From positions 1 to 44,758 of the forward strand of contig LXTG01000068.1 in NCBI GenBank assembly GCA_001643535.1: a stretch of 44,758 bases of DNA. Direction: 5' to 3'. The translations under genes and the position numbers were made by a program. How positions within the stretch are numbered: the stretch's first letter is position 1; each line of letters starts with the position of its first letter. The notes under the pieces are model-generated. The model did no database searches and was not told the origin of the DNA. It saw only the letters and a list, made by a program, of their open reading frames with translations. Below are positions 1-44,758 of the stretch, piece after piece. Origin of the DNA: a candidate division NC10 bacterium SPGG6. Its GTDB lineage: Bacteria; Methylomirabilota; Methylomirabilia; Methylomirabilales; CSP1-5.

Positions 1-816
1 CGCCGCACGGGCAGGCAATGGCTTGCCCATGCCACCCCCCGCCACCAAAAACCTAGCCCCGATCGCGTCACCGAGTTCCGCCAGCCGTCTCCTGAGCGTC
101 GTGATGTGCTCCTCCCGCTGCTTGAGAGCCTCGGCAAGCTCGTGAACTTCCGCGGCTCGTTCCACCTGCAGGAGGGTAGCCTGCTCGAGATCCTCCCCGA
201 CGACCCGGAGTTTCGCCTGGAGTTTCTTCCGCTCTTCGACCAATCGCTTAGTGGTTCCCTGCCACGCCTGCAGGGATTCCTGATCCGCCCGGCGGGCTTT
301 CTCCATCTGCTGAAGTTTCGCCTCCCGCTCCCGCATCGTCCGTTGAAGGGCCGCAACCTCTTTCTCTCGCTGGACGAGACGGTGGTCGAGCTCCTCCTTA
401 TCTACCTGCATGGCCTGTACCTTTCCCTCCAACTTCTTCTTATTCACCCGGAGGGCCCGTACGTCGCCCTTCAGTTTCTCCGAATCGCTCTTGAGCGTCG
501 TGACCTTTGCCTTCAATCCATCTCTTTCCTGGCGGGCCTTGGCTAACTCCTTCTTCAGGCTTCGCACATCGGCCTTGACCTTATCCCGGCTCTTCGCAAG
601 CTTCGTGGTGATCTGCTCGGCCCTCCGGACCTCCTTTGCCGACTTGGCCTCGGCCATCTTGTGGACTTCGGTCACTCCCTCGAGTTCCGCCGCCAACTGA
701 CTAGTTGTCTCGGTCAGGAGGGCGATCTGCTGGGTGGCCTTATAGTACCGGTACCCGAGGATACCCACCACCGCGCAAGCCACCAGGAGCATCACCCATG
801 CCATGGAATCTCGCAT
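1..816 (-). CDS. membrane-anchored coiled-coil protein (partial; 3' end runs off the window)
   Basis: Absent from the ORF track because no stop lies inside the window. The reverse-strand ATG at 816-814 opens a frame that I read without stops down to position 1. It starts MRDSMAWVMLLVACAVVGILGYRYY (one TM helix). Long K/E/L/R-rich heptad-like sequence follows (..KLAKSRDKVKADVRSLKKELAKARQERDGLKAKV..). The + strand ORFs 106-546, 410-700 and 661-939 are antisense shadows of it. Confidence 0.55.
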   Translation of the reverse strand, partial: MRDSMAWVMLLVACAVVGILGYRYYKATQQIALLTETTSQLAAELEGVTEVHKMAEAKSAKEVRRAEQITTKLAKSRDKVKADVRSLKKELAKARQERDGLKAKVTTLKSDSEKLKGDVRALRVNKKKLEGKVQAMQVDKEELDHRLVQREKEVAALQRTMREREAKLQQMEKARRADQESLQAWQGTTKRLVEERKKLQAKLRVVGEDLEQATLLQVERAAEVHELAEALKQREEHITTLRRRLAELGDAIGARFLVAGGGMGKPLPARAA

Positions 817-952
817 TGCTCCCTCCGGGCCGCATCTTACGAACTCTGCCCCTCAACGGCAAGTCCTATCTCACCTCTCTGCCTTATCATATTTTATGAA
901 AGAGCCCGCGAAACTGTCCCCATCCCCACACGAATGTGACACCTCCTAGGGC

Positions 953-1693
953 TCAGGAAGGAGACCTCGCAAAGATCGTACCTTCTCGTCGTTGGGAGAG
1001 GAGGCGGCGGGCCTCCCGGAAAGTGGCGTGAAACATGGCCCGAGTCAAGCGGCGGGTCAGCGTATTTTGCTGACTCGGATGGTACGAGGCCAGGAGGGTG
1101 AGCCCATTCGTGAGGCGAAAGCGAGCCCCGTGGGCAAAACGGGGCCGGGGCCTTGGCAGAGCGACTCCGGTTTCATGACACGCTCGGAGAAAAGTGTCGA
1201 AGGCGATCCGACCTAAGGCGACCACGACGCGGACCTTGCGCAGCAGCCCGAGCTCCCGCAGAAGGTAGGGACGGCAGCTGGTGAGCTCTTGGGGCGTCGG
1301 TTTATTCTGAGGAGGGGCGCAGCGGAGGGCCGCGGTGATATAGCAGTCCTTCAGCTCCAGCCCATCCCCCCGAGCGGTCGAGGTCGGTTGATTGGCAAAG
1401 CCGAAGACATAGAGGGCGCGGCAGAGCCAGTCCCCGCTTCGATCACCCGTAAAGATCCGGCCCGTCCTGTTCCCCCCATGGGCGGCAGGGGCCAGGCCCA
1501 GAATGAGCAATCTGGCGTCGGGATCGCCGAGGCTCGGAATCGGTCGTCCCCAATACTCCCAGTCCCGGTAGCGACGGACCTTCACGGTTGCCACCTGCTC
1601 CCGGTACCGTGTCAAGCGGGGACACCTGATACAGTGAATGACCTCGGTTTGAACCTGCGCCAGCGCCTGCCTATTCCCTGAAAGTGCTTGCAT
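953..1693 (-). CDS. uracil-DNA glycosylase, family 5 (UdgB-like), Fe-S containing
   Basis: The ORF contains LGLAPAAHGGNRTGRIFTGDRSG (the GLAPA-type motif A of family 5, not the GE[AG]PG of family 4), the CIRCPRL cluster cysteines, and SYHPSQQN (motif B). I chose ATG 1693 (MQALSG..); the ORF-track start at 1762 would overlap the upstream gene by 53 nt. Either start is possible. Confidence 0.8.
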   Translation of the reverse strand: MQALSGNRQALAQVQTEVIHCIRCPRLTRYREQVATVKVRRYRDWEYWGRPIPSLGDPDARLLILGLAPAAHGGNRTGRIFTGDRSGDWLCRALYVFGFANQPTSTARGDGLELKDCYITAALRCAPPQNKPTPQELTSCRPYLLRELGLLRKVRVVVALGRIAFDTFLRACHETGVALPRPRPRFAHGARFRLTNGLTLLASYHPSQQNTLTRRLTRAMFHATFREARRLLSQRREGTIFARSPS

Positions 1694-1709
1694 CTCGTGC
1701 AGGGTTGGC

Positions 1710-2528
1710 CTACATGCCCTTTCCCTCGGGGCACAAACCCGCGGTCTCGGCTGAGTGATCATTTCCCTTTCCGAATTCGATCACGACAATGGTGAGATTA
1801 TCGGTCCCGCCCCTGACAAGGACCCCATCCCGAAGACCTTCGGCCCCCTCCTGCGCTCCCGAGCTCTGCAGGAGCGTTTGTGCGATTTGCTCTTTCTCGA
1901 GGACATCGAATAGGCCGTCACAGGCAACGACAAGAAATCGATCTGCTCCGTTGAGTCGCCGCTCTCCCACAGATGGGACACCTATGACCCCGACGGGACG
2001 GAAATAGCTATCGCCGAAGCTACGGGTCGGCATGAGGCCCCGCAGGCCCCGGACCACATATCCCCCCTCGATCTCCCCCCCTGCGCTGATGATCCGGGAC
2101 CGCTCCGCGGGATCATCCACCCGATGGGGCCGGGTCAGCGAGATCGGCTCTGCCGCCACGACGAGAATCCCGCCGTCTCCCACGTGGGCGAAGCTCAGTT
2201 CATCGTATCGGAGAAAGACCGTCGTAGCGGTCGTTCCGCTGGCGATCCCCTGCAGCCGCTCCTCCACCACGCGGTAGGCCTGCCGGAAAGCCTCAGGCGG
2301 CTGGAGCCCAGCGTCGAAGGCCTGGAAGAAGGCCTTATGAAGCGAGGCCGCTACGAGCTCGGCCGCCTCCATCCCCCCATGGCCATCATAGACGCCGCCG
2401 TAGAGGCCAAGCCCTGGGTGGATCTCGAGGACATGTCGGTCCTCCATCGTAGGCCGAAAGCCGATATCCGAAACCTGATGAACGGCTCGGACACGAGCAG
2501 TGGCCACCGGGTCGTGCTGTCTCGGCAT
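1710..2528 (-). CDS. PP2C-family Ser/Thr protein phosphatase
   Basis: PP2C motifs FRPTMEDRH, GGVYDGHGG, ACDGLFDV and GGTDNLTIVVIEF. The start is placed at ATG 2528 (MPRQHDP..). The ORF track extends to 2612 with 28 residues that are not PP2C-like. Confidence 0.85.
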   Translation of the reverse strand: MPRQHDPVATARVRAVHQVSDIGFRPTMEDRHVLEIHPGLGLYGGVYDGHGGMEAAELVAASLHKAFFQAFDAGLQPPEAFRQAYRVVEERLQGIASGTTATTVFLRYDELSFAHVGDGGILVVAAEPISLTRPHRVDDPAERSRIISAGGEIEGGYVVRGLRGLMPTRSFGDSYFRPVGVIGVPSVGERRLNGADRFLVVACDGLFDVLEKEQIAQTLLQSSGAQEGAEGLRDGVLVRGGTDNLTIVVIEFGKGNDHSAETAGLCPEGKGM

Positions 2529-2731
2529 CAATTCCCCTTCTGGAGTGTCCCACCCGCTGGTCTTCGCGGCCTTAAATACAGATGCCCGGCTCTCCCTGAG
2601 GGCATCGCACACACCTCACTCGCATTCGCCGGTAAAGAAGCCGCCATCGGATATTTCTTCCTCGACAATATGCCAGGGGAGCCACAAAGGCAAGGCTTGG
2701 GATTTTGTAGCTCCCCGGCTATAGTCAAAGG

Positions 2732-3352
2732 GTGGACCACGCCGCAGCGAACAACCGAGAGCTGGTCGCCCTCACCTTTCGATCCCTGGAAGAGGCCTTT
2801 GCCAGGGGAGACGATACGGAGGCCGTCTCGGCCCTTCGGGAAGTCTTCGGCCGGCGGATCGGGGCCTGCCTGATTAATGTGCCATCGCCAGAAGAGCTGA
2901 AGGAGTTACCCGAGGCACGTCAACAAGAGATCAGGGAGCGGCAGCGCGTGGCCGCGCTGCTCAAACAGAAGCGAGAGGCAGCCTTGGAGGTTATCCCCGC
3001 CTACAACCATCTGCTCCAGGGCTACCGCGCCTACGACGCTGAGGCGGGCTCCCCGAGGAACATCGCTCGTTACCTCGGGATTTCAGCCACCACCGTTTTG
3101 GTCGGGGGGTTTTTGGGCTACCTGGTTGAGCAAGGGATCGGCCTCCCCTACGCCACAGTGGTCGGGATCGGCTTGGGGGCCATCGCCTTCTTCGCCATGG
3201 TCCTGCAAACCCTCGGCACCAGCCGCGAGATGACTCGGGTGGAATCCGCGCACGCCGCTCAAGTGGAAAGACTGCAGGAGGAGCTCACCGCCGCCTTCGA
3301 GGCGGTGGATCGGCAAGGACCCCTGGAGGTGCAGAAGAACCCCAGCATGTGA
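2732..3352 (+). CDS. hypothetical membrane protein
   Basis: GTG-initiated 206-aa ORF divergent from the PP2C gene. It has a charged helical N-terminal half, two adjacent hydrophobic helices (TTVLVGGFLGYLV, VVGIGLGAIAFFAMVL) and a coiled C-terminus. No family recognised. Confidence 0.5.
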   Translation: MDHAAANNRELVALTFRSLEEAFARGDDTEAVSALREVFGRRIGACLINVPSPEELKELPEARQQEIRERQRVAALLKQKREAALEVIPAYNHLLQGYRAYDAEAGSPRNIARYLGISATTVLVGGFLGYLVEQGIGLPYATVVGIGLGAIAFFAMVLQTLGTSREMTRVESAHAAQVERLQEELTAAFEAVDRQGPLEVQKNPSM

Positions 3353-3365
3353 AGGAGGCACCATC

Positions 3366-4034
3366 ATGGTAGATGCAGCTTCCCTCGTGGAAGAGACGCG
3401 AAAAACGCTACAGGCGGTCGAGACACGGATCCGCCGGCATCCCTACCTGGATGCGGTGGAGGCCGGACAGATTTCAAAAGACGAACTCCGTCGTTTCGCG
3501 GGCCAGCAGCACCACATCATTGGGAGTGACCTGAGAGCGATGGCACTCTTGATCGCCAAGGCCGGCTCCACCAAGACCCGGGAGTTTTTTTGGGGAGGGA
3601 TCCAGGGTGAGCGGACAGCTTTAGAAGGCCTTCACGCCTTCGCTACTGCTCTCGCCATGCCGGTTGGGGACCTCGAGGCTGCCGAGCCGATCCCCGGGGC
3701 TTTCGCGTACAGCGCCTATATCGCCTGGCTCGCCTTGTTCGGCTCCTGCGCCGAGTTTGCCGCCGCCTTCCTGGTGAATCTGGAAGCGTGGGGGGGAAAC
3801 TGTGCCCGGATGAGCCGGGCCCTCAGGGCAAGATACCAAATGAGGGACGAGGATGTCGCCTTCTTCGACCTGTTCAGCAGCCCGCCTCCGGACTTCCAGA
3901 GGGGGGCCCTGCGTGTGATCCAGGAGGGACTCGAGCGGGGGATAGAACCCCAACAGATAAGGCGGGCAGCCCGGATGCTCCAGGGCTACGAGCTTCTCTA
4001 CTGGGATACCCTTTATCAGGCTTTAGCAGGATAG
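3366..4034 (+). CDS. TenA/PqqC-like (haem-oxygenase-like fold) protein
   Basis: 222-aa all-helical ORF starting 14 nt after the previous stop. The N-terminal pattern HPYLDAVEAGQISKDELRRFAGQQHHII resembles the TenA/PqqC family signature (HPF..l..G.l....f..Y..Q.y). Family-level call only. Confidence 0.45.
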   Translation: MVDAASLVEETRKTLQAVETRIRRHPYLDAVEAGQISKDELRRFAGQQHHIIGSDLRAMALLIAKAGSTKTREFFWGGIQGERTALEGLHAFATALAMPVGDLEAAEPIPGAFAYSAYIAWLALFGSCAEFAAAFLVNLEAWGGNCARMSRALRARYQMRDEDVAFFDLFSSPPPDFQRGALRVIQEGLERGIEPQQIRRAARMLQGYELLYWDTLYQALAG

Positions 4035-4183
4035 GCCGACAGGGGTCGAGTCGGGGATCAGGGCACCCCAATCGGGAGATGCCCCGGGGCGGAACGCTGC
4101 CCCCGAAGCCCGGCTCACGGCGACAGGCATCACACTTCTGCCAACGAGCAGTTCCAGGGAGGGCGATTCTCGAAAAAGACCCA

Positions 4184-4212
4184 TTGACAATAAATCAAGA
4201 GAGATCTATAGT
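4184..4212 (+). promoter_or_regulatory. sigma-70-type promoter TTGACA-N17-TATAGT upstream of rpsU
   Basis: TTGACA at 4184-4189, exactly 17 nt of spacer, TATAGT at 4207-4212. It lies about 130 nt upstream of the rpsU ATG. Confidence 0.6.
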
Positions 4213-4343
4213 TTCTGCGACTCTAGATTCTCACGGGTCCGCCTTTTGGTATCGACGACGCCGCGAGGACTGAGGTCCAGCGGCTTTTTGTGTTGGGTCA
4301 GGGCCATCTCGGCCGACGAGGGACTGCGGCTACCGGAGGGAAG

Positions 4344-4628
4344 ATGCGAGAATTTGAGCGGCGCGATAACCCGGGGCAACACACCGGTGCGAGCCCCTCG
4401 TCCCGCCGTCCCCTCGAGGTCGTCGTGGATGACCGCGGGGTCGAATCAGCGCTCCGCACCTTCAAGCGCCTCGTGTTGCGAGACGGGGTCCTCCGAGAGC
4501 TGAAGCGGAAGCAGAGCTATGAGAAACCCGGGGAGCGGAAGCGGCGAAAGGTACGCGAGGCGGCCCGCCGGCGGCGGCGGCAACTGACCCGCGCCGCCGC
4601 CCGCCGACAGCAGAATGATCGGCCGTAA
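4344..4628 (+). CDS. rpsU: 30S ribosomal protein S21
   Basis: LEVVVDDRGVESALRTFKRLVLRDGVLRELKRKQSYEKPGERKRRK matches the S21 core (..ESALRRFKR...EKPSERR..), with a basic tail. ATG 4344 has GGAGGG just upstream. GTG 4290 in the ORF track adds an unsupported extension. Confidence 0.85.
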   Translation: MREFERRDNPGQHTGASPSSRRPLEVVVDDRGVESALRTFKRLVLRDGVLRELKRKQSYEKPGERKRRKVREAARRRRRQLTRAAARRQQNDRP

Positions 4629-4667
4629 CCGCACGGGCCGTAGCAGCAGGGGAAAGGAGACGGCGGC

Positions 4668-4958
4668 ATGGGATCGAGAATCTACGTAGGCAATCTCCCC
4701 TTTAGCGTGGATGCGGACCAACTCCGCTCCCTCTTTGAGGAAGGGGGGCGCCAGGTCCAGGACGTCAAGATCGTCACCGATCGCATTACCGGCCGGCCCC
4801 GCGGCTTTGCCTTTGTGGACATGGACAGTTCCGAAGAGGCGGAGGCAGCCATCACCGCCCTGAACGGGCGCGACATGGGGGGGCGCACCCTCACGGTCAG
4901 CATGGCCCGGGAGCGGGAGCCGCGGCACGGCGGCGGTGATCGCCGGGATCGCTACTGA
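4668..4958 (+). CDS. RRM-type RNA-binding protein
   Basis: 96 aa with RNP-2 (IYVGNL) and RNP-1 (RGFAFVDM) motifs and a Gly/Arg-rich tail. Confidence 0.9.
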   Translation: MGSRIYVGNLPFSVDADQLRSLFEEGGRQVQDVKIVTDRITGRPRGFAFVDMDSSEEAEAAITALNGRDMGGRTLTVSMAREREPRHGGGDRRDRY

Positions 4959-5453
4959 TGGCCAGGCGAGCCCGGGCGTACCGGGGGGCCAAGCGCCAGA
5001 AGGAGAAGGTCCGGCAGACACGCCAGCAAGAGAAACGGCGTCGGCGCCAAGATAAGAAACAGAGTCCCCACCCCCTAGAGAACCAGGAGCCTGGGCCGGA
5101 GAGTCTTCCTCCCGACTCTCCCGATCAGCCTCCGGACACATAGTCAGCCCCCCTCATTGCAGGACCTCTCCGGGTGGTCTGAGACGCCAAACTCTCTTAC
5201 AGTTACATGGACATGGGAAAGAAGGGGACTGAATCTTTCTCCAGGCAGAGAAAAAGTTATATTGGGGGCCGCGATAACCTGGGGTAGGTTCTGGCCGGGC
5301 CGAAGTTTCGGTCGTATCGCCACAGCGGCAAGACTTCAGCCGCCGCAGGTCCACAACACCTCAGAAACCTCCATCTCCTGCATCAGCAGAAATTCGTATG
5401 GAGATCTCTCCTGCCCGGAGACCCGGCTGCCTTCCCCCGAGACCCCCGAGGGA

Positions 5454-5738
5454 CTACCTGGCCAGGATGGCGTCCTTCAAGGCCTTCGCAATCCGGATTC
5501 GGACTACCCGCTTGGCGGGAATCTTGATGGGCTCGCCCGTCTGAGGGTTCCGACCCATGCGCGCCTTCCGATTCACCAGCACCACCTTGCCAATCCCCGG
5601 CACGGTGAAGCCGTTCTTGGCTTCCTTGGCCGCCAGGGAGGCCAGTTCGTCCAGGATAGCCGCCATGGTGCTCTTGGTAACCTCGGCGCTGTCAGCGAGC
5701 CGGGCTACAAGCTGTGCCTTCGTTATCGCCTTTCCCAT
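5454..5738 (-). CDS. HU/IHF-family DNA-binding protein
   Basis: MGKAITKAQLVARLA..GFTVPGIGKVVLVNRKARMGRNPQTGEPIKIPAKRVVRIRIAKALKD, including the RNPQTGE beta-arm. AAGGAGG lies 5 nt upstream of ATG 5738; the ORF-track start at 5771 is less likely. Confidence 0.9.
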   Translation of the reverse strand: MGKAITKAQLVARLADSAEVTKSTMAAILDELASLAAKEAKNGFTVPGIGKVVLVNRKARMGRNPQTGEPIKIPAKRVVRIRIAKALKDAILAR

Positions 5739-5864
5739 TGTACCCTCCTTTGCGCTAACGGTTTCCTCCAACCCCTCTCCCGCCGGTCAAAGCTATATCC
5801 TGTCATGCCCCGCGAGTCAATAGGATCTTGAATCAGCGGAGGCACCCCTCACAAGGGGGGCGTC

Positions 5865-6302
5865 TCATCCCTTGGCCTTGGCTTCTTCCAGGGCGTGCTC
5901 CAACTCCTTGACTCGATCCCGAAGTGCCTTCTGCGTGGTAAAGGCCTCGGTTTCATCCCGCATGATAGCAAAGATCTCCTCCACCTGGCCATCCCCCCCT
6001 TTCAGCAACCCAACGGTAAAGGCGATGGAGACGCGGCTTCCGTCCTTCTTCATGGCCGGAACTCGAAGGACCTGATCGCCGTAGTGGGTCTGGCTGGTCC
6101 GCATGACTTCACGAAAACCGACCCAGTGCCGTTCTCGGTACTTCTCAGGGACAATAAGATCTAATGACTCCCCAAGGGCCTCTGTCTCTGTAAACCCGAA
6201 CATTCTTTCGGCGCCGGGGTTCCAGAGCGCGATCGTCCCGTCGGACCTAGCCACGACAATGGCATCCGCTGCTCCCCGAACGATCTGCTCATAGATCGAC
6301 AT
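5865..6302 (-). CDS. stand-alone PAS-domain protein
   Basis: DAIVVARSDGTIALWNPGAERMFGFTETEALGESLDLIVPEKYRERH...VSIAFTVGLL is a typical PAS fold, with a coiled C-terminal tail and no output domain. Start taken at MSIYEQ (6302); the ORF-track start is 6347. Confidence 0.75.
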   Translation of the reverse strand: MSIYEQIVRGAADAIVVARSDGTIALWNPGAERMFGFTETEALGESLDLIVPEKYRERHWVGFREVMRTSQTHYGDQVLRVPAMKKDGSRVSIAFTVGLLKGGDGQVEEIFAIMRDETEAFTTQKALRDRVKELEHALEEAKAKG

Positions 6303-6376
6303 GCGCCACCTCTTCTGTGCAGATTCTTTCCCGGCTTGCGTGCACAAGGGGGGGGGTCGCGGTCCGCCCCTCTGAA

Positions 6377-6595
6377 CTAGGACGGGGTCGCGGTGAGACT
6401 CAGGATGTGATGGTAGTGGACGGTGAGTCGCGCGCCTGGCGCAGAGCCATCGGGTTCGACCTGAACGACCAGGCCGTCCGCCGCCTCAAGCGTCCCCACC
6501 AGACGTCCGGTGACTGTGGGCGCCCCGAGGGCTTCAGGCGCCAGCGTGAGAATGACTCTCTTCCCGACGTGGCGTTTGATCTCCTCCGGTGTCAT
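6377..6595 (-). CDS. small hypothetical protein (72 aa)
   Basis: ORF immediately downstream of and co-directional with the 6645-7376 ORF. It has a beta-rich pattern (KRVILTL..VTGRLVG..GLVVQVE). No family recognised. Confidence 0.4.
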   Translation of the reverse strand: MTPEEIKRHVGKRVILTLAPEALGAPTVTGRLVGTLEAADGLVVQVEPDGSAPGARLTVHYHHILSLTATPS

Positions 6596-6644
6596 CGAAC
6601 ACCTCCTTTTCTCTCCCTTTCACGAGCCGCGAGAGTGCAACGAC

Positions 6645-7376
6645 TCAGGCGTGAGGATCCTCACTCGGCGCCGGGTCCGGTCCGAGAAGATAAAGAGTCC
6701 GAGGGAACTTCCCTCTCGGTCGTGCCGCAACCTGATTGAGGGCTGTGAAATACTCCACCTGGGAGATTCCGCCTCGCATTGTGCCGAGCGGGAAAATCCC
6801 GATCGTCTCGCAGCCGCGCTTGCCCAGCTCGGCGAGGGCATCCTCAAGACCGGCGAGGACAACCTCTCTGCGGCAGATCGGTTCATGGTCAAAGTCGTAC
6901 ACGATGACCCGGGCGATATATTTTACCCCCTGACACTCCCCATCTGTGATCACGACGGAGCCCAACGGGCGTTTCTCCACTCGGGCGGCACGCTCCAAAG
7001 CAACCCAGAGATCAAGGGGGGTCGGGTTCGGATCTAATTCCTCGATCGCCGCTTGCAGGAGAAGGTAGGTATCCTCAGGCAGGATCAACGCATCTGGTGC
7101 ACTCGGCAGCTCGCGCGACGGCGACAGGATGACCTCCGTGGCCCCCAGGTCCTCGATCCCGTCCCTCTCCACCGTGAACGCCTCCTCAGTCTTCACCGTT
7201 GACCGACGACCGTCCAAGATCAAAGGCCCGCTCTCCCCCTCGCAAGCCGGCGAGGGAAGCAGAGATCCTGAGGAAGGCGGAAACTGCTTTGCGTCCGGCC
7301 GGGGTCCCGCCGCCAGAGCGCAGCGCAGGTGGGGGTGGCCCTCCTGATGCATAGTAACTCGCTCGGCGCGGAACAC
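6645..7376 (-). CDS. hypothetical protein (weak macro-domain-like resemblance)
   Basis: 243-aa ORF. The C-terminal two thirds (PLGSVVITDGECQGVKYIARVIVYDFDHE..LAELGKRGCETIGIFPLGTMRGG) look like an alpha/beta domain. The N-terminal ~60 residues are low-complexity, so the true start may be internal. Confidence 0.4.
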   Translation of the reverse strand: MFRAERVTMHQEGHPHLRCALAAGPRPDAKQFPPSSGSLLPSPACEGESGPLILDGRRSTVKTEEAFTVERDGIEDLGATEVILSPSRELPSAPDALILPEDTYLLLQAAIEELDPNPTPLDLWVALERAARVEKRPLGSVVITDGECQGVKYIARVIVYDFDHEPICRREVVLAGLEDALAELGKRGCETIGIFPLGTMRGGISQVEYFTALNQVAARPRGKFPRTLYLLGPDPAPSEDPHA

Positions 7377-7486
7377 AGTGCCTCCGCCAGAGCAACCCGT
7401 AGAATTTTCCGCCGACGAAGGATGCCTTCCCGAGCCGGCTCAATTTATCTCAGACCACCCAAGTCTGACCGCTAATTTCTGTCCTT

Positions 7487-7514
7487 ATCGGTCGTCGGTC
7501 ATCGGTCGTCGGTC
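7487..7514. repeat. tandem heptanucleotide array (ATCGGTC GTCGGTC)x2
   Basis: Read directly: atcggtc gtcggtc atcggtc gtcggtc, ending 2 nt before the stop codon of the 7517 gene. The 15-mer cttatcggtcgtcgg (7484-7498) recurs at 12826-12840. Confidence 0.9.
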
Positions 7515-7516
7515 CG

Positions 7517-8236
7517 TCACTCCTCTCCCTGGTCCGGCCTCTGGAGGAAGAGGAAGGGATCATCGATTCGAAAAACATCCTGGGTGTAAAAGGCCTGGCC
7601 GTATGTGCAACCGATGATCAGGCCAAAGTAGCGGGCTATCGTCTCGATGCGGCCAGGGACACTCCGATAGCCCGGCCGGCCGAACTGGGACTTATGCGCG
7701 CTGATGGCCTGAAGGGCCTTGGGGAGCTCTTTGTCCACGGGCACAATGAAGGACGGGCGTTCAAAGGGGATCAGAAAGTAGTAGAGAACCTTTTGAACCG
7801 CATGCGGCCGCCCCCCGGCGGGAAATTTTTCCAGGTGGGCGAAGTTGGCCGCGTGGGTAACGAGATGGCCGGCAGCAATATGATCGGCATGTCCCCGTCC
7901 CCGCCCCGGCTCTACATCATAGTGGGGCGCCAGGACGATCTTGGGCCGATACTTGCGGATAAGAGAGGCAACCTGCTTCCGGTTCCGAAGACTATCCTCC
8001 AGGCGGGTATCCCCGAGGTTGAGGGTCTCGAAGGCATCCACCTCAAGGAGTGTGGCCGCTGCCTTCGCCTCCTGCCCCCGGAGTTTCCGGGTCCCGGCCC
8101 CCATATCCCCCTCGGTGAGACTGACGATCCCAGTCCGATACCCTCTGGCCTTCATCTTCAGGAGGAAAGCCCCGGTCCCGATCTCGGCATCATCGGGATG
8201 TGCCCCAAAGGACAAAAAATCTAACCCGCGTCCCAT
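7517..8236 (-). CDS. PIG-L/LmbE-family N-acetylglucosaminyl deacetylase
   Basis: LSFGAHPDDAEIGTGA (the AHPDD.E zinc motif) and GHADHIAAG (HxDH). Start at MGRGLDF (8236); the ORF-track start is 8278. Confidence 0.8.
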   Translation of the reverse strand: MGRGLDFLSFGAHPDDAEIGTGAFLLKMKARGYRTGIVSLTEGDMGAGTRKLRGQEAKAAATLLEVDAFETLNLGDTRLEDSLRNRKQVASLIRKYRPKIVLAPHYDVEPGRGRGHADHIAAGHLVTHAANFAHLEKFPAGGRPHAVQKVLYYFLIPFERPSFIVPVDKELPKALQAISAHKSQFGRPGYRSVPGRIETIARYFGLIIGCTYGQAFYTQDVFRIDDPFLFLQRPDQGEE

Positions 8237-8293
8237 CGCTCTCCCTCTCAAAGAGCTGAGCCGTTCGCCCTCGGCCAAAGGTGCCGCCGCCGA

Positions 8294-9193
8294 CTACTTG
8301 TAAAATTCCTCGCGACTCCCGCTCACCACTTCTGATGCGATGACCTGTTCTTCTCGAAGGATCTTCAAGACCACCTTGTCGTTTGCCCGCTTCTTCCAAA
8401 GCTCTTCATAAAAATCGCGTCGGGTCTCCACGGTGCAGAAGTTCACGGCGACGATGACGTCTCCCTCCCTGATCCCAGCCCCCTCCGCCGGCCCGCCCGC
8501 GACCAACCCTACCACCATCACCCCTTGCTCCACCGGCTGCAGAAATGCCCCGATCCACGCTCGCACCGGCCGGCTGACGACCCGACCAAATTCGAGAAGC
8601 TCCGTTCGGTTCAGCTGATACAGCTCCACGGGAATCGCCACCGTCGCGCGAGCCACCTCAGCAAGGTTGAAGGAGGCAATCCCCACCACACGCCCCGCCA
8701 GGTCAAAGAGGGGCGCCCCGCCGAAGCCGGGATTCTGAATCGTAACCCCGACTGCTTTGTCCAGCATGTATTCCCAGTGGGTGTCGAACTCGCCAAGATA
8801 GGATACAAACCCCTCTGCCACCCGCCGCTCCACGATTCCCGTGGCGGCAGCGAGAAAAACCGGCTGTCCCAGCAGGATGTCCATCGAAGAACCGAGACGA
8901 ACCGCGGGGAGATCTTGGGGTGGAATCTTGAGGACGGCAAGACCACTGTTAAAGTCTTGCGCCACCAGGTGAGCCTGAAAACGCCGACCATCCGGGACAC
9001 CCACCCCGATATGTTTCGCCCCCAGGACCACGTAGTTTACCGTCAGGAGATACCCCCCCGTGTCCACAATGACCCCGGTGCCCATCCGCTCTTCCCCCAG
9101 GACCATGGTGGAGGGGTGGTCCGGCCCGATACTCGCTTCGATGCTGACAACGGCGGGTAGAACCCCGTTGACTAACTCGGGTGGCGCATCCAT
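8294..9193 (-). CDS. HtrA/DegP-like trypsin-fold + PDZ protein with all three catalytic residues substituted
   Basis: S1C architecture is clear: GTGVIVDTGGYLLTVNYVV, GLAVLKI, IQNPGFGGAPLFDLAGRVVGI, and a PDZ with GVMVVGLVAGGPAEGAGIREGDVIVAVN. However, TNNHVV is TVNYVV, D-LAVLKI is G-LAVLKI and GNSGG is GFGGA. No signal peptide. Confidence 0.8.
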   Translation of the reverse strand: MDAPPELVNGVLPAVVSIEASIGPDHPSTMVLGEERMGTGVIVDTGGYLLTVNYVVLGAKHIGVGVPDGRRFQAHLVAQDFNSGLAVLKIPPQDLPAVRLGSSMDILLGQPVFLAAATGIVERRVAEGFVSYLGEFDTHWEYMLDKAVGVTIQNPGFGGAPLFDLAGRVVGIASFNLAEVARATVAIPVELYQLNRTELLEFGRVVSRPVRAWIGAFLQPVEQGVMVVGLVAGGPAEGAGIREGDVIVAVNFCTVETRRDFYEELWKKRANDKVVLKILREEQVIASEVVSGSREEFYK

Positions 9194-9492
9194 GGCGGCG
9201 CTCCAGAGTGGGACGAAAAACGTGAGTTCATCTTAGCAACTTCCCGAAGGGATGCCAAAGGAAAAGCCCTCGCGGTATTGGCCTGATTCATGCAAGACCG
9301 AGCAAGGCTGAGATCGTCGGAAATCGCATGACAGATATTGTGGCGCTGCCACTCATCCCCTGTCAAGGGGTCGCGGGGTTGAGTCTTGAGCACGAAGGAG
9401 CCACAGTCTGTGTTCCTGACTCGTTCCAACTGCATCTTCAACGTCGAGTCATTACCGCCCGCACGTGATATAATGTTACCTCTGGAGGCCAC

Positions 9493-10182
9493 ATGGATAA
9501 GAAGCAAGCGTCCCCGTCCGAGCAGTTCGTCTTAAATCAGCTGCATGTGGACGACACGAACCGGGTCTACCGGATCATGACCGAATTCGCCGAGGGGTTC
9601 GAGGTTCTCTCTCGCATCCCCCCGGGTGTAGCGATTTTTGGGTCATCCCGAGCTACCCGGCACGACCCGTACTATAGCGTCGCGGAGGGGATTGGCCACC
9701 TCCTGGTCGAGAACGGATTCGCCATCCTGACCGGTGCGGGACCAGGCATCATGGAGGCCGCCAATAAGGGGGCGCGGGAGGCGGGGGGTCCCTCCATCGG
9801 ATTAAACATCCAGCTTCCGCTGGAACAGCCGACCAATCCCCATGTAACCACCCTGCTGAATTTCCGATACTTCTTCGTCCGAAAGGTCATGTTCGTCCGC
9901 TACTCTGTAGCCTTCGTGATCCTGCCAGGGGGATTCGGGACGCTCGATGAGCTTTTCGAATCGGTTACCCTAATCCAGACCAACAAGATCCGCCCCTTTC
10001 CGGTTGTCCTGGTGGGGCGGGAGTACTGGCAGGGCCTGCTCGACTGGCTCCACGGGACCGTGGTCAAGCGGGGAAAAGTCACGTCTGAGGAGATGGCCGT
10101 CTTCACCCTGGCCGAAACTCCAGAGGAGGTCCTGACGGCGATCCAACAGGCCGCTCCTGACCACCCACGGGTGATACCGTAA
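9493..10182 (+). CDS. LOG-family (TIGR00730) nucleotide phosphoribohydrolase
   Basis: PGGFGTLDELFE and GAGPGIMEAANKGA motifs. TATAAT with an extended TG lies at about 9464-9472 upstream. Confidence 0.85.
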   Translation: MDKKQASPSEQFVLNQLHVDDTNRVYRIMTEFAEGFEVLSRIPPGVAIFGSSRATRHDPYYSVAEGIGHLLVENGFAILTGAGPGIMEAANKGAREAGGPSIGLNIQLPLEQPTNPHVTTLLNFRYFFVRKVMFVRYSVAFVILPGGFGTLDELFESVTLIQTNKIRPFPVVLVGREYWQGLLDWLHGTVVKRGKVTSEEMAVFTLAETPEEVLTAIQQAAPDHPRVIP

Positions 10183-10381
10183 TGCAGCGTGCCGTCTTGA
10201 GGCGACTCAGCCCTCTACCTCAAGATCGGTCCTCTCTTCCTTCCGTGATCGATCCCGGCACTCCCGAATCGCCCGGCAGGACGGAACACAGGTCACCGGA
10301 GGTCTCATCGCGAAGACCAAGGCCTGCCCAGAAAACCGACCCCGCACTGAAAAGACGGAAAAAAGGCGTCCGAAAAGGACT

Positions 10382-10410
10382 TTGACATTTTCCCCGCCCA
10401 TCCCTATAGT
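10382..10410 (+). promoter_or_regulatory. sigma-70-type promoter TTGACA-N17-TATAGT upstream of archease/rtcB
   Basis: TTGACA at 10382-10387, 17-nt spacer, TATAGT at 10405-10410. It lies about 55 nt upstream of the archease start. Confidence 0.6.
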
Positions 10411-10464
10411 GAAAGGTGAGGGCGATCGTGCCAGAGCCCGCTAGGAGGCCAGGTTCGTAGAGGG

Positions 10465-10893
10465 GTGATGCCGTATCGGTTCCTCGAAGATGTCGCCATC
10501 GCCGATGTGGCCTTCGAAGCGGAGGGACGAACGCTCCCCGAGGTCTTCGAGGCGTCGGCGCTAGCCCTCACCGAGGTGATGGTGGATTTGGACGGGCTCT
10601 CCCCCGTCCTGTCACGCGAGATCACCCTCACCGCCGAAGATCTCGAGACCTTACTCTTCCGCTGGCTCGCAGAACTCATTTATCTTAAAGATTCGGCATG
10701 TCTCCTCTTCTGCCGATTCCAGATCGCCATCCGGGAAGGGACCGAGTGGGAGCTTCAGGCAACTGTGTGGGGGGAGGGAATTGATTACGGCAAGTTGCCG
10801 CTCAAGTTGGACGTCAAGGCCGTGACGTATCACCTGTTCGTAATCGAGCAAATCCCTGCCGGATGGAGGGCCCGGGTCGTCCTGGATATCTAA
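10465..10893 (+). CDS. archease
   Basis: The N-terminus MPYRFLEDVAIADVAFEAEG and the C-terminus VKAVTYH...VVLDI are typical of archease. It lies directly upstream of rtcB, its usual partner. Confidence 0.85.
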   Translation: MMPYRFLEDVAIADVAFEAEGRTLPEVFEASALALTEVMVDLDGLSPVLSREITLTAEDLETLLFRWLAELIYLKDSACLLFCRFQIAIREGTEWELQATVWGEGIDYGKLPLKLDVKAVTYHLFVIEQIPAGWRARVVLDI

Positions 10894-10914
10894 GGGGGTA
10901 AGAAGGGGGTAAGG

Positions 10915-12363
10915 ATGATGGAAGCGAAAAAGATCGCTGAGGGCATCTGGGAGGTTCCCCGCACCGCCAAGGAGGGTATGCTGGTCCCTGCCCGGATCTA
11001 CGCGACGGACAAACTCTTCAAGGAGATGGATCAGGGGGTCTTCGAGCAGGTAACCAACGTGGCTTGCCTGCCCGGGATCCAGAAGTACGCCATCTGCATG
11101 CCCGATGGCCACTGGGGCTATGGGTTCCCCATCGGGGGGGTGGCCGCCATGGATACAAAAACTGGGGTCATCTCGCCGGGCGGAATCGGCTTTGACATCA
11201 ACTGTGGGATGCGGCTTATCCGGACCAACCTCATCGAGGCCGAGGTCAAGCCCAAGCTCCGAGATCTCATAGATCGTTTGTTCCATGCGGTTCCGTGCGG
11301 GGTCGGCACCAAGGGATTCCTGAAACTGAAAGAAGATGAATTTCGAGAGATCATGGTCCAGGGGGCGCAGGGCATTATCCGGCGTGGGTATGGCTGGCCA
11401 GAGGATGCAGAGCGGATGGAGGACGCCGGCCGGATCCCCGGAGCCGATCCGGCCAAGGTCAGCCCGAAGGCCACGAGCCGCGGGATCCATCAGCTCGGAA
11501 CGTTAGGATCCGGCAACCATTATCTCGAGATCCAGGTGGTCTATCCGGGTAATGTCTACGATGCAGATGCCGCCAAGGCAATGGGCATCGATCGCGACTT
11601 TCAGGTGGTGGTGATGTTCCACTGCGGCTCCCGGGGCTTCGGCCATCAGGTCGGAACCGACTATCTCGACCTCTTTGGGCCAGCCATGAAACGGTACGGC
11701 ATTACCATCCGCGATCGAGAACTGGCCTGCGCACCCTTTGCCTCTCCCGAGGGTCAGGACTACTTCAAGGCGATGGTGTGTGCGGCCAATTCGGCCTTTG
11801 CCAATCGCCAGATGGTCACCCACCGCATTCGAGAGGTCTTCAGCGACGTGTTCAAGCGGGACGCTCGCGATCTGGGCCTCGATATAGTCTACGACGTGAC
11901 CCACAACATCGCCAAGATCGAACGGTATCAGGTGAATGGCGAAGAGAAGGAGCTGCTCGTCCATCGCAAGGGAGCAACCCGTTCTTTTCCCCCAGGACAC
12001 CCAGAGCTGGCGGAGCGGTATCGTGCTACGGGCCAGCCGGTCATCATCGGCGGCTCTATGGAGACCGGCTCTTACCTCCTCATCGGAACGGCCAAGGCCA
12101 TGGAAGAAAGCTTTGGGTCCACCTGCCACGGCTCGGGCCGGACCATGTCTCGCACGGCCGCGAAGAAGAAGGTTCATGGCCGAGACCTGCTACAACGAAT
12201 GGAACAAAAAGGGATCTACGTGAGGGCCGCCTCCTTTGCGGGGGTTGCCGAGGAGGCGGGAATGGCCTATAAGGATATCTCTGATGTCGTGGAGGCCGTG
12301 GAGACACTGGGGATCTCGAAGAAAGTGGTGCGTTTGCAGCCGATTGGCAATATCAAGGGATAA
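10915..12363 (+). CDS. rtcB: RNA 3'-phosphate/5'-OH ligase RtcB
   Basis: GGIGFDINCGMRL, GSGNHYLEIQ, HCGSRGFGHQV, HRKGATR and CHGSGR motifs. Confidence 0.95.
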   Translation: MMEAKKIAEGIWEVPRTAKEGMLVPARIYATDKLFKEMDQGVFEQVTNVACLPGIQKYAICMPDGHWGYGFPIGGVAAMDTKTGVISPGGIGFDINCGMRLIRTNLIEAEVKPKLRDLIDRLFHAVPCGVGTKGFLKLKEDEFREIMVQGAQGIIRRGYGWPEDAERMEDAGRIPGADPAKVSPKATSRGIHQLGTLGSGNHYLEIQVVYPGNVYDADAAKAMGIDRDFQVVVMFHCGSRGFGHQVGTDYLDLFGPAMKRYGITIRDRELACAPFASPEGQDYFKAMVCAANSAFANRQMVTHRIREVFSDVFKRDARDLGLDIVYDVTHNIAKIERYQVNGEEKELLVHRKGATRSFPPGHPELAERYRATGQPVIIGGSMETGSYLLIGTAKAMEESFGSTCHGSGRTMSRTAAKKKVHGRDLLQRMEQKGIYVRAASFAGVAEEAGMAYKDISDVVEAVETLGISKKVVRLQPIGNIKG

Positions 12364-12379
12364 GGGCAGCGAGGCATCG

Positions 12380-12727
12380 GTGGAGAGCAAAGAGCTGTTG
12401 TACACCTCGTACCGGCTGCAGGAGCTGGAGCGCCTCCTCCCCGAAGGGCTCTCCATGGCTGAGCTTCAGCAGGTAGAGGCTTTTGTCGAGCAGCGGGACG
12501 ATGTGGGATTGATCGCCTTCTTGGAACAGCGAAACCTCTCCCCCGAGAGCCGAGGTCGGCTCCGGATTATCACAGAGGCGCGGCCTATCGCCCTCACGAT
12601 CATCGCCCTCTGGCGGGAGATGCCGCTCCGCCACGAGGAGATCGAGGCGCAATACAAAAAGCTCCAGCACCTCAAGGCTCAGTATAATCGCATCGCCCCC
12701 CGACGGGCGGGCGTCGAACTCTTCTAA
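12380..12727 (+). CDS. hypothetical protein downstream of rtcB
   Basis: In-frame GTG at 12380 (GAGG 5 nt upstream), 16 nt after the rtcB stop. The helical 115-aa product starts VESKELLYTSYRLQELERLL... The ORF-track start at 12236 lies inside rtcB. Confidence 0.45.
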   Translation: MESKELLYTSYRLQELERLLPEGLSMAELQQVEAFVEQRDDVGLIAFLEQRNLSPESRGRLRIITEARPIALTIIALWREMPLRHEEIEAQYKKLQHLKAQYNRIAPRRAGVELF

Positions 12728-12730
12728 CAG

Positions 12731-12884
12731 TCGACTGTTCTTGGTTCACGGTTCACCGTTCACAGATGGTGGTTGGTGAGGTGAAAACCACCAGCCACCA
12801 GTCACTGGCCACCAGCCACTTTTTTCTTATCGGTCGTCGGACTTCGGCGAGCTCAGTCGAGTCGTCAACGGTCATCGGAGATCG
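12731..12884. repeat. spacer composed of 22 consecutive heptanucleotides (TTCACNG, NTGGTGN/NCCACCA, NTCGGNC, GTCANCG blocks)
   Basis: Read directly; see findings. It contains a 12-bp hairpin (12767-12778 pairs with 12789-12800) and a T6 run at 12820-12825. Confidence 0.9.
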
Positions 12885-12887
12885 AGC

Positions 12888-13919
12888 ATGAACGTAGTTC
12901 GCTTCCACACGCACGGGGGACCCGAAGTCCTCAAGTTGGAGGAGATCCCGGACCCCCAGATCGCCCAGAACCAGGTCTTGGTGCGGATTAAGGCCTGTGC
13001 CTTGAACCACCTGGACCTCTGGCTCCGCCAAGGGCTGCCTGGCGTGAAGGTCCCCCTTCCCCACATCCCCGGCTGCGATATCGCGGGCGAGGTGGCAGCG
13101 GTCGGCGAGCTCTGCACCAGAGTCAAGGTCGGGGAGGCCGTGATGATCTCCCCTGGGAGGAGCTGCGGCCAGTGTCCCCAATGCTTAGGGGGTCGAGACA
13201 ATCTCTGTCCGAACTACCAGATTATCGGGGGGTACGGGCTCAACGGGGGATACGCCGAACTGATCGCGCTCCCAGAGGTGAACGTCCTTCCCCTCCCCAA
13301 AGGCTTGGACTTTGTGCAGGCCGCGGCCCTCCCGCTCACCTTCCTTACCGCCTGGAATATGTTGGTGACGTTGGGGAACATCCAATCTGGACAGACGGTG
13401 TTGGTCATGGGGGCCGCAAGTGGCGTGGGCGTCGCAGCTTTACAGATCGCCAAACTGTTCGGCACCACCGTCATTGCCGCCGCAGGTACCGATGACAAGC
13501 TTGCGAAGGCGAAGGCCCTCGGGGCAGACCATGGCATCAACTACCAAAGGCAGGCGATTGGTCACGAGGTGAAACAGCTCACCGCGCAGCGCGGGGTCGA
13601 CATCATCTTCGAGCATGTGGGGGGCGAGACCTGGAAAGAGTTGATCCCCATCCTGGTCGCTGGCGGAACGCTAGTCACGTGCGGGGCTACCAGCGGCCCA
13701 ATCGCGGAGACCGATATCCGGTACCTCTTCATGCGGCAGCTCCGGATCCAGGGGGCCTTCATGGGCGGCAAGGGCGATCTCCTGACCATCTTGCCGCTGG
13801 TGGAAGTGGGAAAACTCAAGCCGGTCGTGGACCAGGTCCTTCCCCTGTCCGAAGCGGCCCAGGCCCACCGTCTCCTTGAGGAGCGCCGGCAGTTCGGCAA
13901 GGTCGTCCTCACGATATGA
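12888..13919 (+). CDS. MDR-superfamily zinc-type alcohol dehydrogenase / NADPH:quinone oxidoreductase-like protein
   Basis: 343 aa with PGCDIAGEV, a structural-zinc-like CGQCPQCLGGRDNLC, the Rossmann motif VLVMGAASGVGVAALQIAK, and FGKVVL at the C-terminus. Confidence 0.85.
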   Translation: MNVVRFHTHGGPEVLKLEEIPDPQIAQNQVLVRIKACALNHLDLWLRQGLPGVKVPLPHIPGCDIAGEVAAVGELCTRVKVGEAVMISPGRSCGQCPQCLGGRDNLCPNYQIIGGYGLNGGYAELIALPEVNVLPLPKGLDFVQAAALPLTFLTAWNMLVTLGNIQSGQTVLVMGAASGVGVAALQIAKLFGTTVIAAAGTDDKLAKAKALGADHGINYQRQAIGHEVKQLTAQRGVDIIFEHVGGETWKELIPILVAGGTLVTCGATSGPIAETDIRYLFMRQLRIQGAFMGGKGDLLTILPLVEVGKLKPVVDQVLPLSEAAQAHRLLEERRQFGKVVLTI

Positions 13920-13945
13920 AACACAGATAATGAGGAGGTGATGCC

Positions 13946-14161
13946 ATGGCACCCGAAGTCGTAATCTATGGCAAAGACGGGTGACCCTTTACCTCGGCGG
14001 CCCGGGAGGACTGCGCCCAGCGAAACGTCTCTGTTCGCTATATCGATGTGAAGAAAGATAAGAAAACCCTGGAGGAGATGCTTAAATTCTCCAAGGGCGT
14101 TCGGGACGTTCCGGTCATCGTCGAAGATGGCAAGGTCACCATCGGCTTCGGCGGAACTTGA
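13946..14161 (+). CDS. small glutaredoxin-like (YruB/NrdH-type) protein with an in-frame TGA at the active-site position (candidate selenoprotein, otherwise a pseudogene)
   Basis: ATG 13946 has GAGGAGG 7 nt upstream. The reading is MAPEVVIYGKDG-[TGA 13982-13984]-PFTSAAREDCAQRNVSVRYIDVKKDKKTLEEMLKFSKGVRDVPVIVEDGKVTIGFGGT-stop. Thioredoxin-fold elements continue after the TGA. Confidence 0.55.
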
Positions 14162-14273
14162 GAGGTTTGAGGCCAGGGTCCTGGCCGTTGCTTTCAGGCC
14201 GTCGCCCCACGTTGGGTGCGACGGCCTTTTCCTTCGCCACCCGAAGCTCTGTGGCGCCAGCCTTCAAACCGTG

Positions 14274-14726
14274 ATGGACCTTAATCAGATCGACGGATAT
14301 CTTTTTCAAGGCTCGGCCCCCCTCGGTCCGCGCGATACCGACCGGCTCCTGTCCTTAGGGGTCAGGGCAGCGGTGGACATGCGGGCCGAGGCCCAGCCCA
14401 CTCTTCCCCTGGATAGTACCCTCTGGCTCCCCACGACAGACGGAGAAGCCGCCACGGTAGAGCAGCTCACCACGGGCATCCGCTTTATTGAGCACTGCCT
14501 GAGCCTTGGATGGGGCGTGTACGTTTACTGTCAGGGAGGGATCGGCCGCTCCACCATGATGGTTGCAGCCTATCTGGTAGGCAAGCGTGGGATGGATGTT
14601 GACGAGGCGATCGAGGGCATCCAGAGATGCCGGCCCGGCGCCAGTCCATCTCGCCTGCAAGCGCAGACAGCCGAAACGGCTGGCCTCGCCTTCCGTGCAG
14701 CGGCCCAAGGGTCCCTCTCCACGTGA
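14274..14726 (+). CDS. dual-specificity (Cys-based) protein phosphatase
   Basis: The signature VYVYCQGGIGRSTMMVAAYLV is the HCX5R(S/T)-type P-loop. Start at MDLNQIDGY (14274). The ORF-track start at 14127 overlaps the glutaredoxin-like ORF out of frame. Confidence 0.75.
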   Translation: MDLNQIDGYLFQGSAPLGPRDTDRLLSLGVRAAVDMRAEAQPTLPLDSTLWLPTTDGEAATVEQLTTGIRFIEHCLSLGWGVYVYCQGGIGRSTMMVAAYLVGKRGMDVDEAIEGIQRCRPGASPSRLQAQTAETAGLAFRAAAQGSLST

Positions 14727-14795
14727 CCTTTTTGCGCCAGCCCGGTCCGTCGTGGTCACTGGTACCTACCAGCCCCTGCCACCTCTCATATGCCT

Positions 14796-15185
14796 CTACT
14801 CCTCTTCCCCAGGCCAACCCTTGATCCCGTACAGGCCGGCTTTGAGCACCTTCAGGGCCAGCAGTCCGCACTTCAGTCGAATCGGGCTGAGCGGGATCCC
14901 CAGGGCCTCGAGCATCTCTTCCTTGCTGAAGGCCCTGACCCGCTCCAGGGGGGCTCCCTTGACCTTATCAGTCAGGATCGACGCTGCCGCCGTACTGATG
15001 GCACAACCCCGCCCATCGAAGCGGACGTCGACCACGCGGCCCTCGCCGAGCTTGAGATCAATCCGGATCCGGTCACCGCAGAAAGGGTTATCTTCCTCGT
15101 TGGTGATATCCGGGTCCTCCAGCGTCCCGAAGTTGCGCGGTCTCTTGTAATGATCCAGGATGAATTCGCGATGAAAATCGTCCAT
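14796..15185 (-). CDS. SufU/IscU-like Fe-S scaffold protein, second paralogue
   Basis: ILDHYKRPRNFG..NPFCGDRIRIDL..GRGCAISTAAASILT..IRLKCGLLALKVL carries the three Cys of the SufU family (TIGR01994-like). Confidence 0.85.
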   Translation of the reverse strand: MDDFHREFILDHYKRPRNFGTLEDPDITNEEDNPFCGDRIRIDLKLGEGRVVDVRFDGRGCAISTAAASILTDKVKGAPLERVRAFSKEEMLEALGIPLSPIRLKCGLLALKVLKAGLYGIKGWPGEEE

Positions 15186-15253
15186 GTCCCTAGGCCTTAC
15201 CGATCTTCCAACCTCTCAGCCTGCCACGAGCGTCTCCAGCTCCTCGGCAGCGC

Positions 15254-15277
15254 CATATATGATATATGATATATGAT
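15254..15277. repeat. tandem heptanucleotide (ATATATG)x3 + ATA
   Basis: Read directly at 15254-15277 in the 416-nt spacer upstream of the second sufU paralogue. Confidence 0.9.
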
Positions 15278-15601
15278 AGAGGAAGAGGCTGGCACGGTCT
15301 ACTACTCGTACCACCAGCCTGTAACCCCCTCCCGGCTTTGCAGACTTTCCCCCCTTGCAAGAAAAAGACCGTGTATTCGTTGGAGTCTGCGCGGCTTTCC
15401 ACCCTTGCATCGATGTAGGCGTCAGGCTCGAGCGAACCGCGTGGAAGCAACCGGAAGAGCAGGCCTTCGAGCAGACGTCAAGGGTCACGCCGACCTATGA
15501 TTCGGTCATTTTCTCTGCTACCGTGGAACTTAGGAAAGGAATCGTCCCCAGGAAGTGTCACTGTTGGCGGGTCCCTTCGACGTAGGGGCGCCCCTCACGT
15601 C

Positions 15602-15847
15602 TCAGGGGACGAGCTGCTTGCCGCTTTCGTCGATGACGATCAAGGCATCCACCGGACAGACAGTACACGCGTCGATCAGCCGCTCCCGGTCAATGCTCGG
15701 GGGACTCTGCGTAAAGGCGCAGATATTCTCGCCGTCAAATTCGAAGATTTCCGGCCCCACTTTCATGCAGTTGGAAGTGCTGATACAGAGCGTACGATCG
15801 ATGCGAATCGTCAGGCCGCTGATTTTTCGTTCGACGAAATCGCCGAT
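15602..15847 (-). CDS. small single-cluster ferredoxin ([3Fe-4S]-type CX5C...CP pattern), no canonical start codon
   Basis: Not in the ORF track. Reverse-strand frame: ..IGDFVERKISGLTIRIDRTLCISTSNCMKVGPEIFEFDGENICAFTQSPPSIDRERLIDACTVCPVDALIVIDESGKQLVP-stop (TGA at 15604-15602). Between the upstream in-frame TAG and the first Cys there is no ATG, GTG or TTG. GGAGGA precedes an ATC at 15847-15845. Confidence 0.55.
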   Translation of the reverse strand: MGDFVERKISGLTIRIDRTLCISTSNCMKVGPEIFEFDGENICAFTQSPPSIDRERLIDACTVCPVDALIVIDESGKQLVP

Positions 15848-15887
15848 GGCTGTTCCTCCGTGTCCCTGGTGCCCAGAACTTCCCCAC

Positions 15888-16214
15888 TCACAACAGGCCT
15901 AGTTCGAGTTTCGCCGCTTCGGACATCTTGGAGGGATCCCACGGGGGATCGAAGACGACCTCGACTTTGGCATCTGTGACCGCCGGAACCGCCTTCGCCT
16001 TTTCCTGCACCTCCCCGGGCAGCGTCCCTGCCGCTGGACAGTTGGGGGAGGTGAGGGTCATTCGGATGTCGACGGCGCCCGACGGATCTACCTTGACCTC
16101 GTAGATCAGTCCGAGTTCGTAGATGTTCACCGGGATCTCCGGATCAAAGACCATGCGCAGGGCCTCGATGACCTGGGCCTCGATCACCAGTGAATTGGCG
16201 GACGTGATGTCCAT
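15888..16214 (-). CDS. DUF59 (SufT/PaaD-like) Fe-S assembly protein
   Basis: 108 aa with VFDPEIPVNIYELGLIY and MTLTSPNCP motifs. Confidence 0.85.
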   Translation of the reverse strand: MDITSANSLVIEAQVIEALRMVFDPEIPVNIYELGLIYEVKVDPSGAVDIRMTLTSPNCPAAGTLPGEVQEKAKAVPAVTDAKVEVVFDPPWDPSKMSEAAKLELGLL

Positions 16215-16268
16215 ACGACCTCCTCCGAATCGGTATGGCGCGTCCCCCGCGCCGTGTCCCTCAACATC

Positions 16269-16721
16269 CTACTCCGTCGAAACGGTCTCCTCCTTCCTCT
16301 CAAGCGCAGCACGCAACGTGTGCCACGCCAGCGTGGCGCACTTGACCCGAATGGGGAATTCACTCACGCCGGAAAAGACGGCAAGTTTCCCGAGGTCACC
16401 AGGATCGTCTGTCCTGTCTTCCTCTCCGGTAACCAAGGCGTGAAATTTCTGAAAAAGGACCTCCGCTTCGGCCTTGGTCTTTCCCTTCACGCTGTCGGTC
16501 ATCATCGAGGCCGAGGCCTTAGAAATCGCGCAGCCCGACCCTTGAAAACCGATGTTCCGAATCGCGTTATCCTCCAACTGGAGGTAGACGGTCACATCGT
16601 CGCCGCAAAGCGGGTTGTAACCTTCCGCCGTCCGGTTTGCGCCCTCCAGTTTCTGAAAGTTGCGTGGTTTCTTGCTGTGGTCGAGGATAACCTGCTGGTA
16701 GAGTTCGCGAAGGTCAGACAT
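16269..16721 (-). CDS. sufU: SufU-type Fe-S scaffold / sulfur acceptor
   Basis: ILDHSKKPRNF..NPLCGDDVTVYL..GSGCAISKASASMMT..IRVKCATLAWHTL. Its start overlaps the sufS stop (TAATG). Confidence 0.9.
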   Translation of the reverse strand: MSDLRELYQQVILDHSKKPRNFQKLEGANRTAEGYNPLCGDDVTVYLQLEDNAIRNIGFQGSGCAISKASASMMTDSVKGKTKAEAEVLFQKFHALVTGEEDRTDDPGDLGKLAVFSGVSEFPIRVKCATLAWHTLRAALERKEETVSTE

Positions 16722-17992
16722 TAGCCGAACATTTCGATGGCCTTGTAGAGCGCCCCAACAAGCACATCGATTTCTTCCCTCGTGTTATAGAAGGCTAAAG
16801 ACACCCGAGCGGTGGCTGGCACTCCAAAGCGCCGCATCAACGGCATGGTACAGTGGTGGCCCGCCCGAATCGCAACCCCTTCGCGGTCGAGTATGGTGCC
16901 GACGTCATGCGCGTGCACCCCATCCAGCACAAAGGATATGAGGCTCGCCTTCTCCCGGGCCGTTCCAATGATTCGGATACCTGGGATAGCCGAGAGGGCC
17001 TCGGTCGCATACTCCAGTAATTCGTGCTCATACGGACCTACCCTCTCCAGACCAATTCCGTTCAGATAGTCGATCGCTGCACCCAGGCCGATGACGCCAG
17101 CGATGTGCGGCGTGCCGGCCTCGAACTTGTATGGGAGGTCGTTGTACACCGTCTTCTCGAACGTGACCGATTTGATCATATCGCCCCCGCCTTGGTACGG
17201 CGGCATCGATTCGAGCATTTCGGCTTTGCCGTAGAGGACACCGATACCGGTAGGACCGAACACCTTGTGCCCCGAGAAGGCGAAAAAATCGCAATCCAGT
17301 TCGCGCACGTCCACCTTCAGGTGGGCCGTTGCCTGTGCGCCATCCACGACCACCGGGACCCCCTGCCGATGTGCAAGGCGGATGAGCTGGCGCACGGGGT
17401 TGATCGTCCCCAATGCGTTCGATACATAGACCACTGAGACCAACCGAGTCCGAGGGGTGAGGAGTTTTTCGTACTCGTCCAGCAGTAACTCCCCGGCGTC
17501 ATTGATCGGCACCACGCGCAGCGATGCTCCGGTCTGTTCGCACAGAATCTGCCAGGGGACGATGTTGGAGTGGTGCTCCATTGCGGAGATGAGGATCTCG
17601 TCGCCAGCCCGGATCTGTTGCCGGCCGTAACTGAAAGCCACCAGGTTGATGGCCTCTGTGGTGCCGCGAACGAAGATGACTTCCCGTGATTCCGCGGCGT
17701 TGATGAAGCGTTGCACCTTTTTGCGGCTTTGCTCGTAGGCCTCGGTGGCGCGTTCGCTCAGCCCATGCACACCGCGGTGAATGTTGGAGTTGTACGTTGA
17801 AAGATACTCATGCACCGTATCGATGACAACTTGCGGCTTTTGGCTCGTGGCGGCGTTGTCGAAGTAGACCAGCGACTTCCCGTGGACTTTCCCACCCAGA
17901 ATCGGGAAATCCTGTCTCACCTCGTTCACGTCGAAACCGGCCGCCCGGTCCTCGTGGACCTTTGCAGTCACTGAACGACCGGGGGTGCTCAT
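16721..17992 (-). CDS. sufS: cysteine desulfurase SufS (class V aminotransferase, group II)
   Basis: [34 protein letters not shown] (the PLP lysine) and [10 protein letters not shown] (the active-site Cys). ATGA overlap with sufD. Confidence 0.95.
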
Positions 17993-19332
17993 CGGACTTC
18001 CTCCAACAGCTTCCCCTCAGGCAACCATTGCGCCACGAGTGCCTGAAGGTGTTTCCGGATCGATTCGACCTTCATGCGCTCCAGGCTCTCGTTGGCAAAG
18101 CCAAAGAGCAACAGGGCACGCGCCGCATCCTTGACAATGCCGCGGGAGCACAGGTAGAAGATCGCGTCCTCGTCAATCTGGCCGATGGTCGCGCCGTGGG
18201 TACATTTGACATCGTCGGCATAGATCTCCAGCTGCGGCTTGGTGTCGATCTGTGCCTCCTGCGAAAGCAGCAGGTTATTATTGGTCTGTTTTGCGTCGGT
18301 CTTCTGGGCATCCTTGTGGACGATGATCCGGCCGCTGAAGATGCCATGCGACTGCTCGTCGAGGATACCCTGGTAGAATTGCCGGCTGTCACAGTGCGGA
18401 CTAGCGTGTTCGACCAACATAAAGTTGTCCATGTGCTGCCGGCCGGTTCCCATGAACAGGCCATTGATCAGGCAGGTGCCCCCCTCGCCGGCTAGCACCG
18501 GGTGCACATTGTTCCGCACCAACGCGCCACCGAGCAGCACCGTGTGGGACGCGACACTACTGCTGCGGCCCTGCTCCACCCGGAGGGTCGAAACATTGAA
18601 CGCCTGCTTACTCTCTTGCTCAATCAGATAGTGGCTCAGCACACTGTTCTGGCCGACCACCGCTTCTGTGACCACGTTCGAGAAATAGACGTCGGCGTCT
18701 AGCGAAACATAGTCTTCGACAATGACCGCCTGGCTGTCTTCATCCAGAACGATCAAGTTGCGCGGATGGGTCACGATCGGGGCGTCGGTTGCCGTCGACA
18801 CGTACAGCAGACGGATGGGCTCCTCAACAACCCGCCCCCGAGGGACATGTATGAACGCGCCGTCTTCCATGAAGGCGGTATTTAGGGCGGAGAACGCGTC
18901 CTGGTGATACCCAGCGTACCTGGTCAGGTGCTGCTCCAGCACATCGCGGTCATCCCTGAAGGCCTGGGCAAGGCTGCGCACTGAGAGCCCATCGCTAGGT
19001 GAAGCAGGTGATGAAAGCGTGGGTGCATACCGGCCGTTCACGAAGACGAGCTGAATATCTCGCGGCCCCGGAAACGTGAGTTGCTCTATGTCTCGGGGCG
19101 CCAGTTCGATATGAGCGTCCCCCGCGAGTTGGAAGGAGATCTGGGCGATCGGTGCCACGTTCGTAAACCGCCAGTCTTCATCGCGGGTAGTAGGGAATCC
19201 CAACTCGGCGAAGCGGGCGATGGCCGCTCGGCGGACCGGGCGCAGCCACTCCTGCCCATTGCCGGCAGTGGCCTTCTCGAACCGAGCGAAGCTCTCCAGG
19301 TAATGGTCCCGCTCTTGTGTCACGGCAATCAC
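17989..19332 (-). CDS. sufD: Fe-S cluster assembly protein SufD
   Basis: 447 aa lying between sufC and sufS, with a SufB/D beta-helix C-terminus (..[30 protein letters not shown]..). Confidence 0.9.
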
Positions 19333-19344
19333 CGGCTCCCTCGA

Positions 19345-20109
19345 CTATGCCTGCGCAGCAGCCCTGGCCTCTTCTTCGACCCAGGCGTAGCCCTTCTCCT
19401 CGAGCTCCAATGCCAGCTCTTTCCCGCCCGACTTGACGATCCGGCCGTCCAATAAGACGTGGACGTAGTCGGGGACGACGTAGTTGAGCAGTCGCTGATA
19501 GTGGGTGATAACGACGATGGCACGCTCCGGGGTGCGCAGCGCGTTCACCCCGTTGGCGACGATTTTCAGGGCATCGATGTCCAGGCCAGAGTCCGTTTCG
19601 TCCATAATGCAGAGCCTGGGCTCGAGCAGCGCCATCTGGAAGATCTCGTTGCGTTTTTTCTCGCCGCCCGAGAATCCCTCATTGACCGACCGGTGGAGCA
19701 GCTTCTCATCCACCCCCAGAGACTTGATCTTCTGCTTGACCAGGGTGAGGAACTCCATGGCGTCAAGTTCCTCGAGGCCCCGGCGCTTGCGGATGGCGTT
19801 GAGCGCGGCCTTGAGGAACTGGGCGCTCCCGACACCCGGGATCTCAACGGGATACTGGAAGGCCATGAAGACCCCCTCGCAGGCGCGCTCCTCCGGTGCC
19901 ATCTCGAGCAGGTTCTTTCCGTCGTACAGGACTTCTCCTTCAGTGACCCTGTACGTCTCGCGACCGGCCAGGACTTGCGCCAGCGTGCTCTTCCCCGAGC
20001 CGTTGGGGCCCATAATGGAGTGAACCTCGCCGACGTTGACCTTCAGGTCAACGCCTTTGAGGATCTCGTGGTTGCCCGCTTGCACATGCAGGTTTTTGAT
20101 TTCGAGCAT
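19345..20109 (-). CDS. sufC: Fe-S cluster assembly ATPase SufC
   Basis: Walker A GPNGSGKST, signature FSGGEKKRNEI, and Walker B LCIMDETDSGLD. Confidence 0.95.
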   Translation of the reverse strand: MLEIKNLHVQAGNHEILKGVDLKVNVGEVHSIMGPNGSGKSTLAQVLAGRETYRVTEGEVLYDGKNLLEMAPEERACEGVFMAFQYPVEIPGVGSAQFLKAALNAIRKRRGLEELDAMEFLTLVKQKIKSLGVDEKLLHRSVNEGFSGGEKKRNEIFQMALLEPRLCIMDETDSGLDIDALKIVANGVNALRTPERAIVVITHYQRLLNYVVPDYVHVLLDGRIVKSGGKELALELEEKGYAWVEEEARAAAQA

Positions 20110-20142
20110 GGTCCGTCCTTTTTGAAGAGTCGTTCACGTCTC

Positions 20143-21582
<1,440 letters not shown>

Positions 21583-21869
21583 GGTAACTCCCTTTCAAGG
21601 CTGTTACGAACTATCCGTCTCCGAGCCACATATGGCTCGTTCCTCCACTCTGGCCGCCCTTCACTCTCGCGACTGTCCCTTCCCACTGTGCTCGCCCCCT
21701 CGCACTGGGACCGACCACCCCGGGCGGCCACCCGTAGCGCGCCCACTGTCATGGGGACCACATCCGTCCGGAGACACCCTCCTCCTTCACACAAAGCTGA
21801 ACCACACTATCCATGCGGAGATCGGGCAGGGAGGGGGACCGGGGATGCGGCTTGATCACTATGAGTGTA

Positions 21870-21899
21870 AGTATACTATAGAGCATTTGTACCTGTCAA
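21870..21899 (-). promoter_or_regulatory. sigma-70-type promoter TTGACA-N18-TATACT, about 280 nt upstream of sufB
   Basis: On the minus strand, TTGACA is the reverse complement of 21894-21899 and TATACT is the reverse complement of 21870-21875, with an 18-nt spacer. Confidence 0.5.
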
Positions 21900-22028
21900 C
21901 GCATTCGGCCGCATGGTCGCGGATTTGGGGCCTTTGTGGACCCGGTAAGGGACCGCTAAGGCCTCTGTGGATGCCCAAGCGTGCCATCCCGCGAAGGCGA
22001 ATTTCTCCACTGCACCCTCGCCTTGCTC

Positions 22029-22355
22029 CTAGGCCTGAAATGACTGTCCGCAGCCGCAGGAGCCTTTGGAATTGGGATTCTTGATGGCGAATCCCGTCCC
22101 GGTCAGCCCATCCTGAAAGTCGATCTCCGTGCCGGCGAGGAAGAGCAGGCTCTTGGGATCGACCACGACCTTGACCCCGCCCTCCTCGAAGACTTGGTCC
22201 CCCTCCTTGGGGGTATCAAAGGCCAACTGGTACTCGTACCCGGAGCATCCGCCCCCCCTCACCCGGACGCGCAGCCCCTGGCCCTCGACCCCATCCTTGG
22301 CCATCAGGTCTTTCAACTTCGCCGCTGCTGCCTCAGTAACTTTTACCACCTGCAT
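22029..22355 (-). CDS. A-type Fe-S carrier (HesB/IscA/ErpA family)
   Basis: LRVRVRGGGCSGYEYQLAFD and the C-terminal SCGCGQSF. Confidence 0.9.
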   Translation of the reverse strand: MQVVKVTEAAAAKLKDLMAKDGVEGQGLRVRVRGGGCSGYEYQLAFDTPKEGDQVFEEGGVKVVVDPKSLLFLAGTEIDFQDGLTGTGFAIKNPNSKGSCGCGQSFQA

Positions 22356-22376
22356 CCCTCCTGCTTGAGATCAAGA

Positions 22377-23422
22377 TTACTCTGTCAATGTCTCCACGCT
22401 GATCCGCCCGGCCACATTGGCAGCCACCTGGCGGAAGATAGCCGCCACGGGGGAGTCGGGTCGCTCGACCAGGATCGGCTGCCCCACGTCCCCCCCCCCC
22501 GGCGGAGCTCGGGATCCAGCGGGATCTCCCCCAAAAAGGGGACCTCCAGCCGCTGACTCGCCTTGCGGCCCCCGCCGTGGCCAAAGAGCTCCACCGAGTG
22601 CTCGCAGTGGGGGCAGAGGAAATAACTCATGTTCTCGATGATCCCCAGGATCGGCACCTTCAGCGTCTGCAACATGTTCAGCGCCTTGGTCGCAATCTGA
22701 ATCGCCACCTCCTGCGGCGTCATCACGATCACCGCCCCCGACAGCGGAATCGCCTGCGCCAGCGTCAGCGACGCATCCCCCGTCCCCGGCGGCAGATCCG
22801 CCAATAGATAGTCCAGCTCCCCCCACTCCACCTCCATCAACATCTGCTTCACCGCCTGCGCCACCATCGGGCCCCGCCATACCACCGGGGCCGTGTGATC
22901 CGGCAGCAGAAAACCCAGCGACATCAGCTTTACCCCGTGCCTCTCCGGCGGGATCATCCGCTTCCCCACCACGTCCGGCTGGCGATGGACCCCCATCATC
23001 ATCGGAATGCTGGGCCCGTAAATGTCTGCATCCAAAAGCCCGACCGCGGCCCCCGCCTCCGCCAACGCCACCGCCAGATTCACCGTCACCGTCGACTTGC
23101 CGACCCCCCCCTTGCCACTGCCGATGGCAACAATGTGCTTGACCCCTGGAATCGGCTGGAGGCCCGACGGCGGCTTGCGTACACTGGCCGTCAGCGTCAC
23201 CGTCACCTCCCCCACCCCCGGTAGGGCCTGCACCGCCGCCTGCGTCTCGGCCTCTACCTGCGCCCGCATCGGACAGGCCGGAGTCGTCAGTTCCACGGTG
23301 ACCGCTACGGCCCCCCCCGCGACCTTGATCTCCTTCACCATCCCCAGTGACACCAGGTCCCGGTGTAGTTCCGGGTCATTCACTTTCCGGAGAGCGTCCA
23401 GGACCTTCTCTTCGCTGACCAT
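22377..23422 (-). CDS. apbC: Mrp/ApbC/NBP35-family Fe-S carrier ATPase, 3' end interrupted by a frameshift in a homopolymer
   Basis: N-terminal DUF59 domain, the deviant Walker A GSGKGGVGKST, and CPHCEHSVELFGHGGG. After ..EIPLDPELRRGGG the conserved C-terminus (DVGQPILVERPDSPVAAIFRQVAANVAGRI) continues in another frame (ORF 22377-22880). The switch occurs at the 11-nt C/G run at 22490-22500. Confidence 0.85.
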
Positions 23423-23513
23423 GTTTCCCTCACTTCCCTACACACTGCCCGCTAGAAGTCCTCTCCTTGTCGCAACCTTTAATTTAATTAATAATTACGA
23501 ATCTCTATATATA

Positions 23514-23786
23514 TTATTTCCCCTTCCCCTGGGCCGGCGAGATACCGGGATGGTCCAGAAAGAACTGTGCGTTTTTCGGGGTATAGCTCTTCCACTGCTC
23601 AGGTACCGCACTTTCTTCAAAAATTGCCGTCACCGGACACTCCGGTTCGCACGCCCCGCAGTCAATGCACTCCTCAGGGTGGATGTAGAGCTGGTGCTCC
23701 CCCTCGTAGATACATTCCACGGGGCAGACGTCCACGCACGCTCTGTCTTTTACCCCAATGCATGGTTCAGCAATTGTATACGTCAT
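23514..23786 (-). CDS. fdxA: 7Fe-type ferredoxin ([3Fe-4S][4Fe-4S], FdxA-like)
   Basis: [66 protein letters not shown] lies upstream of ATG 23786; the ORF-track start is 23840. Confidence 0.9.
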
Positions 23787-23829
23787 TGCTTTCCTCCCAC
23801 CGGTAAACGCCCCGTCCCTCCTTAGAATG

Positions 23830-24141
23830 TCACTCGGCAAAGATACCGTCGATCCATGTGCGCCAGGCGACTCCCTTGAGACCCTCCCGGCGCCCGCGTC
23901 CTCTCCGCAGCACTAGCTGCACCAGCTCTCCATACCCAGGAAATTCCCGGACCGTGTATCCGCAGACCTGACACCGCTTATAAAAGTACGGCCATCCCCC
24001 CTCCCCGCGCTGCATTCCTCCCGTTCGCTTCATCTGCCGGATACAACACGCGCTGGGAGACGGGGGCGAAATAATCTCTCGCGGATACCGATTTTTCGGC
24101 TGACCGTGGGGATCATAGCGAACAATCGTGACCAAGGCCAC
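23830..24141 (-). CDS. small zinc-ribbon-like hypothetical protein
   Basis: 103-aa ORF (GTG start; TTG two codons later is also possible) with Cys pairs ..SACCIRQM.. and ..[14 protein letters not shown].. and a basic C-terminus. No family recognised. Confidence 0.4.
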
Positions 24142-24502
24142 ACTCCTCCCGAGTCACAGTAAAGCTCTCTGCCTGATCCAAGATCCCACACAGCGCTGGG
24201 TTCCCTGGAGAGGAGTTTCAGGGACTCCCGCGCCAACTTCTCCCATCTCTCACCGAGAGCGGGGCAAGGACCATGCCAGCACATCCATTCGACGTGAGAC
24301 GCCAAGGGCGTACCTCTAACATCCTGTCTTTTCAGGCCACAGGGTACCTGAAGGAAAATCAAACGGCTCCACCAGCGAGTGTCTGATGCAGGGAATTTCT
24401 GGATGGCAGGGAGTTTCTCCCTGGTCAGATGTGGATGTTGTATCGCTGGCTCTGTTGCGCTGCTTGCTGCTGCTCGAGTGCGGCAGCTCTTCCGCCTCCA
24501 GC

Positions 24503-26347
24503 TCATCCAGTCGAATCTTGGTCTCCACGCGTATCCCCCTTCCGGCTCTGTGGGTTCTTATACGTTATTTTCATCAATTGAGCCGTCCTTGGGTTCTCTT
24601 TCAGGTGCTTGACGATCAGCTCCGTGCCGGTCCTATGATGGAAATATCCCATCCCTTCTCCCGGCAACCTGTTTTTTGTATAGAATTCGAAGAGCACATC
24701 GGTCACCGTGGCTACCTGTTCCCGGGGGACGCTCCGTACATACATTTCACCCGTCTCTCGATCGATCAGCGGCTCCCCCTGATGTCGCCCATCCTCGGTT
24801 CCGCCCAATTTGAGCTGGTACCGGTTGAGACCCATCCCAACCCAGCCAATGGTCTTTGTTGCGGGACGAAAACATTGCCGTTCACACCCTGTGACTCCAA
24901 TGGACTCGGCCATCTCCCCCCATTTCTGCTCTAATTCGTCAATCAGATACGGTTCGAATTTCTCCGCATCGGTATACGTCAGCTGGCAGGTGTCCCTTCC
25001 GACGCAGGCGCCAGACAGCAGCCGGAGCCGCGTGTAGGGCCGTCCGTGTCGCGTGCCGTACCCGAAACTTTTTAGGTAGGTTTCAAATTCCGACTTGGCG
25101 TCTGGCGGGATATTCGTGAACAAGATATCCTGATTCGGAGTCGTCATCAGCTCAACGGGGTATTTCTGCATCACGTATCGGACCATTGCTTTCAGTCTGC
25201 CATTCGGGCCGTCGATGATCCGTCCGTTCTCAATGAAGGCCCCGTAGCAGAGTTGCTCGTCGGATGGCTGCATGATCCACCCGTGATGCAGATGCCTGTT
25301 CCCGTAATCATGATCCGAGTCGGGCATTGCAAGATCGCATGCGCTGACCCGGCGAACTTGCTCTCGGAACCAGTCCATGCCCTGCTTTCTCAGGACATAT
25401 TTCATTCGAGCCCAGTGTCGGTTCTGACGGTCACCCCACTCCTGATGTACCTGCACGATCCCATCTAGGACTTTTAATAATTCACTTTCTCTCACGATGC
25501 CAAAGGGTTCTCCCAATGCAGAAAAAGTGGGTTTCCCGTTCCTTTCCCCTTGGCTGCCCCCGATATACACCTGGAATTGCGTGACCCTGCCATCTTCCAC
25601 AATCGGCGCAACTCCGATGTCATTAGTACGCAGTTCCACACAATTATCCGGAACATACGTCCCCTTTTCCCCATCGAAGTGCATCGCCGAGAAGCCGATC
25701 TTGAATTTTCGGTTCAACAAATTGGGACCGTATTGGAATCGCTCCTCCGGATCCCGTAAATAGTTCGGGTCTACGGCGAAAATTTCAATGAACGCTGCGG
25801 TGGGAAGCCTGAAGTATTTCCCTACTTTCTGGGCCCAGGCATTGGCATCATAGATTTTTGAGAAGCAGGAAAGGGGGCACCCCATGACATTTCTGACATT
25901 ATCTCCACATCCATTCAGACTATAAAATCCGGACTCGGCGACCCCCCGCACCACCTCAACAACATGTTCCTTTTTCACCCAATGGAATTGGATGTTTTGC
26001 CTGGTGGTAATTCGTAAGGACGCACTGCCCTCATGGCTCACCGTGAACCGCTCGGACAACTCGTCGAAGACCATCCATTGTTCTCGCGTGATGGGGCCTC
26101 CGCCAGGAATACTGATCCGAATCATGTACATCCAGTCTTTTTCCTTGCCTGTCTTGGCTCGGTTCCATTCAAGGTAAACTCCGTGAGATTTCGCGAGTTG
26201 TTCAGACTCCCACGCAAGATCGGCCAGAGAGGTATCGCGGAAATCCTGATACAGACTTCCGCGGATCCAGTTTGACGCCAGCTTCGTACGGTCGTGCCTG
26301 GAAAGCTCTTCAAGGGGTGTTTTTAGATTTGGATTGATCTCTTCCAT
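24503..26347 (-). CDS. sulfite/nitrite reductase hemoprotein (siroheme-[4Fe-4S]), assimilatory ferredoxin-sulfite-reductase-like
   Basis: 614 aa with two NIR_SIR half-domains. LRITTRQNIQFHW, CGDNVRNVMGCPL, and the cluster/siroheme cysteines SGACVGRDTCQL ... VTGCERQCFRP (CX5C...CX3C). Confidence 0.85.
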   Translation of the reverse strand: MEEINPNLKTPLEELSRHDRTKLASNWIRGSLYQDFRDTSLADLAWESEQLAKSHGVYLEWNRAKTGKEKDWMYMIRISIPGGGPITREQWMVFDELSERFTVSHEGSASLRITTRQNIQFHWVKKEHVVEVVRGVAESGFYSLNGCGDNVRNVMGCPLSCFSKIYDANAWAQKVGKYFRLPTAAFIEIFAVDPNYLRDPEERFQYGPNLLNRKFKIGFSAMHFDGEKGTYVPDNCVELRTNDIGVAPIVEDGRVTQFQVYIGGSQGERNGKPTFSALGEPFGIVRESELLKVLDGIVQVHQEWGDRQNRHWARMKYVLRKQGMDWFREQVRRVSACDLAMPDSDHDYGNRHLHHGWIMQPSDEQLCYGAFIENGRIIDGPNGRLKAMVRYVMQKYPVELMTTPNQDILFTNIPPDAKSEFETYLKSFGYGTRHGRPYTRLRLLSGACVGRDTCQLTYTDAEKFEPYLIDELEQKWGEMAESIGVTGCERQCFRPATKTIGWVGMGLNRYQLKLGGTEDGRHQGEPLIDRETGEMYVRSVPREQVATVTDVLFEFYTKNRLPGEGMGYFHHRTGTELIVKHLKENPRTAQLMKITYKNPQSRKGDTRGDQDSTG

Positions 26348-26432
26348 ACCTTCACCAGCGTGAATTCCTTACCCTGGGCAGTCACCTGTCGACCAGCACA
26401 CTCCTCTTTACTTCCCGGACAGCATCCTAGCC

Positions 26433-26462
26433 CGAATTATTCACACAGAAGTGAATAATCCG
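26433..26462. promoter_or_regulatory. palindrome ATTATTCAC-N6-GTGAATAAT in the sulfite-reductase leader
   Basis: attattcac at 26436-26444 and gtgaataat at 26451-26459 are perfect 9-nt inverted repeats. A third gtgaataat lies at 26567-26575. Confidence 0.5.
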
Positions 26463-26688
26463 CCCTCCGGGCTTCGACTCCGCCCCGCGTTTGCAGGGCG
26501 TCGCTCAGGGCTAGCCTTGAGTCCCGCCCCAGCAGCGGGACGCATTATACACGAAGACACCCGTTCGTGAATAATGCGGGCTAGCTCGCCGTTAGTATCA
26601 CCCGTGATTTCCGATCGCCAGGCTTGGGAAAGGAAGGGATTTGGAGAGTCTAGACTTTCTTTCATCCGAAGGGAATCAAGGAGATCTT

Positions 26689-26946
26689 CTAGTCGGCCGC
26701 GCGCTGCACCTCGCTCAAAAGCGAACGGACCGTTTGAAAAGCCTCCTCTACAGAGGCAAAGCTCCGCCCGGCGAGCTGGGTCCGGACCGCCCGGTAGAGC
26801 CAAATTGATTCCTCCTTTCCGCCAGAACACTCAATCTCCATGGCACCTTTCGGAATTTCCTGCTCTGGTCGGGCCACCCCGATACCGACCACCTCAAATC
26901 GACCCCGGGTCTCCGCCACGTGCCAATAAAGAAGCCAACGGTCCAT
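26689..26946 (-). CDS. small hypothetical protein (85 aa) immediately downstream of nuoI
   Basis: ATG 26946 is preceded by AGGAGAGGGG. The sequence MDRWLLYWHVAETRGRFEVVGIGV... has non-repetitive composition. No family recognised. Confidence 0.45.
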   Translation of the reverse strand: MDRWLLYWHVAETRGRFEVVGIGVARPEQEIPKGAMEIECSGGKEESIWLYRAVRTQLAGRSFASVEEAFQTVRSLLSEVQRAAD

Positions 26947-27011
26947 TCTGCGCCCCTCTCCTCTTTTATTTGCGTGCGCCGCTCAGCGAGATGAGGAGAT
27001 CCGAGGGGGTG

Positions 27012-27539
27012 TCAGCCCTTGCCCCCCCCTTTTCCACCGCCGGGGGCAGCAGGCGCCTTCGCTGCCGCTCCCGGCGGGGAACGAGGAGTCATAATGGTGG
27101 GATAGAAGCCGTCGGCGTGCATCGTCTCCATGTCGTAGACCAGATTGGTCCGACTGAACCCACCCAGTTCGTACTTGCCGGTCCACATGGAGATCGCGTC
27201 AAAGGGACACACCTCGACACAGAGGTTGCAGTACATGCAGAGGTTGTGGTCGATGACGAACCACTTGGGCCGCCGCGCCTTCCCCTTTCCCTCCCCCGCC
27301 AGGTGGATGCAGTTGGCGGGACAGATCCGGGCACACATGTCGCAGGCGGTGCACTTGAGCTCCTGCGACTCCAAATCGATCGTCAGGACATGTTGGGTCA
27401 AGGCCCGGGTGGGAAGCTGCCGCTTCTCCTCAGGATACTGGACCGTCACCGCCCGGGTGAACAGATACCGGAGTGTGATTTGCATCGAGAGGAGGATGCT
27501 CCAGAAGCCTCGCCAAATCTCTCGGAGATACCGCCACAT
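27012..27539 (-). CDS. nuoI: NADH-quinone oxidoreductase subunit I (2x[4Fe-4S])
   Basis: CTACDMCARICP and CMYCNLCVEVCP motifs, TVQYPEEK near the N-terminus, and a Gly/Ala/Lys-rich C-terminal tail. Confidence 0.9.
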   Translation of the reverse strand: MWRYLREIWRGFWSILLSMQITLRYLFTRAVTVQYPEEKRQLPTRALTQHVLTIDLESQELKCTACDMCARICPANCIHLAGEGKGKARRPKWFVIDHNLCMYCNLCVEVCPFDAISMWTGKYELGGFSRTNLVYDMETMHADGFYPTIMTPRSPPGAAAKAPAAPGGGKGGGKG

Positions 27540-27543
27540 TTTC

Positions 27544-28596
27544 TCACCCCATTGGCGAAAGGACTAATACGAGCAGCCCGGTGATCCCTAGATTCACAAA
27601 GGCCAGGGGCAGCAGGACCTTCCAAGCCACGTGCATCAGTTGATCTACGCGCACCCTGGCCAGCGTCCATCGAAGCCATATCATCACAAAGAGGAGGAAA
27701 TAGGTCTTGAGCAGGAACCAGACCCAGGGAGCCAACAGTGGACCCTGCCACCCCCCGAGAAAAACGGTGGTGGCAATGGCGCAGACGACAAACATATTCG
27801 CGTACTCCGCCAGGAAAAAGATGGCGAATCGCATCCCACTATACTCGACATGAAACCCGGACACGAGTTCCGACTCCGCCTCCGGGATATCGAAGGGGAG
27901 CCGGTTGGTCTCCGCCACGGCACAGGTGAAGTAGATGAGAAAAGCCAGGGGTTGCACCACGATTAACCATCCAGGGAGGATGCCAAGCCAGGTTCCCCCC
28001 TGATACTCCACGATGTCCGTCATCCTGAGAGAGCCCACTAGGAGGAGAGGACCCAGCAGGGAAATCACCAGGGGCACCTCGTAGCTCACTGCCTGCGCCG
28101 CGGACCGGAGCGCGCCCAACGCAGCGTACTTGTTGTTGGAGCCCCAGCCGGCCATGATGATTCCCACCACCGTGAGAGAAGAGATAGCAATGATGTACAG
28201 AATACCGATGTTGAGATCCTGCACGATGAGGCCGGGACCGAATGGAATTACCACATAGGTGGCCAACGATGCGGCGAAGACCACGATCGGGGCCAGGATA
28301 AAGACCGGCCTGTCGGCCCGGGTCGGGATGATGTCCTCCTTGAGCAGGAGCTTGAGCCCGTCGGCGATACTCTGGGCCCACCCGTGCCAGCCCCCGACCC
28401 GCATCGGACCGAACCGAGCCTGGATGTGGGCGCTGATCTTTCGCTCCCACCAGATCAGGAACATGGCCGACACCGAGATAAAACCGATGATGATGCTCAC
28501 CACCCCGAGCATGATGGCGAGGCGCGGAACGATCCACGGAATGCCCCACGCCTCAAAAAGGGCGTAAAATTGTTCGAGGGCTCCAGCGCTCACCAC
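27544..28596 (-). CDS. nuoH: NADH-quinone oxidoreductase subunit H
   Basis: 350-aa polytopic membrane protein with WWERKISAHIQARFGP, YAALGALRSAAQAVSYEV and ETNRLPFDIPEAESELVSGFHVEYSG. Confidence 0.95.
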   Translation of the reverse strand: MVSAGALEQFYALFEAWGIPWIVPRLAIMLGVVSIIIGFISVSAMFLIWWERKISAHIQARFGPMRVGGWHGWAQSIADGLKLLLKEDIIPTRADRPVFILAPIVVFAASLATYVVIPFGPGLIVQDLNIGILYIIAISSLTVVGIIMAGWGSNNKYAALGALRSAAQAVSYEVPLVISLLGPLLLVGSLRMTDIVEYQGGTWLGILPGWLIVVQPLAFLIYFTCAVAETNRLPFDIPEAESELVSGFHVEYSGMRFAIFFLAEYANMFVVCAIATTVFLGGWQGPLLAPWVWFLLKTYFLLFVMIWLRWTLARVRVDQLMHVAWKVLLPLAFVNLGITGLLVLVLSPMG

Positions 28597-28627
28597 CTAC
28601 ACCCTTCTTGCACCAGCAGTCGGCTAT

Positions 28628-28718
28628 TCGGATTTCGAATTGCGAATTTCGAATATGGGATTGGGGACTAAACACTTCCGTAGAAAATCCGAAATCCGCA
28701 TTCCCAAATTCGAAATGT
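28628..28718. repeat. heptamer-built imperfect inverted repeat in the nuoD|nuoH spacer
   Basis: Arm 1 (28628-28669): tcggatt tcgaatt gcgaatt tcgaata tgggatt ggggact. Arm 2 (28684-28718): aaaatcc gaaatcc gcattcc caaattc gaaatgt. 28645-28666 can pair with 28696-28717 at 18 of 22 positions. Confidence 0.85.
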
Positions 28719-28746
28719 TTGCAAGCTGACCGCTGGCAGCTATGGA

Positions 28747-29889
28747 TTAGCGGTCCACCTCGCACAGCACGATATCCACGCTCCCCAAGATCGCAACCGC
28801 ATCGGCCACCATATAGCCGGGGAGCATCACCGGCAGGGCGGAGAGATTGACAAAGGTCGGTGCGCGGACCTTGTAGCGATACGGCCGCTCGGACCCGTCC
28901 GCGACGATGTAGTGCCCCAACTCCCCCCGCGGGCTCTCCACCCGCGAATAGATGTCCCCCACCGGCGCCCGCAGCTTCTTCGCCACCGGGGCCAGGACCG
29001 GCCCCGGGGGAATCGCCTTCAAACCCTGCTCCACGATCTTGACCGATTGCTCCATCTCCTGGCGGCGCACCCAGAAGCGGTCCCACACATCCCCGTTCGG
29101 CCCCACCGGGATGTCAAACTCAAACCGGTCGTAGATCCCGTACGGGTCGTCCCGCCGCAGATCCCACCGGATCCCCGAGCCCCGGAGCATGGGCCCGGAG
29201 CAGGCGTAGCTGATGGCATCCTCGGGCTTGAGAATCCCCACCCCCTGGATCCGTTTCTGCCAGATGATGTTGTCGGTGCTGAGGCGGTCGTACTCGGACA
29301 GCCGCGGCGTGAACCACGCTAAAAACGCCTTCACATCCGCCAGCCACCCCTCCGGGACATCCAGGGCCAGCCCCCCAATCCGCATGAAGCTGTAATTGAT
29401 CCGTTGCCCCGAGACCGCCTCGAACAGGTCCAGGATCATCTCCCGCTCCCGAAAACACCACATGAAGAGGGTGAAGTTGCCGAGGTCGAGGCCAAAGGTC
29501 CCCAGCCAGATCAGATGCGAGGCGATCCGCTGTAGTTCCCCGATGATGACTCGGAGATACTCCGCCCGCGCCGGGATGCTGATCTCCATCAGCCGCTCGC
29601 AGGCGAGGCAGTAAGCCCAGTTGTTGTACATCGAGGCCAGGTAGTCGAGCCGGTCGGTGTACGGGATGATCTGGACGTAGGCGCGGTTCTCCCCGATCTT
29701 CTCGTGGCAGCGATGCATGTAGCCCAGGTAGGGGATGCATTCGCGCACCACTTCCCCGTCCAGCTTCAACAGCAGGCGTAATACCCCGTGGGTCGATGGG
29801 TGCTGTGGCCCCATGTTGACCCACATCTCCTCCATCGATTCGGTGGTCCGTTCTTTGACCTGCTGAAGGTGAAGGTTGATTGTCGTCAT
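28747..29889 (-). CDS. nuoD: NADH-quinone oxidoreductase subunit D
   Basis: 380 aa with NMGPQHPSTHGVLRL, GYMHRCHEK and the C-terminus DIVLCEVDR. Confidence 0.95.
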   Translation of the reverse strand: MTTINLHLQQVKERTTESMEEMWVNMGPQHPSTHGVLRLLLKLDGEVVRECIPYLGYMHRCHEKIGENRAYVQIIPYTDRLDYLASMYNNWAYCLACERLMEISIPARAEYLRVIIGELQRIASHLIWLGTFGLDLGNFTLFMWCFREREMILDLFEAVSGQRINYSFMRIGGLALDVPEGWLADVKAFLAWFTPRLSEYDRLSTDNIIWQKRIQGVGILKPEDAISYACSGPMLRGSGIRWDLRRDDPYGIYDRFEFDIPVGPNGDVWDRFWVRRQEMEQSVKIVEQGLKAIPPGPVLAPVAKKLRAPVGDIYSRVESPRGELGHYIVADGSERPYRYKVRAPTFVNLSALPVMLPGYMVADAVAILGSVDIVLCEVDR

Positions 29890-29901
29890 GCCGCCTGCTT
29901 C

Positions 29902-30408
29902 CTATGCCGTCGTCGGTCGGGGCACGCTTCCCGGCTTCCGATCCTCCCAGGGATAGGCAACAAACCGTTCATCCTGGTAATCCTTCCGGAGGGGATAGCC
30001 GATCCAGTCTTCGGGGAGGAGGATCCGCCGTAGGTCCGGATGGTTCTCAAACCGGATCCCGAACAGGTCAAAGGCCTCTCGCTCGTGCCAGTTCGCTGTC
30101 CCCCAGAGGGGGACCACCGAGCGGAGGACCGGCTCATCCTGGGGGACCCTCGCCCGGAGGATAATCTTCCCCGGCTGTTTGAGGGAGGAGATGGCATACA
30201 CCACTTCCATCTCTTTATCGGCAGTCCAGTCGACGCCGCTCAGGCAGTTCAGGTAATCGTACCCCAGCTCCTCCTTGATAAAGCGGCAGATCTCGAAATT
30301 TCGGTCTGCCTTGATGGTCACACAGGCCTCGCCACGCCGGACCTCTGCTGTTCGGATCTCCTCGCGGAACCGGGACTGAATCTGCTGAAGGATCTCTTCC
30401 GCCGTCAT
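29902..30408 (-). CDS. nuoC: NADH-quinone oxidoreductase subunit C
   Basis: 168 aa with ANWHEREAFDLFGIRFENHPDLRRILLPEDW. Confidence 0.9.
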   Translation of the reverse strand: MTAEEILQQIQSRFREEIRTAEVRRGEACVTIKADRNFEICRFIKEELGYDYLNCLSGVDWTADKEMEVVYAISSLKQPGKIILRARVPQDEPVLRSVVPLWGTANWHEREAFDLFGIRFENHPDLRRILLPEDWIGYPLRKDYQDERFVAYPWEDRKPGSVPRPTTA

Positions 30409-30417
30409 TGCATTAGC

Positions 30418-30508
30418 GTCCGATGTCCGAAGTTCGAAGTCCGATGTCGAACGTCACACAGTGGCCGGTCAATCCTGACGTCGGACCTCACACGTCGGAC
30501 GTCAGACT
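30418..30508. repeat. 13 consecutive heptanucleotides forming inverted GTCCGAN / TCGGACN arms in the nuoA|nuoC spacer
   Basis: gtccgat gtccgaa gttcgaa gtccgat gtcgaac gtcacac agtggcc ggtcaat cctgacg tcggacc tcacacg tcggacg tcagact. Confidence 0.85.
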
Positions 30509-30512
30509 TTCA

Positions 30513-30872
30513 CTAGACCCACTCGAGTGCCCCCTTGGCCCACGCGTAGGCGAGGCCGACCAGGAGGATCACGATGAAAATCATCATCTCAATGAAGGCA
30601 AACAAGCCGAGGGAGCGGTAGACAATGGCCCAGAGGAAGAGGAAGACCGTTTCCACCGCGAAGAGGATAAACATCAGGGTAAAGAGATAGTACCGGATGT
30701 GGATCCGGAGCCACGGGCCGCCGATGGGATCTTCACCGCACTCGTAGGTGGTGAGCTTTTCCGGCGTCGGATTCGCCGGGCGGATAATACGCGAAAGGAC
30801 ATCAATGTTGAGGACTACGAAGAGGAGGCCGACGATGAGGAAGAGCGCGACATATGCGTAATCGGCTGCCAT
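30513..30872 (-). CDS. nuoA: NADH-quinone oxidoreductase subunit A
   Basis: 119 aa with three TM helices, TTYECGEDP, and FILFAVETVFLFLWA. Confidence 0.9.
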   Translation of the reverse strand: MAADYAYVALFLIVGLLFVVLNIDVLSRIIRPANPTPEKLTTYECGEDPIGGPWLRIHIRYYLFTLMFILFAVETVFLFLWAIVYRSLGLFAFIEMMIFIVILLVGLAYAWAKGALEWV

Positions 30873-30883
30873 ACTCCCTCAAC

Positions 30884-30908
30884 AATAAAAATGCCCTTCG
30901 CAGGGCAT
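30884..30908 (-). terminator. rho-independent terminator-like hairpin (ATGCCCT-GCGA-AGGGCAT + T-run) between the cytochrome c gene and nuoA
   Basis: Minus strand: atgccct gcga agggcat ttttatt. The stem is 30891-30897 / 30902-30908 and the T-run is the reverse complement of 30884-30890. It ends about 11 nt before the nuoA ATG. Confidence 0.6.
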
Positions 30909-30996
30909 CACGTCCTGGGATAGTCTCCGAGCTTGTGAATTACGTTACTAAGTAGCATAAATTTTCCAGCGATGTCAAGTGAAATGTCGCCCGAAT

Positions 30997-31347
30997 TCAC
31001 CTTGTGTTCAGAGTCCTGACATACGCCAGGACATCCTCCCGGTCTTTCTCATCCATGCTCCACTGAAAGCCCGGCATCTTCCCTTTCCCCTTATTGATGA
31101 CCTGAAAGAGCTCCTGATCACTCTTGTCTTGCACTCTTTTTGAGGTGAAGTCCGGGATCTCGACCTGGAGCATCTGCACCATTCGGGGGCTGCCCTTGCC
31201 GTCCTCGGCATGGCACTTCAGACAGCGGACGGCATACACCTCCTTCCCGTTCGCGAGATCCGCAGCTACCGTCGGGGCCGGGACCAGGATGATCGAGGCC
31301 GCCAGGAAAGATCCTACGACCCAACTCTTGGTATCGTGCCTCACCAT
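30997..31347 (-). CDS. monoheme class-I c-type cytochrome with an N-terminal signal/anchor
   Basis: MVRHDTKSWVVGSFLAASIILVPAPTVAA.., the haem motif CLKCH, and a distal GKMPGF. GGAGG lies upstream of ATG 31347. The ORF-track extension to 31746 overlaps the upstream gene and is low-complexity. Confidence 0.85.
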   Translation of the reverse strand: MVRHDTKSWVVGSFLAASIILVPAPTVAADLANGKEVYAVRCLKCHAEDGKGSPRMVQMLQVEIPDFTSKRVQDKSDQELFQVINKGKGKMPGFQWSMDEKDREDVLAYVRTLNTR

Positions 31348-31490
31348 GATGCCTCCTTCCCCACTGTGGCATTCCCCGCGACACCATGCCACCCGGCCAC
31401 CCGAGGTCATATCCTCCCCGCTCCCGCGCATGGTATCTCTGTCAATCCCGACGCTCCAACGGGATTCCCTGGTTACTCTCCTCCCCCCCT

Positions 31491-32666
31491 TTAGCTGTCG
31501 CCCCCCTCTTCCGGCATGGCCGCAGATTCCTCGACGTCCGCCAGGTAATGGCAGGTCGAGCAGAGATCGTGGGGCTCTGCCTCTCCATCGGCAAGGAACT
31601 GTACCTCGCACCGGCCACAGCGGCGGTATGCCTTCTCCAATAGGATCTGCTGATCTTTTGAGGCAACAACTTTCAATGAAAGCCCTTGCCGGTAGGTCAG
31701 GGCATTCGGAATGCAGGCATCCAGACAGAGAGCACAGTTGACGCACCGACTTGCATCCACGGTGAGGCGGAAGGCCTCCTCGCCCCCTCCCCGCTCGATT
31801 GCCCCGGTGGGACAGATCTGGACACAGGCCTCACAGGCATTACACTTCACCTCGTCGAGGAGAAGCTGCGCAAAGGGACCTTCGGGATCGTAGGGGACTT
31901 CCCCGTCCTCAACTTCGAACTTCTTGAGAAAGTGAGGAAGGAGTCGATTCCGGAGAGGAAGAGAAGTCCTCCTCGTGGACCCTCTGCCCTGAAACGCCTG
32001 GGAGAAGTCGTCGAGGAAAGAAGCCATGAGCTGCATCCCTTCGCTTCTCACCCAGGTGAAAAACGCCCGACGGTCAGGGCCTACCGTCTTCCATCTCTTG
32101 TGTTTCCCGCGAGTCCCCTCCCTCTCCTCTATGATCCTCTCGGAAGATCCAGGAAGGGCTTGACCCCAGGTGCGAATCCGACCGAGCATCCGCCGGTATC
32201 GAGGCATCGCCTCTGGGTACGGGCACTTCTCGCAAGGCCCTCGCGTAAGGTAGACCTCTTGGGCCCCGAGGGCCAAGGCACCCAGCAAAATGGTCTCGTC
32301 CAGACGCGCCAGGCAGGGCAGGATGAGATCGGCTGATGCGGCATTTACGCTCTGTTCGCAGGTGATGGACAGGGAAGGGCTCTCTCGCAAGCGAGAGGCT
32401 ACCTGGGAGAGAAGCTGCCCCGCTGCCGCCCCGTTGAGATCAAAGGCGGAGACGGGACAGACGGTGAGGCAGACCCCGCAGCCGGTGCAGTCATTCAGGA
32501 CGTGGACCCCCCCACTGAGATCGATGCTCTGGACCGGGCAACTCTTCACGCACAGGTGACAGTCCGAAAGTCCAGAATGCTCCCGCAGACAGCGGGGTGT
32601 CTCGACTGTGGCCTGCGCCCCCCCTACCCGATGAAGGAAGCGTTCGAAACGGTCTAAGGGCTCCAT
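31491..32666 (-). CDS. multi-[4Fe-4S] ferredoxin-domain protein of unknown function
   Basis: Four CX2CX2CX3CP-type motifs (CHLCVKSCP, CTGCGVCLTVCP, CNACEACVQICP, CVNCALCLDACIP) flank a ~200-aa non-ferredoxin insert. There is a C-terminal CGRCE...CSTCH pair. Start at MEPLDRF (32666), because the ORF-track start at 32738 lies inside the heptamer repeat. Confidence 0.7.
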   Translation of the reverse strand: MEPLDRFERFLHRVGGAQATVETPRCLREHSGLSDCHLCVKSCPVQSIDLSGGVHVLNDCTGCGVCLTVCPVSAFDLNGAAAGQLLSQVASRLRESPSLSITCEQSVNAASADLILPCLARLDETILLGALALGAQEVYLTRGPCEKCPYPEAMPRYRRMLGRIRTWGQALPGSSERIIEEREGTRGKHKRWKTVGPDRRAFFTWVRSEGMQLMASFLDDFSQAFQGRGSTRRTSLPLRNRLLPHFLKKFEVEDGEVPYDPEGPFAQLLLDEVKCNACEACVQICPTGAIERGGGEEAFRLTVDASRCVNCALCLDACIPNALTYRQGLSLKVVASKDQQILLEKAYRRCGRCEVQFLADGEAEPHDLCSTCHYLADVEESAAMPEEGGDS

Positions 32667-32688
32667 CTTCGGTGACCGACAAGAAAAA

Positions 32689-32793
32689 GGTGACTGGTGG
32701 TCAGTGGCTAGTGGCTGGTGGTTTTCACCAATCACCAATCACCAGCCACCAATAATCCATGAACCCTCAACTCTCAACCCTGAACGCTGAATT
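32689..32793. repeat. spacer composed of 15 consecutive heptanucleotides (NGTGGNT x5, NNCACCA x4, CTSAACN x4)
   Basis: ggtgact ggtggtc agtggct agtggct ggtggtt ttcacca atcacca atcacca gccacca ataatcc atgaacc ctcaact ctcaacc ctgaacg ctgaatt. It shares a 19-mer with 12780-12798. Confidence 0.9.
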
Positions 32794-32795
32794 AC

Positions 32796-34085
32796 TCACT
32801 CTGGACTGACGACTTGGAGGGCCTCCTGGGCCGCCTCAACGGTAATCGCCACATCCTGGCTGGTGTGGGCGGCGGAGAGGAAAGCCGCCTCGAACTGAGA
32901 TGGGGGAAGGCTGATCCCTCGATCCAACATGGCGCCAAAGAAAGTGGCGTAGCGTTTGCTTTCGATCCGCTCGATATCCCGCTCATCCTGCACCGGACCC
33001 TGCGTAAAGAACAGGGTCCACATGGAACCAACCCGGTTGAGACAACAGGAGAGATTCGCCCTCCGATATGCCTCCTCCATCCCCTCGGCTAACGCTCTCC
33101 CCCGCTCCTCCAGATCACGGTAGACCCCTTCATCCCTCAAGAGGTTCAGGGTCTCGATGCCTGCCGTCATGGCCAGCGGATTGCCGGCCAGAGTCCCGGC
33201 CTGATAGACCGGGCCCAGTGGAGCGACCTGTTCCATCATCGCCTGACGACCCCCATAGGCTCCAACCGGCAGGCCCCCTCCGATGATCTTCCCCAGACAT
33301 GTCAGGTCGGGGCGAACCCCGTAAAGCCCCTGCGCCCCTCCGTAGCTCACGCGAAAGCCGGTGATCACCTCGTCAAAGATCAACAGGGCCCCGTATTGAT
33401 GAGTCAGTTCCCTGAGTCCCTCAAGGAAACCGGGCCTGGGCGGCACCACGCCCATGTTGCCTGCCACCGGCTCGACAATCACACACGCCACTTCCCCCCC
33501 CACCGCCTCCATGACCTCACGGAGCTGGTCCAGATTGTTATAGCTGAGCGTGATGGTCTCCTTCACCACGGCCTGAGGAACGCCGGCGGAATTCGGGATG
33601 CCCAGGGTCAGGGCGCCTGAACCGGCCTTGACCAACAGGCTATCGACATGACCATGGTAGCAGCCTGCGAACTTGACGATCTTGTCCCGCTTGGTGTACG
33701 CCCGGGCCACCCGAAGGGCACTCATCACCGCCTCGGTCCCGGAGCTCACGAAGCGGACCATCTCCACCGAGGGGAGGGCCTCGGTCACCCCTCTCGCCAA
33801 GGTGACCTCCAGCTCCGTCGGTGCCCCATAACTCGTTCCACGCTCTACCGCCTTCTGTAATGCCCTCACAACCTGGGGGTGAGCGTGTCCCAGGATCAAC
33901 GGTCCCCAGGACCCCACGTAGTCGATGTAGACCTTTCCGTCCACATCAAAGATCCTGGCACCCTCTCCCCTTTCGATGAAGAAGGGGCACCCCCCCACGG
34001 CCCGAAAGGCCCGGACGGGGCTGTTCACGCCCCCCGGAAGGTATCGCTGCGCCTCTTGAAAAAGATTCGCCGACTTCCTTCTCAT
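32796..34085 (-). CDS. hemL: glutamate-1-semialdehyde 2,1-aminomutase
   Basis: [12 protein letters not shown], class-III aminotransferase body, and [16 protein letters not shown] (the PLP lysine). Start at MRRKSANLF (34085); the ORF-track start is 34103. Confidence 0.95.
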
Positions 34086-34249
34086 GGTCTCTCCCGCACC
34101 CATCGGCGCACCACTTTTTTATTAATTCCACCCGGCCTCGGTTCGGCGGACAGACCGATACCCAACTTCCACACCACCGTGATTGGAGGAATGGCACCCG
34201 GCAGATGTCTCAACGCGACGTCGGCGACCACGACGGGATGAAAAAGGAA

Positions 34250-35230
34250 TTACTCGGTCCGGCGAAGGAGCCGAGCGGCGTCTTTGGCGAAGTACGTGAG
34301 GATCAGGTCGGCCCCCGCCCGTTTGATGGCCGTGAGGATCTCCAACATGGCTCGCTCCTCCTCCAGCCATCCCAGTCTGGCGGCGGCCTTCACCATGGCG
34401 AATTCCCCACTCACATTGTAGGCGGCCACCGGCACGTCAAACTCGGTCCGGACCCGCCATAGGACGTCCAGGTATGCCAGGGCAGGCTTCACCATGACGA
34501 TATCGGCCCCCTCCTCGATGTCCATGGCGACCTCTCGTAAGGCCTCCACGACGTTTGCCGTATCCATCTGATAGCTCCGCCGATCCCCGAATTGAGGGGC
34601 CGACTCCGCCGCCACCCGGAAGGGTCCGTAGAAAGCCGAGGCGTATTTGGCCGCATACGACATGATCGCGACCTCCTCAAAACCGCTCGTGTCCAAGGCC
34701 TCGCGGATCGAGGCCACTCGGCCGTCCATCATGTCCGAGGGGGCCACGATGTCTGCCCCCGCCTCCGCCTGGGAGACCGCAGCCTTCGCCAGGAGTTCCA
34801 GGGTCGGATCGTTTTTGACAATCCCCTTCTCCACCACCCCGCAGTGGCCGTGACTCGTGTATTCGCAAAGACATGTGTCGGTGATGACGAGGAGGTCCGA
34901 GACCGAATCTTTAATGGCTTGCACGGCCTGTTGGATAATCCCATCCTTGGCGTACGCCTCGGATCCGTGGGCATCCTTATGCTCCGGGATGCCGAAGAGG
35001 AGAACCGCAGGGATGCCGAGGGTGGCAATCTCTTTGACTTCCCTGGTGAGCTGGTCCACAGAGAATTGGTAGTTGCCGGGCATAGGCGGAATTTCCTGTC
35101 GGATCCCGCGCCCGTGAACGACGAAGAGCGGCATAATGAGATTGTCCACCTGCAGGATCGTTTCCCGGACCATCCGACGGATCGTTTCCGACCGCCGGAG
35201 ACGTCGGGGGCGCCGCAATGGAAAATGCAT
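34250..35230 (-). CDS. hemB: porphobilinogen synthase (delta-aminolevulinate dehydratase), zinc-type
   Basis: [15 protein letters not shown], the Cys-rich metal site [14 protein letters not shown], and [10 protein letters not shown] (the Schiff-base lysine). Confidence 0.95.
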
Positions 35231-35394
35231 CCTTCGATCTCCGTGAGAAACGAGAGGCCTTAACCTCGGGATGTGCTCTATATATACCGAACTGTCCGGC
35301 TTGGGTCAATGTCCAGCATCTCTTCACCCCTCAGCTCTGGGCCAAGCACCCATTGCTGACTGCTGCCGCTCCTTGCTTGCAAAAACATGAAGAG

Positions 35395-36957
35395 ATGGGT
35401 ATCATAGGCGCCATCATGGGGAGACCCGTAGGCAAGCTCTCAGAACGAAAGCCAAAAACCAGGTCGCTAGGCCAAGTTCGTGCCGACGGACTGGACCCGA
35501 AGGGTCTCCTGACCACCCTCCTCTCCCGCCTCGACGTGGGTGTCCTGGCTGTGGACCGCCACGGAAAGATCATCACCACGAACACAGCCTGGTGGACTCT
35601 TTTGGGGCTCCCACGCCGCCAACCTTCCGGCCGAGGCTTCGGCGTCGCCTTCCCGCCTCCTCTGCGATCCCAGGCGCGATCCCTCGTCGAGGAGCTCCGT
35701 CAGAAGAAGGATCCGGCGGGGCTTCTCATGGCCGAGGAGGGGCTCCACCTCCAGGCGACCCCCTGGAAGAGGGGGGCGCTCTTCTTGCTGACCGAACAAC
35801 CGCTCTTACGAGAGCGAGCCCTGACACAAAAGATCCTGGACAGTCTCCCCCTAGGCCTCTATGTCATCGACCGAAGCTTCACCATCGTCGCCTGGAATCG
35901 AACCCGGGAGACGGCCCCCTGGGGTATGAAACGGGAGGAGGTGATCGGCCGGAATCTCTTTCATGCCCTCCCCTCGTTGCGGCGCACCAGGATTGAGGAG
36001 GAGTTCCGCCAGGTCTTCGAGACCGGGGCTACTCTCCAGGTAGAAGAGTACTCAACATTGGAGGGAGATCGGAGGACCTTCCGGATCAGCAAGGTCCCCC
36101 TTACCAGCGTTTCAGGTCTTGTCACCCACGTGATAACACTGGTTGAAGATATCACCGAACGCCGACGGATAGAGCGACAACTCTTGGCCAGCGAGAAGCT
36201 GGCCGGAATTGGCCAGCTCGCCTCTGGCATTGCCCACGAATTGAACAATCCGATGGCCACTATTGCCTCCTGTGCCGAGGGTCTCCTCAAACAAAGCCAC
36301 GGCCCCCCGTCGGCCCTGAAGGATTCCGAGGACTTCAGGCCTTATCTTCGCATCATCGAGGAGGAGGTCTACCGATGCAAGGGGATCCTAGTCGGTCTCT
36401 CCGAAATCAGCCGAGAGGGGAGTGGGGAGCAGCATCCCATCGATCTCCGCGCCCTGCTCGAGGGGACTCTCCGTGTCCTCAGCTATCAACTCCGGAGCCG
36501 GGGGATCACCGTCAACCGAGAATTTGAGGACGACCTGCCTCTGCTCCTGGGCAACGAGGGAGAGCTCCGCCAGGCATTCCTGGCCCTCTTTATCAATGCC
36601 CTCGAGGCCATGAACAGGGGCGCCATCCTGACCATTAGGGCCAGAGCGGCTGGTCCCGGGGCGCGGGTTCTTAGTTCTCCACCAACGAGGTTCCAGTCCT
36701 TGCGATCGGCCCCAGGGATCCTGGTCGAGATCGAGGACACTGGTCGGGGGATCCCCGCCCACCTCTTGCCCCGGGTCTTCGAACCCTTCTTCAGCACGAA
36801 GCCCCCCGGAAAAGGCGCAGGGCTAGGCCTGTATATCTGCGAGGGAATTATGAGTGCCCACGGGGGCAGGATGGAGATCGATTCGGTCGAGGGGAAGGGG
36901 ACGCTCGTCCGGATCCACCTCCCCTCGGCAAAAACCCCGATCAGAGAGAGGGGATAA
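35395..36957 (+). CDS. PAS-domain sensor histidine kinase (NtrB-like)
   Basis: Two PAS-like segments, H-box GIAHELNNPMATI, N-box FINALEA, G1 EDTGRGIP and G2 GKGAGLGL. Start at ATG 35395; the ORF-track start at 35218 overlaps the divergent hemB. Confidence 0.85.
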   Translation: MGIIGAIMGRPVGKLSERKPKTRSLGQVRADGLDPKGLLTTLLSRLDVGVLAVDRHGKIITTNTAWWTLLGLPRRQPSGRGFGVAFPPPLRSQARSLVEELRQKKDPAGLLMAEEGLHLQATPWKRGALFLLTEQPLLRERALTQKILDSLPLGLYVIDRSFTIVAWNRTRETAPWGMKREEVIGRNLFHALPSLRRTRIEEEFRQVFETGATLQVEEYSTLEGDRRTFRISKVPLTSVSGLVTHVITLVEDITERRRIERQLLASEKLAGIGQLASGIAHELNNPMATIASCAEGLLKQSHGPPSALKDSEDFRPYLRIIEEEVYRCKGILVGLSEISREGSGEQHPIDLRALLEGTLRVLSYQLRSRGITVNREFEDDLPLLLGNEGELRQAFLALFINALEAMNRGAILTIRARAAGPGARVLSSPPTRFQSLRSAPGILVEIEDTGRGIPAHLLPRVFEPFFSTKPPGKGAGLGLYICEGIMSAHGGRMEIDSVEGKGTLVRIHLPSAKTPIRERG

Positions 36958-38339
36958 TGCGCGCCGGACAGGGCAAGATCCGGGTTCTGATTGCCGACGA
37001 CGAGAAGAACTTTGCCAGGGTGTTGAAGGCAGAGCTCGGGCGTGAGGGGCACAGCACCGAGGTCTCCTCGAACGGGCGGGAGGCCCTCGAGAGACTCAAG
37101 GAGCAGGAATTCGACGTCCTCATCCTCGATCTCAAGATGCCCAAGCTCGGGGGGATGGAGGTTCTCAAGGAGCTGCGGAAGTGGACCCTGGCGCCGGAGG
37201 TGATTATCCTCACCGGACACGGAACCATCCCGACTGCCGTGGAGGCCATGAAGCTCGGCGCTTACACTTATATGATGAAGCCCTGCAAGACCGCCGAGCT
37301 GAACCTCCTGATCCGAAAGGCGTATGAAAAGCAGCAGATCCTCCGAGAGAATCTCTACCTCAAGACTCGCCTGGCGAAGGACGACCCATTTCCGGAGATC
37401 GTGACCACCAGTGAGAAGATTCGGCGGATCCTGGAGATGCTCACCAAGATCGCGCCGACCGATTCTACCGTCCTCATAACCGGCGAGAGCGGCACCGGCA
37501 AGGAACTGGTCGCGAAGGCCATCCACCAGAAATCGAAGCGGAAAGACAAACCTTTCCTGGTCATCAACTGCGGGGCGCTACAGGAGAGCATCCTGGAGAG
37601 TGAGCTTTTCGGGCATGAGAAGGGGGCATTCACCGGGGCCCACACGACAAAGCTCGGCCTCTTCGAGGTGGCGGACAGAGGAACTCTCCTCCTCGACGAG
37701 ATCGGCGAGATCTCCCAGGCCATGCAGTTGAAGCTCCTGCGCGTCATCGAGAACGGCAAGTTCTTCCGGGTCGGAAGCACGCGGGAGCGGCAGGTCGATG
37801 TCCGGGTCCTCTCGGCAACGAATAGAGACCTCCAGGCACATGTTAAGGCCGGAAAATTTCGCGAGGATCTGTATTATCGCATCAATGTCATCCCCCTCCA
37901 CGTTGCTCCCTTGCGAGAGCGGCCTGAGGACGTCCCTCTCCTGACGCAACACTTTCTGCAGCTCTTCGCTCCCCTTGGCAAGAAGACCATGAGTAGGGAC
38001 GCCATCAATTACCTCACCCGCTACTCCTGGCCTGGGAACGTCCGGGAGCTCCAGCACGTCATTCGGCGGGCCCTTATCCTCTCTCCCAAAGACCAGATCG
38101 AAGCGGAGGATCTTCCCCTTGACCTCCAGGTAGACCAGGTTTCGAAACGGGTGGCTGCCTCGCACGGCTCTCCGTCCACCCTCGGGGAGGTAGAGCGGCA
38201 GCATATCCTCCGGGTCATGGAGCAGGCAAAGGGGCACCGGGGAGAGGCCGCACAGATCCTAGGGATCGATCCCAAGACCCTATACCGCAAGCTCCTGACC
38301 TACCGTATCGATATCCCCGAACCCCGCGACCGTCGCTAA
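36957..38339 (+). CDS. sigma-54-dependent response regulator (NtrC family)
   Basis: Receiver domain (DVLILDLKMP), AAA+ domain GESGTGKELVA, GAFTGA loop (EKGAFTGA), ESELFGHEKG, and a C-terminal Fis-type HTH. It overlaps the kinase stop (ATAATG). Confidence 0.95.
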   Translation: MRAGQGKIRVLIADDEKNFARVLKAELGREGHSTEVSSNGREALERLKEQEFDVLILDLKMPKLGGMEVLKELRKWTLAPEVIILTGHGTIPTAVEAMKLGAYTYMMKPCKTAELNLLIRKAYEKQQILRENLYLKTRLAKDDPFPEIVTTSEKIRRILEMLTKIAPTDSTVLITGESGTGKELVAKAIHQKSKRKDKPFLVINCGALQESILESELFGHEKGAFTGAHTTKLGLFEVADRGTLLLDEIGEISQAMQLKLLRVIENGKFFRVGSTRERQVDVRVLSATNRDLQAHVKAGKFREDLYYRINVIPLHVAPLRERPEDVPLLTQHFLQLFAPLGKKTMSRDAINYLTRYSWPGNVRELQHVIRRALILSPKDQIEAEDLPLDLQVDQVSKRVAASHGSPSTLGEVERQHILRVMEQAKGHRGEAAQILGIDPKTLYRKLLTYRIDIPEPRDRR

Positions 38340-38455
38340 GAGAAGCTTTCAGCTATCAACCGTCAGCGGTCATGGTCGGGCAGATTGTCCCTCCTTCAGC
38401 CGAGCGTCTCTCCACCCTTCCTCATAAGAATAAAACCCTCCCGGCAGGGCTCACT

Positions 38456-38471
38456 TGGCACCTTCCTTGCT
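38456..38471 (+). promoter_or_regulatory. sigma-54 (-24/-12) promoter TGGCAC-N5-TTGCT
   Basis: TGGCAC at 38456-38461, five nt, then TTGCT at 38467-38471. It lies 28 nt upstream of ATG 38499, and AAGGAGAGG (38488-38496) lies between them. Confidence 0.75.
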
Positions 38472-38498
38472 AGGAGAGGATCAGGATAAGGAGAGGCC

Positions 38499-38879
38499 AT
38501 GCGAATCATGATTATCGACGACGATTACTACACCTGTCAGACCCTTTCCCGGCTCCTGACGGCGAAGGGGTTCTCCACCCATATCCATACCACGGTCGCG
38601 GATGCGGTGCGGACCCTCCTCGCCGAAGAATTCGACGCAATGCTCTTGGACTATCACCTCCCAGGCTTAAACGGCACCGATGCCCTCCCCATAATCCAAG
38701 AAGTCTCTCCCCGACTGCCCGTCATCCTCATGATGCACGAAACCACTTTAGAGGACCGAGAGAAGGCCCTTCGGGCCGGGGCTTTTTACATCTTGCAAAA
38801 GCCCATCAACCATCGGGCACTACTCCAGGCCATCCGATCGACCCGCCCCTCTCCCACGCCCAAAAGACACCGAAAATAG
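38499..38879 (+). CDS. stand-alone response-regulator receiver (CheY-like)
   Basis: MRIMIIDDD..FDAMLLDYHLPGLNG..ILQKP: receiver-domain acidic pocket, phospho-Asp and Lys. Confidence 0.9.
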   Translation: MRIMIIDDDYYTCQTLSRLLTAKGFSTHIHTTVADAVRTLLAEEFDAMLLDYHLPGLNGTDALPIIQEVSPRLPVILMMHETTLEDREKALRAGAFYILQKPINHRALLQAIRSTRPSPTPKRHRK

Positions 38880-39007
38880 CCGGGACGCCCCCTGCAACAG
38901 CGCCGCGAGAAGGGCGAGCCGCCCTCCCGTGCCAAAGGGGATATTCCAGCGAATATTCGTCTGTCCAGGTCCCCGCAGAGGAGGTTTACACCAAAGATTT
39001 GAGGGGA

Positions 39008-40309
39008 TCAAAAGATGGATTTGAAACCCAGCGCGCGCAGGGCGGCGGCGGCGGTATAGAGGGAGCCGGTGATCAAAATGGTATCATCAGAATCGGCCAG
39101 GGCGCGGGCCGTCTCCAAGGCTTCCGGCATGGTCTCAGCGACCCTGACCTTGTCAAAGCAGCCAGAGGCAACAGTAGCCAATTCCCTTGGCTCGGCACCC
39201 CGGTCGCTCTCCGGACGGGTGAGGATGACGGCAGAGGCCAGAGGGGCCAAGATCCCAAGCATCTGCTCCCAGGCCTTGTCTTTGAGGACGCCAAAGATGA
39301 CCAGGAGGCAACCCGAAAGTTTTTCCTCTTCCAGGAAGGCCCGCAAGGCCCTGATGCCCGACGGGTTGTGGGCCCCGTCTATCAGAATCCGGGGCCGTGC
39401 CGAGACCAACTGAAGGCGGCCGGGGCAGCGGGCGGCCGCCAGCCCCTCGCGTATCCGCGACTCGCCCACCCGGAAACCCTTCTCCTCAAGCAGCTCCGCC
39501 ACCGCAACCGCCGTGACCGCGTTCAGGACCTGGTGCCTGCCCATGAGGGGAACCTGCAGACAATCGTACTCCCTGAGTCTCCCCGTGAGCCGGAAAGTCT
39601 CCCCCTGCTCGGAGCGAGCCAGGTGCTCTACCCGATACTGCTCCTGGACCCTGATCAAGCGAGCCCCCTTCTGCCGACCAATCCGGTCGATTGCCTCCAG
39701 AGCCGCACCCTCCGCGGCGCTCACGACCCATCCTTCCTCCCGGATAATTCCCGCCTTTTCTGCGGCAATGCTCTCTAGGCTATCGCCGAGATGCTCCTGG
39801 TGCTCGAGCCCAATATTGGTGATGACCGCCACCTCCGCCTGGAGGATGTTGGTCGCATCGGAACGGCCGCCGAGACCGACCTCGATCACCCCCCAATCCA
39901 CAGAGCGACGGGCGAAGTGGAGGAACGCCAAAGCCGTGGCCGCCTCAAAGAAGGTGGGAGACGAGAGGGGAGACGGAGAGAAGACGTGATCGATGACTTG
40001 GGCGATCTCAGTGGCAAGGGCAGCCAATTCCTCCTCAGAGACTGGATGGCCGTCAACTAGAATCCGTTCCCGAAATTCCAAAAGATGGGGGGAGGTATAG
40101 AGACCAACAGTGAAGCCCGCCGCACGGAGGATCCCGTCCAAAAAGGCGGCGGTTGAACCCTTTCCGTTGGTCCCAGCCACATGGACGGACCGAAAGGTCG
40201 CTTCAGGATGGTCAAAGGCCTCCACCAGACGGAGTGTGTTCTCCAGCCCCAGCCTAATGCCAAAGCGCTGAAGCCCATCCAGGAAAGCGAGTGCGTCAGG
40301 ATAGTTCAT
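39008..40309 (-). CDS. folC: bifunctional folylpolyglutamate synthase / dihydrofolate synthase
   Basis: Mur-ligase family with HVAGTNGKGST, GLEHQEHLG and ILIDGAHNP. Confidence 0.9.
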   Translation of the reverse strand: MNYPDALAFLDGLQRFGIRLGLENTLRLVEAFDHPEATFRSVHVAGTNGKGSTAAFLDGILRAAGFTVGLYTSPHLLEFRERILVDGHPVSEEELAALATEIAQVIDHVFSPSPLSSPTFFEAATALAFLHFARRSVDWGVIEVGLGGRSDATNILQAEVAVITNIGLEHQEHLGDSLESIAAEKAGIIREEGWVVSAAEGAALEAIDRIGRQKGARLIRVQEQYRVEHLARSEQGETFRLTGRLREYDCLQVPLMGRHQVLNAVTAVAVAELLEEKGFRVGESRIREGLAAARCPGRLQLVSARPRILIDGAHNPSGIRALRAFLEEEKLSGCLLVIFGVLKDKAWEQMLGILAPLASAVILTRPESDRGAEPRELATVASGCFDKVRVAETMPEALETARALADSDDTILITGSLYTAAAALRALGFKSIF

Positions 40310-40435
40310 GGCTTATTGAAATTCGAATTTCGAAATAGCTCCTGCTCCTCTACTATAACACCCGTGACCCTGTCAAGGAGAACCCTTTTGCCTATTGAAA
40401 CCGGGAGGCTATCGTGTTAGAGACGGGAAGGGGAG

Positions 40436-40708
40436 ATGATGGGGTTCCCCGAGCCGATTCAAGTTTCAAGCCACGCCGGATCGAGGGGAGAGGAGACCCC
40501 CCGCACCTTTTGCTCCTCGACGACCGACCGGGTTGAGGTGGTCCGGGTGCTTGAGCGGTGGATCCAAGAGGGGCTCCAGAGGGGTCAGAAGGAATATTTT
40601 CGGGTCCTCGCCTCCGACGGACAGATCTACATCCTGTATCGGGACCGGTCCTTAGACCTCTGGTTCATGGAGCAGGCGGGTTCAAGAGGGGGGCAGCGAG
40701 AAGGTTGA
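40436..40708 (+). CDS. small hypothetical protein (90 aa)
   Basis: ATG is preceded by GGGGAG. The sequence ..VEVVRVLERWIQEG...EYFRVLASDGQIYILYRDRSLDLWFMEQ is non-repetitive. No family recognised. Confidence 0.4.
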   Translation: MMGFPEPIQVSSHAGSRGEETPRTFCSSTTDRVEVVRVLERWIQEGLQRGQKEYFRVLASDGQIYILYRDRSLDLWFMEQAGSRGGQREG

Positions 40709-40781
40709 TCGTGCCACGCGGAGAAACTGCGCGCCTTCCGTCGCCTGGACCGGCTTTTTCCTTCGCAGTCCCGCCAGACCG

Positions 40782-41843
40782 TTACCGGAGGCGAACATTT
40801 TTTCGAATAGCGGTGAGGAGTCTCGAGAAGTCCGGGTCGCCGCCCGTCAGGTCCTCGGTGACAAGCTCCACCTCGCCCGGGCCCCGAGCCCCCAGGCCCA
40901 ATTCTATGGCACGGCGGATCTGCTCCTGGTCCCAGACCCTCTTTGACGTCACCATCTCCCACCGGCCAAACGCCCTGATGATGCCGAGGGCCACCACATC
41001 GGTGGCGATGGGATCGCCGCTCGCTAGGACGATACCCGTCGGCACGGCCTCCCCGGACCAGGGGCCTCCATGGATCATGCTCTGGAGTCCGTCCACCACG
41101 AACAGGTGGGGGCGGACGGCCATATTGAGTTCCGCGACCGCCGGCTCCCACCCATCGCTGCCGTAATTCCACGGCTTATTCTTGCCGTGGACACACCCCA
41201 CGGTGTTCTTCAGGGCACAACTGAAGCTGGCACCGCGGTGCGTCTTGATGACAGGGACACTGATGAGCCGCTCGGCCTCGTACACTGCCTTGGCCACATA
41301 GACGGTTTTCGCATACTCTACCTGAGGGAGAGCCACCTTTATCCACTCCCCCTCATCAAAGGCCAGCACTTCTGCTCCCACCTCCCGGCCCACCTCCGCA
41401 ATCCCTGTCTTCTCCAAGTGGGGACGCGTGGGGAGGGAGAGCACCGCCGACATATCTCCCACCGCAAGAGACGCCGGGCCTTGCGCCTTGGCCAGAGCGG
41501 CGACCGCCCTGACCACCCGCGGGTCGGTGGTGGCCGGGGGAGGTTCACCCCAAACCACATTGGGTTTCACGAGGGTACGAGCACCCGCAACCCCGAGCCT
41601 TGCCATTCCTCCGACGAGGTCGACGGCCCTCTCGACCATCCGGGGAACATCGTCCCCGTGGACGATCGCCACGAGACTCCTTGATCCTGACCGAAACGGA
41701 TTCTCCAGCAGGGGCGGAGGGTTCCCCGAAGAGGCATCGGGAGAGAAGAGGATCTGCCTGAGCATCTCCCTGCAGGCCGGGACGAAGATACCAAGCGCTG
41801 CAAGACCGGTCAGTTGTAACAGGGACCGTCGCGTGATCTTCAT
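40782..41843 (-). CDS. DUF362-domain protein with a twin-arginine (Tat) signal
   Basis: MKITRRSLLQLTGLAALGIFVPAC (Tat motif plus a possible lipobox Cys) and TLVKPNVVWGEP, typical of DUF362. Start at 41843; the ORF-track start at 41915 runs through a repeat. Confidence 0.7.
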   Translation of the reverse strand: MKITRRSLLQLTGLAALGIFVPACREMLRQILFSPDASSGNPPPLLENPFRSGSRSLVAIVHGDDVPRMVERAVDLVGGMARLGVAGARTLVKPNVVWGEPPPATTDPRVVRAVAALAKAQGPASLAVGDMSAVLSLPTRPHLEKTGIAEVGREVGAEVLAFDEGEWIKVALPQVEYAKTVYVAKAVYEAERLISVPVIKTHRGASFSCALKNTVGCVHGKNKPWNYGSDGWEPAVAELNMAVRPHLFVVDGLQSMIHGGPWSGEAVPTGIVLASGDPIATDVVALGIIRAFGRWEMVTSKRVWDQEQIRRAIELGLGARGPGEVELVTEDLTGGDPDFSRLLTAIRKNVRLR

Positions 41844-41965
41844 GACCTGCCCCAGTCTCGAAGACTGTGCCGAGGTCGAACTAGGGGATCCTAGGGGAGG
41901 GATCCTAGGGGTCAAATCTTTTGTTGACTAATTCTCGCCAAATCCCCTCGATCCCCTCTGCCCAC

Positions 41966-42004
41966 AAAAAAAGCACCCGGGAGCCTGTGTCGCCCGCCCG
42001 GTGC
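41966..42004 (-). terminator. rho-independent terminator-like hairpin followed by T7 (minus strand)
   Basis: Minus strand: gcaccgg...ccgggtgc ttttttt. The stem is 41973-41980 / 41998-42004 with a one-nt bulge, and the A7 run on the + strand is 41966-41972. Confidence 0.5.
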
Positions 42005-42213
42005 CCCAATGCTGCCGCGTCTATGCAATAAAGGTTTTTGCTATCAATACGTATTTTAGGTTTATATCCAAAATACGTCCTGGAGGCAAATACCGTACCC
42101 CCGCCCCGAATCTCGCGCCAAACATTGGAGTTGGCTCCCCTTCCCCGTCGGAAAACATATCGGGTGAGGCTGACAGCAGACCGGAGAATGCCTTCTTGTG
42201 AGTCAACGGGGCC

Positions 42214-42822
42214 CTAGCGGGGATTCCGCGGGAGGGCCTTTCGGAAGGCGCGGAGATAGGTCAAGTAGCTCAAGGCGAGGATAAAGGGAGAGGCACCATC
42301 CTCCAGGGCCCGAAGATTGGCCTTGCCCTCCAGGTAGAGGTAGAAGAGATAGAGAAACACCCGCACAGACGGAACGTGAGGGGCCCCGATCCGACAGAGG
42401 ACGAGCGGAGGGAGCTGCCAGGGATGCTCCGCGAAATCGTTCAGGTGGGCGACCTCGTGCAGGAGCACAGAGGTCGCCCACCGCCGCCCCTTGAGATGAT
42501 ACCGCCAGACAAAGGTGTTGCACAATAGGAAGGACTTGATTCCAAGGCCGAGAGGTCCCGTGGGAACCGCCCCCACGTTGGGATAGATGGGGGCGTAGAG
42601 CACACGGTAGCCTCGAAAGGTCCCCATCCCGAATCTGGCCAGGACCTTGCCGCAGATTCTCCCCACTCGCCTGACGACTGGAAACTTCTCTTCGCTCACC
42701 CCGACCCTCGTAACCTTCCTTGCGTTTCCGGCCCATGGTAGCAGGCCCGACCCACCGAGACAACCGCTCTCCTCGAATCGGCTCCGCCCTGCACAATCGC
42801 CAGTCGCGAGCGCGGACAGCAC
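42214..42822 (-). CDS. putative zinc metallopeptidase (HExxH) with a hydrophobic C-terminus
   Basis: The frame contains SVLLHEVAHL (HExxH), and its C-terminal half is hydrophobic. The true start is probably internal (for example GTG at about 42698). The overlapping frame 42203-42874 is Arg/Gly/Pro-rich and rejected. Confidence 0.45.
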   Translation of the reverse strand: MLSALATGDCAGRSRFEESGCLGGSGLLPWAGNARKVTRVGVSEEKFPVVRRVGRICGKVLARFGMGTFRGYRVLYAPIYPNVGAVPTGPLGLGIKSFLLCNTFVWRYHLKGRRWATSVLLHEVAHLNDFAEHPWQLPPLVLCRIGAPHVPSVRVFLYLFYLYLEGKANLRALEDGASPFILALSYLTYLRAFRKALPRNPR

Positions 42823-42909
42823 GGGCCCATCCTTGACGGTCCAGGGACGATCTGATACTGTCCCCCTGCCTCACGCTCTAGTGGACACTCCACGAGGATA
42901 GGGATACCA

Positions 42910-43308
42910 ATGGTCGTGACCGCCGGGGTTATTACCCGAGAGGGGTACATCCTAATCTGCCAGCGTCGGAAGGGAAGCTGGGGGGAGTACAAGTGGGAGT
43001 TCCCCGGTGGGAAGGTCGAGGACGGGGAGGACCCAGGTGAGTCACTTCGCCGGGAACTCAGGGAGGAGCTTGCCATCGAGGCAGAAATCGGACCCCTCCT
43101 CTGCCGCCTGGAGCACCGCTACCCTGACCGGGAAGTGGAGCTTTTCGTGTTTCACATCCCGGGCTACACCGGTGAGCTCCGCAACATACAGTTTGCGGGT
43201 ATTCGCTGGGTGCAGCGGGAAGAGCTTGCCGACTTTGACTTTCTGGACGCAGACCGGTCTGTGATCGAGGCATTAACCAGCAGAATCTCCTCAGGGGAGC
43301 AACGGTGA
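42910..43308 (+). CDS. NUDIX hydrolase (MutT-like)
   Basis: Complete Nudix box WEFPGGKVEDGEDPGESLRRELREELAIE. Confidence 0.9.
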   Translation: MVVTAGVITREGYILICQRRKGSWGEYKWEFPGGKVEDGEDPGESLRRELREELAIEAEIGPLLCRLEHRYPDREVELFVFHIPGYTGELRNIQFAGIRWVQREELADFDFLDADRSVIEALTSRISSGEQR

Positions 43309-43997
43309 AGCGAGGGGGAATCGACCCGGCACTCAAGCGGACTTTTCAGCAGCGCCTCCTCAGGTGGTATCGGACGCACGGCCGGGATCTGCCCTGGCGG
43401 AAGACCCGGGACCCGTATCATATCTTGGTGTCCGAGGTCATGCTCCAGCAGACCCAGGTCGACCGCGTCCTCGGATTTTACGGCAAATTTGTCAAAAAGT
43501 ACTCAACAGTGGAGGAGCTGGCGTCGGCGAGGCCTCGCCAGGTGCGCGAGGCCTGGGATGGGCTCGGCTACTATGCCCGGGCAAGGAACCTTCACAGGAC
43601 GGCCCGCCAACTGACCCACGGCCATGGGGGTCAATTTCCTAGAACCTACGAGGAGACACATGCCCTGCCAGGGGTGGGGCGCTCCACAGCGGGGGCACTC
43701 TTGAGCTTCGCCTTCAACATCGACACCCCCATCCTGGACACCAACGTCAAACGCCTCATCTCCCGGCTCTTTGTCCATCGCCCCTCCCCGACACCGGCTC
43801 AGACAGAGCGGCGCCTCTGGCGGCTCAGTACGAGCCTGATCCCGAAAGGGAAGGCGTGGGCCTTCAACCAGGCGCTCATGGATTTTGGCGCGCTCGTCTG
43901 CACCGCAAGAAATCCTCGGTGCGTCACCTGCTTGTTCACCGACATCTGTCGAGCCTACCCCAAATTCATACGCGCGTCAGGACAGCAGCGAAGGTGA
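43305..43997 (+). CDS. mutY: MutY-like A/G-specific adenine glycosylase, catalytic domain only
   Basis: LLRWYRTHGRDLPWRKTRDPYHILVSEVMLQQTQVDRV, GLGYYARARNLH, LPGVGRSTAGA, and the Fe-S loop CTARNPRCVTCLFTDIC. It ends about 15 residues after the cluster, so there is no C-terminal MutT-like domain. The GTG start overlaps the NUDIX stop (GTGA). Confidence 0.85.
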   Translation: MKRGGIDPALKRTFQQRLLRWYRTHGRDLPWRKTRDPYHILVSEVMLQQTQVDRVLGFYGKFVKKYSTVEELASARPRQVREAWDGLGYYARARNLHRTARQLTHGHGGQFPRTYEETHALPGVGRSTAGALLSFAFNIDTPILDTNVKRLISRLFVHRPSPTPAQTERRLWRLSTSLIPKGKAWAFNQALMDFGALVCTARNPRCVTCLFTDICRAYPKFIRASGQQRR

Positions 43998-44539
43998 AGA
44001 TCTATACCAAGACAGGCGACAAAGGGGAAACCGGCCTCTTCGATGGGACCCGCGTCCCAAAACACGACCCCCGTGTCGAGGCGTACGGAGACGTGGACGA
44101 GCTGAACGCGCTCCTGGGTACCGTTCGGGCCTTCCTCAACGACCGTGAGATCGGGGAGGTCCTCGCGTCCGTTCAGCGAGATCTCTTTGCCGTCGGGGCC
44201 CAGTTGGCCGACCCCAAATTTGGGCAGAGGAGCCGAAAAGAAAAGGTCGAACTGAGCGAGGCTCAGGTAAAGGCCCTGGAAGAGGCCATCGACCGGTGCG
44301 AGACCGAACTCCCCCCCCTCAAGCATTTCATCCTGCCGGGTGGGAGCCATGCAGGGGCCCTTCTCCACCTGGGCCGCACCGTCTGTCGACGGGCCGAGCG
44401 GCGGATAGTCGCCCTGAAAGAGCAGGGAATATCGATCCCGGCTATCCTCCTTGTCTACATCAACCGCCTGTCAGACCTCCTCTTCATTCTGGCGAGGGTG
44501 GTCAATCACCGACAGGAGGTCGAGGAGGCGTACTGGTAA
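43994..44539 (+). CDS. PduO-type ATP:cob(I)alamin adenosyltransferase
   Basis: VKIYTKTGDKGETGLFDG..YGDVDELNALLG..ILPGGS. GTG 43994 overlaps the mutY stop. The ORF-track start at 43856 lies inside mutY. Confidence 0.85.
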   Translation: MKIYTKTGDKGETGLFDGTRVPKHDPRVEAYGDVDELNALLGTVRAFLNDREIGEVLASVQRDLFAVGAQLADPKFGQRSRKEKVELSEAQVKALEEAIDRCETELPPLKHFILPGGSHAGALLHLGRTVCRRAERRIVALKEQGISIPAILLVYINRLSDLLFILARVVNHRQEVEEAYW

Positions 44540-44541
44540 TC

Positions 44542-44758
44542 ATGCTGCGGGCGATCATCTTTGACTTCGACGGTGTCATCGTCGATACTGAGCGATTTCA
44601 CTTCCAGGCACTACAGCGCGTCCTCGAGGAGGAGCAGATCCGCCTCAGCTGGGAAGAGTACACCCAGACCTACTTGGCGATGGATGATAAGAATTGCTTT
44701 CGCACCGCGCTCGCTCGGCACGGGCGGTCACTCACGCCGGGGATGGTGGAGGAGCTCT
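44542..44758 (+). CDS. HAD-superfamily hydrolase (beta-phosphoglucomutase-like), partial; 3' end off the window
   Basis: MLRAIIFDFDGVIVDTE carries HAD motif I (DxDG). The frame is open to the end of the window. Confidence 0.75.
   Translation, partial: MLRAIIFDFDGVIVDTERFHFQALQRVLEEEQIRLSWEEYTQTYLAMDDKNCFRTALARHGRSLTPGMVEEL

What the first reader, a model, noticed from the sequence alone, without database searches (positions are those of the whole stretch)
12731..12884. An entire 154-nt intergenic spacer is written as 22 tandem heptanucleotides in one unbroken 7-nt register
The whole sequence from 4 nt after the stop at 12727 to 3 nt before the ATG at 12888 parses as consecutive 7-mers. They read: tcgactg ttcttgg TTCACGG TTCACCG TTCACAG ATGGTGG TTGGTGA GGTGAAA ACCACCA GCCACCA GTCACTG GCCACCA GCCACTT ttttctt ATCGGTC GTCGGAC TTCGGCG agctcag tcgagtc GTCAACG GTCATCG gagatcg. 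At least four different heptamer families follow one another without losing register. The GGTGG-type and CCACC-type blocks are mutually complementary. They give a 12-bp hairpin (12767-12778 pairs with 12789-12800, including one G.U), and an alternative pairing ends in a T6 run (12820-12825). As I recall, tandem heptanucleotide intergenic repeats are known as STRR elements in heterocystous cyanobacteria (for example CCCCAGT, TTGGTCA). The gene content of this window does not look cyanobacterial. The multi-family, register-preserving architecture is not explained by a simple terminator.
Basis: seen in the sequence. Interest (0 to 1): 0.7.

Follow-up and report, generated by a model that had tools for sequence, protein, structure and literature searches.

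The report
Heptamer-built hairpin spacer in Methylomirabilis
The spacer is a patchwork of short, imperfect 7-base tandem repeats around a terminator-shaped hairpin; it is one copy of a repeat family typical of NC10 (Methylomirabilis) bacteria and resembles the heptamer repeats known from cyanobacteria and Xanthomonas, so it is a new example of a known kind of element.

Summary
The 7-nt periodicity is real: lag-7 self-identity is 52% against 25% in shuffles (z 7.1).

The claim of one unbroken register is not supported.
- Five of the 22 heptamers match no neighbour.
- The TCGG motif occurs in two phases.
- A phase-coherence test is unremarkable.
- A near-identical strain carries 16 extra bases (2 mod 7) and parses just as well.

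The organism is an NC10/Methylomirabilis bacterium. In NC10 DNA chosen without regard to repeats, period-7 arrays number 10 in 122 kb, against 0 for periods 4, 5, 8, 10 and 13. Four of 28 spacers in the window are heptameric throughout.

The core consists of inverted (TGGTGRT)n and (CCACYAG)n arrays followed by T6CTT. A second copy lies at 32.7 kb, and about 10 more lie in NC10-like metagenome contigs. All keep the same module order.

In the longer allele the hairpin is about 28 bp (-47 kcal/mol) and ends directly at the U-run. I infer that it acts as a sense-strand RNA terminator, attenuator or 3'-end protector. Covariation does not support this, and no transcript data exist.

Verdict: a new member of a known kind (STRR/heptamer SSRs, REP-like hairpins), of moderate interest.

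The parts
12380..12727 (+). Upstream gene: a 115-aa conserved protein with no Pfam family, the last gene of the archease-RtcB-115aa cluster. Its stop codon TAA is at 12725-12727.
12738..12765 (+). TTCTTGG followed by (TTCACNG)x3. This is the GTTCAN-family heptamer array, with variation confined to the unit junction.
   Evidence: TRF (12743-12763). The same array sits in the orthologous spacer of L003, and the same family is in L002, L006, L091, L096, L104 and L105.
12766..12779 (+). 5' arm of the hairpin (ATGGTGG TTGGTGA). It lacks 16 nt (TTGGTGATCAGTGATT) that allele L081 carries between 12779 and 12780.
12780..12792 (+). Hairpin tip GGTG-AAAAC-CACC. It is part of the 19-mer GGTGAAAACCACCAGCCAC that all family copies share.
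12787..12819 (+). 3' arm of the hairpin: (CCACYAG)x4.6.
   Evidence: TRF (12788-12819); pairing
12820..12828 (+). T6CTT tract directly after the 3' arm; a U-run in sense RNA.
   Evidence: It is conserved as part of the element in 8 of 13 copies.
12829..12849 (+). (RTCGGNC)x3 array of the TCGGTCR family.
   Evidence: The same family follows the T-run in copy 2, L091, L096, L104, L105 and L115.
12850..12863 (+). Linker AGCTCAG TCGAGTC with no 7-nt periodicity.
   Evidence: 0-2 of 7 identities to neighbours
12864..12887 (+). GTCAACG GTCATCG GAGATCG AGC. TCGG-type units run into the Shine-Dalgarno GGAG (12877-12880), 7 nt before the ATG. This end is shared with the L002 ortholog.
12888..13919 (+). 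Downstream gene: a zinc-type alcohol dehydrogenase.
32651..32795 (-). Second copy of the composite element: (GTTSANG)n - (TGGTGRT)n - GAAAA - (CCACYAG)n - T5CTT - GTCGGTC. It lies between an aminotransferase class-III gene and an Fe-S protein gene, both on the minus strand.
   Evidence: 56 nt, 89% identical to 12780-12835
30409..30512 (-). Another spacer that is heptameric throughout (GTCCGAA/TTCGGAC inverted arrays). It lies between nuoA and nuoC and has no T-run.
28597..28746 (-). Another spacer that is heptameric throughout (TTCGAAT/TCCGAAA inverted arrays). It lies between nuoD and nuoH and has no T-run.
7487..7514 (.). Perfect (ATCGGTCGTCGGTC)x2 of the TCGGTCR family, preceded by a T-rich stretch. 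It starts 3 nt after the stop of a PIG-L family gene on the minus strand.

Best explanation
SHOWN. The spacer between the rtcB-cluster gene and adh in an NC10 (Methylomirabilis) genome is a mosaic of four or five short, imperfect heptanucleotide arrays. Each unit has a conserved 4-5-nt core and variable junction bases. The arrays are drawn from a small vocabulary of units shared across NC10 species: GTTCAN, TGGTGRT/CCACYAG and TCGGTCR. The two central arrays are inverted and fold into a long hairpin that is followed at once by T6CTT. Hairpin, T-run and flanking arrays together form one composite module that recurs at other loci, once more in this window and about 10 times in NC10-like metagenome contigs. 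The window allele has lost 16 nt of the 5' arm relative to a sister strain.

INFERRED. The arrays arose and are resized by slipped-strand mispairing, which favours 7-nt units in some lineages (the Mrazek 2007 proposal). The module spreads by duplication, gene conversion or an unidentified mobilisation. In sense RNA the hairpin plus U-run acts as a factor-independent terminator or attenuator, and as a 3'-exonuclease barrier for the upstream rtcB-cluster transcript. Read-through would supply adh, because no promoter-like site lies between the T-run and the ATG. Sister elements that lack a U-run and sit inside the nuo operon would act only as intercistronic stabilising or processing hairpins, as REP elements do in enterobacteria.
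For: Periodicity. Four of 28 spacers have z 6.4-9.1 at lag 7, and all four lie between co-directional genes.

Lineage feature: in the NC10 synteny set, period-7 arrays number 10 in 122 kb against 0 for periods 4, 5, 8, 10 and 13. Other taxa have 8 in 761 kb, with no preference for period 7.

Shared vocabulary and non-uniform variation within units: (chi-square p from 2e-4 to 7e-15).

Dispersed composite.

Terminator shape: the L081 allele forms a stem of about 28 bp at -47.3 kcal/mol (z -4.0) that ends at U6CUU. The window allele can still close a stem next to the U-run.

Position and orientation: both window copies lie 53-67 nt after the stop of a same-strand gene. In the other copies, where calls are unambiguous, a co-oriented long ORF ends 13-114 nt upstream. 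Every copy with an intact T-run whose orientation could be called is in sense orientation.

Strand asymmetry: sense RNA is more stable than antisense in 10 of 13 copies. G.U pairs number 58 on the sense strand and 20 on the antisense strand.

No sigma-70-like promoter lies in 12000-13500.

Unit-number differences between copies: the 5' arm has 3 units in L096 and 5 in L081, L094, L099 and L104.

Literature: heptamers are the most abundant long SSR class in many bacteria, and polymerase slippage has been proposed as the cause (PMC4679880 and PMC4692102, both citing Mrazek 2007). Inverted heptamer arrays are known in Xanthomonas (PMC4692102).
Against: - No transcript data are available.
- Covariation is absent. 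85.3% of cells pair, but shuffling the partners among copies gives 86.1%. Only 3 cells show a change on both sides, against 4.1 expected. The hairpin is therefore a property of the family consensus and is not demonstrably maintained by compensatory change.
- The G.U asymmetry and the orientation counts come from related copies, so the p-values overstate the support.
- ORF-based orientation is ambiguous for L094 and L099, and it looks antisense for L101 and L104.
- The window allele has a shortened 5' arm, so its simplest stem ends 20 nt before the U-run.
- A strong terminator about 60 nt before adh, with no promoter, is awkward.
- The only strain-level length change seen is 16 nt, not a multiple of 7, with no microhomology.
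- The nuo spacers show SNPs but no length change across 9-10 strains. Slippage is therefore not fast.
- It is not known whether NC10 RNA polymerase uses intrinsic terminators.
Confidence: 0.55

Rival explanations
1. A selfish or neutral dispersed repeat. On this reading the composite is a non-autonomous mobile element (MITE- or REPIN-like), or a sequence homogenised by gene conversion. It would be tolerated in spacers after stop codons and would play no role in RNA metabolism. The hairpin would serve as the recognition structure for a transposase acting in trans.
For: - Multiple copies keep the same module order at unrelated loci.
- Non-orthologous copies from different metagenomes are up to 92-94% identical outside the search word, whereas the one orthologous pair (copy 2 and L118) is 73% identical.
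- The hairpin is present in the window but absent from the orthologous spacers of L003 and L002, which keep the flanking array.
- Covariation is absent.
- Short-read contigs break inside the element.
Against: - No terminal inverted repeats, target-site duplication or empty site could be defined.
- No transposase or RAYT was found among the 28 window ORFs scanned against Pfam.
- High identity between arrays made of the same low-complexity units is expected without recent transfer.
- Copy 2 is kept at the same locus in another species (L118).
- The T-run is kept in sense-oriented copies.
Confidence: 0.25
2. A protein-binding platform. Each heptamer, with its conserved 4-5-nt core, would be a site for an RNA- or ssDNA-binding protein that covers about 7 nt per monomer, such as a cold-shock-domain protein, S1 or a CsrA-like protein. 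Binding would melt or lock the hairpin. Termination, processing or translation of the downstream gene would then be tuned across many operons.
For: - Variation within units is concentrated at the junction positions, and the cores are nearly invariant.
- TCGGTCR arrays often abut start codons, with the last unit reading TCGGAG, a Shine-Dalgarno sequence.
- MacGregor proposed the same idea for TAACTGA repeats just upstream of start codons (PMC4679880).
Against: - No candidate protein is linked to the arrays.
- At least five unrelated cores would need different binders or a very loose specificity.
- The arrays occur in both orientations relative to transcription (7487-7514 against 12829-12849).
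- Core conservation is also expected from amplification of 14- or 21-nt higher-order units (7487-7514 is a perfect 14-mer repeat) and, in the arms, from pairing.
Confidence: 0.1
3. A DNA-level structural element. The inverted arrays would extrude as cruciforms or slipped structures that act in replication, recombination or nucleoid organisation.
For: Long inverted repeats are present in 4 of 28 spacers.
Against: - In an ungapped arm-to-arm pairing, most heptamer units carry one G.T and one mismatch, often A.C. This weakens a DNA cruciform much more than an RNA hairpin.
- Sense RNA is more stable than antisense RNA.
- The elements lie strictly in transcribed spacers between co-directional genes.
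Confidence: 0.05
4. Chance, or an artefact of cutting any sequence into 7-mers.
For: The 'unbroken register' part of the claim is indeed a parsing artefact.
Against: - The lag-7 z-score is 7.1, and none of 5000 shuffles reaches the observed value.
- The same arrays occur in other spacers and in other NC10 genomes.
Confidence: 0.01

Closest known systems
STRR (short tandemly repeated repetitive) heptanucleotides of heterocystous cyanobacteria (Calothrix PCC 7601; Mazel et al. 1990, from my own knowledge; cited as ref 39 in PMC4692102)
   Same: - Imperfect tandem 7-nt units.
- Several unit families per genome.
- Confined to intergenic and intercistronic spacers, with many loci.
- One NC10 unit, TCGGTCA, differs by one base from STRR2, TTGGTCA.
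   Different: - A different phylum (NC10/Methylomirabilota) and different unit sequences.
- The arrays here are short, at 2-6 units.
- They are assembled into a recurrent composite with a central hairpin and a T-run.
Heptanucleotide long simple sequence repeats (Mrazek, Guo & Shah 2007, as summarised in PMC4679880 and PMC4692102)
   Same: - Period 7 is singled out among non-coding periods.
- The arrays are intergenic.
- The enrichment is lineage-specific.
- The proposed origin is polymerase slippage on about 7 nt.
   Different: - The units here are imperfect, with fixed cores.
- No strain-level length variation in multiples of 7 was seen.
- NC10 was not in that survey, as far as the held literature shows.
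GGGAATC / GGGGA(T/C)T heptamer arrays of Xanthomonas and Nostoc (Rehm et al. 2015, PMC4692102)
   Same: - Intergenic heptamer arrays close to ORF ends.
- Some occur as inverted pairs able to form stem-loops.
- They are kept between the same genes in related species while length and sequence vary.
- They are under-represented between divergent genes.
   Different: Those arrays are G-tract units that form G-quadruplexes. The NC10 units have no G3+ tracts and pair as hairpins.
TAACTGA direct repeats of Beggiatoaceae, cyanobacteria and Bacteroidetes (MacGregor 2015, PMC4679880)
   Same: - Short heptamer arrays of 2-6 copies.
- Many lie a few nucleotides upstream of start codons, as the TCGGTCR arrays do here.
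   Different: That case has a single unit sequence and no hairpin architecture. A role in translation is proposed there, rather than a role at the 3' end.
REP/BIME elements and REPINs of enterobacteria and Pseudomonas (PMC3116915)
   Same: - Dispersed intergenic imperfect palindromes at 3' ends of genes and inside operons.
- Candidates for mRNA 3'-end protection.
- They break short-read assemblies.
   Different: - REPs are 20-40 nt without tandem substructure.
- REPs have a conserved GTAG-type head.
- REPs are tied to RAYT transposases. None of these features was found here.
Intrinsic (Rho-independent) terminators
   Same: A G+C-rich stem-loop is followed directly by a U-run. It lies downstream of a stop codon in sense orientation.
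   Different: - The stem is unusually long, at about 28 bp in L081.
- In an ungapped arm-to-arm pairing the stem shows a wobble and a mismatch in most 7-nt units.
- The terminator is repeated as a family.
- The window allele is partly deleted.

Membership tests
STRR (cyanobacterial heptanucleotide repeats) | Tandemly repeated 7-nt units in non-coding DNA | tested here: met
STRR (cyanobacterial heptanucleotide repeats) | Host is a heterocystous cyanobacterium | tested here: not met
   RtcB and its neighbours are 87-92% identical to Methylomirabilis/NC10 MAGs. Identical ADH and NuoC proteins occur in NC10-type MAG contigs.
STRR (cyanobacterial heptanucleotide repeats) | Unit sequences are CCCCAGT, TTGGTCA or CAACAGT | tested here: not met
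   The units here are GTTCAN, TGGTGRT/CCACYAG, TCGGTCR, GTCCGAA and TTCGAAT. TCGGTCA is one base away from TTGGTCA.
Heptanucleotide LSSR (Mrazek 2007) | SSR tracts of a 5-11-nt unit, longer than expected for the genome, with 7 nt the dominant unit | tested here: met
   Period 7 dominates: 132 windows against 0 for lags 4, 5, 8, 10, 11 and 13, and 10 arrays against 0-1. Their exact length criterion for perfect repeats was not applied.
Heptanucleotide LSSR (Mrazek 2007) | Length polymorphism by whole units (slippage) | tested here: inconclusive
   Copies differ by whole units; for example the 5' arm has 3 or 5 units. Between near-identical strains, however, the only indel is 16 nt, and the nuo spacers show none.
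Intrinsic terminator | Stable G+C-rich RNA stem-loop | tested here: met
   L081 allele: -47.3 kcal/mol, z -4.0. Window allele: a 12-bp stem, or a branched fold at -31.8 kcal/mol.
Intrinsic terminator | U-run starting within about 2 nt of the stem's 3' end | tested here: met
   In L081 and in 8 of 13 family copies the stem runs into T5-6. In the window allele this holds only for the alternative, branched fold.
Intrinsic terminator | Sense orientation downstream of a gene's stop codon | tested here: met
   Both window copies meet this. Most other copies do as well, but 2-3 look antisense.
Intrinsic terminator | Transcript 3' ends map to the U-run | not testable with these tools
   No RNA data are available.
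REP / REPIN | Dispersed imperfect palindrome in intergenic DNA, with many copies | tested here: met
   Two copies lie in the 45-kb window and about 10 in metagenome contigs found with one 19-mer. The genome-wide number is unknown.
REP / REPIN | Associated RAYT (Y1 transposase) gene | tested here: inconclusive
   None was found among the 28 window ORFs scanned. The rest of the genome is not available.
REP / REPIN | 20-40-nt unit with a conserved GTAG-type head, arranged as inverted doublets | tested here: not met
   The arms are tandem heptamers 21-35 nt long, and no such head is seen in the alignments.
MITE | Terminal inverted repeats and a target-site duplication | tested here: not met
   The outer arrays (GTTCAN upstream, TCGGTCR downstream) are not complementary. 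No duplication is seen at the edges of homology.
Rfam families | A match to any curated RNA family | tested here: not met
   There is no hit at gathering score in the window, and none at E<=1 in 12650-12950.

The most novel reading that the evidence does not exclude
Heptamer-built hairpins would be a distinct class of intercistronic element found across phyla. They are seen here in NC10 and, with unrelated units, in Omnitrophota (L043 and L024). Inverted heptamer arrays are also known in Xanthomonas and Nostoc. In this reading the 7-nt unit is functional and not merely a footprint of slippage. Each unit would offer a conserved core to a protein that covers about 7 nt, for example a cold-shock-domain protein. 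In an ungapped arm-to-arm pairing, most units of the stem carry a wobble and a mismatch, so the stem would melt cooperatively. Termination, processing or translation of downstream cistrons in many operons would then be set by the level of that protein or by temperature.
Probability: 0.1. Interest if true: 0.7.

Novelty: new member of a known kind. Interest (0 to 1): 0.4.

Why it matters
This finding extends the poorly understood heptanucleotide-repeat phenomenon (STRR and long SSRs) to the NC10 phylum of nitrite-dependent methane oxidisers. It also shows a tidy architecture: inverted heptamer arrays form terminator-shaped hairpins that recur as a family and sit inside essential operons such as nuo.

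Practical consequences:
- These elements break short-read assemblies of Methylomirabilis MAGs.
- They vary between species at fixed loci, so they could serve as typing markers.
- They offer a tractable set of natural long, mismatched terminator or stabiliser hairpins for testing how such structures work in a lineage with no genetics.

The finding does not open a new category of biology.

Tried and rejected
1. Single-register claim. I tested it with block-phase Fourier coherence, motif phase and the L081 allele, and rejected it.

2. Rfam. There was nothing at gathering score or at a permissive threshold.

3. Consensus terminator scan. It missed the sense hairpin, because the stem or loop exceeds its limits, and gave only a weak minus-strand hit. 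I used RNAfold instead.

4. Covariation test on 11 family copies with an ungapped stem. There was no signal beyond shuffles, so I dropped my earlier impression of compensatory changes such as CGTG/CACG in L091.

5. Search for mobile-element hallmarks. I found no TIR, TSD or empty site, and no transposase in 28 scanned ORFs.

6. Pairwise identity of copies as evidence for recent transposition. It is uninformative, because arrays of the same units are similar by construction.

7. GC-frame analysis to settle gene orientation near metagenome copies. Antisense frames also look coding-like, so several loci stay ambiguous.

8. Strain-level slippage. The nuo spacers in 9-10 strains show SNPs only. The look-up for copy 2's upstream protein found no record.

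9. A promoter inside the arrays. TTCACA at 12759 followed by TGAAAA 17 nt later matches only 3 of 6 at the -10 position. I rejected it, and one search found none.

10. Primary papers. Elhai 2008 and Mrazek 2007 are not held. Statements about them rest on citing papers or on my memory.

11. One Pfam call failed because I chose a wrong frame.

Full report
OBSERVATION

- The upstream stop codon (TAA) ends at 12727, and the downstream ATG is at 12888.
- The 12-bp stem pairs 12767-12778 with 12789-12800. It includes one G.U and is recovered by RNAfold.
- The T6 run is at 12820-12825.
- An alternative branched fold closes a stem right against the T-run.

The 7-nt periodicity is strong.
- There are 76 of 147 lag-7 identities (52%), against 36.8 +/- 5.5 in 5000 dinucleotide-preserving shuffles (z 7.1). 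No shuffle reaches this at any lag from 4 to 15.
- Lags 14 and 21 are also raised.
- TRF reports arrays at 12743-12763 and 12788-12819.

THE REGISTER CLAIM FAILS

Five of the 22 units (numbers 1, 8, 14, 18 and 19) share only 0-3 of 7 bases with either neighbour. The spacer is therefore four or five separate short arrays joined by non-periodic pieces: the deletion scar and loop, the T-run, and AGCTCAG TCGAGTC.

The same TCGG motif occurs in two phases. Its C falls at 12831/38/45 and again at 12869/76, an offset of 5x7+3.

A formal test summed the period-7 Fourier amplitudes of the five blocks. It gives 251, against a mean of 214 over all relative phase shifts, and 32% of shifts do at least as well.

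A sister strain (L081), which encodes an identical ADH, has 16 more bases in the 5' arm. Its stretch is 170 nt (2 mod 7), and it parses just as neatly. Any tandem heptamer block can be cut in any frame, so the clean parse carries no information.

The last two 'heptamers' hold the Shine-Dalgarno GGAG (12877-12880), 7 nt before the ATG.

ORGANISM AND CONTEXT

The flanking genes are archease (10465-10893), RtcB (10915-12363), a conserved 115-aa protein with no Pfam family (12380-12727), the spacer, and then a zinc alcohol dehydrogenase.

The closest RtcB loci in species-representative genomes are Candidatus Methylomirabilis/NC10 MAGs, at 87-92% amino-acid identity.

A LINEAGE-WIDE FEATURE

Across the window, 35-nt windows with at least 22 lag-7 identities number 132. 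The count is 0 for lags 4, 5, 8, 10, 11 and 13, and only the coding lags 6, 9, 12 and 15 compete.

Four of 28 spacers of at least 40 nt are heptameric throughout, with lag-7 identity 0.48-0.57 and z 6.4-9.1:
- 12728-12887
- 28597-28746
- 30409-30512
- 32651-32795

All four lie between co-directional genes.

I compared array counts in two sets of DNA.

| Set | Size | Period-7 arrays | Other non-coding periods |
|---|---|---|---|
| NC10 DNA chosen only by RtcB synteny | 122 kb | 10 | 0 for periods 4, 5, 8, 10, 13 |
| Other taxa | 761 kb | 8 | no preference for 7 |

The same unit families recur in different NC10 species: GTTCAN, TGGTGRT/CCACYAG, TCGGTCR and GTCCGAA.

Within each family, variation is concentrated at the unit junction and a 4-5-nt core is nearly fixed (chi-square p from 2e-4 to 7e-15).

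A DISPERSED COMPOSITE ELEMENT

The 56 nt at 12780-12835 recur, 89% identical, on the minus strand at 32674-32729. That copy also lies just after a same-strand stop codon.

One metagenome scan with the shared 19-mer found 28 loci. About ten of them are true relatives in contigs of about 60% G+C.

All relatives show the same module order: (GTTCANG)n, then (TGGTGRT)n, then GAAAA, then (CCACYAG)n, then T5-6CTT (intact in 8 of 13 copies), then (TCGGTCR)n.

L118 is the ortholog of copy 2 in another species, because its flanks align. L099 holds a further, more diverged copy directly after a TAG stop.

Five short-read contigs end inside the hairpin.

ORTHOLOGOUS SPACERS AND ALLELES

The spacer between the 115-aa gene and adh differs widely among NC10 species.

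| Locus | Spacer length | Content |
|---|---|---|
| L006 | 33 nt | no arrays |
| L003 | 77 nt | same TTCTTGG(TTCACNG)3, no hairpin |
| L004 | 78 nt | other heptamer families |
| L007 | 155 nt | other heptamer families |
| L001 | 263 nt | other heptamer families |
| L002 | 273 nt | same first array and same TCGGAGATC end, different middle |

Content therefore turns over between species while the heptameric character persists.

At strain level the arrays are stable. The only length change is the 16-nt indel of L081. The two nuo spacers show SNPs only in 9-10 strains.

STRUCTURE

In L081 the arms have 5 + 5 units. They form a stem of about 28 bp at -47.3 kcal/mol (z -4.0), which ends directly at U6CUU. 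This is a textbook intrinsic-terminator outline with an unusually long stem. The window allele is a derivative with a shortened 5' arm.

Paired without gaps from the loop outward, family members show a periodic pattern of about five Watson-Crick pairs, one G.U and one mismatch (often A.C) per heptamer.

Sense RNA is more stable than antisense in 10 of 13 copies. Among transition-type non-Watson-Crick positions, 58 are G.U on the sense strand and 20 on the antisense strand. The copies are related, so this is suggestive only.

Covariation gives no support. 85.3% of cells pair, against 86.1% when partners are shuffled among copies.

FUNCTION (INFERRED)

Several observations point to a sense-strand RNA hairpin that terminates or attenuates transcription and protects the upstream 3' end:
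- the position after stop codons;
- sense orientation in every copy that has an intact T-run and a callable orientation;
- the U-run;
- the strand asymmetry.

No promoter-like site lies between the T-run and adh, so partial read-through is implied.

The GTCCGAA-type and TTCGAAT-type heptamer hairpins lie between nuoA|nuoC and nuoD|nuoH and lack U-runs. They cannot be full terminators, and they fit a REP-like intercistronic role.

I put 0.55 on this package. The main rival is a selfish or gene-converted repeat without function (0.25). A protein-binding platform gets 0.10 and a DNA-level structure 0.05.

COMPARISON WITH WHAT IS KNOWN

Heptanucleotides were reported as the most abundant long SSR class in many bacteria, and a polymerase-slippage explanation was proposed (Mrazek 2007, as summarised in PMC4679880 and PMC4692102).

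STRR heptamers are classic in heterocystous cyanobacteria. Xanthomonas and Nostoc carry GGGAATC-type arrays, some as inverted pairs, that are kept between the same genes while their length varies (PMC4692102). Beggiatoaceae carry TAACTGA arrays next to start codons (PMC4679880).

The present element looks and probably evolves like these, but it is not an STRR in the strict sense. Host and unit sequences fail the membership test.

It is not a REP/REPIN or a MITE by their defining features. It has no GTAG-type head, no RAYT was found, and it has no TIR or TSD.

No paper in the held library links Methylomirabilis with heptamer repeats.

VERDICT

The periodicity is real. It belongs to a lineage-typical set of repeat arrays, and the spacer's core belongs to a dispersed hairpin family. 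The 'single register' is an artefact. The central part is best read as a terminator-type hairpin built from heptamers.

It is a new member of a known kind, of moderate interest (0.4).

LIMITS

- Only 45 kb of the genome plus fragments of relatives were available.
- Orientation calls in metagenome contigs are crude.
- No expression data were available.

Noticed in passing
window 30409-30512 and 28597-28746 (minus-strand genes): Two spacers inside a nuo gene run (nuoA|nuoC and nuoD|nuoH) consist entirely of inverted heptamer arrays: GTCCGAA/TTCGGAC in one and TTCGAAT/TCCGAAA in the other. They fold to hairpins of -53 to -56 kcal/mol on the sense strand and have no T-run. They do not vary in length among 9-10 strains.
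   Followed up: partly
window 27544-30872: nuoA is followed directly by nuoC with no nuoB, and nuoD is followed by nuoH with no nuoE/F/G. No further nuo gene is evident after nuoH. Many public contigs that carry this locus end about 340-870 nt beyond the edge of the fetched locus (window 27902). That places their ends at roughly window 27030-27560, which suggests a repeat or a strain-variable junction there.
   Followed up: no
window 15255-15278: A perfect (ATATATG)x3.4 array forms an A+T-only island in a 60% G+C genome. It lies about 70 nt upstream of a NifU-like gene (14796-15185, minus strand) within a suf/isc Fe-S assembly cluster. It could be a promoter or operator element.
   Followed up: no
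window 7487-7514: A perfect 14-nt repeat, (ATCGGTCGTCGGTC)x2, lies 3 nt after the stop of a PIG-L family gene (7517-8278, minus strand). It is the same TCGGTCR family as in the finding but in the opposite orientation relative to transcription.
   Followed up: partly
window 12864-12887; L002, L004, L105, L115 upstream of start codons: TCGGTCR arrays often run right up to start codons, and the last unit reads TCGGAG or TCGAGG, which is the Shine-Dalgarno sequence. In copy 2 the downstream ATG follows the T-run by only about 20 nt.
   Followed up: partly
L043 3328-3413, 7387-7455, 7900-7997; L024 7429-7477, 7929-7998 (Omnitrophota MAGs): Unrelated heptamer-built hairpins occur here. One pairs (GGGTCAA GGGGCAA GGAACAA ...) with its complement and ends in TTTT. 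Another pairs (CGTATCT)n with its complement. The GGGTCAA type occurs twice in one contig. The same design therefore exists in another phylum.
   Followed up: partly
L005 4997-5093; L127 1898-2000: In two public records the stretches orthologous to heptamer spacers read as runs of N (masked). They could not be compared.
   Followed up: no
window 12380-12727: A 115-aa ORF with no Pfam family follows archease-RtcB in every NC10 locus examined, at 73-78% amino-acid identity. It may be an uncharacterised partner in the RtcB RNA-repair cluster.
   Followed up: no
window 10915-12363 (RtcB): After the NC10 relatives, the next-closest RtcB proteins belong to Candidatus Methanoperedens archaea, at 67-69% identity. 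These methane oxidisers share habitats with Methylomirabilis, so inter-domain transfer is possible.
   Followed up: no
L086-L090 (Logan short-read contigs): Five independent assemblies end inside the hairpin. Two end exactly at the 16-nt indel junction (GGTGAAAACC...). This fits a repeated or polymorphic site.
   Followed up: partly
window 10892-10913 and 41885-41911: Two short perfect non-heptamer tandem repeats were seen. (AAGGGGGTAAG)x2 overlaps the archease stop codon and fills the 21-nt gap before the RtcB start, and it includes a likely ribosome-binding site. (GGGATCCTAGGGGA)x2 lies at the start of the gene at 40782-41915.
   Followed up: no

What the first reader, a model, noticed from the sequence alone, without database searches (positions are those of the whole stretch)
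13946..14161. Glutaredoxin-like ORF with an in-frame TGA exactly where the active-site Cys should be: candidate selenoprotein missed by the ORF track
Reading from ATG 13946 (GAGGAGG 7 nt upstream) gives MAPEVVIYGKDG-TGA-PFTSAAREDCAQRNVSVRYIDVKKDKKTLEEMLKFSKGVRDVPVIVEDGKVTIGFGGT-stop. Apart from the TGA at 13982-13984, this is a full-length small glutaredoxin/NrdH-type thioredoxin fold. It has a beta1 strand VVIYG followed directly by the redox motif, and later the VPVIV.DG..I.GF element. The TGA replaces the first Cys of the usual CPxC motif, giving U-P-F-T. That is the classic location of selenocysteine in thioredoxin-fold selenoproteins. The frame stays open for 58 more codons with the expected fold elements, which argues against a genuine stop. 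A GC-rich stem-loop can be drawn 8-25 nt after the TGA (CCUC GG [CGGC] CC (GG) GAGG), roughly where a bacterial SECIS sits, but I cannot score it by eye. The neighbours are an MDR oxidoreductase upstream and a Cys-based dual-specificity phosphatase 110 nt downstream, which would fit a small redox module. That link is inference only.
Basis: partly seen in the sequence, partly recalled or inferred. Interest (0 to 1): 0.78.

Follow-up and report, generated by a model that had tools for sequence, protein, structure and literature searches.

The report
Known two-selenocysteine glutaredoxin-like protein

Summary
ATG 13946 has a GAGGAGG Shine-Dalgarno 7 nt upstream, TGA 13982-84 is in frame, and a glutaredoxin domain spans both sides of it.

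The gene continues GAG-GTT to the true stop at 14168-70, so the product ends ...GFGGT-U-E-V.

With both TGAs read through, the protein scores 121.7 bits (cutoff 72) on NCBIfam NF041114, UXX-star selenoprotein family 1. A 2026 review lists this family with motif UxxT and 2 Sec per protein.

Both TGAs are identical in four independent assemblies of this organism, a Methylomirabilales-like MAG. They are also conserved in eight diverged relatives, with a clear coding signature upstream of the first TGA. Among 69 species-representative genomes, 32 carry TGA at both sites and all 69 carry the C-terminal TGA.

The second UGA is followed by a 3'-UTR hairpin in 74 of 77 loci, against 15% after ordinary TGA stops. 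The first is followed by a U-form-specific CC-GKGA-GG element (33/37 U-forms, 2/38 Cys-forms).

The proposed link to the neighbouring genes is only local synteny. Function is uncharacterised. An intramolecular Se-Se redox pair is my inference.

The parts
13932..13938 (+). Shine-Dalgarno GAGGAGG, 7 nt before the start codon
   Evidence: Read directly. A purine-rich GGAGG/GGGGG core is kept at this position in eight relatives while 37 of the 40 upstream nt vary.
13946..14170 (+). Complete coding sequence: 74 codons plus stop, MAPEVVIYGKDG-U-PFTS...TIGFGGT-U-E-V-stop. Member of UXX-star selenoprotein family 1.
   Evidence: NCBIfam NF041114 121.7 bits (cutoff 72), aligned 1-70/70. Pfam PF00462. 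Same architecture in eight diverged relatives and 69 species-representative genomes.
13982..13984 (+). First in-frame TGA: Sec-13, at the position of the nucleophilic Cys of the glutaredoxin CPYC motif (U-P-F-T here)
   Evidence: Aligns to the first Cys of CPHC/CPYC in PDB glutaredoxins. TGA in 32 of 69 representative genomes, TGC/TGT in 37. In codons 2-12 upstream, variable sites fall 2/11, 2/11 and 11/11 at codon positions 1, 2 and 3 (p=7e-6).
13983..14029 (+). Candidate SECIS 1, inside the coding sequence. Extended stem-loop with inner helix 13996-13999/14014-14017, apical helix C14002-C14003/G14008-G14009 and loop GGGA at 14004-14007 (19 nt after the UGA).
   Evidence: RNAalifold on the close clade gives two compensatory pairs. 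It is also the window's own MFE fold, -10.9 kcal/mol. Paired in 70.6% of cells in 36 U-forms (0/500 shuffles) against 39.6% in 38 Cys-forms. Motif CC-GKGA-GG in 33/37 U-forms against 2/38 Cys-forms. Weak points: the energy z-score is +1.5 and there is no family-wide alifold consensus.
14159..14161 (+). Second in-frame TGA: Sec-72, the family-defining 'UXX-star' selenocysteine.
   Evidence: TGA directly after GFGG[TS] in every one of 69 parsable representative genomes, followed by x-Val-stop. The NF041114 model end aligns only with read-through.
14168..14170 (+). True stop codon (TGA here; TAA or TAG in relatives)
   Evidence: The stop identity varies among relatives (TGA, TAA, TAG) while the TGA two codons upstream never varies.
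14171..14186 (+). SECIS 2: 3'-UTR hairpin GGCCAG-GGUC-CUGGCC abutting the stop codon. 6 bp stem, tetraloop starting 15 nt after the UGA.
   Evidence: -11.5 kcal/mol. Invariant in the close clade. A qualifying hairpin with G in the first two loop positions, 13-23 nt after the UGA, occurs in 74/77 family loci with 66 distinct sequences; only 3 have a T tract; the background after ordinary TGA stops is 50/336, p=6e-44.
14196..14230 (+). Likely intrinsic terminator of the gene: 14-bp GC-rich stem followed by UUUU. Separate from SECIS 2.
   Evidence: -27.3 kcal/mol, z = -6.15, 0/200 shuffles fold as well. A corresponding second hairpin is present in the close relatives.

Best explanation
The locus encodes a 74-residue selenoprotein of the known UXX-star selenoprotein family 1 (NCBIfam NF041114, also called 'distant Grx-like protein 1').

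Shown:
- It has a minimal glutaredoxin fold (b1-a1-b2-a2-b3-b4) with no C-terminal helix. A flexible Gly-rich tail takes the helix's place.
- It contains two UGA codons. UGA-13 replaces the nucleophilic active-site Cys (U-P-F-T). UGA-72 lies three codons before the stop (GGT-U-E-V-stop).
- Each UGA has a downstream stem-loop that fits the bacterial SECIS model. The first is inside the coding sequence, with a GKGA loop 19 nt downstream. The second is in the 3' UTR, directly after the true stop, with a GGUC loop 15 nt downstream.

Inferred:
- SelB with Sec-tRNA(Sec) reads both codons as selenocysteine.
- The classical resolving Cys at +3 is an invariant Thr, and the only other invariant chalcogen residue is Sec-72 on the flexible tail. 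I therefore think Sec-72 acts as the resolving partner of residue 13. That would give a reversible intramolecular Se-Se bond here, and an S-Se bond in the Cys-13 relatives, working as a small low-potential redox shuttle. My probability for this mechanism is about 0.45.

The physiological substrate is unknown.
For: Family membership: NF041114 121.7 bits against cutoff 72, full-length model match only with the tail read through. PF00462 across the first TGA. A 2026 review lists NF041114 with motif UxxT and 2 Sec per protein.

Real, not an error: both TGAs and all 315 nt are identical in four independent assemblies.

Translated through UGA-13: eight diverged relatives keep both TGAs. In codons 2-12, variable sites are 2/11, 2/11 and 11/11 at codon positions 1, 2 and 3 (p=7e-6).

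Family-wide: the C-terminal TGA is present in 69 of 69 representative genomes, and both TGAs in 32 of 69.

SECIS 2: 74/77 loci against 50/336 background, 66 distinct stem sequences.

SECIS 1: the CC-GKGA-GG motif occurs in 33/37 U-forms against 2/38 Cys-forms, built from synonymous codon choices. The association rests on about 10 U/C switches. Pairing is 70.6% in U-forms against 39.6% in Cys-forms. Third-position variation is depressed in the zone, 8/16 against 36/42.

No global reassignment: TGA ends 25 of 55 putative genes in the window.

Clade uses Sec: Methylomirabilota includes a MAG with 63 predicted selenoproteins and Sec-type hydrogenases.

Fold and tail: AlphaFold model of a Cys-form homologue has pLDDT 87.8 with a low-confidence last block (47). 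Best PDB matches are glutaredoxins, NrdH and BC3987 at TM 0.8-0.84. C/U-13 aligns to the first Cys of CPYC.
Against: Sec machinery (selA, selB, selC, selD) was not found in the window and could not be searched for in the rest of the genome.

Thermodynamics alone does not mark either SECIS. The z-score is +1.5 for SECIS 1 and -1.35 for SECIS 2, and U-forms do not fold better than Cys-forms after codon 13.

There is no family-wide RNAalifold consensus for SECIS 1, and no Rfam SECIS hit.

The Se-Se mechanism is pure inference. No model including the tail could be built. No conserved partner gene points to a substrate. The review instead suggests the Sec residues may be metal ligands.
Confidence: 0.88

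Rival explanations
1. Same gene and same recoding, but the two selenols act as a soft-metal or metalloid chelating pair (Hg, As, Cu or similar) instead of cycling through a diselenide. The protein would be a metal-binding or trafficking factor.
For: [quoted passage not shown] A weak sub-threshold NCBIfam hit to the copper chaperone CsoZ exists, 18 bits against cutoff 77. The window gene lies next to a large Fe-S assembly (SUF) cluster.
Against: No metal-resistance or transport gene is recurrently adjacent across about 80 loci. The fold and the position of residue 13 are those of a redox-active glutaredoxin. The SUF adjacency is clade-local synteny.
Confidence: 0.3
2. One or both UGAs are decoded as cysteine, not selenocysteine, by a SECIS- and SelB-dependent tRNA(ReC) (selC*). 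The mature protein would then be the ordinary Cys form.
For: The hydrogenase paper reports selC*-type tRNAs in genomes from the same phyla that carry double-UGA motifs, and cites experimental UGA-to-Cys recoding by such tRNAs. My data show SECIS-dependent recoding, not which amino acid is inserted.
Against: The family is curated as a selenoprotein family. Cys codons are freely available and are used at site 13 in about half of the members. A UGA maintained with a dedicated SECIS in 69 of 69 genomes at site 72 is hard to explain if Cys were the product.
Confidence: 0.07
3. The first TGA is a true stop. The functional product is the 55-residue protein called by gene predictors (start at the codon after PFT), or the gene is a decaying pseudogene.
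For: Automatic callers in several databases report exactly this 55-aa product.
Against: That product would lack strand b1 and the active site. The 12 codons upstream of the TGA show a strict third-position substitution pattern and keep a Shine-Dalgarno and an ATG in eight diverged relatives. TGA at this site recurs in 32 species from several phyla. A U-form-specific SECIS motif follows it.
Confidence: 0.02
4. The TGA is a sequencing or assembly error for TGC/TGT.
Against: There are 0 mismatches over 315 nt, with both TGAs present, in four independently assembled records (two ENA metagenomes, NCBI GCA_022563785.1 and a further ENA assembly). Many other species have the same codon.
Confidence: 0.01

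Closest known systems
UXX-star selenoprotein family 1 (NCBIfam NF041114; 'distant Grx-like protein 1' in Zhang et al. 2026, PMC13188914 Table 1)
   Same: Scores well above the curated cutoff. Same length, the same [C/U]-P-[YF]-T N-terminal motif, the same ...TIGFGGT-U-x-V-stop tail and a 3'-UTR SECIS. The review lists the motif UxxT and 2 Sec per protein, which is the architecture found here.
   Different: Nothing of substance. The window protein has F instead of Y in the motif and E instead of the commoner G in the tail, as do its Methylomirabilota relatives.
UXX-star families 2 and 3, and the HUGP/GUXX-star fusion selenoprotein (NF041211, NF047338, NF045501; Haft & Tolstoy 2025, cited in the review)
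   Same: Same superfamily (NF041212 100.7 bits, cutoff 66), and a C-terminal Sec three residues from the end.
   Different: Scores are below their cutoffs: 58 against 100, 63 against 97 and 63 against 325. It is therefore family 1, not one of these.
Classical dithiol glutaredoxins and NrdH-redoxins (E. coli Grx3 3grx/1fov, Clostridium cGrx1 7c10, A. fulgidus Grx 3ic4, NrdH 1h75)
   Same: Same fold, TM 0.8-0.83 with rmsd 1.3-1.8 A. Residue 13 aligns to the nucleophilic Cys, and the cis-Pro VP motif before b3 is kept.
   Different: The resolving Cys at +3 is an invariant Thr. The C-terminal helix is absent and replaced by a Gly-rich Sec-bearing tail. Scores are far below the Grx and NrdH equivalog cutoffs, for example TIGR02194 at 25 against 86.
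Mammalian thioredoxin reductase C-terminal Gly-Cys-Sec-Gly tail (from my own knowledge, not tested here)
   Same: A redox-active Sec on a flexible C-terminal extension a few residues from the stop, with the SECIS necessarily in the 3' UTR.
   Different: Unrelated fold and a eukaryotic SECIS. In TrxR the partner is the adjacent Cys, whereas here the presumed partner is residue 13 of a Grx active site.
SelL, a eukaryotic thioredoxin-fold selenoprotein with a UxxU diselenide (from my own knowledge, not tested here)
   Same: Two Sec in one thioredoxin-fold redox centre, with a possible natural diselenide.
   Different: In SelL the two Sec are three residues apart in one motif and share one SECIS. 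Here they are 59 residues apart and each has its own SECIS.

Membership tests
[quoted passage not shown] | Score above the curated whole-protein cutoff of the family HMM | tested here: met
   121.7 bits against cutoff 72, model positions 1-70 of 70. Still 113.6 bits without the tail.
[quoted passage not shown] | Selenocysteine codon three codons before the true stop (U-x-x-stop) | tested here: met
   TGA 14159-61, GAG, GTT, TGA 14168-70. The same holds in 69 of 69 representative genomes.
[quoted passage not shown] | N-terminal [C/U]-x-x-T motif on a glutaredoxin-like fold (the review lists UxxT, 2 Sec) | tested here: met
   U-P-F-T at residues 13-16. PF00462 44 bits. Confident Grx-fold model of a homologue.
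Bacterial selenoprotein (general) | SECIS after the C-terminal UGA that fits the bacterial model (loop 3-9 nt with G in its first two positions, stem of at least 4 bp, 16-37 nt spacing, MFE no higher than -7.5) | tested here: met
   6-bp stem, GGUC loop, -11.5 kcal/mol. Spacing is 15 nt, 1 nt short of the stated range, which the review says holds 'for most' elements. Family-wide 74/77 against 15% background.
Bacterial selenoprotein (general) | SECIS after the internal UGA | tested here: inconclusive
   For: a GKGA loop 19 nt downstream, a U-form-specific motif (33/37 against 2/38) and U-form-specific pairing, and MFE -10.9. Against: the apical helix is only 2 bp before an internal loop, there is no family-wide alifold consensus, the energy z-score is unremarkable, and an alternative register is equally paired.
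Bacterial selenoprotein (general) | Genome encodes selA, selB, selD and tRNA-Sec | not testable with these tools
   None found in the 44.7-kb window. The rest of MAG GCA_022563785.1 could not be searched. The phylum is documented as Sec-using.
Bacterial selenoprotein (general) | Selenium actually incorporated at the UGA positions | not testable with these tools
   Needs 75Se labelling or mass spectrometry. The tRNA(ReC) alternative (UGA decoded as Cys) is not excluded.
Classical dithiol glutaredoxin / NrdH | CxxC active site with a resolving Cys at +3, and family HMM above cutoff | tested here: not met
   Thr at +3 is invariant in the family. TIGR02181 scores 39 against 90, TIGR02194 25 against 86 and TIGR02196 43 against 89.

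The most novel reading that the evidence does not exclude
Sec-13 and Sec-72 form a reversible intramolecular diselenide, which would be a natural Se-Se redox centre in a bacterial glutaredoxin fold. In addition, the N-terminal site has toggled between Cys and Sec about ten times in the family, each time together with the same in-frame SECIS core (GCC-CGK-GAG-GA), which is reachable by a few synonymous changes plus one Asp-to-Glu change. As far as I could find, neither the bond nor this co-evolution has been described. The family is only catalogued, not characterised.
Probability: 0.4. Interest if true: 0.55.

Novelty: new member of a known kind. Interest (0 to 1): 0.3.

Why it matters
For annotation, the gene is mis-called in most public records. 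It appears as a 55-aa 'glutaredoxin', as no gene at all, or as a 71-aa product that stops at the second Sec codon. In the ENA records the neighbouring phosphatase is over-extended into it. The correct product is 74 residues with two Sec.

For biology, it adds a Methylomirabilales-like member to a selenoprotein family that is widespread (more than 511 loci in species-representative genomes) but has not been characterised biochemically. Within that family, Sec/Cys switching at one site is tightly coupled to a small recognisable SECIS core, which makes it a convenient natural system for studying how an in-frame SECIS arises. None of this changes the picture of what the family is.

Tried and rejected
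- Energy-based SECIS detection. Folding 13982-14045 and sub-windows gave unremarkable z-scores. MFE and strict-hairpin energy after codon 13 were no better in U-forms than in Cys-forms. Thermodynamics is uninformative here.
- Rfam at gathering and permissive thresholds gave no SECIS family, only chance hits with E of 2 or more.
- RNAalifold on all 36 U-forms gave no consensus. The lower stems are lineage-specific.
- tRNA-Sec and Sec machinery in the window: none.
- Other TGA-recoded genes in the window: a crude GC3-filtered scan found only spurious antisense ORFs or short extensions. The 54-aa versus 81-aa ferredoxin discrepancy is an ATC start, not a TGA.
- Functional linkage through neighbours. 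MDR and the phosphatase are clade-local. Unbiased clustering of flanking ORFs found no family-wide partner and was noisy because of high-GC spurious ORFs.
The distance between residues 13 and 72 could therefore not be assessed.
- Haft & Tolstoy 2025, the primary UXX-star paper, is not in the held library. The 2008 GOS paper that the review cites for this family does not name it recognisably in its main-text tables.
- An exact-sequence look-up of the full two-Sec product, with X in place of U, found nothing. This is not informative about how U is stored.

Full report
**Observation.** GAGGAGG lies at 13932-13938, 7 nt before ATG 13946. TGA 13982-13984 is in frame, and the frame stays open to TGA 14159-14161. 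With the first TGA read as Cys, Pfam Glutaredoxin (PF00462) aligns to residues 5-64, on both sides of the TGA, at 44 bits against a cutoff of 22.9. This is not a chance ORF.

A homologue search returned hundreds of 68-72-aa proteins that all end ...TIGFGGT. Some are named by NCBI 'UXX-star (seleno)protein family 1'. The closest hits (81-100% identity) were all 55-aa fragments starting just after the TGA. In the window, the supposed stop is followed by GAG GTT TGA. With U-E-V appended, the protein scores 121.7 bits on NCBIfam NF041114, 'UXX-star selenoprotein family 1' (cutoff 72), and aligns to model positions 1-70 of 70. The gene is therefore 13946-14170. It has 74 codons and two Sec codons, U13 in U-P-F-T and U72 in GGT-U-E-V-stop.

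**Is it real and translated?**
- DNA of the truncated relatives and of the nearest species-representative genomes shows both TGAs in frame in eight diverged sequences.
- In codons 2-12, upstream of the first TGA, variable sites fall 2/11, 2/11 and 11/11 at codon positions 1, 2 and 3 (Fisher p = 7e-6).
- The 40 nt before the ATG are 37/40 variable, apart from the Shine-Dalgarno core.
- The true stop varies (TGA, TAA, TAG), whereas the TGA two codons before it never does.
- The locus is present in four independent assemblies of the same organism: two ENA metagenomes, NCBI MAG GCA_022563785.1 and a further ENA assembly. There are 0 mismatches over 315 nt and both TGAs are present in all four. Assembly error and pseudogene decay are excluded.
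- TGA is also the commonest ordinary stop in the window, ending 25 of 55 putative genes. UGA is therefore not globally reassigned, and the two codons must be recoded locally.

**Family-wide picture.** A scan of one genome per GTDB species found more than 511 loci. The 80 best come from Methylomirabilota, Acidobacteriota (mostly Vicinamibacterales), Brocadiales/Planctomycetota, Thermodesulfobacteriota, Anaeromyxobacter and others. The nearest, at 85-86% identity, are Candidatus Methylomirabilales MAGs. Of 69 parsable loci, every one has TGA directly after GFGG[TS], followed by x-Val-stop. At the N-terminal site, 32 have TGA and 37 have TGC or TGT. These 80 loci were chosen for similarity to the query, so the proportion is not an unbiased estimate. 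The two-Sec form is common, not a peculiarity of this window. On a rough NJ tree, at least 10 U/C switches are needed.

**SECIS 2.** Directly after the true stop lies GGCCAG-GGUC-CUGGCC (14171-14186). It has a 6-bp stem, folds at -11.5 kcal/mol, and its loop starts 15 nt after the UGA. It is invariant in the close clade. Across the family, 74 of 77 loci have a perfect-stem hairpin of at least 5 bp, with a G in the first two loop positions, 13-23 nt after the UGA. These comprise 66 different sequences, and only 3 are followed by a T tract. After ordinary TGA stops of long coding-like ORFs in the same loci the rate is 50/336 (p = 6e-44). This matches the published bacterial SECIS model, except that the window's spacing is 1 nt below the stated 16-37 range. 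A separate and much stronger hairpin with a U tract (14196-14230; -27.3 kcal/mol, z = -6.15) is the likely terminator.

**SECIS 1.**
- Energy tests are uninformative. Rfam has no matching family. RNAalifold finds no consensus over all U-forms.
- The Cys-forms provide a control, and with it there is a clear signal. The element CC-GKGA-GG at +21..+28 is present in 33/37 U-forms and 2/38 Cys-forms (p = 2e-14, not corrected for phylogeny).
- That element is built from codon choices: Ala GCC in 36/37 U-forms against 10/38 Cys-forms, Arg CGK in 37/37 against 9/38, and GAG in 33/37 against 11/38.
- In the close clade, RNAalifold predicts an extended stem-loop running from the UGA to +48, with this element at its apex and two compensatory pairs. 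It is also the window's own MFE fold.
- Counted over all sequences, that structure is 70.6% paired in U-forms (0/500 shuffles reach this; slid controls give 23-41%). In Cys-forms it is 39.6% paired, which equals baseline. The apical helix is 94% paired in U-forms and 32% in Cys-forms.
- Third-position variation is lower in this zone, 8/16 against 36/42 (p = 0.013).
- I regard SECIS 1 as probable, with its exact helices unresolved.

**Fold and chemistry.**
- A profile of the family aligns residue 13 with the first Cys of CPHC/CPYC in solved glutaredoxins. Residue 16, where the resolving Cys would sit, is an invariant Thr.
- An AlphaFold model of a full-length Cys-form homologue is confident (pLDDT 87.8, pTM 0.75). 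It shows b1-a1-b2-a2-b3-b4 with no C-terminal helix and a low-confidence C-terminal end.
- Its best structural matches are A. fulgidus Grx, Clostridium cGrx1, NrdH, BC3987 and the E. coli Grx3-glutathione complex, at TM 0.8-0.84.
- A model including the U-x-V tail could not be run.
- My mechanistic proposal is that Sec-72, on the flexible tail, resolves Sec-13 (or Cys-13) through an intramolecular Se-Se (or S-Se) bond. It rests on the missing +3 Cys and the invariance of Sec-72. It is an inference (about 0.45).
- The review suggests metal binding as an alternative.
- UGA-to-Cys decoding by tRNA(ReC) cannot be excluded.

**Context.** The upstream MDR oxidoreductase and the downstream dual-specificity phosphatase are real. 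They accompany the gene only in the immediate clade, in 7 and 2 of about 84 loci. No neighbour is linked family-wide. No Sec machinery, tRNA-Sec or other recoded gene is present in the window. At phylum level, Methylomirabilota is documented as Sec-using, and it includes a MAG with 63 predicted selenoproteins.

[quoted passage not shown] The kind, including its two-Sec architecture, is therefore already catalogued. The present gene is a clear member that public records mostly mis-call. It appears as a 55-aa 'glutaredoxin' or as no gene at all, with the phosphatase ORF over-extended into it, in the ENA records. In the NCBI record it is a 71-residue product that reads through the first TGA but stops at the second.

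**Verdict.** Interest is low to moderate.

Noticed in passing
window 15602-15847, minus strand: A small ferredoxin gene is called as 54 aa from the first ATG. The frame is open upstream and contains a Cys motif (C-I-S-T-S-N-C) before that ATG. The NCBI record aa, which corresponds to an ATC start codon at 15847-15845 with a GGAGGA Shine-Dalgarno 6 nt upstream. This is an apparent non-canonical start, not a TGA read-through.
   Followed up: partly
window 14127-14726 (+): The dual-specificity phosphatase is called from ATG 14127 (199 aa) in the ENA records. That start overlaps the Sec gene's tail, SECIS 2 and the terminator. The NCBI record and a relative use ATG 14274 (150 aa). The long form is probably an artefact of not recognising the selenoprotein gene.
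   Followed up: partly
L092 11059-11274 (NCBI GCA_022563785.1); also GenBank HUE86706.1 and MGE5815196.1: Public records that recognise the family still end the protein at ...GFGGT, without the U-x-V tail. The NCBI record of this organism has a 71-residue product that reads through the first TGA but stops at the second.
   Followed up: partly
window 10465-12727 (+): An archease gene (10465-10893), an RtcB RNA ligase gene (10915-12363) and a conserved 115-aa protein with no family match (12380-12727) form a syntenic block upstream, kept in the Methylomirabilales relatives.
   Followed up: no
window 14796-23422, minus strand: A large Fe-S assembly cluster: two NifU/SufU-like genes, SufT/DUF59, SufS, SufD, SufC, SufB, a HesB/IscA-like gene (22029-22355) and an ApbC/Mrp carrier with an N-terminal DUF59 domain. 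A sulfite reductase hemoprotein (24503-26347) and Nuo subunits (27544-30408) follow.
   Followed up: no
family loci L010-L089, codons +6 to +8 after the C/U site: Cys-forms mostly encode A-R-D-D here (GCG CGC GAC), while U-forms encode A-R-E-D (GCC CGK GAG). Gaining Sec at site 13 therefore goes together with an Asp-to-Glu change that completes the SECIS apical helix. At least about 10 U/C switches are inferred on a rough tree.
   Followed up: partly
window 14012-14014 (Cys-23 codon TGC): The window protein has an extra Cys at residue 23 (REDCAQ). Most relatives have Tyr there, and only L009 and L010 in the close clade share the Cys. It is not conserved, so it is probably not part of the redox centre.
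   Followed up: no

What the first reader, a model, noticed from the sequence alone, without database searches (positions are those of the whole stretch)
27012..30872. Truncated complex-I cluster nuoA-C-D-H-I: no nuoB, no nuoEFG and no nuoJKLMN, followed co-directionally by sulfite reductase and ferredoxin genes
The five genes are clear by motif, but the canonical order A-B-C-D-(E-F-G)-H-I-J-K-L-M-N is broken at three points. The nuoA|nuoC gap is only 104 nt, the nuoD|nuoH gap is 150 nt, and after nuoI come an 85-aa unknown ORF and a ~340-nt leader instead of nuoJ. What remains is the quinone-site 'heel' (A, H) plus Q-module subunits (C, D, I). Missing are the N2-cluster subunit NuoB, any NADH-oxidising module, and any antiporter-like pump subunit. 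NuoB is the obligate partner of NuoD in all known complex-I and group-4 hydrogenase relatives, so its absence from the cluster is unusual. Lack of EFG alone is common. Downstream on the same strand lie a siroheme sulfite reductase (24503-26347), a zinc-ribbon ORF and a 7Fe ferredoxin. As inference only, this could be a non-pumping quinone-linked ferredoxin or sulfite-reduction module. Alternatively it could be a decaying or split paralogue of a complete nuo operon encoded elsewhere.
Basis: partly seen in the sequence, partly recalled or inferred. Interest (0 to 1): 0.68.

Follow-up and report, generated by a model that had tools for sequence, protein, structure and literature searches.

The report
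Complex I operon cut by repeat
The five genes are real, but they are the front half of an ordinary ten-gene respiratory complex I operon; the apparent truncation falls inside a duplicated gene that genome assemblers cannot cross reliably, so it is probably not biology.

Summary
The window is a whole 44,758-nt public contig from a Candidatus Methylomirabilales (NC10) bacterium.

At least ten related loci share the upstream synteny (sigma54 two-component pair, hemB, hemL, polyferredoxin). There the operon runs nuoA-C-D-H-I-J-K-L-M-N-atpB-atpE. So the lack of nuoB and nuoEFG is clade-wide, and the lack of nuoJ-N is peculiar to this contig.

In this species nuoI is a two-copy repeat with a 480-nt core (27031-27510) at least 99.4% identical between copies.
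- Two entries lead in: nuoH, or a GAF kinase plus sigma54 regulator with a decayed nuoH stub.
- Two exits lead out: orf85-sulfite reductase, or nuoJKLMN-atpBE.
- All four entry/exit combinations occur in public assemblies, and 16 contigs stop inside the repeat.
- One MAG carries nuoACDH and nuoJ-N on separate contigs, each broken in nuoI.

Most likely the contig crosses the repeat wrongly (about 0.65). A real recombination isomer has about 0.22. A dedicated non-pumping module is not supported.

The genuine oddity is a nuoI paralogue at the sulfite reductase/Fe-S biogenesis locus. It stays near-identical to the operon copy in probably three species.

The parts
30513..30872 (-). nuoA (119 aa)
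   Evidence: Pfam Oxidored_q4, 1.6e-35. It is 82-89% identical to NuoA of related Methylomirabilales loci.
30409..30512 (-). nuoA|nuoC spacer, 104 nt, with no nuoB. It forms a stable intercistronic hairpin.
   Evidence: RNA fold -46.6 kcal/mol, z -3.9. Relatives have spacers of 82-123 nt at this position and also lack nuoB.
29902..30408 (-). nuoC (168 aa)
   Evidence: Pfam Complex1_30kDa, 6.4e-43. TIGR01961 scores 139.8 against a cut-off of 122.45.
28747..29889 (-). nuoD (380 aa), complex-I type and not a hydrogenase large subunit
   Evidence: TIGR01962 scores 480 against a cut-off of 459. The best solved relatives are cyanobacterial NdhH (4e-113), mitochondrial NDUFS2 and T. thermophilus Nqo4. 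The GPQHPSTHG and PYTDRLDY quinone-site motifs are kept.
28597..28746 (-). nuoD|nuoH spacer, 150 nt, forming a stable hairpin
   Evidence: RNA fold -55.8 kcal/mol, z -4.8.
27544..28596 (-). nuoH (350 aa); this is entry E1 into the repeat
   Evidence: Pfam NADHdh, 1.1e-124. NF004741 scores 369 against a cut-off of 305.
27012..27539 (-). nuoI (175 aa) with two CxxCxxCxxxCP motifs. As assembled it is a hybrid: an operon-type 5' end joined to a sulfite-reductase-locus-type 3' tail (KGGGKG).
   Evidence: TIGR01971 1.4e-32. Variants are aligned. This exact protein is not on record elsewhere.
27031..27510 (.). Core of the two-copy repeat R, 480 nt and at least 99.4% identical in all contigs of the species. 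It is flanked by older, roughly 72-75% identical duplicated flanks at 27511-27624 and 27005-27030.
   Evidence: Sixteen public contigs end inside it, and all four entry/exit combinations are found across it.
26689..26946 (-). orf85, a conserved protein of unknown function that always lies between the nuoI copy and the sulfite reductase gene; this starts exit X1
   Evidence: 73% identical in L060 and 92-99% identical in 9 other sequences. AlphaFold pLDDT 92.6 with no PDB fold match. No Pfam match.
26544..26571 (-). sigma70-like promoter match upstream of the sulfite reductase gene
   Evidence: TTCACG-16-TATAAT, 10 of 12 positions. This is a consensus match only.
24503..26347 (-). Siroheme nitrite/sulfite reductase (614 aa), most likely an assimilatory ferredoxin-type sulfite reductase
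   Evidence: Pfam NIR_SIR plus NIR_SIR_ferr. It is closest to the CysI/Sir NCBIfam models but below their cut-offs. The 84%-identical homologue sits between HEM4 and PAPS reductase/ATP sulfurylase/TP_methylase.
24385..24453 (-). 69-nt element with a CAGGGAG-AAA-CTCCCTG palindrome. A second copy follows the sigma54 regulator gene in entry E2.
   Evidence: 94-97% identical copies in L007, L043 and L044 (E2), and a conserved copy in L060.
24264..24278 (-). sigma54-type -24/-12 box (TGGCATGGTCCTTGC) upstream of orf103/fdxA
   Evidence: A perfect box lies at the same place in L060. A perfect box with the same 106-nt spacing from the 69-nt element lies upstream of nuoI' in E2.
23514..23840 (-). fdxA, a 7Fe-type ferredoxin. 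It is preceded by orf103 (23830-24141) and followed by mrp, iscA and sufBCDS-nifU.
   Evidence: NF045480 scores 126.6 against a cut-off of 125. The neighbours come from Pfam annotations of the identical contig L008.
31491..32738 (-). Polyferredoxin (415 aa) that is conserved immediately upstream of nuoA in relatives. A cytochrome c gene lies at 30997-31347, and a terminator-like hairpin at 30890-30909 lies between it and nuoA.

Best explanation
The five genes are the promoter-proximal half of a clade-conserved operon, nuoA-C-D-H-I-J-K-L-M-N. This is a complex I without NuoEFG, and its NuoB is encoded elsewhere.

The species carries a second copy of nuoI, called nuoI' here, in front of orf85-sulfite reductase-fdxA-mrp-iscA-suf. 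The two copies share a 480-nt core that gene conversion keeps virtually identical.

The window contig enters the repeat from nuoH and leaves it into the sulfite reductase locus. That path most probably reflects an assembler's arbitrary choice at an unresolvable repeat. The true neighbours would then be nuoH-nuoI-nuoJ..N, and sigma54 regulator-nuoI'-orf85-sulfite reductase.

Shown: the gene identities, the repeat, its four flanks, nuoJ-N in the same species and the same MAG, the intact operon in relatives, and a nuoI-like copy next to orf85 and the sulfite reductase gene in another species.

Inferred: which entry pairs with which exit in this particular genome, that NuoB is supplied from a second nuo operon, and that gene conversion is what homogenises the copies.
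For: 1. Relatives have an intact operon. The upstream synteny is the same (sigma54 regulator/PAS kinase, hemB, hemL, polyferredoxin, nuoACDHI), and nuoI is followed about 20 nt later by nuoJ, K, L, M, N, atpB and atpE. This holds in L015, L016, L018, L019, L022, L028 (CSP1-5) and L038-L041.

2. Homology between the window and those operons stops about 5 nt after the nuoI stop codon, near 27007.

3. Sixteen same-species contigs end inside nuoI: L001-L006 on the nuo side, L008, L009 and L035-L037 on the sulfite reductase side, and L051-L054 and L056 on the nuoJ side.

4. Contigs that cross the repeat show all four combinations:
- nuoH-R-orf85: the window and L046.
- regulator-R-orf85: L007/L047, L048, L049 and L050.
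- regulator-R-nuoJ: L043, L044 and L045.
- nuoH-R-nuoJ: L055.
L043 and L007 are 99.98% identical over 4.2 kb up to the repeat's end and then diverge.

5. MAG GCA_022563785.1 holds nuoACDH plus part of nuoI on one contig (L004; its NuoD is identical to the window's) and nuoJKLMN-atpBE on another that starts inside nuoI (L052).

6. L060 is another species, with a sulfite reductase 87% identical. It has a 175-aa nuoI copy followed by orf85-sulfite reductase-fdxA-mrp-iscA-suf, with neither nuoH nor nuoJ beside it. The 5' 99 nt of that copy are 100% identical to the operon nuoI at the broken end of L021. In what is probably CSP1-5, a second NuoI (KRT69191.1, on a 101-kb contig) is identical to the operon NuoI for about 149 aa.

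7. The regulatory region upstream of nuoI' in E2 consists of the 69-nt element, 106 nt of spacer and a sigma54 box. It is a paralogue of the region upstream of orf103/fdxA inside the sulfite reductase locus. This ties E2 to that locus.
Against: - Counting contigs does not favour either pairing. Six contigs or proteins show nuoH-orf85 or regulator-nuoJ, and five show the other two combinations.
- Exact NuoI proteins of the nuoH-type head plus nuoJ-type tail were not found among the four variants tried, whereas two of three with the nuoH-type head plus sulfite-reductase-type tail were found.
- No reads or mate pairs could be inspected, so a true rearranged genome is not excluded.
- The location of nuoB in this genome was not shown. 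There is only a hint: NuoB accession MCZ6549964.1 is numerically close to NuoJ/K accessions MCZ6550633/4 of the same species cluster.
- L060 could in principle suffer from the same ambiguity on its exit side.
Confidence: 0.65

Rival explanations
1. The contig is correct. Homologous recombination between the two nuoI copies, if they are inverted on the chromosome, has inverted the intervening segment. In this strain, or in part of the population, nuoACDHI is then followed by orf85 and the sulfite reductase gene, while nuoI'-nuoJKLMN-atpBE sits behind the sigma54 promoter of the GAF kinase/regulator pair. Complex I would still be made, from two transcription units.
For: The reciprocal junction, regulator-R-nuoJKLMN, is assembled three times, including a 13.5-kb scaffold (L043, L044, L045). 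The window-type junction is assembled independently in L046 and in a 944-nt Logan contig, the latter inferred only from its protein P0213. A perfect sigma54 box about 95 nt upstream of nuoI' could drive nuoJ-N. Near-perfect identity of the core implies ongoing exchange between the copies. L055 shows a small E2-like patch within an E1 flank.
Against: The other two junction types are assembled as well, in L007, L048-L050 and L055. At least ten related loci keep nuoI-nuoJ contiguous. A 480-nt exact repeat exceeds short-read length, so crossings by de Bruijn assemblers carry little linkage information; low-coverage contigs (3-7x) are among those that cross. The relative orientation of the two copies is unknown.
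Confidence: 0.22
2. One reading: nuoA-C-D-H-I is a dedicated, non-pumping quinone-site module that lacks NuoB and the antiporter subunits and passes electrons between quinone and ferredoxin or sulfite reductase.
For: The genes are co-directional on this contig. Fe-S proteins flank it: a polyferredoxin upstream, and NuoI, fdxA and the sulfite reductase downstream.
Against: The linkage exists only across an ambiguous repeat. nuoJ-N are present in the species and contiguous in relatives. The 84%-identical sulfite reductase homologue sits in an ordinary cysH/sat/siroheme cluster with no nuo genes. A promoter-like site and a conserved sigma54 box separate the units. No complex-I relative is known to work without NuoB (established knowledge of the family).
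Confidence: 0.03
3. The cluster is a decaying paralogue of a complete nuo operon elsewhere.
For: A second nuoABCD-type operon exists in the phylum, with NuoD 76-78% identical (L029, L024). Isolated nuo fragments also occur: nuoA2 after atpE, and a nuoA-nuoD pair in L023.
Against: All five ORFs are intact and 82-93% identical in protein to orthologues across many genomes. The catalytic motifs are kept. NuoD is identical in contigs from at least 23 assemblies.
Confidence: 0.03

Closest known systems
Complex I gene clusters without NuoEFG (11-subunit type, 'partial complex I operons')
   Same: The subunits are NuoA, C, D, H, I, J, K, L, M and N in the canonical order, with a complex-I-type NuoD and no NADH-oxidising module. 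Such operons are reported as abundant and are thought to use other electron donors (PMC4453560, discussion citing earlier surveys).
   Different: nuoB is not in the operon in this clade. A polyferredoxin gene is conserved just upstream. The operon is followed by atpB-atpE.
Nitrospina gracilis NUO-2 (dispersed complex I genes)
   Same: In N. gracilis, nuoB2 is unlinked from a nuoACHIJKLMN cluster, so a nuo cluster without nuoB has a precedent in a neighbouring lineage (PMC3578206).
   Different: There nuoD is also moved away (a nuoEGD cluster), and modified NuoEFG subunits exist. Here nuoC and nuoD stay in place and no EFG genes are linked.
Cyanobacterial/chloroplast NDH-1 (ferredoxin-dependent)
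   Same: The best solved match to NuoD is NdhH (4e-113), and neither system has NuoEFG.
   Different: None of the Ndh-specific subunits was looked for or seen. The gene order is bacterial nuo, and NCBIfam places NuoD with bacterial NuoD.
Duplicate genes kept identical by gene conversion that also act as recombination and assembly-break points (for example tufA/tufB in enterobacteria; own knowledge, not tested here)
   Same: There are two copies with a near-identical core and diverged flanks. The same pattern recurs in probably three species, which is the signature of concerted evolution. Assemblies break at the copies or join them in every combination.
   Different: Here the duplicated gene is a complex I subunit, and the second copy sits next to sulfite reductase and Fe-S cluster biogenesis genes. 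Exchange was inferred from sequence patterns only.

Membership tests
Respiratory complex I (Nuo/NDH-1 type) | A NuoD/49-kDa subunit of the complex I type, with the quinone-site His and Tyr and without the NiFe-binding CxxC pairs | tested here: met
   TIGR01962 scores 480 against a cut-off of 459. The alignment to NdhH/NDUFS2 keeps the HPSTHG and PYTDRLDY motifs. No CxxC pairs occur at either terminus (sequence).
Respiratory complex I (Nuo/NDH-1 type) | A NuoB/PSST subunit carrying cluster N2, as partner of NuoD | tested here: not met
   None is found in the window or in any orthologous operon locus. NuoB genes do exist in NC10 MAGs within a second nuoABCD operon (L029; the cluster). Its presence elsewhere in this particular genome is inferred, not shown.
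Respiratory complex I (Nuo/NDH-1 type) | The membrane 'heel' subunits NuoA and NuoH, and the 2x[4Fe-4S] subunit NuoI | tested here: met
   Pfam and NCBIfam matches. Both CxxCxxCxxxCP motifs are present in NuoI.
Respiratory complex I (Nuo/NDH-1 type) | NuoJ and NuoK plus the antiporter-like subunits NuoL, M and N | tested here: met
   They are absent from the window. They are present in the same species directly after the same nuoI repeat (L044, L051-L054), and in the same MAG as a nuoACDH contig (L052 with L004).
Respiratory complex I (Nuo/NDH-1 type) | The NADH-oxidising module NuoE, F and G | tested here: not met
   It is not in the window and not in the orthologous operons. A fused NuoE/F gene follows a second nuoA about 7 kb downstream in L039. 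The lack of EFG defines the known 11-subunit subclass.
Group 4 membrane-bound [NiFe] hydrogenases (Ech/Mbh/Hyc) | A large subunit with N- and C-terminal CxxC nickel-binding motifs, plus hydrogenase maturation genes | tested here: not met
   NuoD lacks the motifs. The weakest PDB relative on the list is the MBH-type chain 6u8y_L, at 2.5e-62 against 4e-113 for NdhH. No hyp genes occur in the window.
Assimilatory siroheme sulfite reductase (CysI/Sir) | A NIR_SIR ferredoxin-like half-domain plus the NIR_SIR 4Fe-4S/siroheme domain | tested here: met
   Pfam PF03460 3.6e-19 and PF01077 7e-37.
Assimilatory siroheme sulfite reductase (CysI/Sir) | An equivalog-level score to CysI or Sir, and a sulfate-assimilation gene context | tested here: inconclusive
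   NF010029 scores 355 against a cut-off of 457, and TIGR02042 scores 238 against 731. The 84%-identical homologue lies with PAPS reductase, ATP sulfurylase and siroheme genes. In the window the neighbours are Fe-S biogenesis genes.

The most novel reading that the evidence does not exclude
The two near-identical nuoI copies are inverted repeats that mediate a reversible chromosomal inversion. Cells would then switch between an intact nuoA-N operon and a split state. In the split state nuoACDHI reads into orf85 and the sulfite reductase gene, and nuoI'-nuoJKLMN-atpBE comes under a sigma54 promoter controlled by the adjacent GAF kinase/regulator. Both isomers would coexist in natural populations, which would explain why all four junctions are assembled.
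Probability: 0.1. Interest if true: 0.6.

Novelty: new member of a known kind. Interest (0 to 1): 0.22.

Why it matters
Taken at face value, the contig suggests a new NuoB-less, pump-less complex I derivative wired to sulfite reduction. That would have been remarkable. The evidence instead shows an ordinary EFG-less complex I operon whose distal half is hidden by a duplicated gene.

This is a practical warning for MAG-based metabolic reconstruction of NC10 bacteria. nuoI is a systematic assembly break or mis-join point, so 'truncated complex I' and 'complex I-sulfite reductase' clusters in these genomes should not be interpreted without long reads.

Two smaller points are of some biological interest. 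First, nuoB is absent from this operon across the whole clade. Second, a nuoI paralogue sits with orf85, sulfite reductase and Fe-S biogenesis genes and evolves in concert with the operon copy. That paralogue could hint at a NuoI-like ferredoxin serving sulfite reduction.

Tried and rejected
- nuoB hidden in the window. tblastn with two NuoB queries found only chance hits. One hit, at 23948-24190, looked suggestive (E 0.09), but it contains stop codons and lies in a frame that no gene caller uses.
- Phasing entry to exit through SNPs inside the repeat. Only three variable sites exist (27480, 27444, 27298). 27444 tracks the entry side loosely, and none links to an exit.
- Exact-sequence look-ups of the four possible NuoI chimeras. 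The result was informative, but it is fragile to single SNPs. The nuoH-to-nuoJ type was later found in L055 with a different gene call.
- Known RNA elements, for example a riboswitch ahead of the sulfite reductase gene. There were no Rfam hits at gathering thresholds anywhere in the window.
- The 'repeat-filled junctions' idea for the nuoA|nuoC and nuoD|nuoH gaps. The repeat finder found nothing meaningful. These spacers are hairpins, not repeats.
- Function of orf85. It has no Pfam or NCBIfam family, and its confident AlphaFold model has no PDB neighbour (best E about 1).
- Literature on complex I of Methylomirabilis. Three full-text searches gave nothing specific on this operon.

Full report
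**What is in the window.** On the minus strand the ORFs run in this order: hemB, hemL, a 415-aa polyferredoxin, a small cytochrome c, nuoA (30513-30872), nuoC (29902-30408), nuoD (28747-29889), nuoH (27544-28596), nuoI (27012-27539), an 85-aa ORF (26689-26946), a 614-aa siroheme nitrite/sulfite reductase (24503-26347), small ORFs, fdxA (23514-23840), mrp, iscA and sufBCDS-nifU. Pfam and NCBIfam confirm every nuo call. NuoD is a bona fide complex-I 49-kDa subunit. Its best solved relatives are NdhH, NDUFS2 and Nqo4, the quinone-site motifs are kept, and it has no NiFe cysteine pairs. The stated gaps are correct. No nuoB lies anywhere in the 44.8 kb. The two internal spacers are not repeats; they are very stable hairpins.

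**Whose DNA it is.** NuoD retrieves only Candidatus Methylomirabilota/Methylomirabilales (NC10) genomes. The exact orf85 protein is on record on a contig of 44,758 nt, which is the length of the window. The window is therefore a whole metagenome-assembled contig, not a piece of a closed genome.

**Relatives.** At least ten related loci share the upstream synteny: L015, L016, L018, L019, L022, L028 (CSP1-5) and L038-L041. That synteny is a sigma54 regulator with a PAS kinase, hemB, hemL, a polyferredoxin, and nuoA-C-D-H-I. In all of them nuoI is followed about 20 nt later by nuoJ, nuoK, nuoL (about 660 aa), nuoM, nuoN, atpB and atpE. In several, a second nuoA and a fused nuoE/F come next. None has nuoB between nuoA and nuoC. 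The missing nuoB and nuoEFG are therefore a stable property of this operon in the clade, whereas the missing nuoJ-N is peculiar to the window. Homology between the window and these operons ends about 5 nt after the nuoI stop codon.

**The repeat.** Six public contigs carry a NuoD identical to the window's, and all of them terminate inside nuoI. Five contigs carrying the identical or 97-98% identical sulfite reductase begin inside nuoI. One sulfite reductase contig, L007, continues upstream into a GAF histidine kinase and a sigma54 response regulator rather than into nuoH. It then shows a decayed stub of roughly 110 nt of the nuoH 3' end, about 72% identical.

A metagenome scan with a 29-mer from the 3' part of nuoI found L043. 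L043 is 99.98% identical to L007 over 4.2 kb up to 19 nt before the nuoI stop, and then continues into nuoJ-nuoK instead of orf85. The species therefore has two copies of nuoI. They share a 480-nt core (window 27031-27510) that is at least 99.4% identical everywhere. There are two entries: E1 is nuoH, and E2 is the regulator plus the nuoH stub. There are two exits: X1 is the tail KGGGKG followed by orf85 and the sulfite reductase gene, and X2 is the tail KQERKG followed by nuoJ.

**What assemblies say about linkage.** Exact-sequence look-ups and contig retrieval recover all four combinations:
- E1-R-X1: the window, L046, and by inference a 944-nt Logan contig known only from its protein P0213.
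- E2-R-X1: L007/L047, L048, L049 and L050.
- E2-R-X2: L043, L045, and L044, which is a 13.5-kb scaffold with nuoJKLMN-atpBE.
- E1-R-X2: L055.

Five further contigs start inside the repeat and run into nuoJ-N. One of these is L052 from MAG GCA_022563785.1, the same MAG whose contig L004 carries nuoACDH with a NuoD identical to the window's. So nuoJ-N are present in this species and in that genome.

The repeat is longer than a short read, so a contig that crosses it carries little linkage information. The near-even mix of crossings is what arbitrary traversal, or a mixed population, would produce. SNPs within the repeat do not phase entries to exits.

**Which pairing is more likely.** Four lines of evidence favour the canonical pairing, nuoH-nuoI-nuoJ together with regulator-nuoI'-orf85-sulfite reductase.
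- All other species keep nuoI-nuoJ contiguous.
- L060 is a different species, with a sulfite reductase 87% identical. It has a complete 175-aa nuoI copy directly before orf85-sulfite reductase-fdxA-mrp-iscA-suf, with unrelated genes upstream and no nuoH stub. The first 99 nt of that copy are 100% identical to the operon nuoI at the broken end of contig L021. The two-copy system and its homogenisation are therefore older than this species.
- In what is probably CSP1-5, the operon on a 152-kb contig runs nuoI-nuoJ. A second NuoI (KRT69191.1), identical for about 149 residues and then divergent, lies on a different 101-kb contig.
- The regulatory region between the E2 regulator gene and nuoI' is a paralogue of the region between the sulfite reductase gene and orf103/fdxA. 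Each consists of a 69-nt element with a palindrome, then 106 nt, then a TGGCAC-N5-TTGC sigma54 box. The arrangement is conserved in L060. This suggests that the regulator, nuoI'-orf85-sulfite reductase and orf103-fdxA form one neighbourhood.

I put about 0.65 on the window junction being a mis-join. I put about 0.22 on it being a true recombination isomer, either fixed in a strain or flip-flopping. The remainder goes to other readings.

**nuoB.** A NuoB gene sits between nuoA and nuoC in another Methylomirabilota operon type (L029, and partly in L024). The NuoD of that type is 76-78% identical to the window's. Proteins at least 90% identical to that NuoB form a cluster of 246 sequences from NC10 MAGs. 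One is MCZ6549964.1, on an 85-kb contig. Its accession number lies about 670 away from MCZ6550633/4, the NuoJ/NuoK of the window-species cluster, which is consistent with one MAG holding both. This is a hint, not proof, that NuoB is supplied from a second operon. An unlinked nuoB has a published precedent in Nitrospina gracilis NUO-2 (PMC3578206). EFG-less operons are common (PMC4453560).

**The sulfite reductase side.** The 84%-identical homologue in other Methylomirabilales lies in a classical assimilatory cluster: HEM4, sulfite reductase, PAPS reductase, ATP sulfurylase and a siroheme methylase. An assimilatory sulfite reductase is therefore the best reading. In the window lineage it sits with ferredoxin and Fe-S assembly genes. 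A sigma70-like promoter match precedes it, and the sigma54 box lies between it and fdxA. A single nuoA-to-fdxA transcript is therefore unlikely. orf85 is a real conserved protein with a confident but unmatched predicted fold.

**Verdict.** The interpretation as a truncated, NuoB-less, non-pumping module is not supported. What is there is an ordinary EFG-less complex I operon with nuoB unlinked, plus a concertedly evolving nuoI duplicate at the sulfite reductase/Fe-S locus that breaks or scrambles assemblies. Interest is low, apart from the duplicate and the small chance of a genuine recombinational switch.

Noticed in passing
window 24385-24453 and 24264-24278; L044 4683-4751 and 4857-4871; L060 5863-5917 and 6027-6041: A 69-nt element with a CAGGGAG-AAA-CTCCCTG palindrome is followed 106-107 nt later by a sigma54-type -24/-12 box. 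It occurs twice in the species: upstream of nuoI' next to the sigma54 regulator gene, and upstream of orf103/fdxA. The arrangement is conserved in a second species. It looks like a duplicated enhancer plus promoter for the adjacent GAF kinase/sigma54 regulator.
   Followed up: partly
window 26689-26946: orf85 is an 85-aa protein that always lies between the nuoI copy and the sulfite reductase gene, and it is 73% identical across species. AlphaFold gives pLDDT 92.6 from a single sequence (three strands, then two helices). It has no Pfam family and no PDB fold neighbour.
   Followed up: partly
window 30409-30512 and 28597-28746: The nuoA|nuoC and nuoD|nuoH spacers fold into unusually stable RNA hairpins (-46.6 and -55.8 kcal/mol; z -3.9 and -4.8). 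They are built from tcggac and ttcgaaat-like motifs and may be intercistronic processing or stabilising structures.
   Followed up: partly
L023 9603-11113: An isolated, overlapping nuoA-nuoD pair (NuoD 79% identical to the window's) lies on a 168-kb Methylomirabilota contig. It sits among YHS-domain, heavy-metal-associated, Rieske and cupredoxin genes, with no other nuo genes nearby.
   Followed up: partly
L028 20137-20562; L039 17374-19604: In relatives the operon is followed by atpB-atpE, then a second nuoA paralogue (42-46% identical) and a 602-aa fused NuoE/NuoF protein. In the window species a 170-aa C-terminal fragment of an antiporter-like subunit and a Rex-type repressor follow atpE instead (L044, L051, L052).
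   Followed up: no
window 31491-32738 and 30997-31347: A 415-aa polyferredoxin is conserved immediately upstream of nuoA in all relatives, while a small cytochrome c is present only in some. The polyferredoxin is a candidate electron-input partner for this EFG-less complex. A terminator-like hairpin at 30890-30909 separates these genes from nuoA.
   Followed up: no
window 38456-38470: A perfect sigma54 -24/-12 box (TGGCACCTTCCTTGC) lies just downstream of the PAS kinase/sigma54 regulator pair (35218-38339) on the plus strand.
   Followed up: no
L049 1-180; L045 and L048 contig starts: Contigs also break or change partner at the 69-nt element. L049 carries different sequence upstream of it, so a second, shorter repeat adds to the assembly tangle at this locus.
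   Followed up: no
window 27298 (nuoI codon 81): The window and L055 carry C at this site, giving Ala81. All other contigs of the species carry A, giving Glu81. This SNP is one reason why the exact NuoI protein of the window is not on record.
   Followed up: yes

What the first reader, a model, noticed from the sequence alone, without database searches (positions are those of the whole stretch)
32689..32793. A second register-perfect heptamer spacer (15 units), homologous to the 12.7-kb element and in the same orientation relative to transcription
The hemL-to-Fe-S-protein spacer parses as GGTGACT GGTGGTC AGTGGCT AGTGGCT GGTGGTT | TTCACCA ATCACCA ATCACCA GCCACCA | ataatcc atgaacc | CTCAACT CTCAACC CTGAACG CTGAATT. 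The first five units are the complement of the next four, which gives a long hairpin. The reverse complement of 32711-32729 (ggtgaaaaccaccagccac) is identical to 12780-12798. Similarity continues for about 40 more nt: tagccactgaccaccagtcacc-ttttt-cttgtcggtc versus cagtcactggccaccagccac-tttttt-cttatcggtc. In both loci the element lies between two co-directional genes. The order is also the same in the direction of transcription: heptamer block, hairpin, T-run, then CTT(A/G)TCGGTC. This suggests a dispersed, oriented RNA-level element (terminator, processing site or stabiliser) rather than random low complexity. The ORF-track start for the downstream gene (32738) falls inside it and is probably wrong.
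Basis: seen in the sequence. Interest (0 to 1): 0.65.

Follow-up and report, generated by a model that had tools for sequence, protein, structure and literature searches.

The report
Heptamer-built hairpin cassette between operon genes

Summary
Window 32689-32793 parses into 15 in-phase heptamers, and lag-7 identity is 0.66 against at most 0.44 in 10,000 shuffles. Its core matches 12780-12836 on the opposite strand (19/19 identical, then about 89% over 57 nt).

The window comes from a marine-sediment NC10/Methylomirabilales bacterium. Database scans found about 13 independent loci with the same module order: (GGTTCAC)n, (TGGTGRT)n, a purine-rich loop, (CACCAGY)n, an optional T-run, then (TCGGTCR)n.

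The interpretation as an oriented RNA element fails:
- Copies lie 7 sense to 5 antisense relative to flanking genes. One atp operon carries one copy each way.
- The T-run is missing in most copies.
- There is no covariation beyond shuffled controls.
- Metatranscriptome contigs run across both window copies.

The spacers turn over quickly:
- Arrays differ by 7- and 21-nt indels.
- A strain 99.9% identical in both flanks has 32681-32805 replaced by a different hairpin built from other heptamers.
- Orthologous spacers in other species carry other heptamer hairpins, or none.

Best reading: a REP/BIME-like and STRR-like intercistronic hairpin cassette. It probably acts as an orientation-independent RNA processing or stability hairpin, and as a leaky terminator where a U-run follows. 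This is a new variant of a known kind, of moderate interest.

The parts
32667..32795 (-). Whole hemL to Fe-S-protein intercistronic spacer (129 nt), made almost entirely of in-phase heptamers. This is the element under review.
   Evidence: Lag-7 identity 0.59 over the spacer. MFE -47.4 kcal/mol, z = -3.6 on the mRNA strand.
32759..32793 (-). A-type array (GGTTCAY-like units; on the mRNA strand: AATTCAG CGTTCAG GGTTGAG AGTTGAG GGTTCAT). It starts 3 nt after the hemL stop codon (32796-32798).
   Evidence: The same block type sits 5' of the hairpin in other copies.
32726..32753 (-). 5' arm of the hairpin on the mRNA strand ((TGGTGRT)n, B array).
   Evidence: (28-position ungapped stem: 19 Watson-Crick, 6 G.U, 3 A.C).
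32721..32725 (-). Loop AAAAC (GGUG-AAAAC-CACC). Loop variants in other copies are AGGAC, GAAGC and CAAAC.
32689..32720 (-). 3' arm of the hairpin ((CACCAGY)n, B' array).
32684..32688 (-). T5 run (U5 in the mRNA). It lies 4 nt after the end of the main stem register, or directly after an alternative GGUGA/UCACC register.
   Evidence: The terminator scan did not call it. The run is absent in the orthologue L016 and in most other copies.
32667..32683 (-). Remnant C unit (CTTGTCGGTCACCGAAG) leading to the ATG of the Fe-S protein gene at 32666. GTCGGTCA is the right-hand border of the strain-variable cassette.
32681..32805 (-). Strain-variable cassette, 125 nt in the window. In contig L090 it is replaced by an unrelated 164-nt heptamer hairpin, although both flanks are 99.8-99.9% identical. 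The same joint appears in an RNA-library contig with 150 nt between.
12728..12887 (+). Sister copy in the spacer between the 115-aa gene and the Zn-ADH gene. Parts: A array 12743-12763; shortened 5' arm 12765-12783; loop 12784-12788; 3' arm 12789-12819; T6 12820-12825; C units 12826-12839 and 12864-12880.
12840..12863 (+). 24-nt insert GACTTCGGCGAGCTCAGTCGAGTC inside the C array of the sister copy. It is present or absent between strains.
   Evidence: Many different flanks in sequencing runs.
28597..28746 (-). Another intercistronic heptamer hairpin of a different sequence family (TTCGAAT / AAATCCG arrays), in the nuoD to nuoH spacer.
   Evidence: lag-7 identity 0.48; z = -2.6 and -3.5.
30409..30512 (-). 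Another intercistronic heptamer hairpin (GTCCGAA-type arrays), in the nuoA to nuoC spacer.
   Evidence: lag-7 identity 0.52; z = -3.9.

Best explanation
The spacer is one copy of a lineage-specific mosaic repeat of NC10/Methylomirabilales bacteria.

Anatomy. The element is assembled from tandem heptanucleotide arrays whose units are all variants of GGTSAYY: GGTTCAC (A), GGTGATT (B) and GGTCATC (C). A G/T-rich B array and its imperfect inverted partner form a 25-31-bp hairpin with a purine-rich 5-nt loop. An A array lies on one side. A T-rich junction plus a C array lies on the other, and the last C unit supplies the downstream gene's Shine-Dalgarno-like GGAG or GAGG.

Evolution (shown). The cassettes sit in short spacers between co-transcribed genes, in either orientation. 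They change by 7-nt slippage. They are exchanged wholesale between sites or strains, and the one exchange whose joints could be read (the window versus L090) is bounded by C-like heptamers.

Function (inferred). As part of a polycistronic mRNA, the cassette forms a long imperfect double-stranded stem whichever strand is transcribed. The most likely role is a REP/BIME-like processing and stability determinant. It would act as an RNase III-type cleavage site and/or a 3'-exonuclease barrier that uncouples the levels of neighbouring cistrons. Only copies with a U-run directly downstream on the transcribed strand, as at 12.7 kb and less cleanly at 32.7 kb, would add leaky intrinsic termination.
For: Family and anatomy. 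The same module order is found in about 13 independent loci from Methylomirabilales MAGs and metagenomes.

Organism. L016 (NC10 CSP1-5) is syntenic at about 80% nucleotide identity. Homologues of the 115-aa neighbour are all named Methylomirabilales. The runs holding the window are marine-sediment metagenomes.

Placement inside operons, both orientations: atpA-[sense]-atpG-atpD-[antisense]-atpC, lysA-[antisense]-dapA, lpxI-[antisense]-gfo, argS-[sense], hemL-[sense].

Periodicity by spacer type. Four of the window's spacers have lag-7 periodicity, and all four lie between co-directional genes. None of the divergent or convergent spacers does.

Hairpin. 87.4% of cells pair over 31 positions, against 18-61% when the partner columns are slid. 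MFE z-scores are -2.5 to -4.8.

Structure kept while sequence is replaced.
- Strain L090, 99.8-99.9% identical in 1.8 kb and 2.9 kb of flank, carries a different hairpin of GGTTCAY/RTGAACC arrays (-70 kcal/mol) at the same joints.
- Orthologous 115aa-ADH spacers hold a B/B' hairpin (L072), a TGACCGN/TCGGTCR hairpin (L076, z = -4.8), other arrays (L074) or almost nothing (L078, 45 nt).

Slippage: a 7-nt indel (L063) and 21-nt indels (L015/L020 and L005/L010).

Read-through. RNA-library contigs span hemL to the Fe-S gene across the cassette, and run from the hairpin across T6 into the whole ADH gene at similar depth.
Against: - There is no RNA-end or processing data. The RNA evidence consists of low-depth Logan contigs that may contain DNA.
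- Covariation is not above shuffled controls, so selection for pairing is not shown independently of shared ancestry.
- In some orthologous pairs the hairpin is far better conserved than the neighbouring coding DNA (L015/L020: 68/69 against 75-82%). This points to a sequence-specific constraint or ongoing homogenisation that a structure-only role does not explain.
- The element strand folds 2-15 kcal/mol better than its complement in 16 of 18 copies (58 G.U against 24 A.C), even where that strand is not the mRNA strand. This is unexpected for a purely mRNA-level role.
- Orientation counts rest partly on a home-made gene caller. The clear cases were checked with Pfam.
- A neutral origin (slippage plus recombination, tolerated in spacers) is not excluded.
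Confidence: 0.55

Rival explanations
1. First reader's model. The element is an oriented RNA-level signal (intrinsic terminator, processing site or stabiliser) that works only in the polarity heptamer block, hairpin, U-run, CUURUCGGUC relative to transcription.
For: - Both window copies have this polarity between co-directional genes.
- At 12.7 kb the stem abuts U6, and in strains without the 16-nt deletion it is a full 31/31 hairpin followed directly by U6.
- The convergent-gene copy L005/L010 also has T5.
- The element strand folds better than its complement.
Against: - 5 of 12 independent loci are antisense to co-directional, Pfam-confirmed genes. One atp operon holds both orientations.
- A run of five or more T follows the 3' arm at only four of those twelve loci: three sense (both window copies and L005/L010) and one antisense (L027/L030).
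- The U-run at 32.7 kb is 4 nt from the main stem and was not called by the terminator scan.
- The copies sit inside essential operons, where efficient termination would be harmful.
- RNA contigs read through at both window loci.
- There is no covariation above controls.
Confidence: 0.1
2. Neutral or selfish repeat DNA. Heptamer arrays arise by replication slippage, inverted arrays arise by recombination, and the cassettes spread by gene conversion. They persist only because short spacers tolerate them, and they have no function.
For: - Rapid turnover: 7-, 16- and 21-nt indels, allele replacement between 99.9%-identical strains, and a nearly empty orthologous site (L078, 45 nt).
- No covariation above controls.
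- Mixed orientation.
- Heptamers are the commonest long simple repeats in bacteria and are attributed to polymerase slippage (Mrazek 2007, as summarised in PMC4679880).
Against: - Hairpin cores are more conserved than adjacent coding DNA in L015/L020 and L005/L010.
- The replacement alleles are again long hairpins rather than random sequence.
- In the window the periodic spacers occur only between co-directional genes.
Confidence: 0.25
3. Non-autonomous mobile element of the REPIN/MITE type. A strand-specific DNA hairpin is recognised and moved in trans by a transposase, for example a Y1/RAYT-like enzyme.
For: - Copies are dispersed and keep a fixed internal polarity and a conserved loop.
- The asymmetry of G.T against A.C follows the element, not the gene strand.
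- Non-orthologous copies are 90-94% alike. The copy at the site orthologous to 12.7 kb in another species (L072) resembles the window's 32.7-kb copy (88%) more than the 12.7-kb copy (75%).
- Cassette replacement has sharp joints.
- A 24-nt insert shows clean filled and empty sites.
Against: - The composite has no terminal inverted repeats and no target duplication.
- No GTAG or CGTC tag lies at the stem base (sequences; criterion from PMC3733652).
- No transposase gene was seen in the window or the loci examined.
- Adjacent copies in opposite orientation within 2.5 kb (L037) and 20 kb (the window, with uniform GC skew) argue against insertion biased to the lagging strand.
- Orthologous sites show gradual module turnover rather than simple presence or absence.
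Confidence: 0.15
4. Arrays of binding sites for a heptamer-specific nucleic-acid-binding protein that tunes translation or transcription of the adjacent gene, as proposed for TAACTGA repeats in Beggiatoaceae and heptamer repeats in Nostoc.
For: - The C array runs into the ribosome-binding site of the downstream gene in sense copies (TCGGAG, TCGAGG).
- High sequence conservation of the hairpin and its loop.
- The literature gives precedents for a suspected regulatory role (PMC4679880; bioRxiv 10.1101/2022.06.06.494920).
- An RRM-type RNA-binding protein is encoded in the window at 4668-4958.
Against: - With mixed orientation, a different array faces the start codon in different copies.
- The arrays can be replaced by other heptamer families at the same site.
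- No binding protein has been identified.
Confidence: 0.1

Closest known systems
STRR (short tandemly repeated repetitive) heptanucleotide sequences of heterocystous cyanobacteria, and more generally the long heptameric simple repeats of bacteria
   Same: Both have 7-nt tandem units in several unit families, are dispersed in intergenic DNA, and vary by 7-nt steps between strains. Function is unknown in both. From my memory of Mazel et al. 1990, the STRR units (CCCCAGT, TTGGTCA, CAACAGT) are within one or two bases of the NC10 units (CACCAGT, TCGGTCA). This was not verified here. The general abundance of heptamer repeats is summarised in PMC4679880.
   Different: The phylum differs (NC10). Here three arrays are locked in a fixed order around an inverted pair that forms a 25-31-bp hairpin, and that composite is itself the dispersed unit. 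Units are imperfect rather than freshly slipped.
REP / BIME (and REPIN) extragenic palindromes of enterobacteria and pseudomonads
   Same: Both are imperfect palindromes in transcribed spacers inside or at the end of operons. Both occur in both orientations, combine with other motifs into mosaics, and are polymorphic between strains. The proposed roles are mRNA stabilisation and attenuation (PMC3733652 and PMC3116915).
   Different: Stems here are about twice as long and built from heptamers. There is no GTAG or CGTC tag. No RAYT is known. Copy density appears lower: beyond the matches that brought the loci in, the nhmmer search of all held loci and the window found further copies only in L037 and L041.
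Intrinsic (Rho-independent) terminators
   Same: At both window loci a G+C-rich stem is followed by U5-U6.
   Different: The stem is 25-31 bp with periodic mismatches. The U-run is missing in most family members. Copies sit between genes of essential operons and on the non-transcribed strand.
Other dispersed heptamer-array families: TAACTGA repeats (Beggiatoaceae, cyanobacteria, Bacteroidetes) and the GGACCGG x4 and MTYCTGA x5 families of Geobacter metallireducens
   Same: All are short tandem heptamer sets repeated at tens to hundreds of intergenic sites, often near start codons, with a suspected regulatory role (PMC4679880; PMC2700814).
   Different: Those are simple direct arrays. Hairpin-forming inverted arrays with a conserved loop and flanking arrays are not described there.
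Small dispersed repeats (SDR, 21-27 nt) of Nostoc (Elhai et al. 2008). This applies to the 24-nt insert at 12840-12863 only.
   Same: The insert is a tiny 24-nt dispersed sequence embedded in tandem heptamers, with filled and empty sites between close strains and no coding capacity. The statement that SDRs often lie within tandem heptamers is from my memory of the abstract. The paper is not held and is only cited in PMC3116915.
   Different: The sequence is unrelated and the phylum differs. No significant secondary structure was found.
BOX elements of Streptococcus pneumoniae (boxA-boxBn-boxC). This comparison is from general knowledge and was not tested.
   Same: Both have a modular A-Bn-C architecture with a variable number of internal units, an intergenic location and the potential for stable folds.
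   Different: BOX modules are 45-59 nt, not heptamers, and the sequences are unrelated.

Membership tests
Intrinsic terminator | Stable G+C-rich stem-loop immediately (0-2 nt) followed by a U-tract on the transcribed strand | tested here: inconclusive
   At 12.7 kb the stem abuts U6. At 32.7 kb U5 lies 4 nt after the main register, and the scan called no terminator. The stem is much longer than typical.
Intrinsic terminator | The feature is conserved across family members and oriented with transcription at the ends of transcription units | tested here: not met
   The T-run is absent in L003, L011, L015/20, L016, L037, L043/45, L047 and L050. Five loci are antisense, and copies lie inside atp, lysA-dapA and lpx operons.
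Intrinsic terminator | Transcript 3' ends map to the U-tract | not testable with these tools
   Only Logan contigs of metatranscriptomes are available. They run across the T-run, which argues against efficient termination but does not map ends.
REP / BIME / REPIN | Short (20-40 nt) imperfect extragenic palindrome, in both orientations, in transcribed spacers | tested here: inconclusive
   The element is extragenic, palindromic and found in both orientations. However, the palindrome is 60-70 nt.
REP / BIME / REPIN | Conserved GTAG or CGTC tetranucleotide at one end of the stem (Di Nocera 2013, PMC3733652) | tested here: not met
   No conserved GTAG or CGTC lies at the stem base in the aligned copies. 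CGTC occurs only inside the variable TCGGTCG array, at variable distance.
REP / BIME / REPIN | Association with a RAYT (Y1 transposase) gene in the genome | not testable with these tools
   No complete genome of the source is held. No transposase was seen among the window and locus genes scanned.
STRR-type heptanucleotide repeats | Tandem repeats with a 7-nt unit | tested here: met
STRR-type heptanucleotide repeats | Many dispersed copies confined to non-coding DNA | tested here: met
   Ten of the 11 period-7 TRF arrays lie fully outside the called genes. The ATATATG array at 15255-15278 falls inside a gene of one of the two gene-call versions. The family occupies about 13 intergenic loci.
STRR-type heptanucleotide repeats | Occurrence in heterocystous cyanobacteria (the family as originally defined) | tested here: not met
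   The host is NC10/Methylomirabilales. The cyanobacterial hits lie in what looks like a conserved coding region, because their flanks are conserved between genera. So this is the same kind of element but not the same family.
MITE | Terminal inverted repeats and target-site duplication | tested here: not met
   The ends are an A array and a C array, which are not inverted copies of each other. No duplication is seen at the cassette joints.
MITE | Precise filled versus empty sites | tested here: inconclusive
   A sharp allele replacement was found (L090), and L078 is a near-empty orthologous site. No simple insertion or excision of the whole element was seen.
Rfam RNA families | Match to a curated covariance model | tested here: not met
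   No match at the gathering threshold in the whole window.

The most novel reading that the evidence does not exclude
The hairpin cassettes are the cis-elements of an undescribed post-transcriptional system in NC10 bacteria. On this reading they are sequence-specific, strand-asymmetric stem-loops with a conserved purine loop, and their stems are better conserved than neighbouring genes. A dedicated RNA- or ssDNA-binding or cleaving factor would recognise them and set subunit stoichiometry in core operons (atp, nuo, heme, lysine). The heptamer build would make stem length tunable in 7-nt steps, and the C-type heptamers would serve as recombination borders for exchanging cassettes between sites and strains.
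Probability: 0.12. Interest if true: 0.7.

Novelty: new variant of a known kind. Interest (0 to 1): 0.45.

Why it matters
Dispersed heptanucleotide repeats have been known for decades in cyanobacteria, Geobacter and Beggiatoaceae, but their function remains unknown. My literature searches found no description of such repeats in NC10.

The NC10 cassettes offer an unusually clean test case. They sit between genes of well-understood operons. They occur in both orientations, even within one atp operon. Natural alleles with different hairpins exist in strains that are otherwise 99.9% identical, and a near-empty orthologous site is available. These features make the question of whether the hairpin matters, and at which level, directly testable.

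There are also practical consequences. The cassettes break metagenome assemblies at their cores, and they mislead ORF callers, as with the wrong start at 32738.

Tried and rejected
- Rfam gave no match, either at the gathering threshold over the whole window or with E-values up to 1 around 7.1-7.6 kb.
- The window has no tRNA or tmRNA genes.
- The promoter and terminator consensus scans gave nothing useful at either locus.
- Covariation was tested with RNAalifold and the count of structure pairs. There were 5 pairs (8 cells) with changes on both sides, which is not above the shuffled controls. The structure therefore cannot be claimed from compensatory change.
- nhmmer with a family profile found few further full copies in the held loci (a second copy in each of L037 and L041). 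No reliable copy number per genome could be derived.
- The exact-protein look-up for my 435-aa HemL call failed because public calls start later, at 429 aa.
- The Elhai 2008 SDR paper is not held, so the comparison with SDR rests on memory.
- The idea that orientation follows replication direction was rejected. Two copies in opposite orientation lie 20 kb apart in a window with uniformly negative GC skew, and two lie 2.5 kb apart in L037.
- I noticed that GGUGAU/AUCACC resembles the extended Shine-Dalgarno and anti-Shine-Dalgarno sequences. No test was available, so I did not use this.
- The 19 non-NC10 hits of the 19-mer scan are unrelated, mostly coding, matches.
Full report
1. OBSERVATION. 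The sequence is as described. Positions 32689-32793 read as 15 consecutive heptamers in one register. Lag-7 identity is 0.66 (lag 14: 0.54; lag 21: 0.52) and other lags are 0.15-0.33. None of 10,000 shuffles exceeded 0.44. TRF finds three period-7 arrays at this locus. Units 1-5 are the imperfect complement of units 6-9.

On the transcribed (minus) strand the spacer folds at -46.5 to -47.4 kcal/mol, z = -2.6 to -3.6. The 19-mer GGTGAAAACCACCAGCCAC is found at 12780-12798(+) and 32711-32729(-) and nowhere else, even with 3 mismatches allowed; 0.01 matches are expected. TTTTTCTTRTCGGTC also occurs only at these two places. The aligned core is 51/57 identical.

2. GENES. The flanking genes on the minus strand are hemB (34250-35230), hemL (32796-34103), an Fe-S protein, a cytochrome c, then nuoA, nuoC, nuoD and nuoH. 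The Fe-S gene starts at the ATG at 32666, not at 32738. The N-terminus is kept in a relative, and public gene calls give the same 391-aa product. The 12.7-kb copy lies on the plus strand between an NC10-specific 115-aa gene, which follows archease and rtcB, and a Zn-dependent dehydrogenase gene.

3. SOURCE ORGANISM. A scan of GTDB species genomes with the 19-mer returned 28 loci. Nine are from NC10/Methylomirabilales MAGs and share the whole architecture. The rest are unrelated, mostly coding, matches. L016 (NC10 bacterium CSP1-5) is syntenic with window 29.6-39.2 kb at about 80% identity. Homologues of the 115-aa protein are all annotated Methylomirabilales. Near-identical DNA occurs in many marine-sediment metagenomes.

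4. THE FAMILY. A metagenome scan added further copies, and an nhmmer profile found a second copy in L037. All copies share one order and polarity:
- (GGTTCAC)n;
- (TGGTGRT)n;
- the loop region GGTG-AAAAC-CACC, with loop variants AGGAC, GAAGC and CAAAC;
- (CACCAGY)n;
- a T-rich junction;
- (TCGGTCR)n.

The three unit types are close variants of GGTSAYY. Over 16 copies, 87.4% of cells pair across a 31-position stem, against 18-61% when partner columns are slid. Changes on both sides are no more frequent than in shuffles. The pairing is therefore real but carried by sequence conservation, not demonstrated by compensation.

The element strand folds better than its complement in 16 of 18 copies, with 58 G.U against 24 A.C in ungapped stems. 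This asymmetry follows the element, not the gene strand.

5. ORIENTATION, THE KEY TEST. I called genes with a codon log-odds caller and checked the decisive ones with Pfam.

Sense copies:
- window 12.7 kb;
- window 32.7 kb, with its orthologue L016;
- L015/L020;
- L049 (argS upstream);
- L037a (atpA upstream, atpG downstream);
- L003 (upstream gene only);
- L005/L010 (sense to the upstream Memo-like gene, convergent with a FeoA-domain gene).

Antisense copies between co-directional genes:
- L037b (atpD upstream, atpC downstream);
- L047 (lysA upstream, dapA downstream);
- L027/L030 (lpxI upstream, gfo downstream);
- L043/L045.

L050 is antisense to its only visible neighbour. L011 and L025 are ambiguous. 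That gives 7 sense to 5 antisense. One atp operon carries one copy in each orientation 2.5 kb apart.

A run of at least five T is present only in window 12.7 kb, window 32.7 kb, L005/L010 and the antisense L027/L030. It is absent or degenerate elsewhere. These results contradict a directional RNA signal. They also make efficient termination implausible, because the copies sit inside essential operons.

6. TRANSCRIPTION DATA. Only assembled contigs of metatranscriptome libraries exist. One contig joins the hemL 3' end (32806-32946) to the Fe-S 5' end (32632-32680) across a variant spacer. Another runs from the hairpin across T6 and through the whole ADH gene at a depth similar to the upstream rtcB contig. 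This is weak evidence, since depth is low and DNA carry-over is possible. It is nevertheless consistent with read-through.

7. TURNOVER. Several observations show that these spacers change quickly.
- Strains with an identical 115-aa protein differ in the 12.7-kb spacer by three changes. One is the loss of one GGTTCAC unit (7 nt). The second is a 16-nt deletion in the 5' arm; the window carries this deletion, while other strains have a complete 31/31 stem abutting T6. The third is the presence or absence of a 24-nt insert inside the C array.
- Orthologous pairs differ by exact 21-nt indels in the C array.
- Across more distant Methylomirabilales the same spacer varies widely. L072 has a B/B' hairpin that is closer to the window's 32.7-kb copy (88%) than to its positional orthologue (75%). 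L076 has a hairpin of TGACCGN/TCGGTCR arrays (z = -4.8). L074 has other heptamers. L080 and L081 have decayed versions. L078 has only 45 nt.
- Contig L090 is the most telling case. It is 99.8-99.9% identical to the window over 1.8 kb and 2.9 kb of flank and encodes the identical Fe-S protein. Yet it has 32681-32805 replaced by an unrelated 164-nt cassette whose hairpin is made of GGTTCAY/RTGAACC arrays (-70 kcal/mol). Eight of the ten places listed carry the window allele, and in a ninth (L087) the same stretch differs only by six N at its start.
- The same joint (32680/32806) appears in the RNA-library contig with 150 nt between the two sides, which is 164 minus 14.
- The cassette is bounded by GTCGTCAG and GTCGGTCA, which are both C-like units.

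In contrast, hairpin cores can be more conserved than the flanking coding DNA. In L015/L020 they are 68/69 identical against 75-82%, and in L005/L010 they are 97% against 75-88%.

8. THE WIDER PATTERN IN THE WINDOW. Four spacers show strong lag-7 periodicity: 12728-12887, 28597-28746 (nuoD/nuoH), 30409-30512 (nuoA/nuoC) and 32667-32795. All four lie between co-directional genes, and none of the divergent or convergent spacers is periodic. The two nuo spacers fold into long hairpins built from other heptamers, with z = -2.6 to -3.9. Heptamer-built intercistronic hairpins are therefore a class in this genome, and the 12.7-kb and 32.7-kb copies belong to one sequence family within that class.

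9. MECHANISM.

Shown:
- the element is a dispersed, modular, heptamer-built hairpin cassette;
- it is confined to short spacers, mostly inside operons;
- it occurs in either orientation;
- it evolves by unit slippage and cassette exchange.

Inferred: in a polycistronic mRNA a 25-31-bp imperfect duplex forms in either orientation. The duplex length, the orientation independence, the placement between cistrons of multi-subunit complexes, and the replacement of one hairpin by another all fit a REP/BIME-like processing or stability element. It would act as an RNase III-type site and/or an exonuclease barrier. Leaky termination would be added only where a U-run follows, clearly at 12.7 kb and marginally at 32.7 kb.

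Three alternatives remain open and are scored separately: a neutral origin, a trans-mobilised element and a protein-binding array. Two observations are not explained by my preferred model. One is the strand asymmetry that follows the element. The other is the very high conservation of some cores.

10. COMPARISON AND NOVELTY. The closest known kinds are as follows.
- Cyanobacterial STRR heptamers and other dispersed heptamer arrays (TAACTGA repeats, PMC4679880; Geobacter GGACCGG x4, PMC2700814).
- REP/BIME/REPIN palindromes (PMC3733652, PMC3116915).

The element fails the REP tag test and the MITE tests. It is not a consistent intrinsic terminator, and it matches no Rfam family. I found no description of such repeats in NC10. 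I therefore rate it a new variant of a known kind, of moderate interest.

Noticed in passing
window 12840-12863 (also L016 859-882, L043 6080-6103, L049 13092-13115, L050 6136-6159): A 24-nt sequence GACTTCGGCGAGCTCAGTCGAGYC is inserted between CG and GTC of a TCGGTC-type heptamer. Two independent filled/empty pairs exist between close strains: the window against L063, and L043 against L045. In sequencing runs the approximately 40-nt stretch around it has several-fold higher depth and many different flanks. It looks like a tiny mobile or dispersed element, reminiscent of cyanobacterial SDRs. It has no significant fold.
   Followed up: partly
window 7215-7440 (and L005 ~345-597): A dispersed sequence of about 230 nt has inverted ends (AGCCGGCGAGGGAAGC ... 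GCCTTCCCGAGCCGGCT) and is flanked by TCGGTC-type heptamers. In L005 it forms part of an insertion of about 255-270 nt relative to the orthologue L010 (the rest is heptamer arrays), right next to a hairpin cassette. There is no Rfam match, and its fold is no better than shuffles (z = +0.6). It is possibly a MITE.
   Followed up: partly
window 28597-28746 and 30409-30512: The nuoD/nuoH and nuoA/nuoC spacers are also filled with in-phase heptamers (TTCGAAT/AAATCCG and GTCCGAA types) that form long hairpins. This shows the phenomenon is a class, not a single family.
   Followed up: partly
window 12765-12783 versus L062, L063 and L069: The window's 12.7-kb copy carries a 16-nt deletion (TTGGTGATCAGTGATT) in the 5' arm. 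Other strains have a complete 31/31 stem directly followed by T6. The deletion is not a multiple of 7.
   Followed up: yes
L016 ~1315-1640 versus window 31004-32626: The CSP1-5 relative lacks the Fe-S protein and cytochrome c genes. It keeps the hairpin and the first 13 or so codons (MEPLDYLERFLYR) of the Fe-S gene, which indicates a 1.6-kb deletion there.
   Followed up: partly
window 4344-4958: A gene for ribosomal protein S21 is followed by a 96-aa single-RRM RNA-binding protein gene. From memory, this pairing is typical of cyanobacteria, which are also rich in heptamer repeats. The protein is a candidate binder of G/U-rich arrays, but this is pure speculation.
   Followed up: no
window 29902-30872: nuoA is followed directly by nuoC across a 104-nt hairpin spacer, with no nuoB gene between them.
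   Followed up: no
L041 2455-2519 and 5489-5559; L032, L034/L044, L042, L051, L060: Metagenome contigs of other, unidentified bacteria carry related (CCACCAG/CCAGTCA)n heptamer arrays and hairpins. In L041 one lies between ftsI and murE and another at 5489-5559, in opposite orientations. Heptamer-built hairpins of similar unit sequence therefore appear to extend beyond this NC10 clade.
   Followed up: no
window 32704-32744 in runs X6, X7 and X26: Assemblies break at the hairpin core. Several other contigs enter it from different flanks, all of the form C array, T-rich junction, 3' arm (for example CAGTCACTTTTTTCTCGCCGGTCGTCGGTC). These are further copies in the same communities.
   Followed up: partly
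window 15255-15278: A perfect (ATATATG) x3.4 array lies at or just past the start of the NifU-like gene (14796-15185). The two versions of my gene caller disagree on whether it is coding. It is unrelated in sequence to the other arrays.
   Followed up: no
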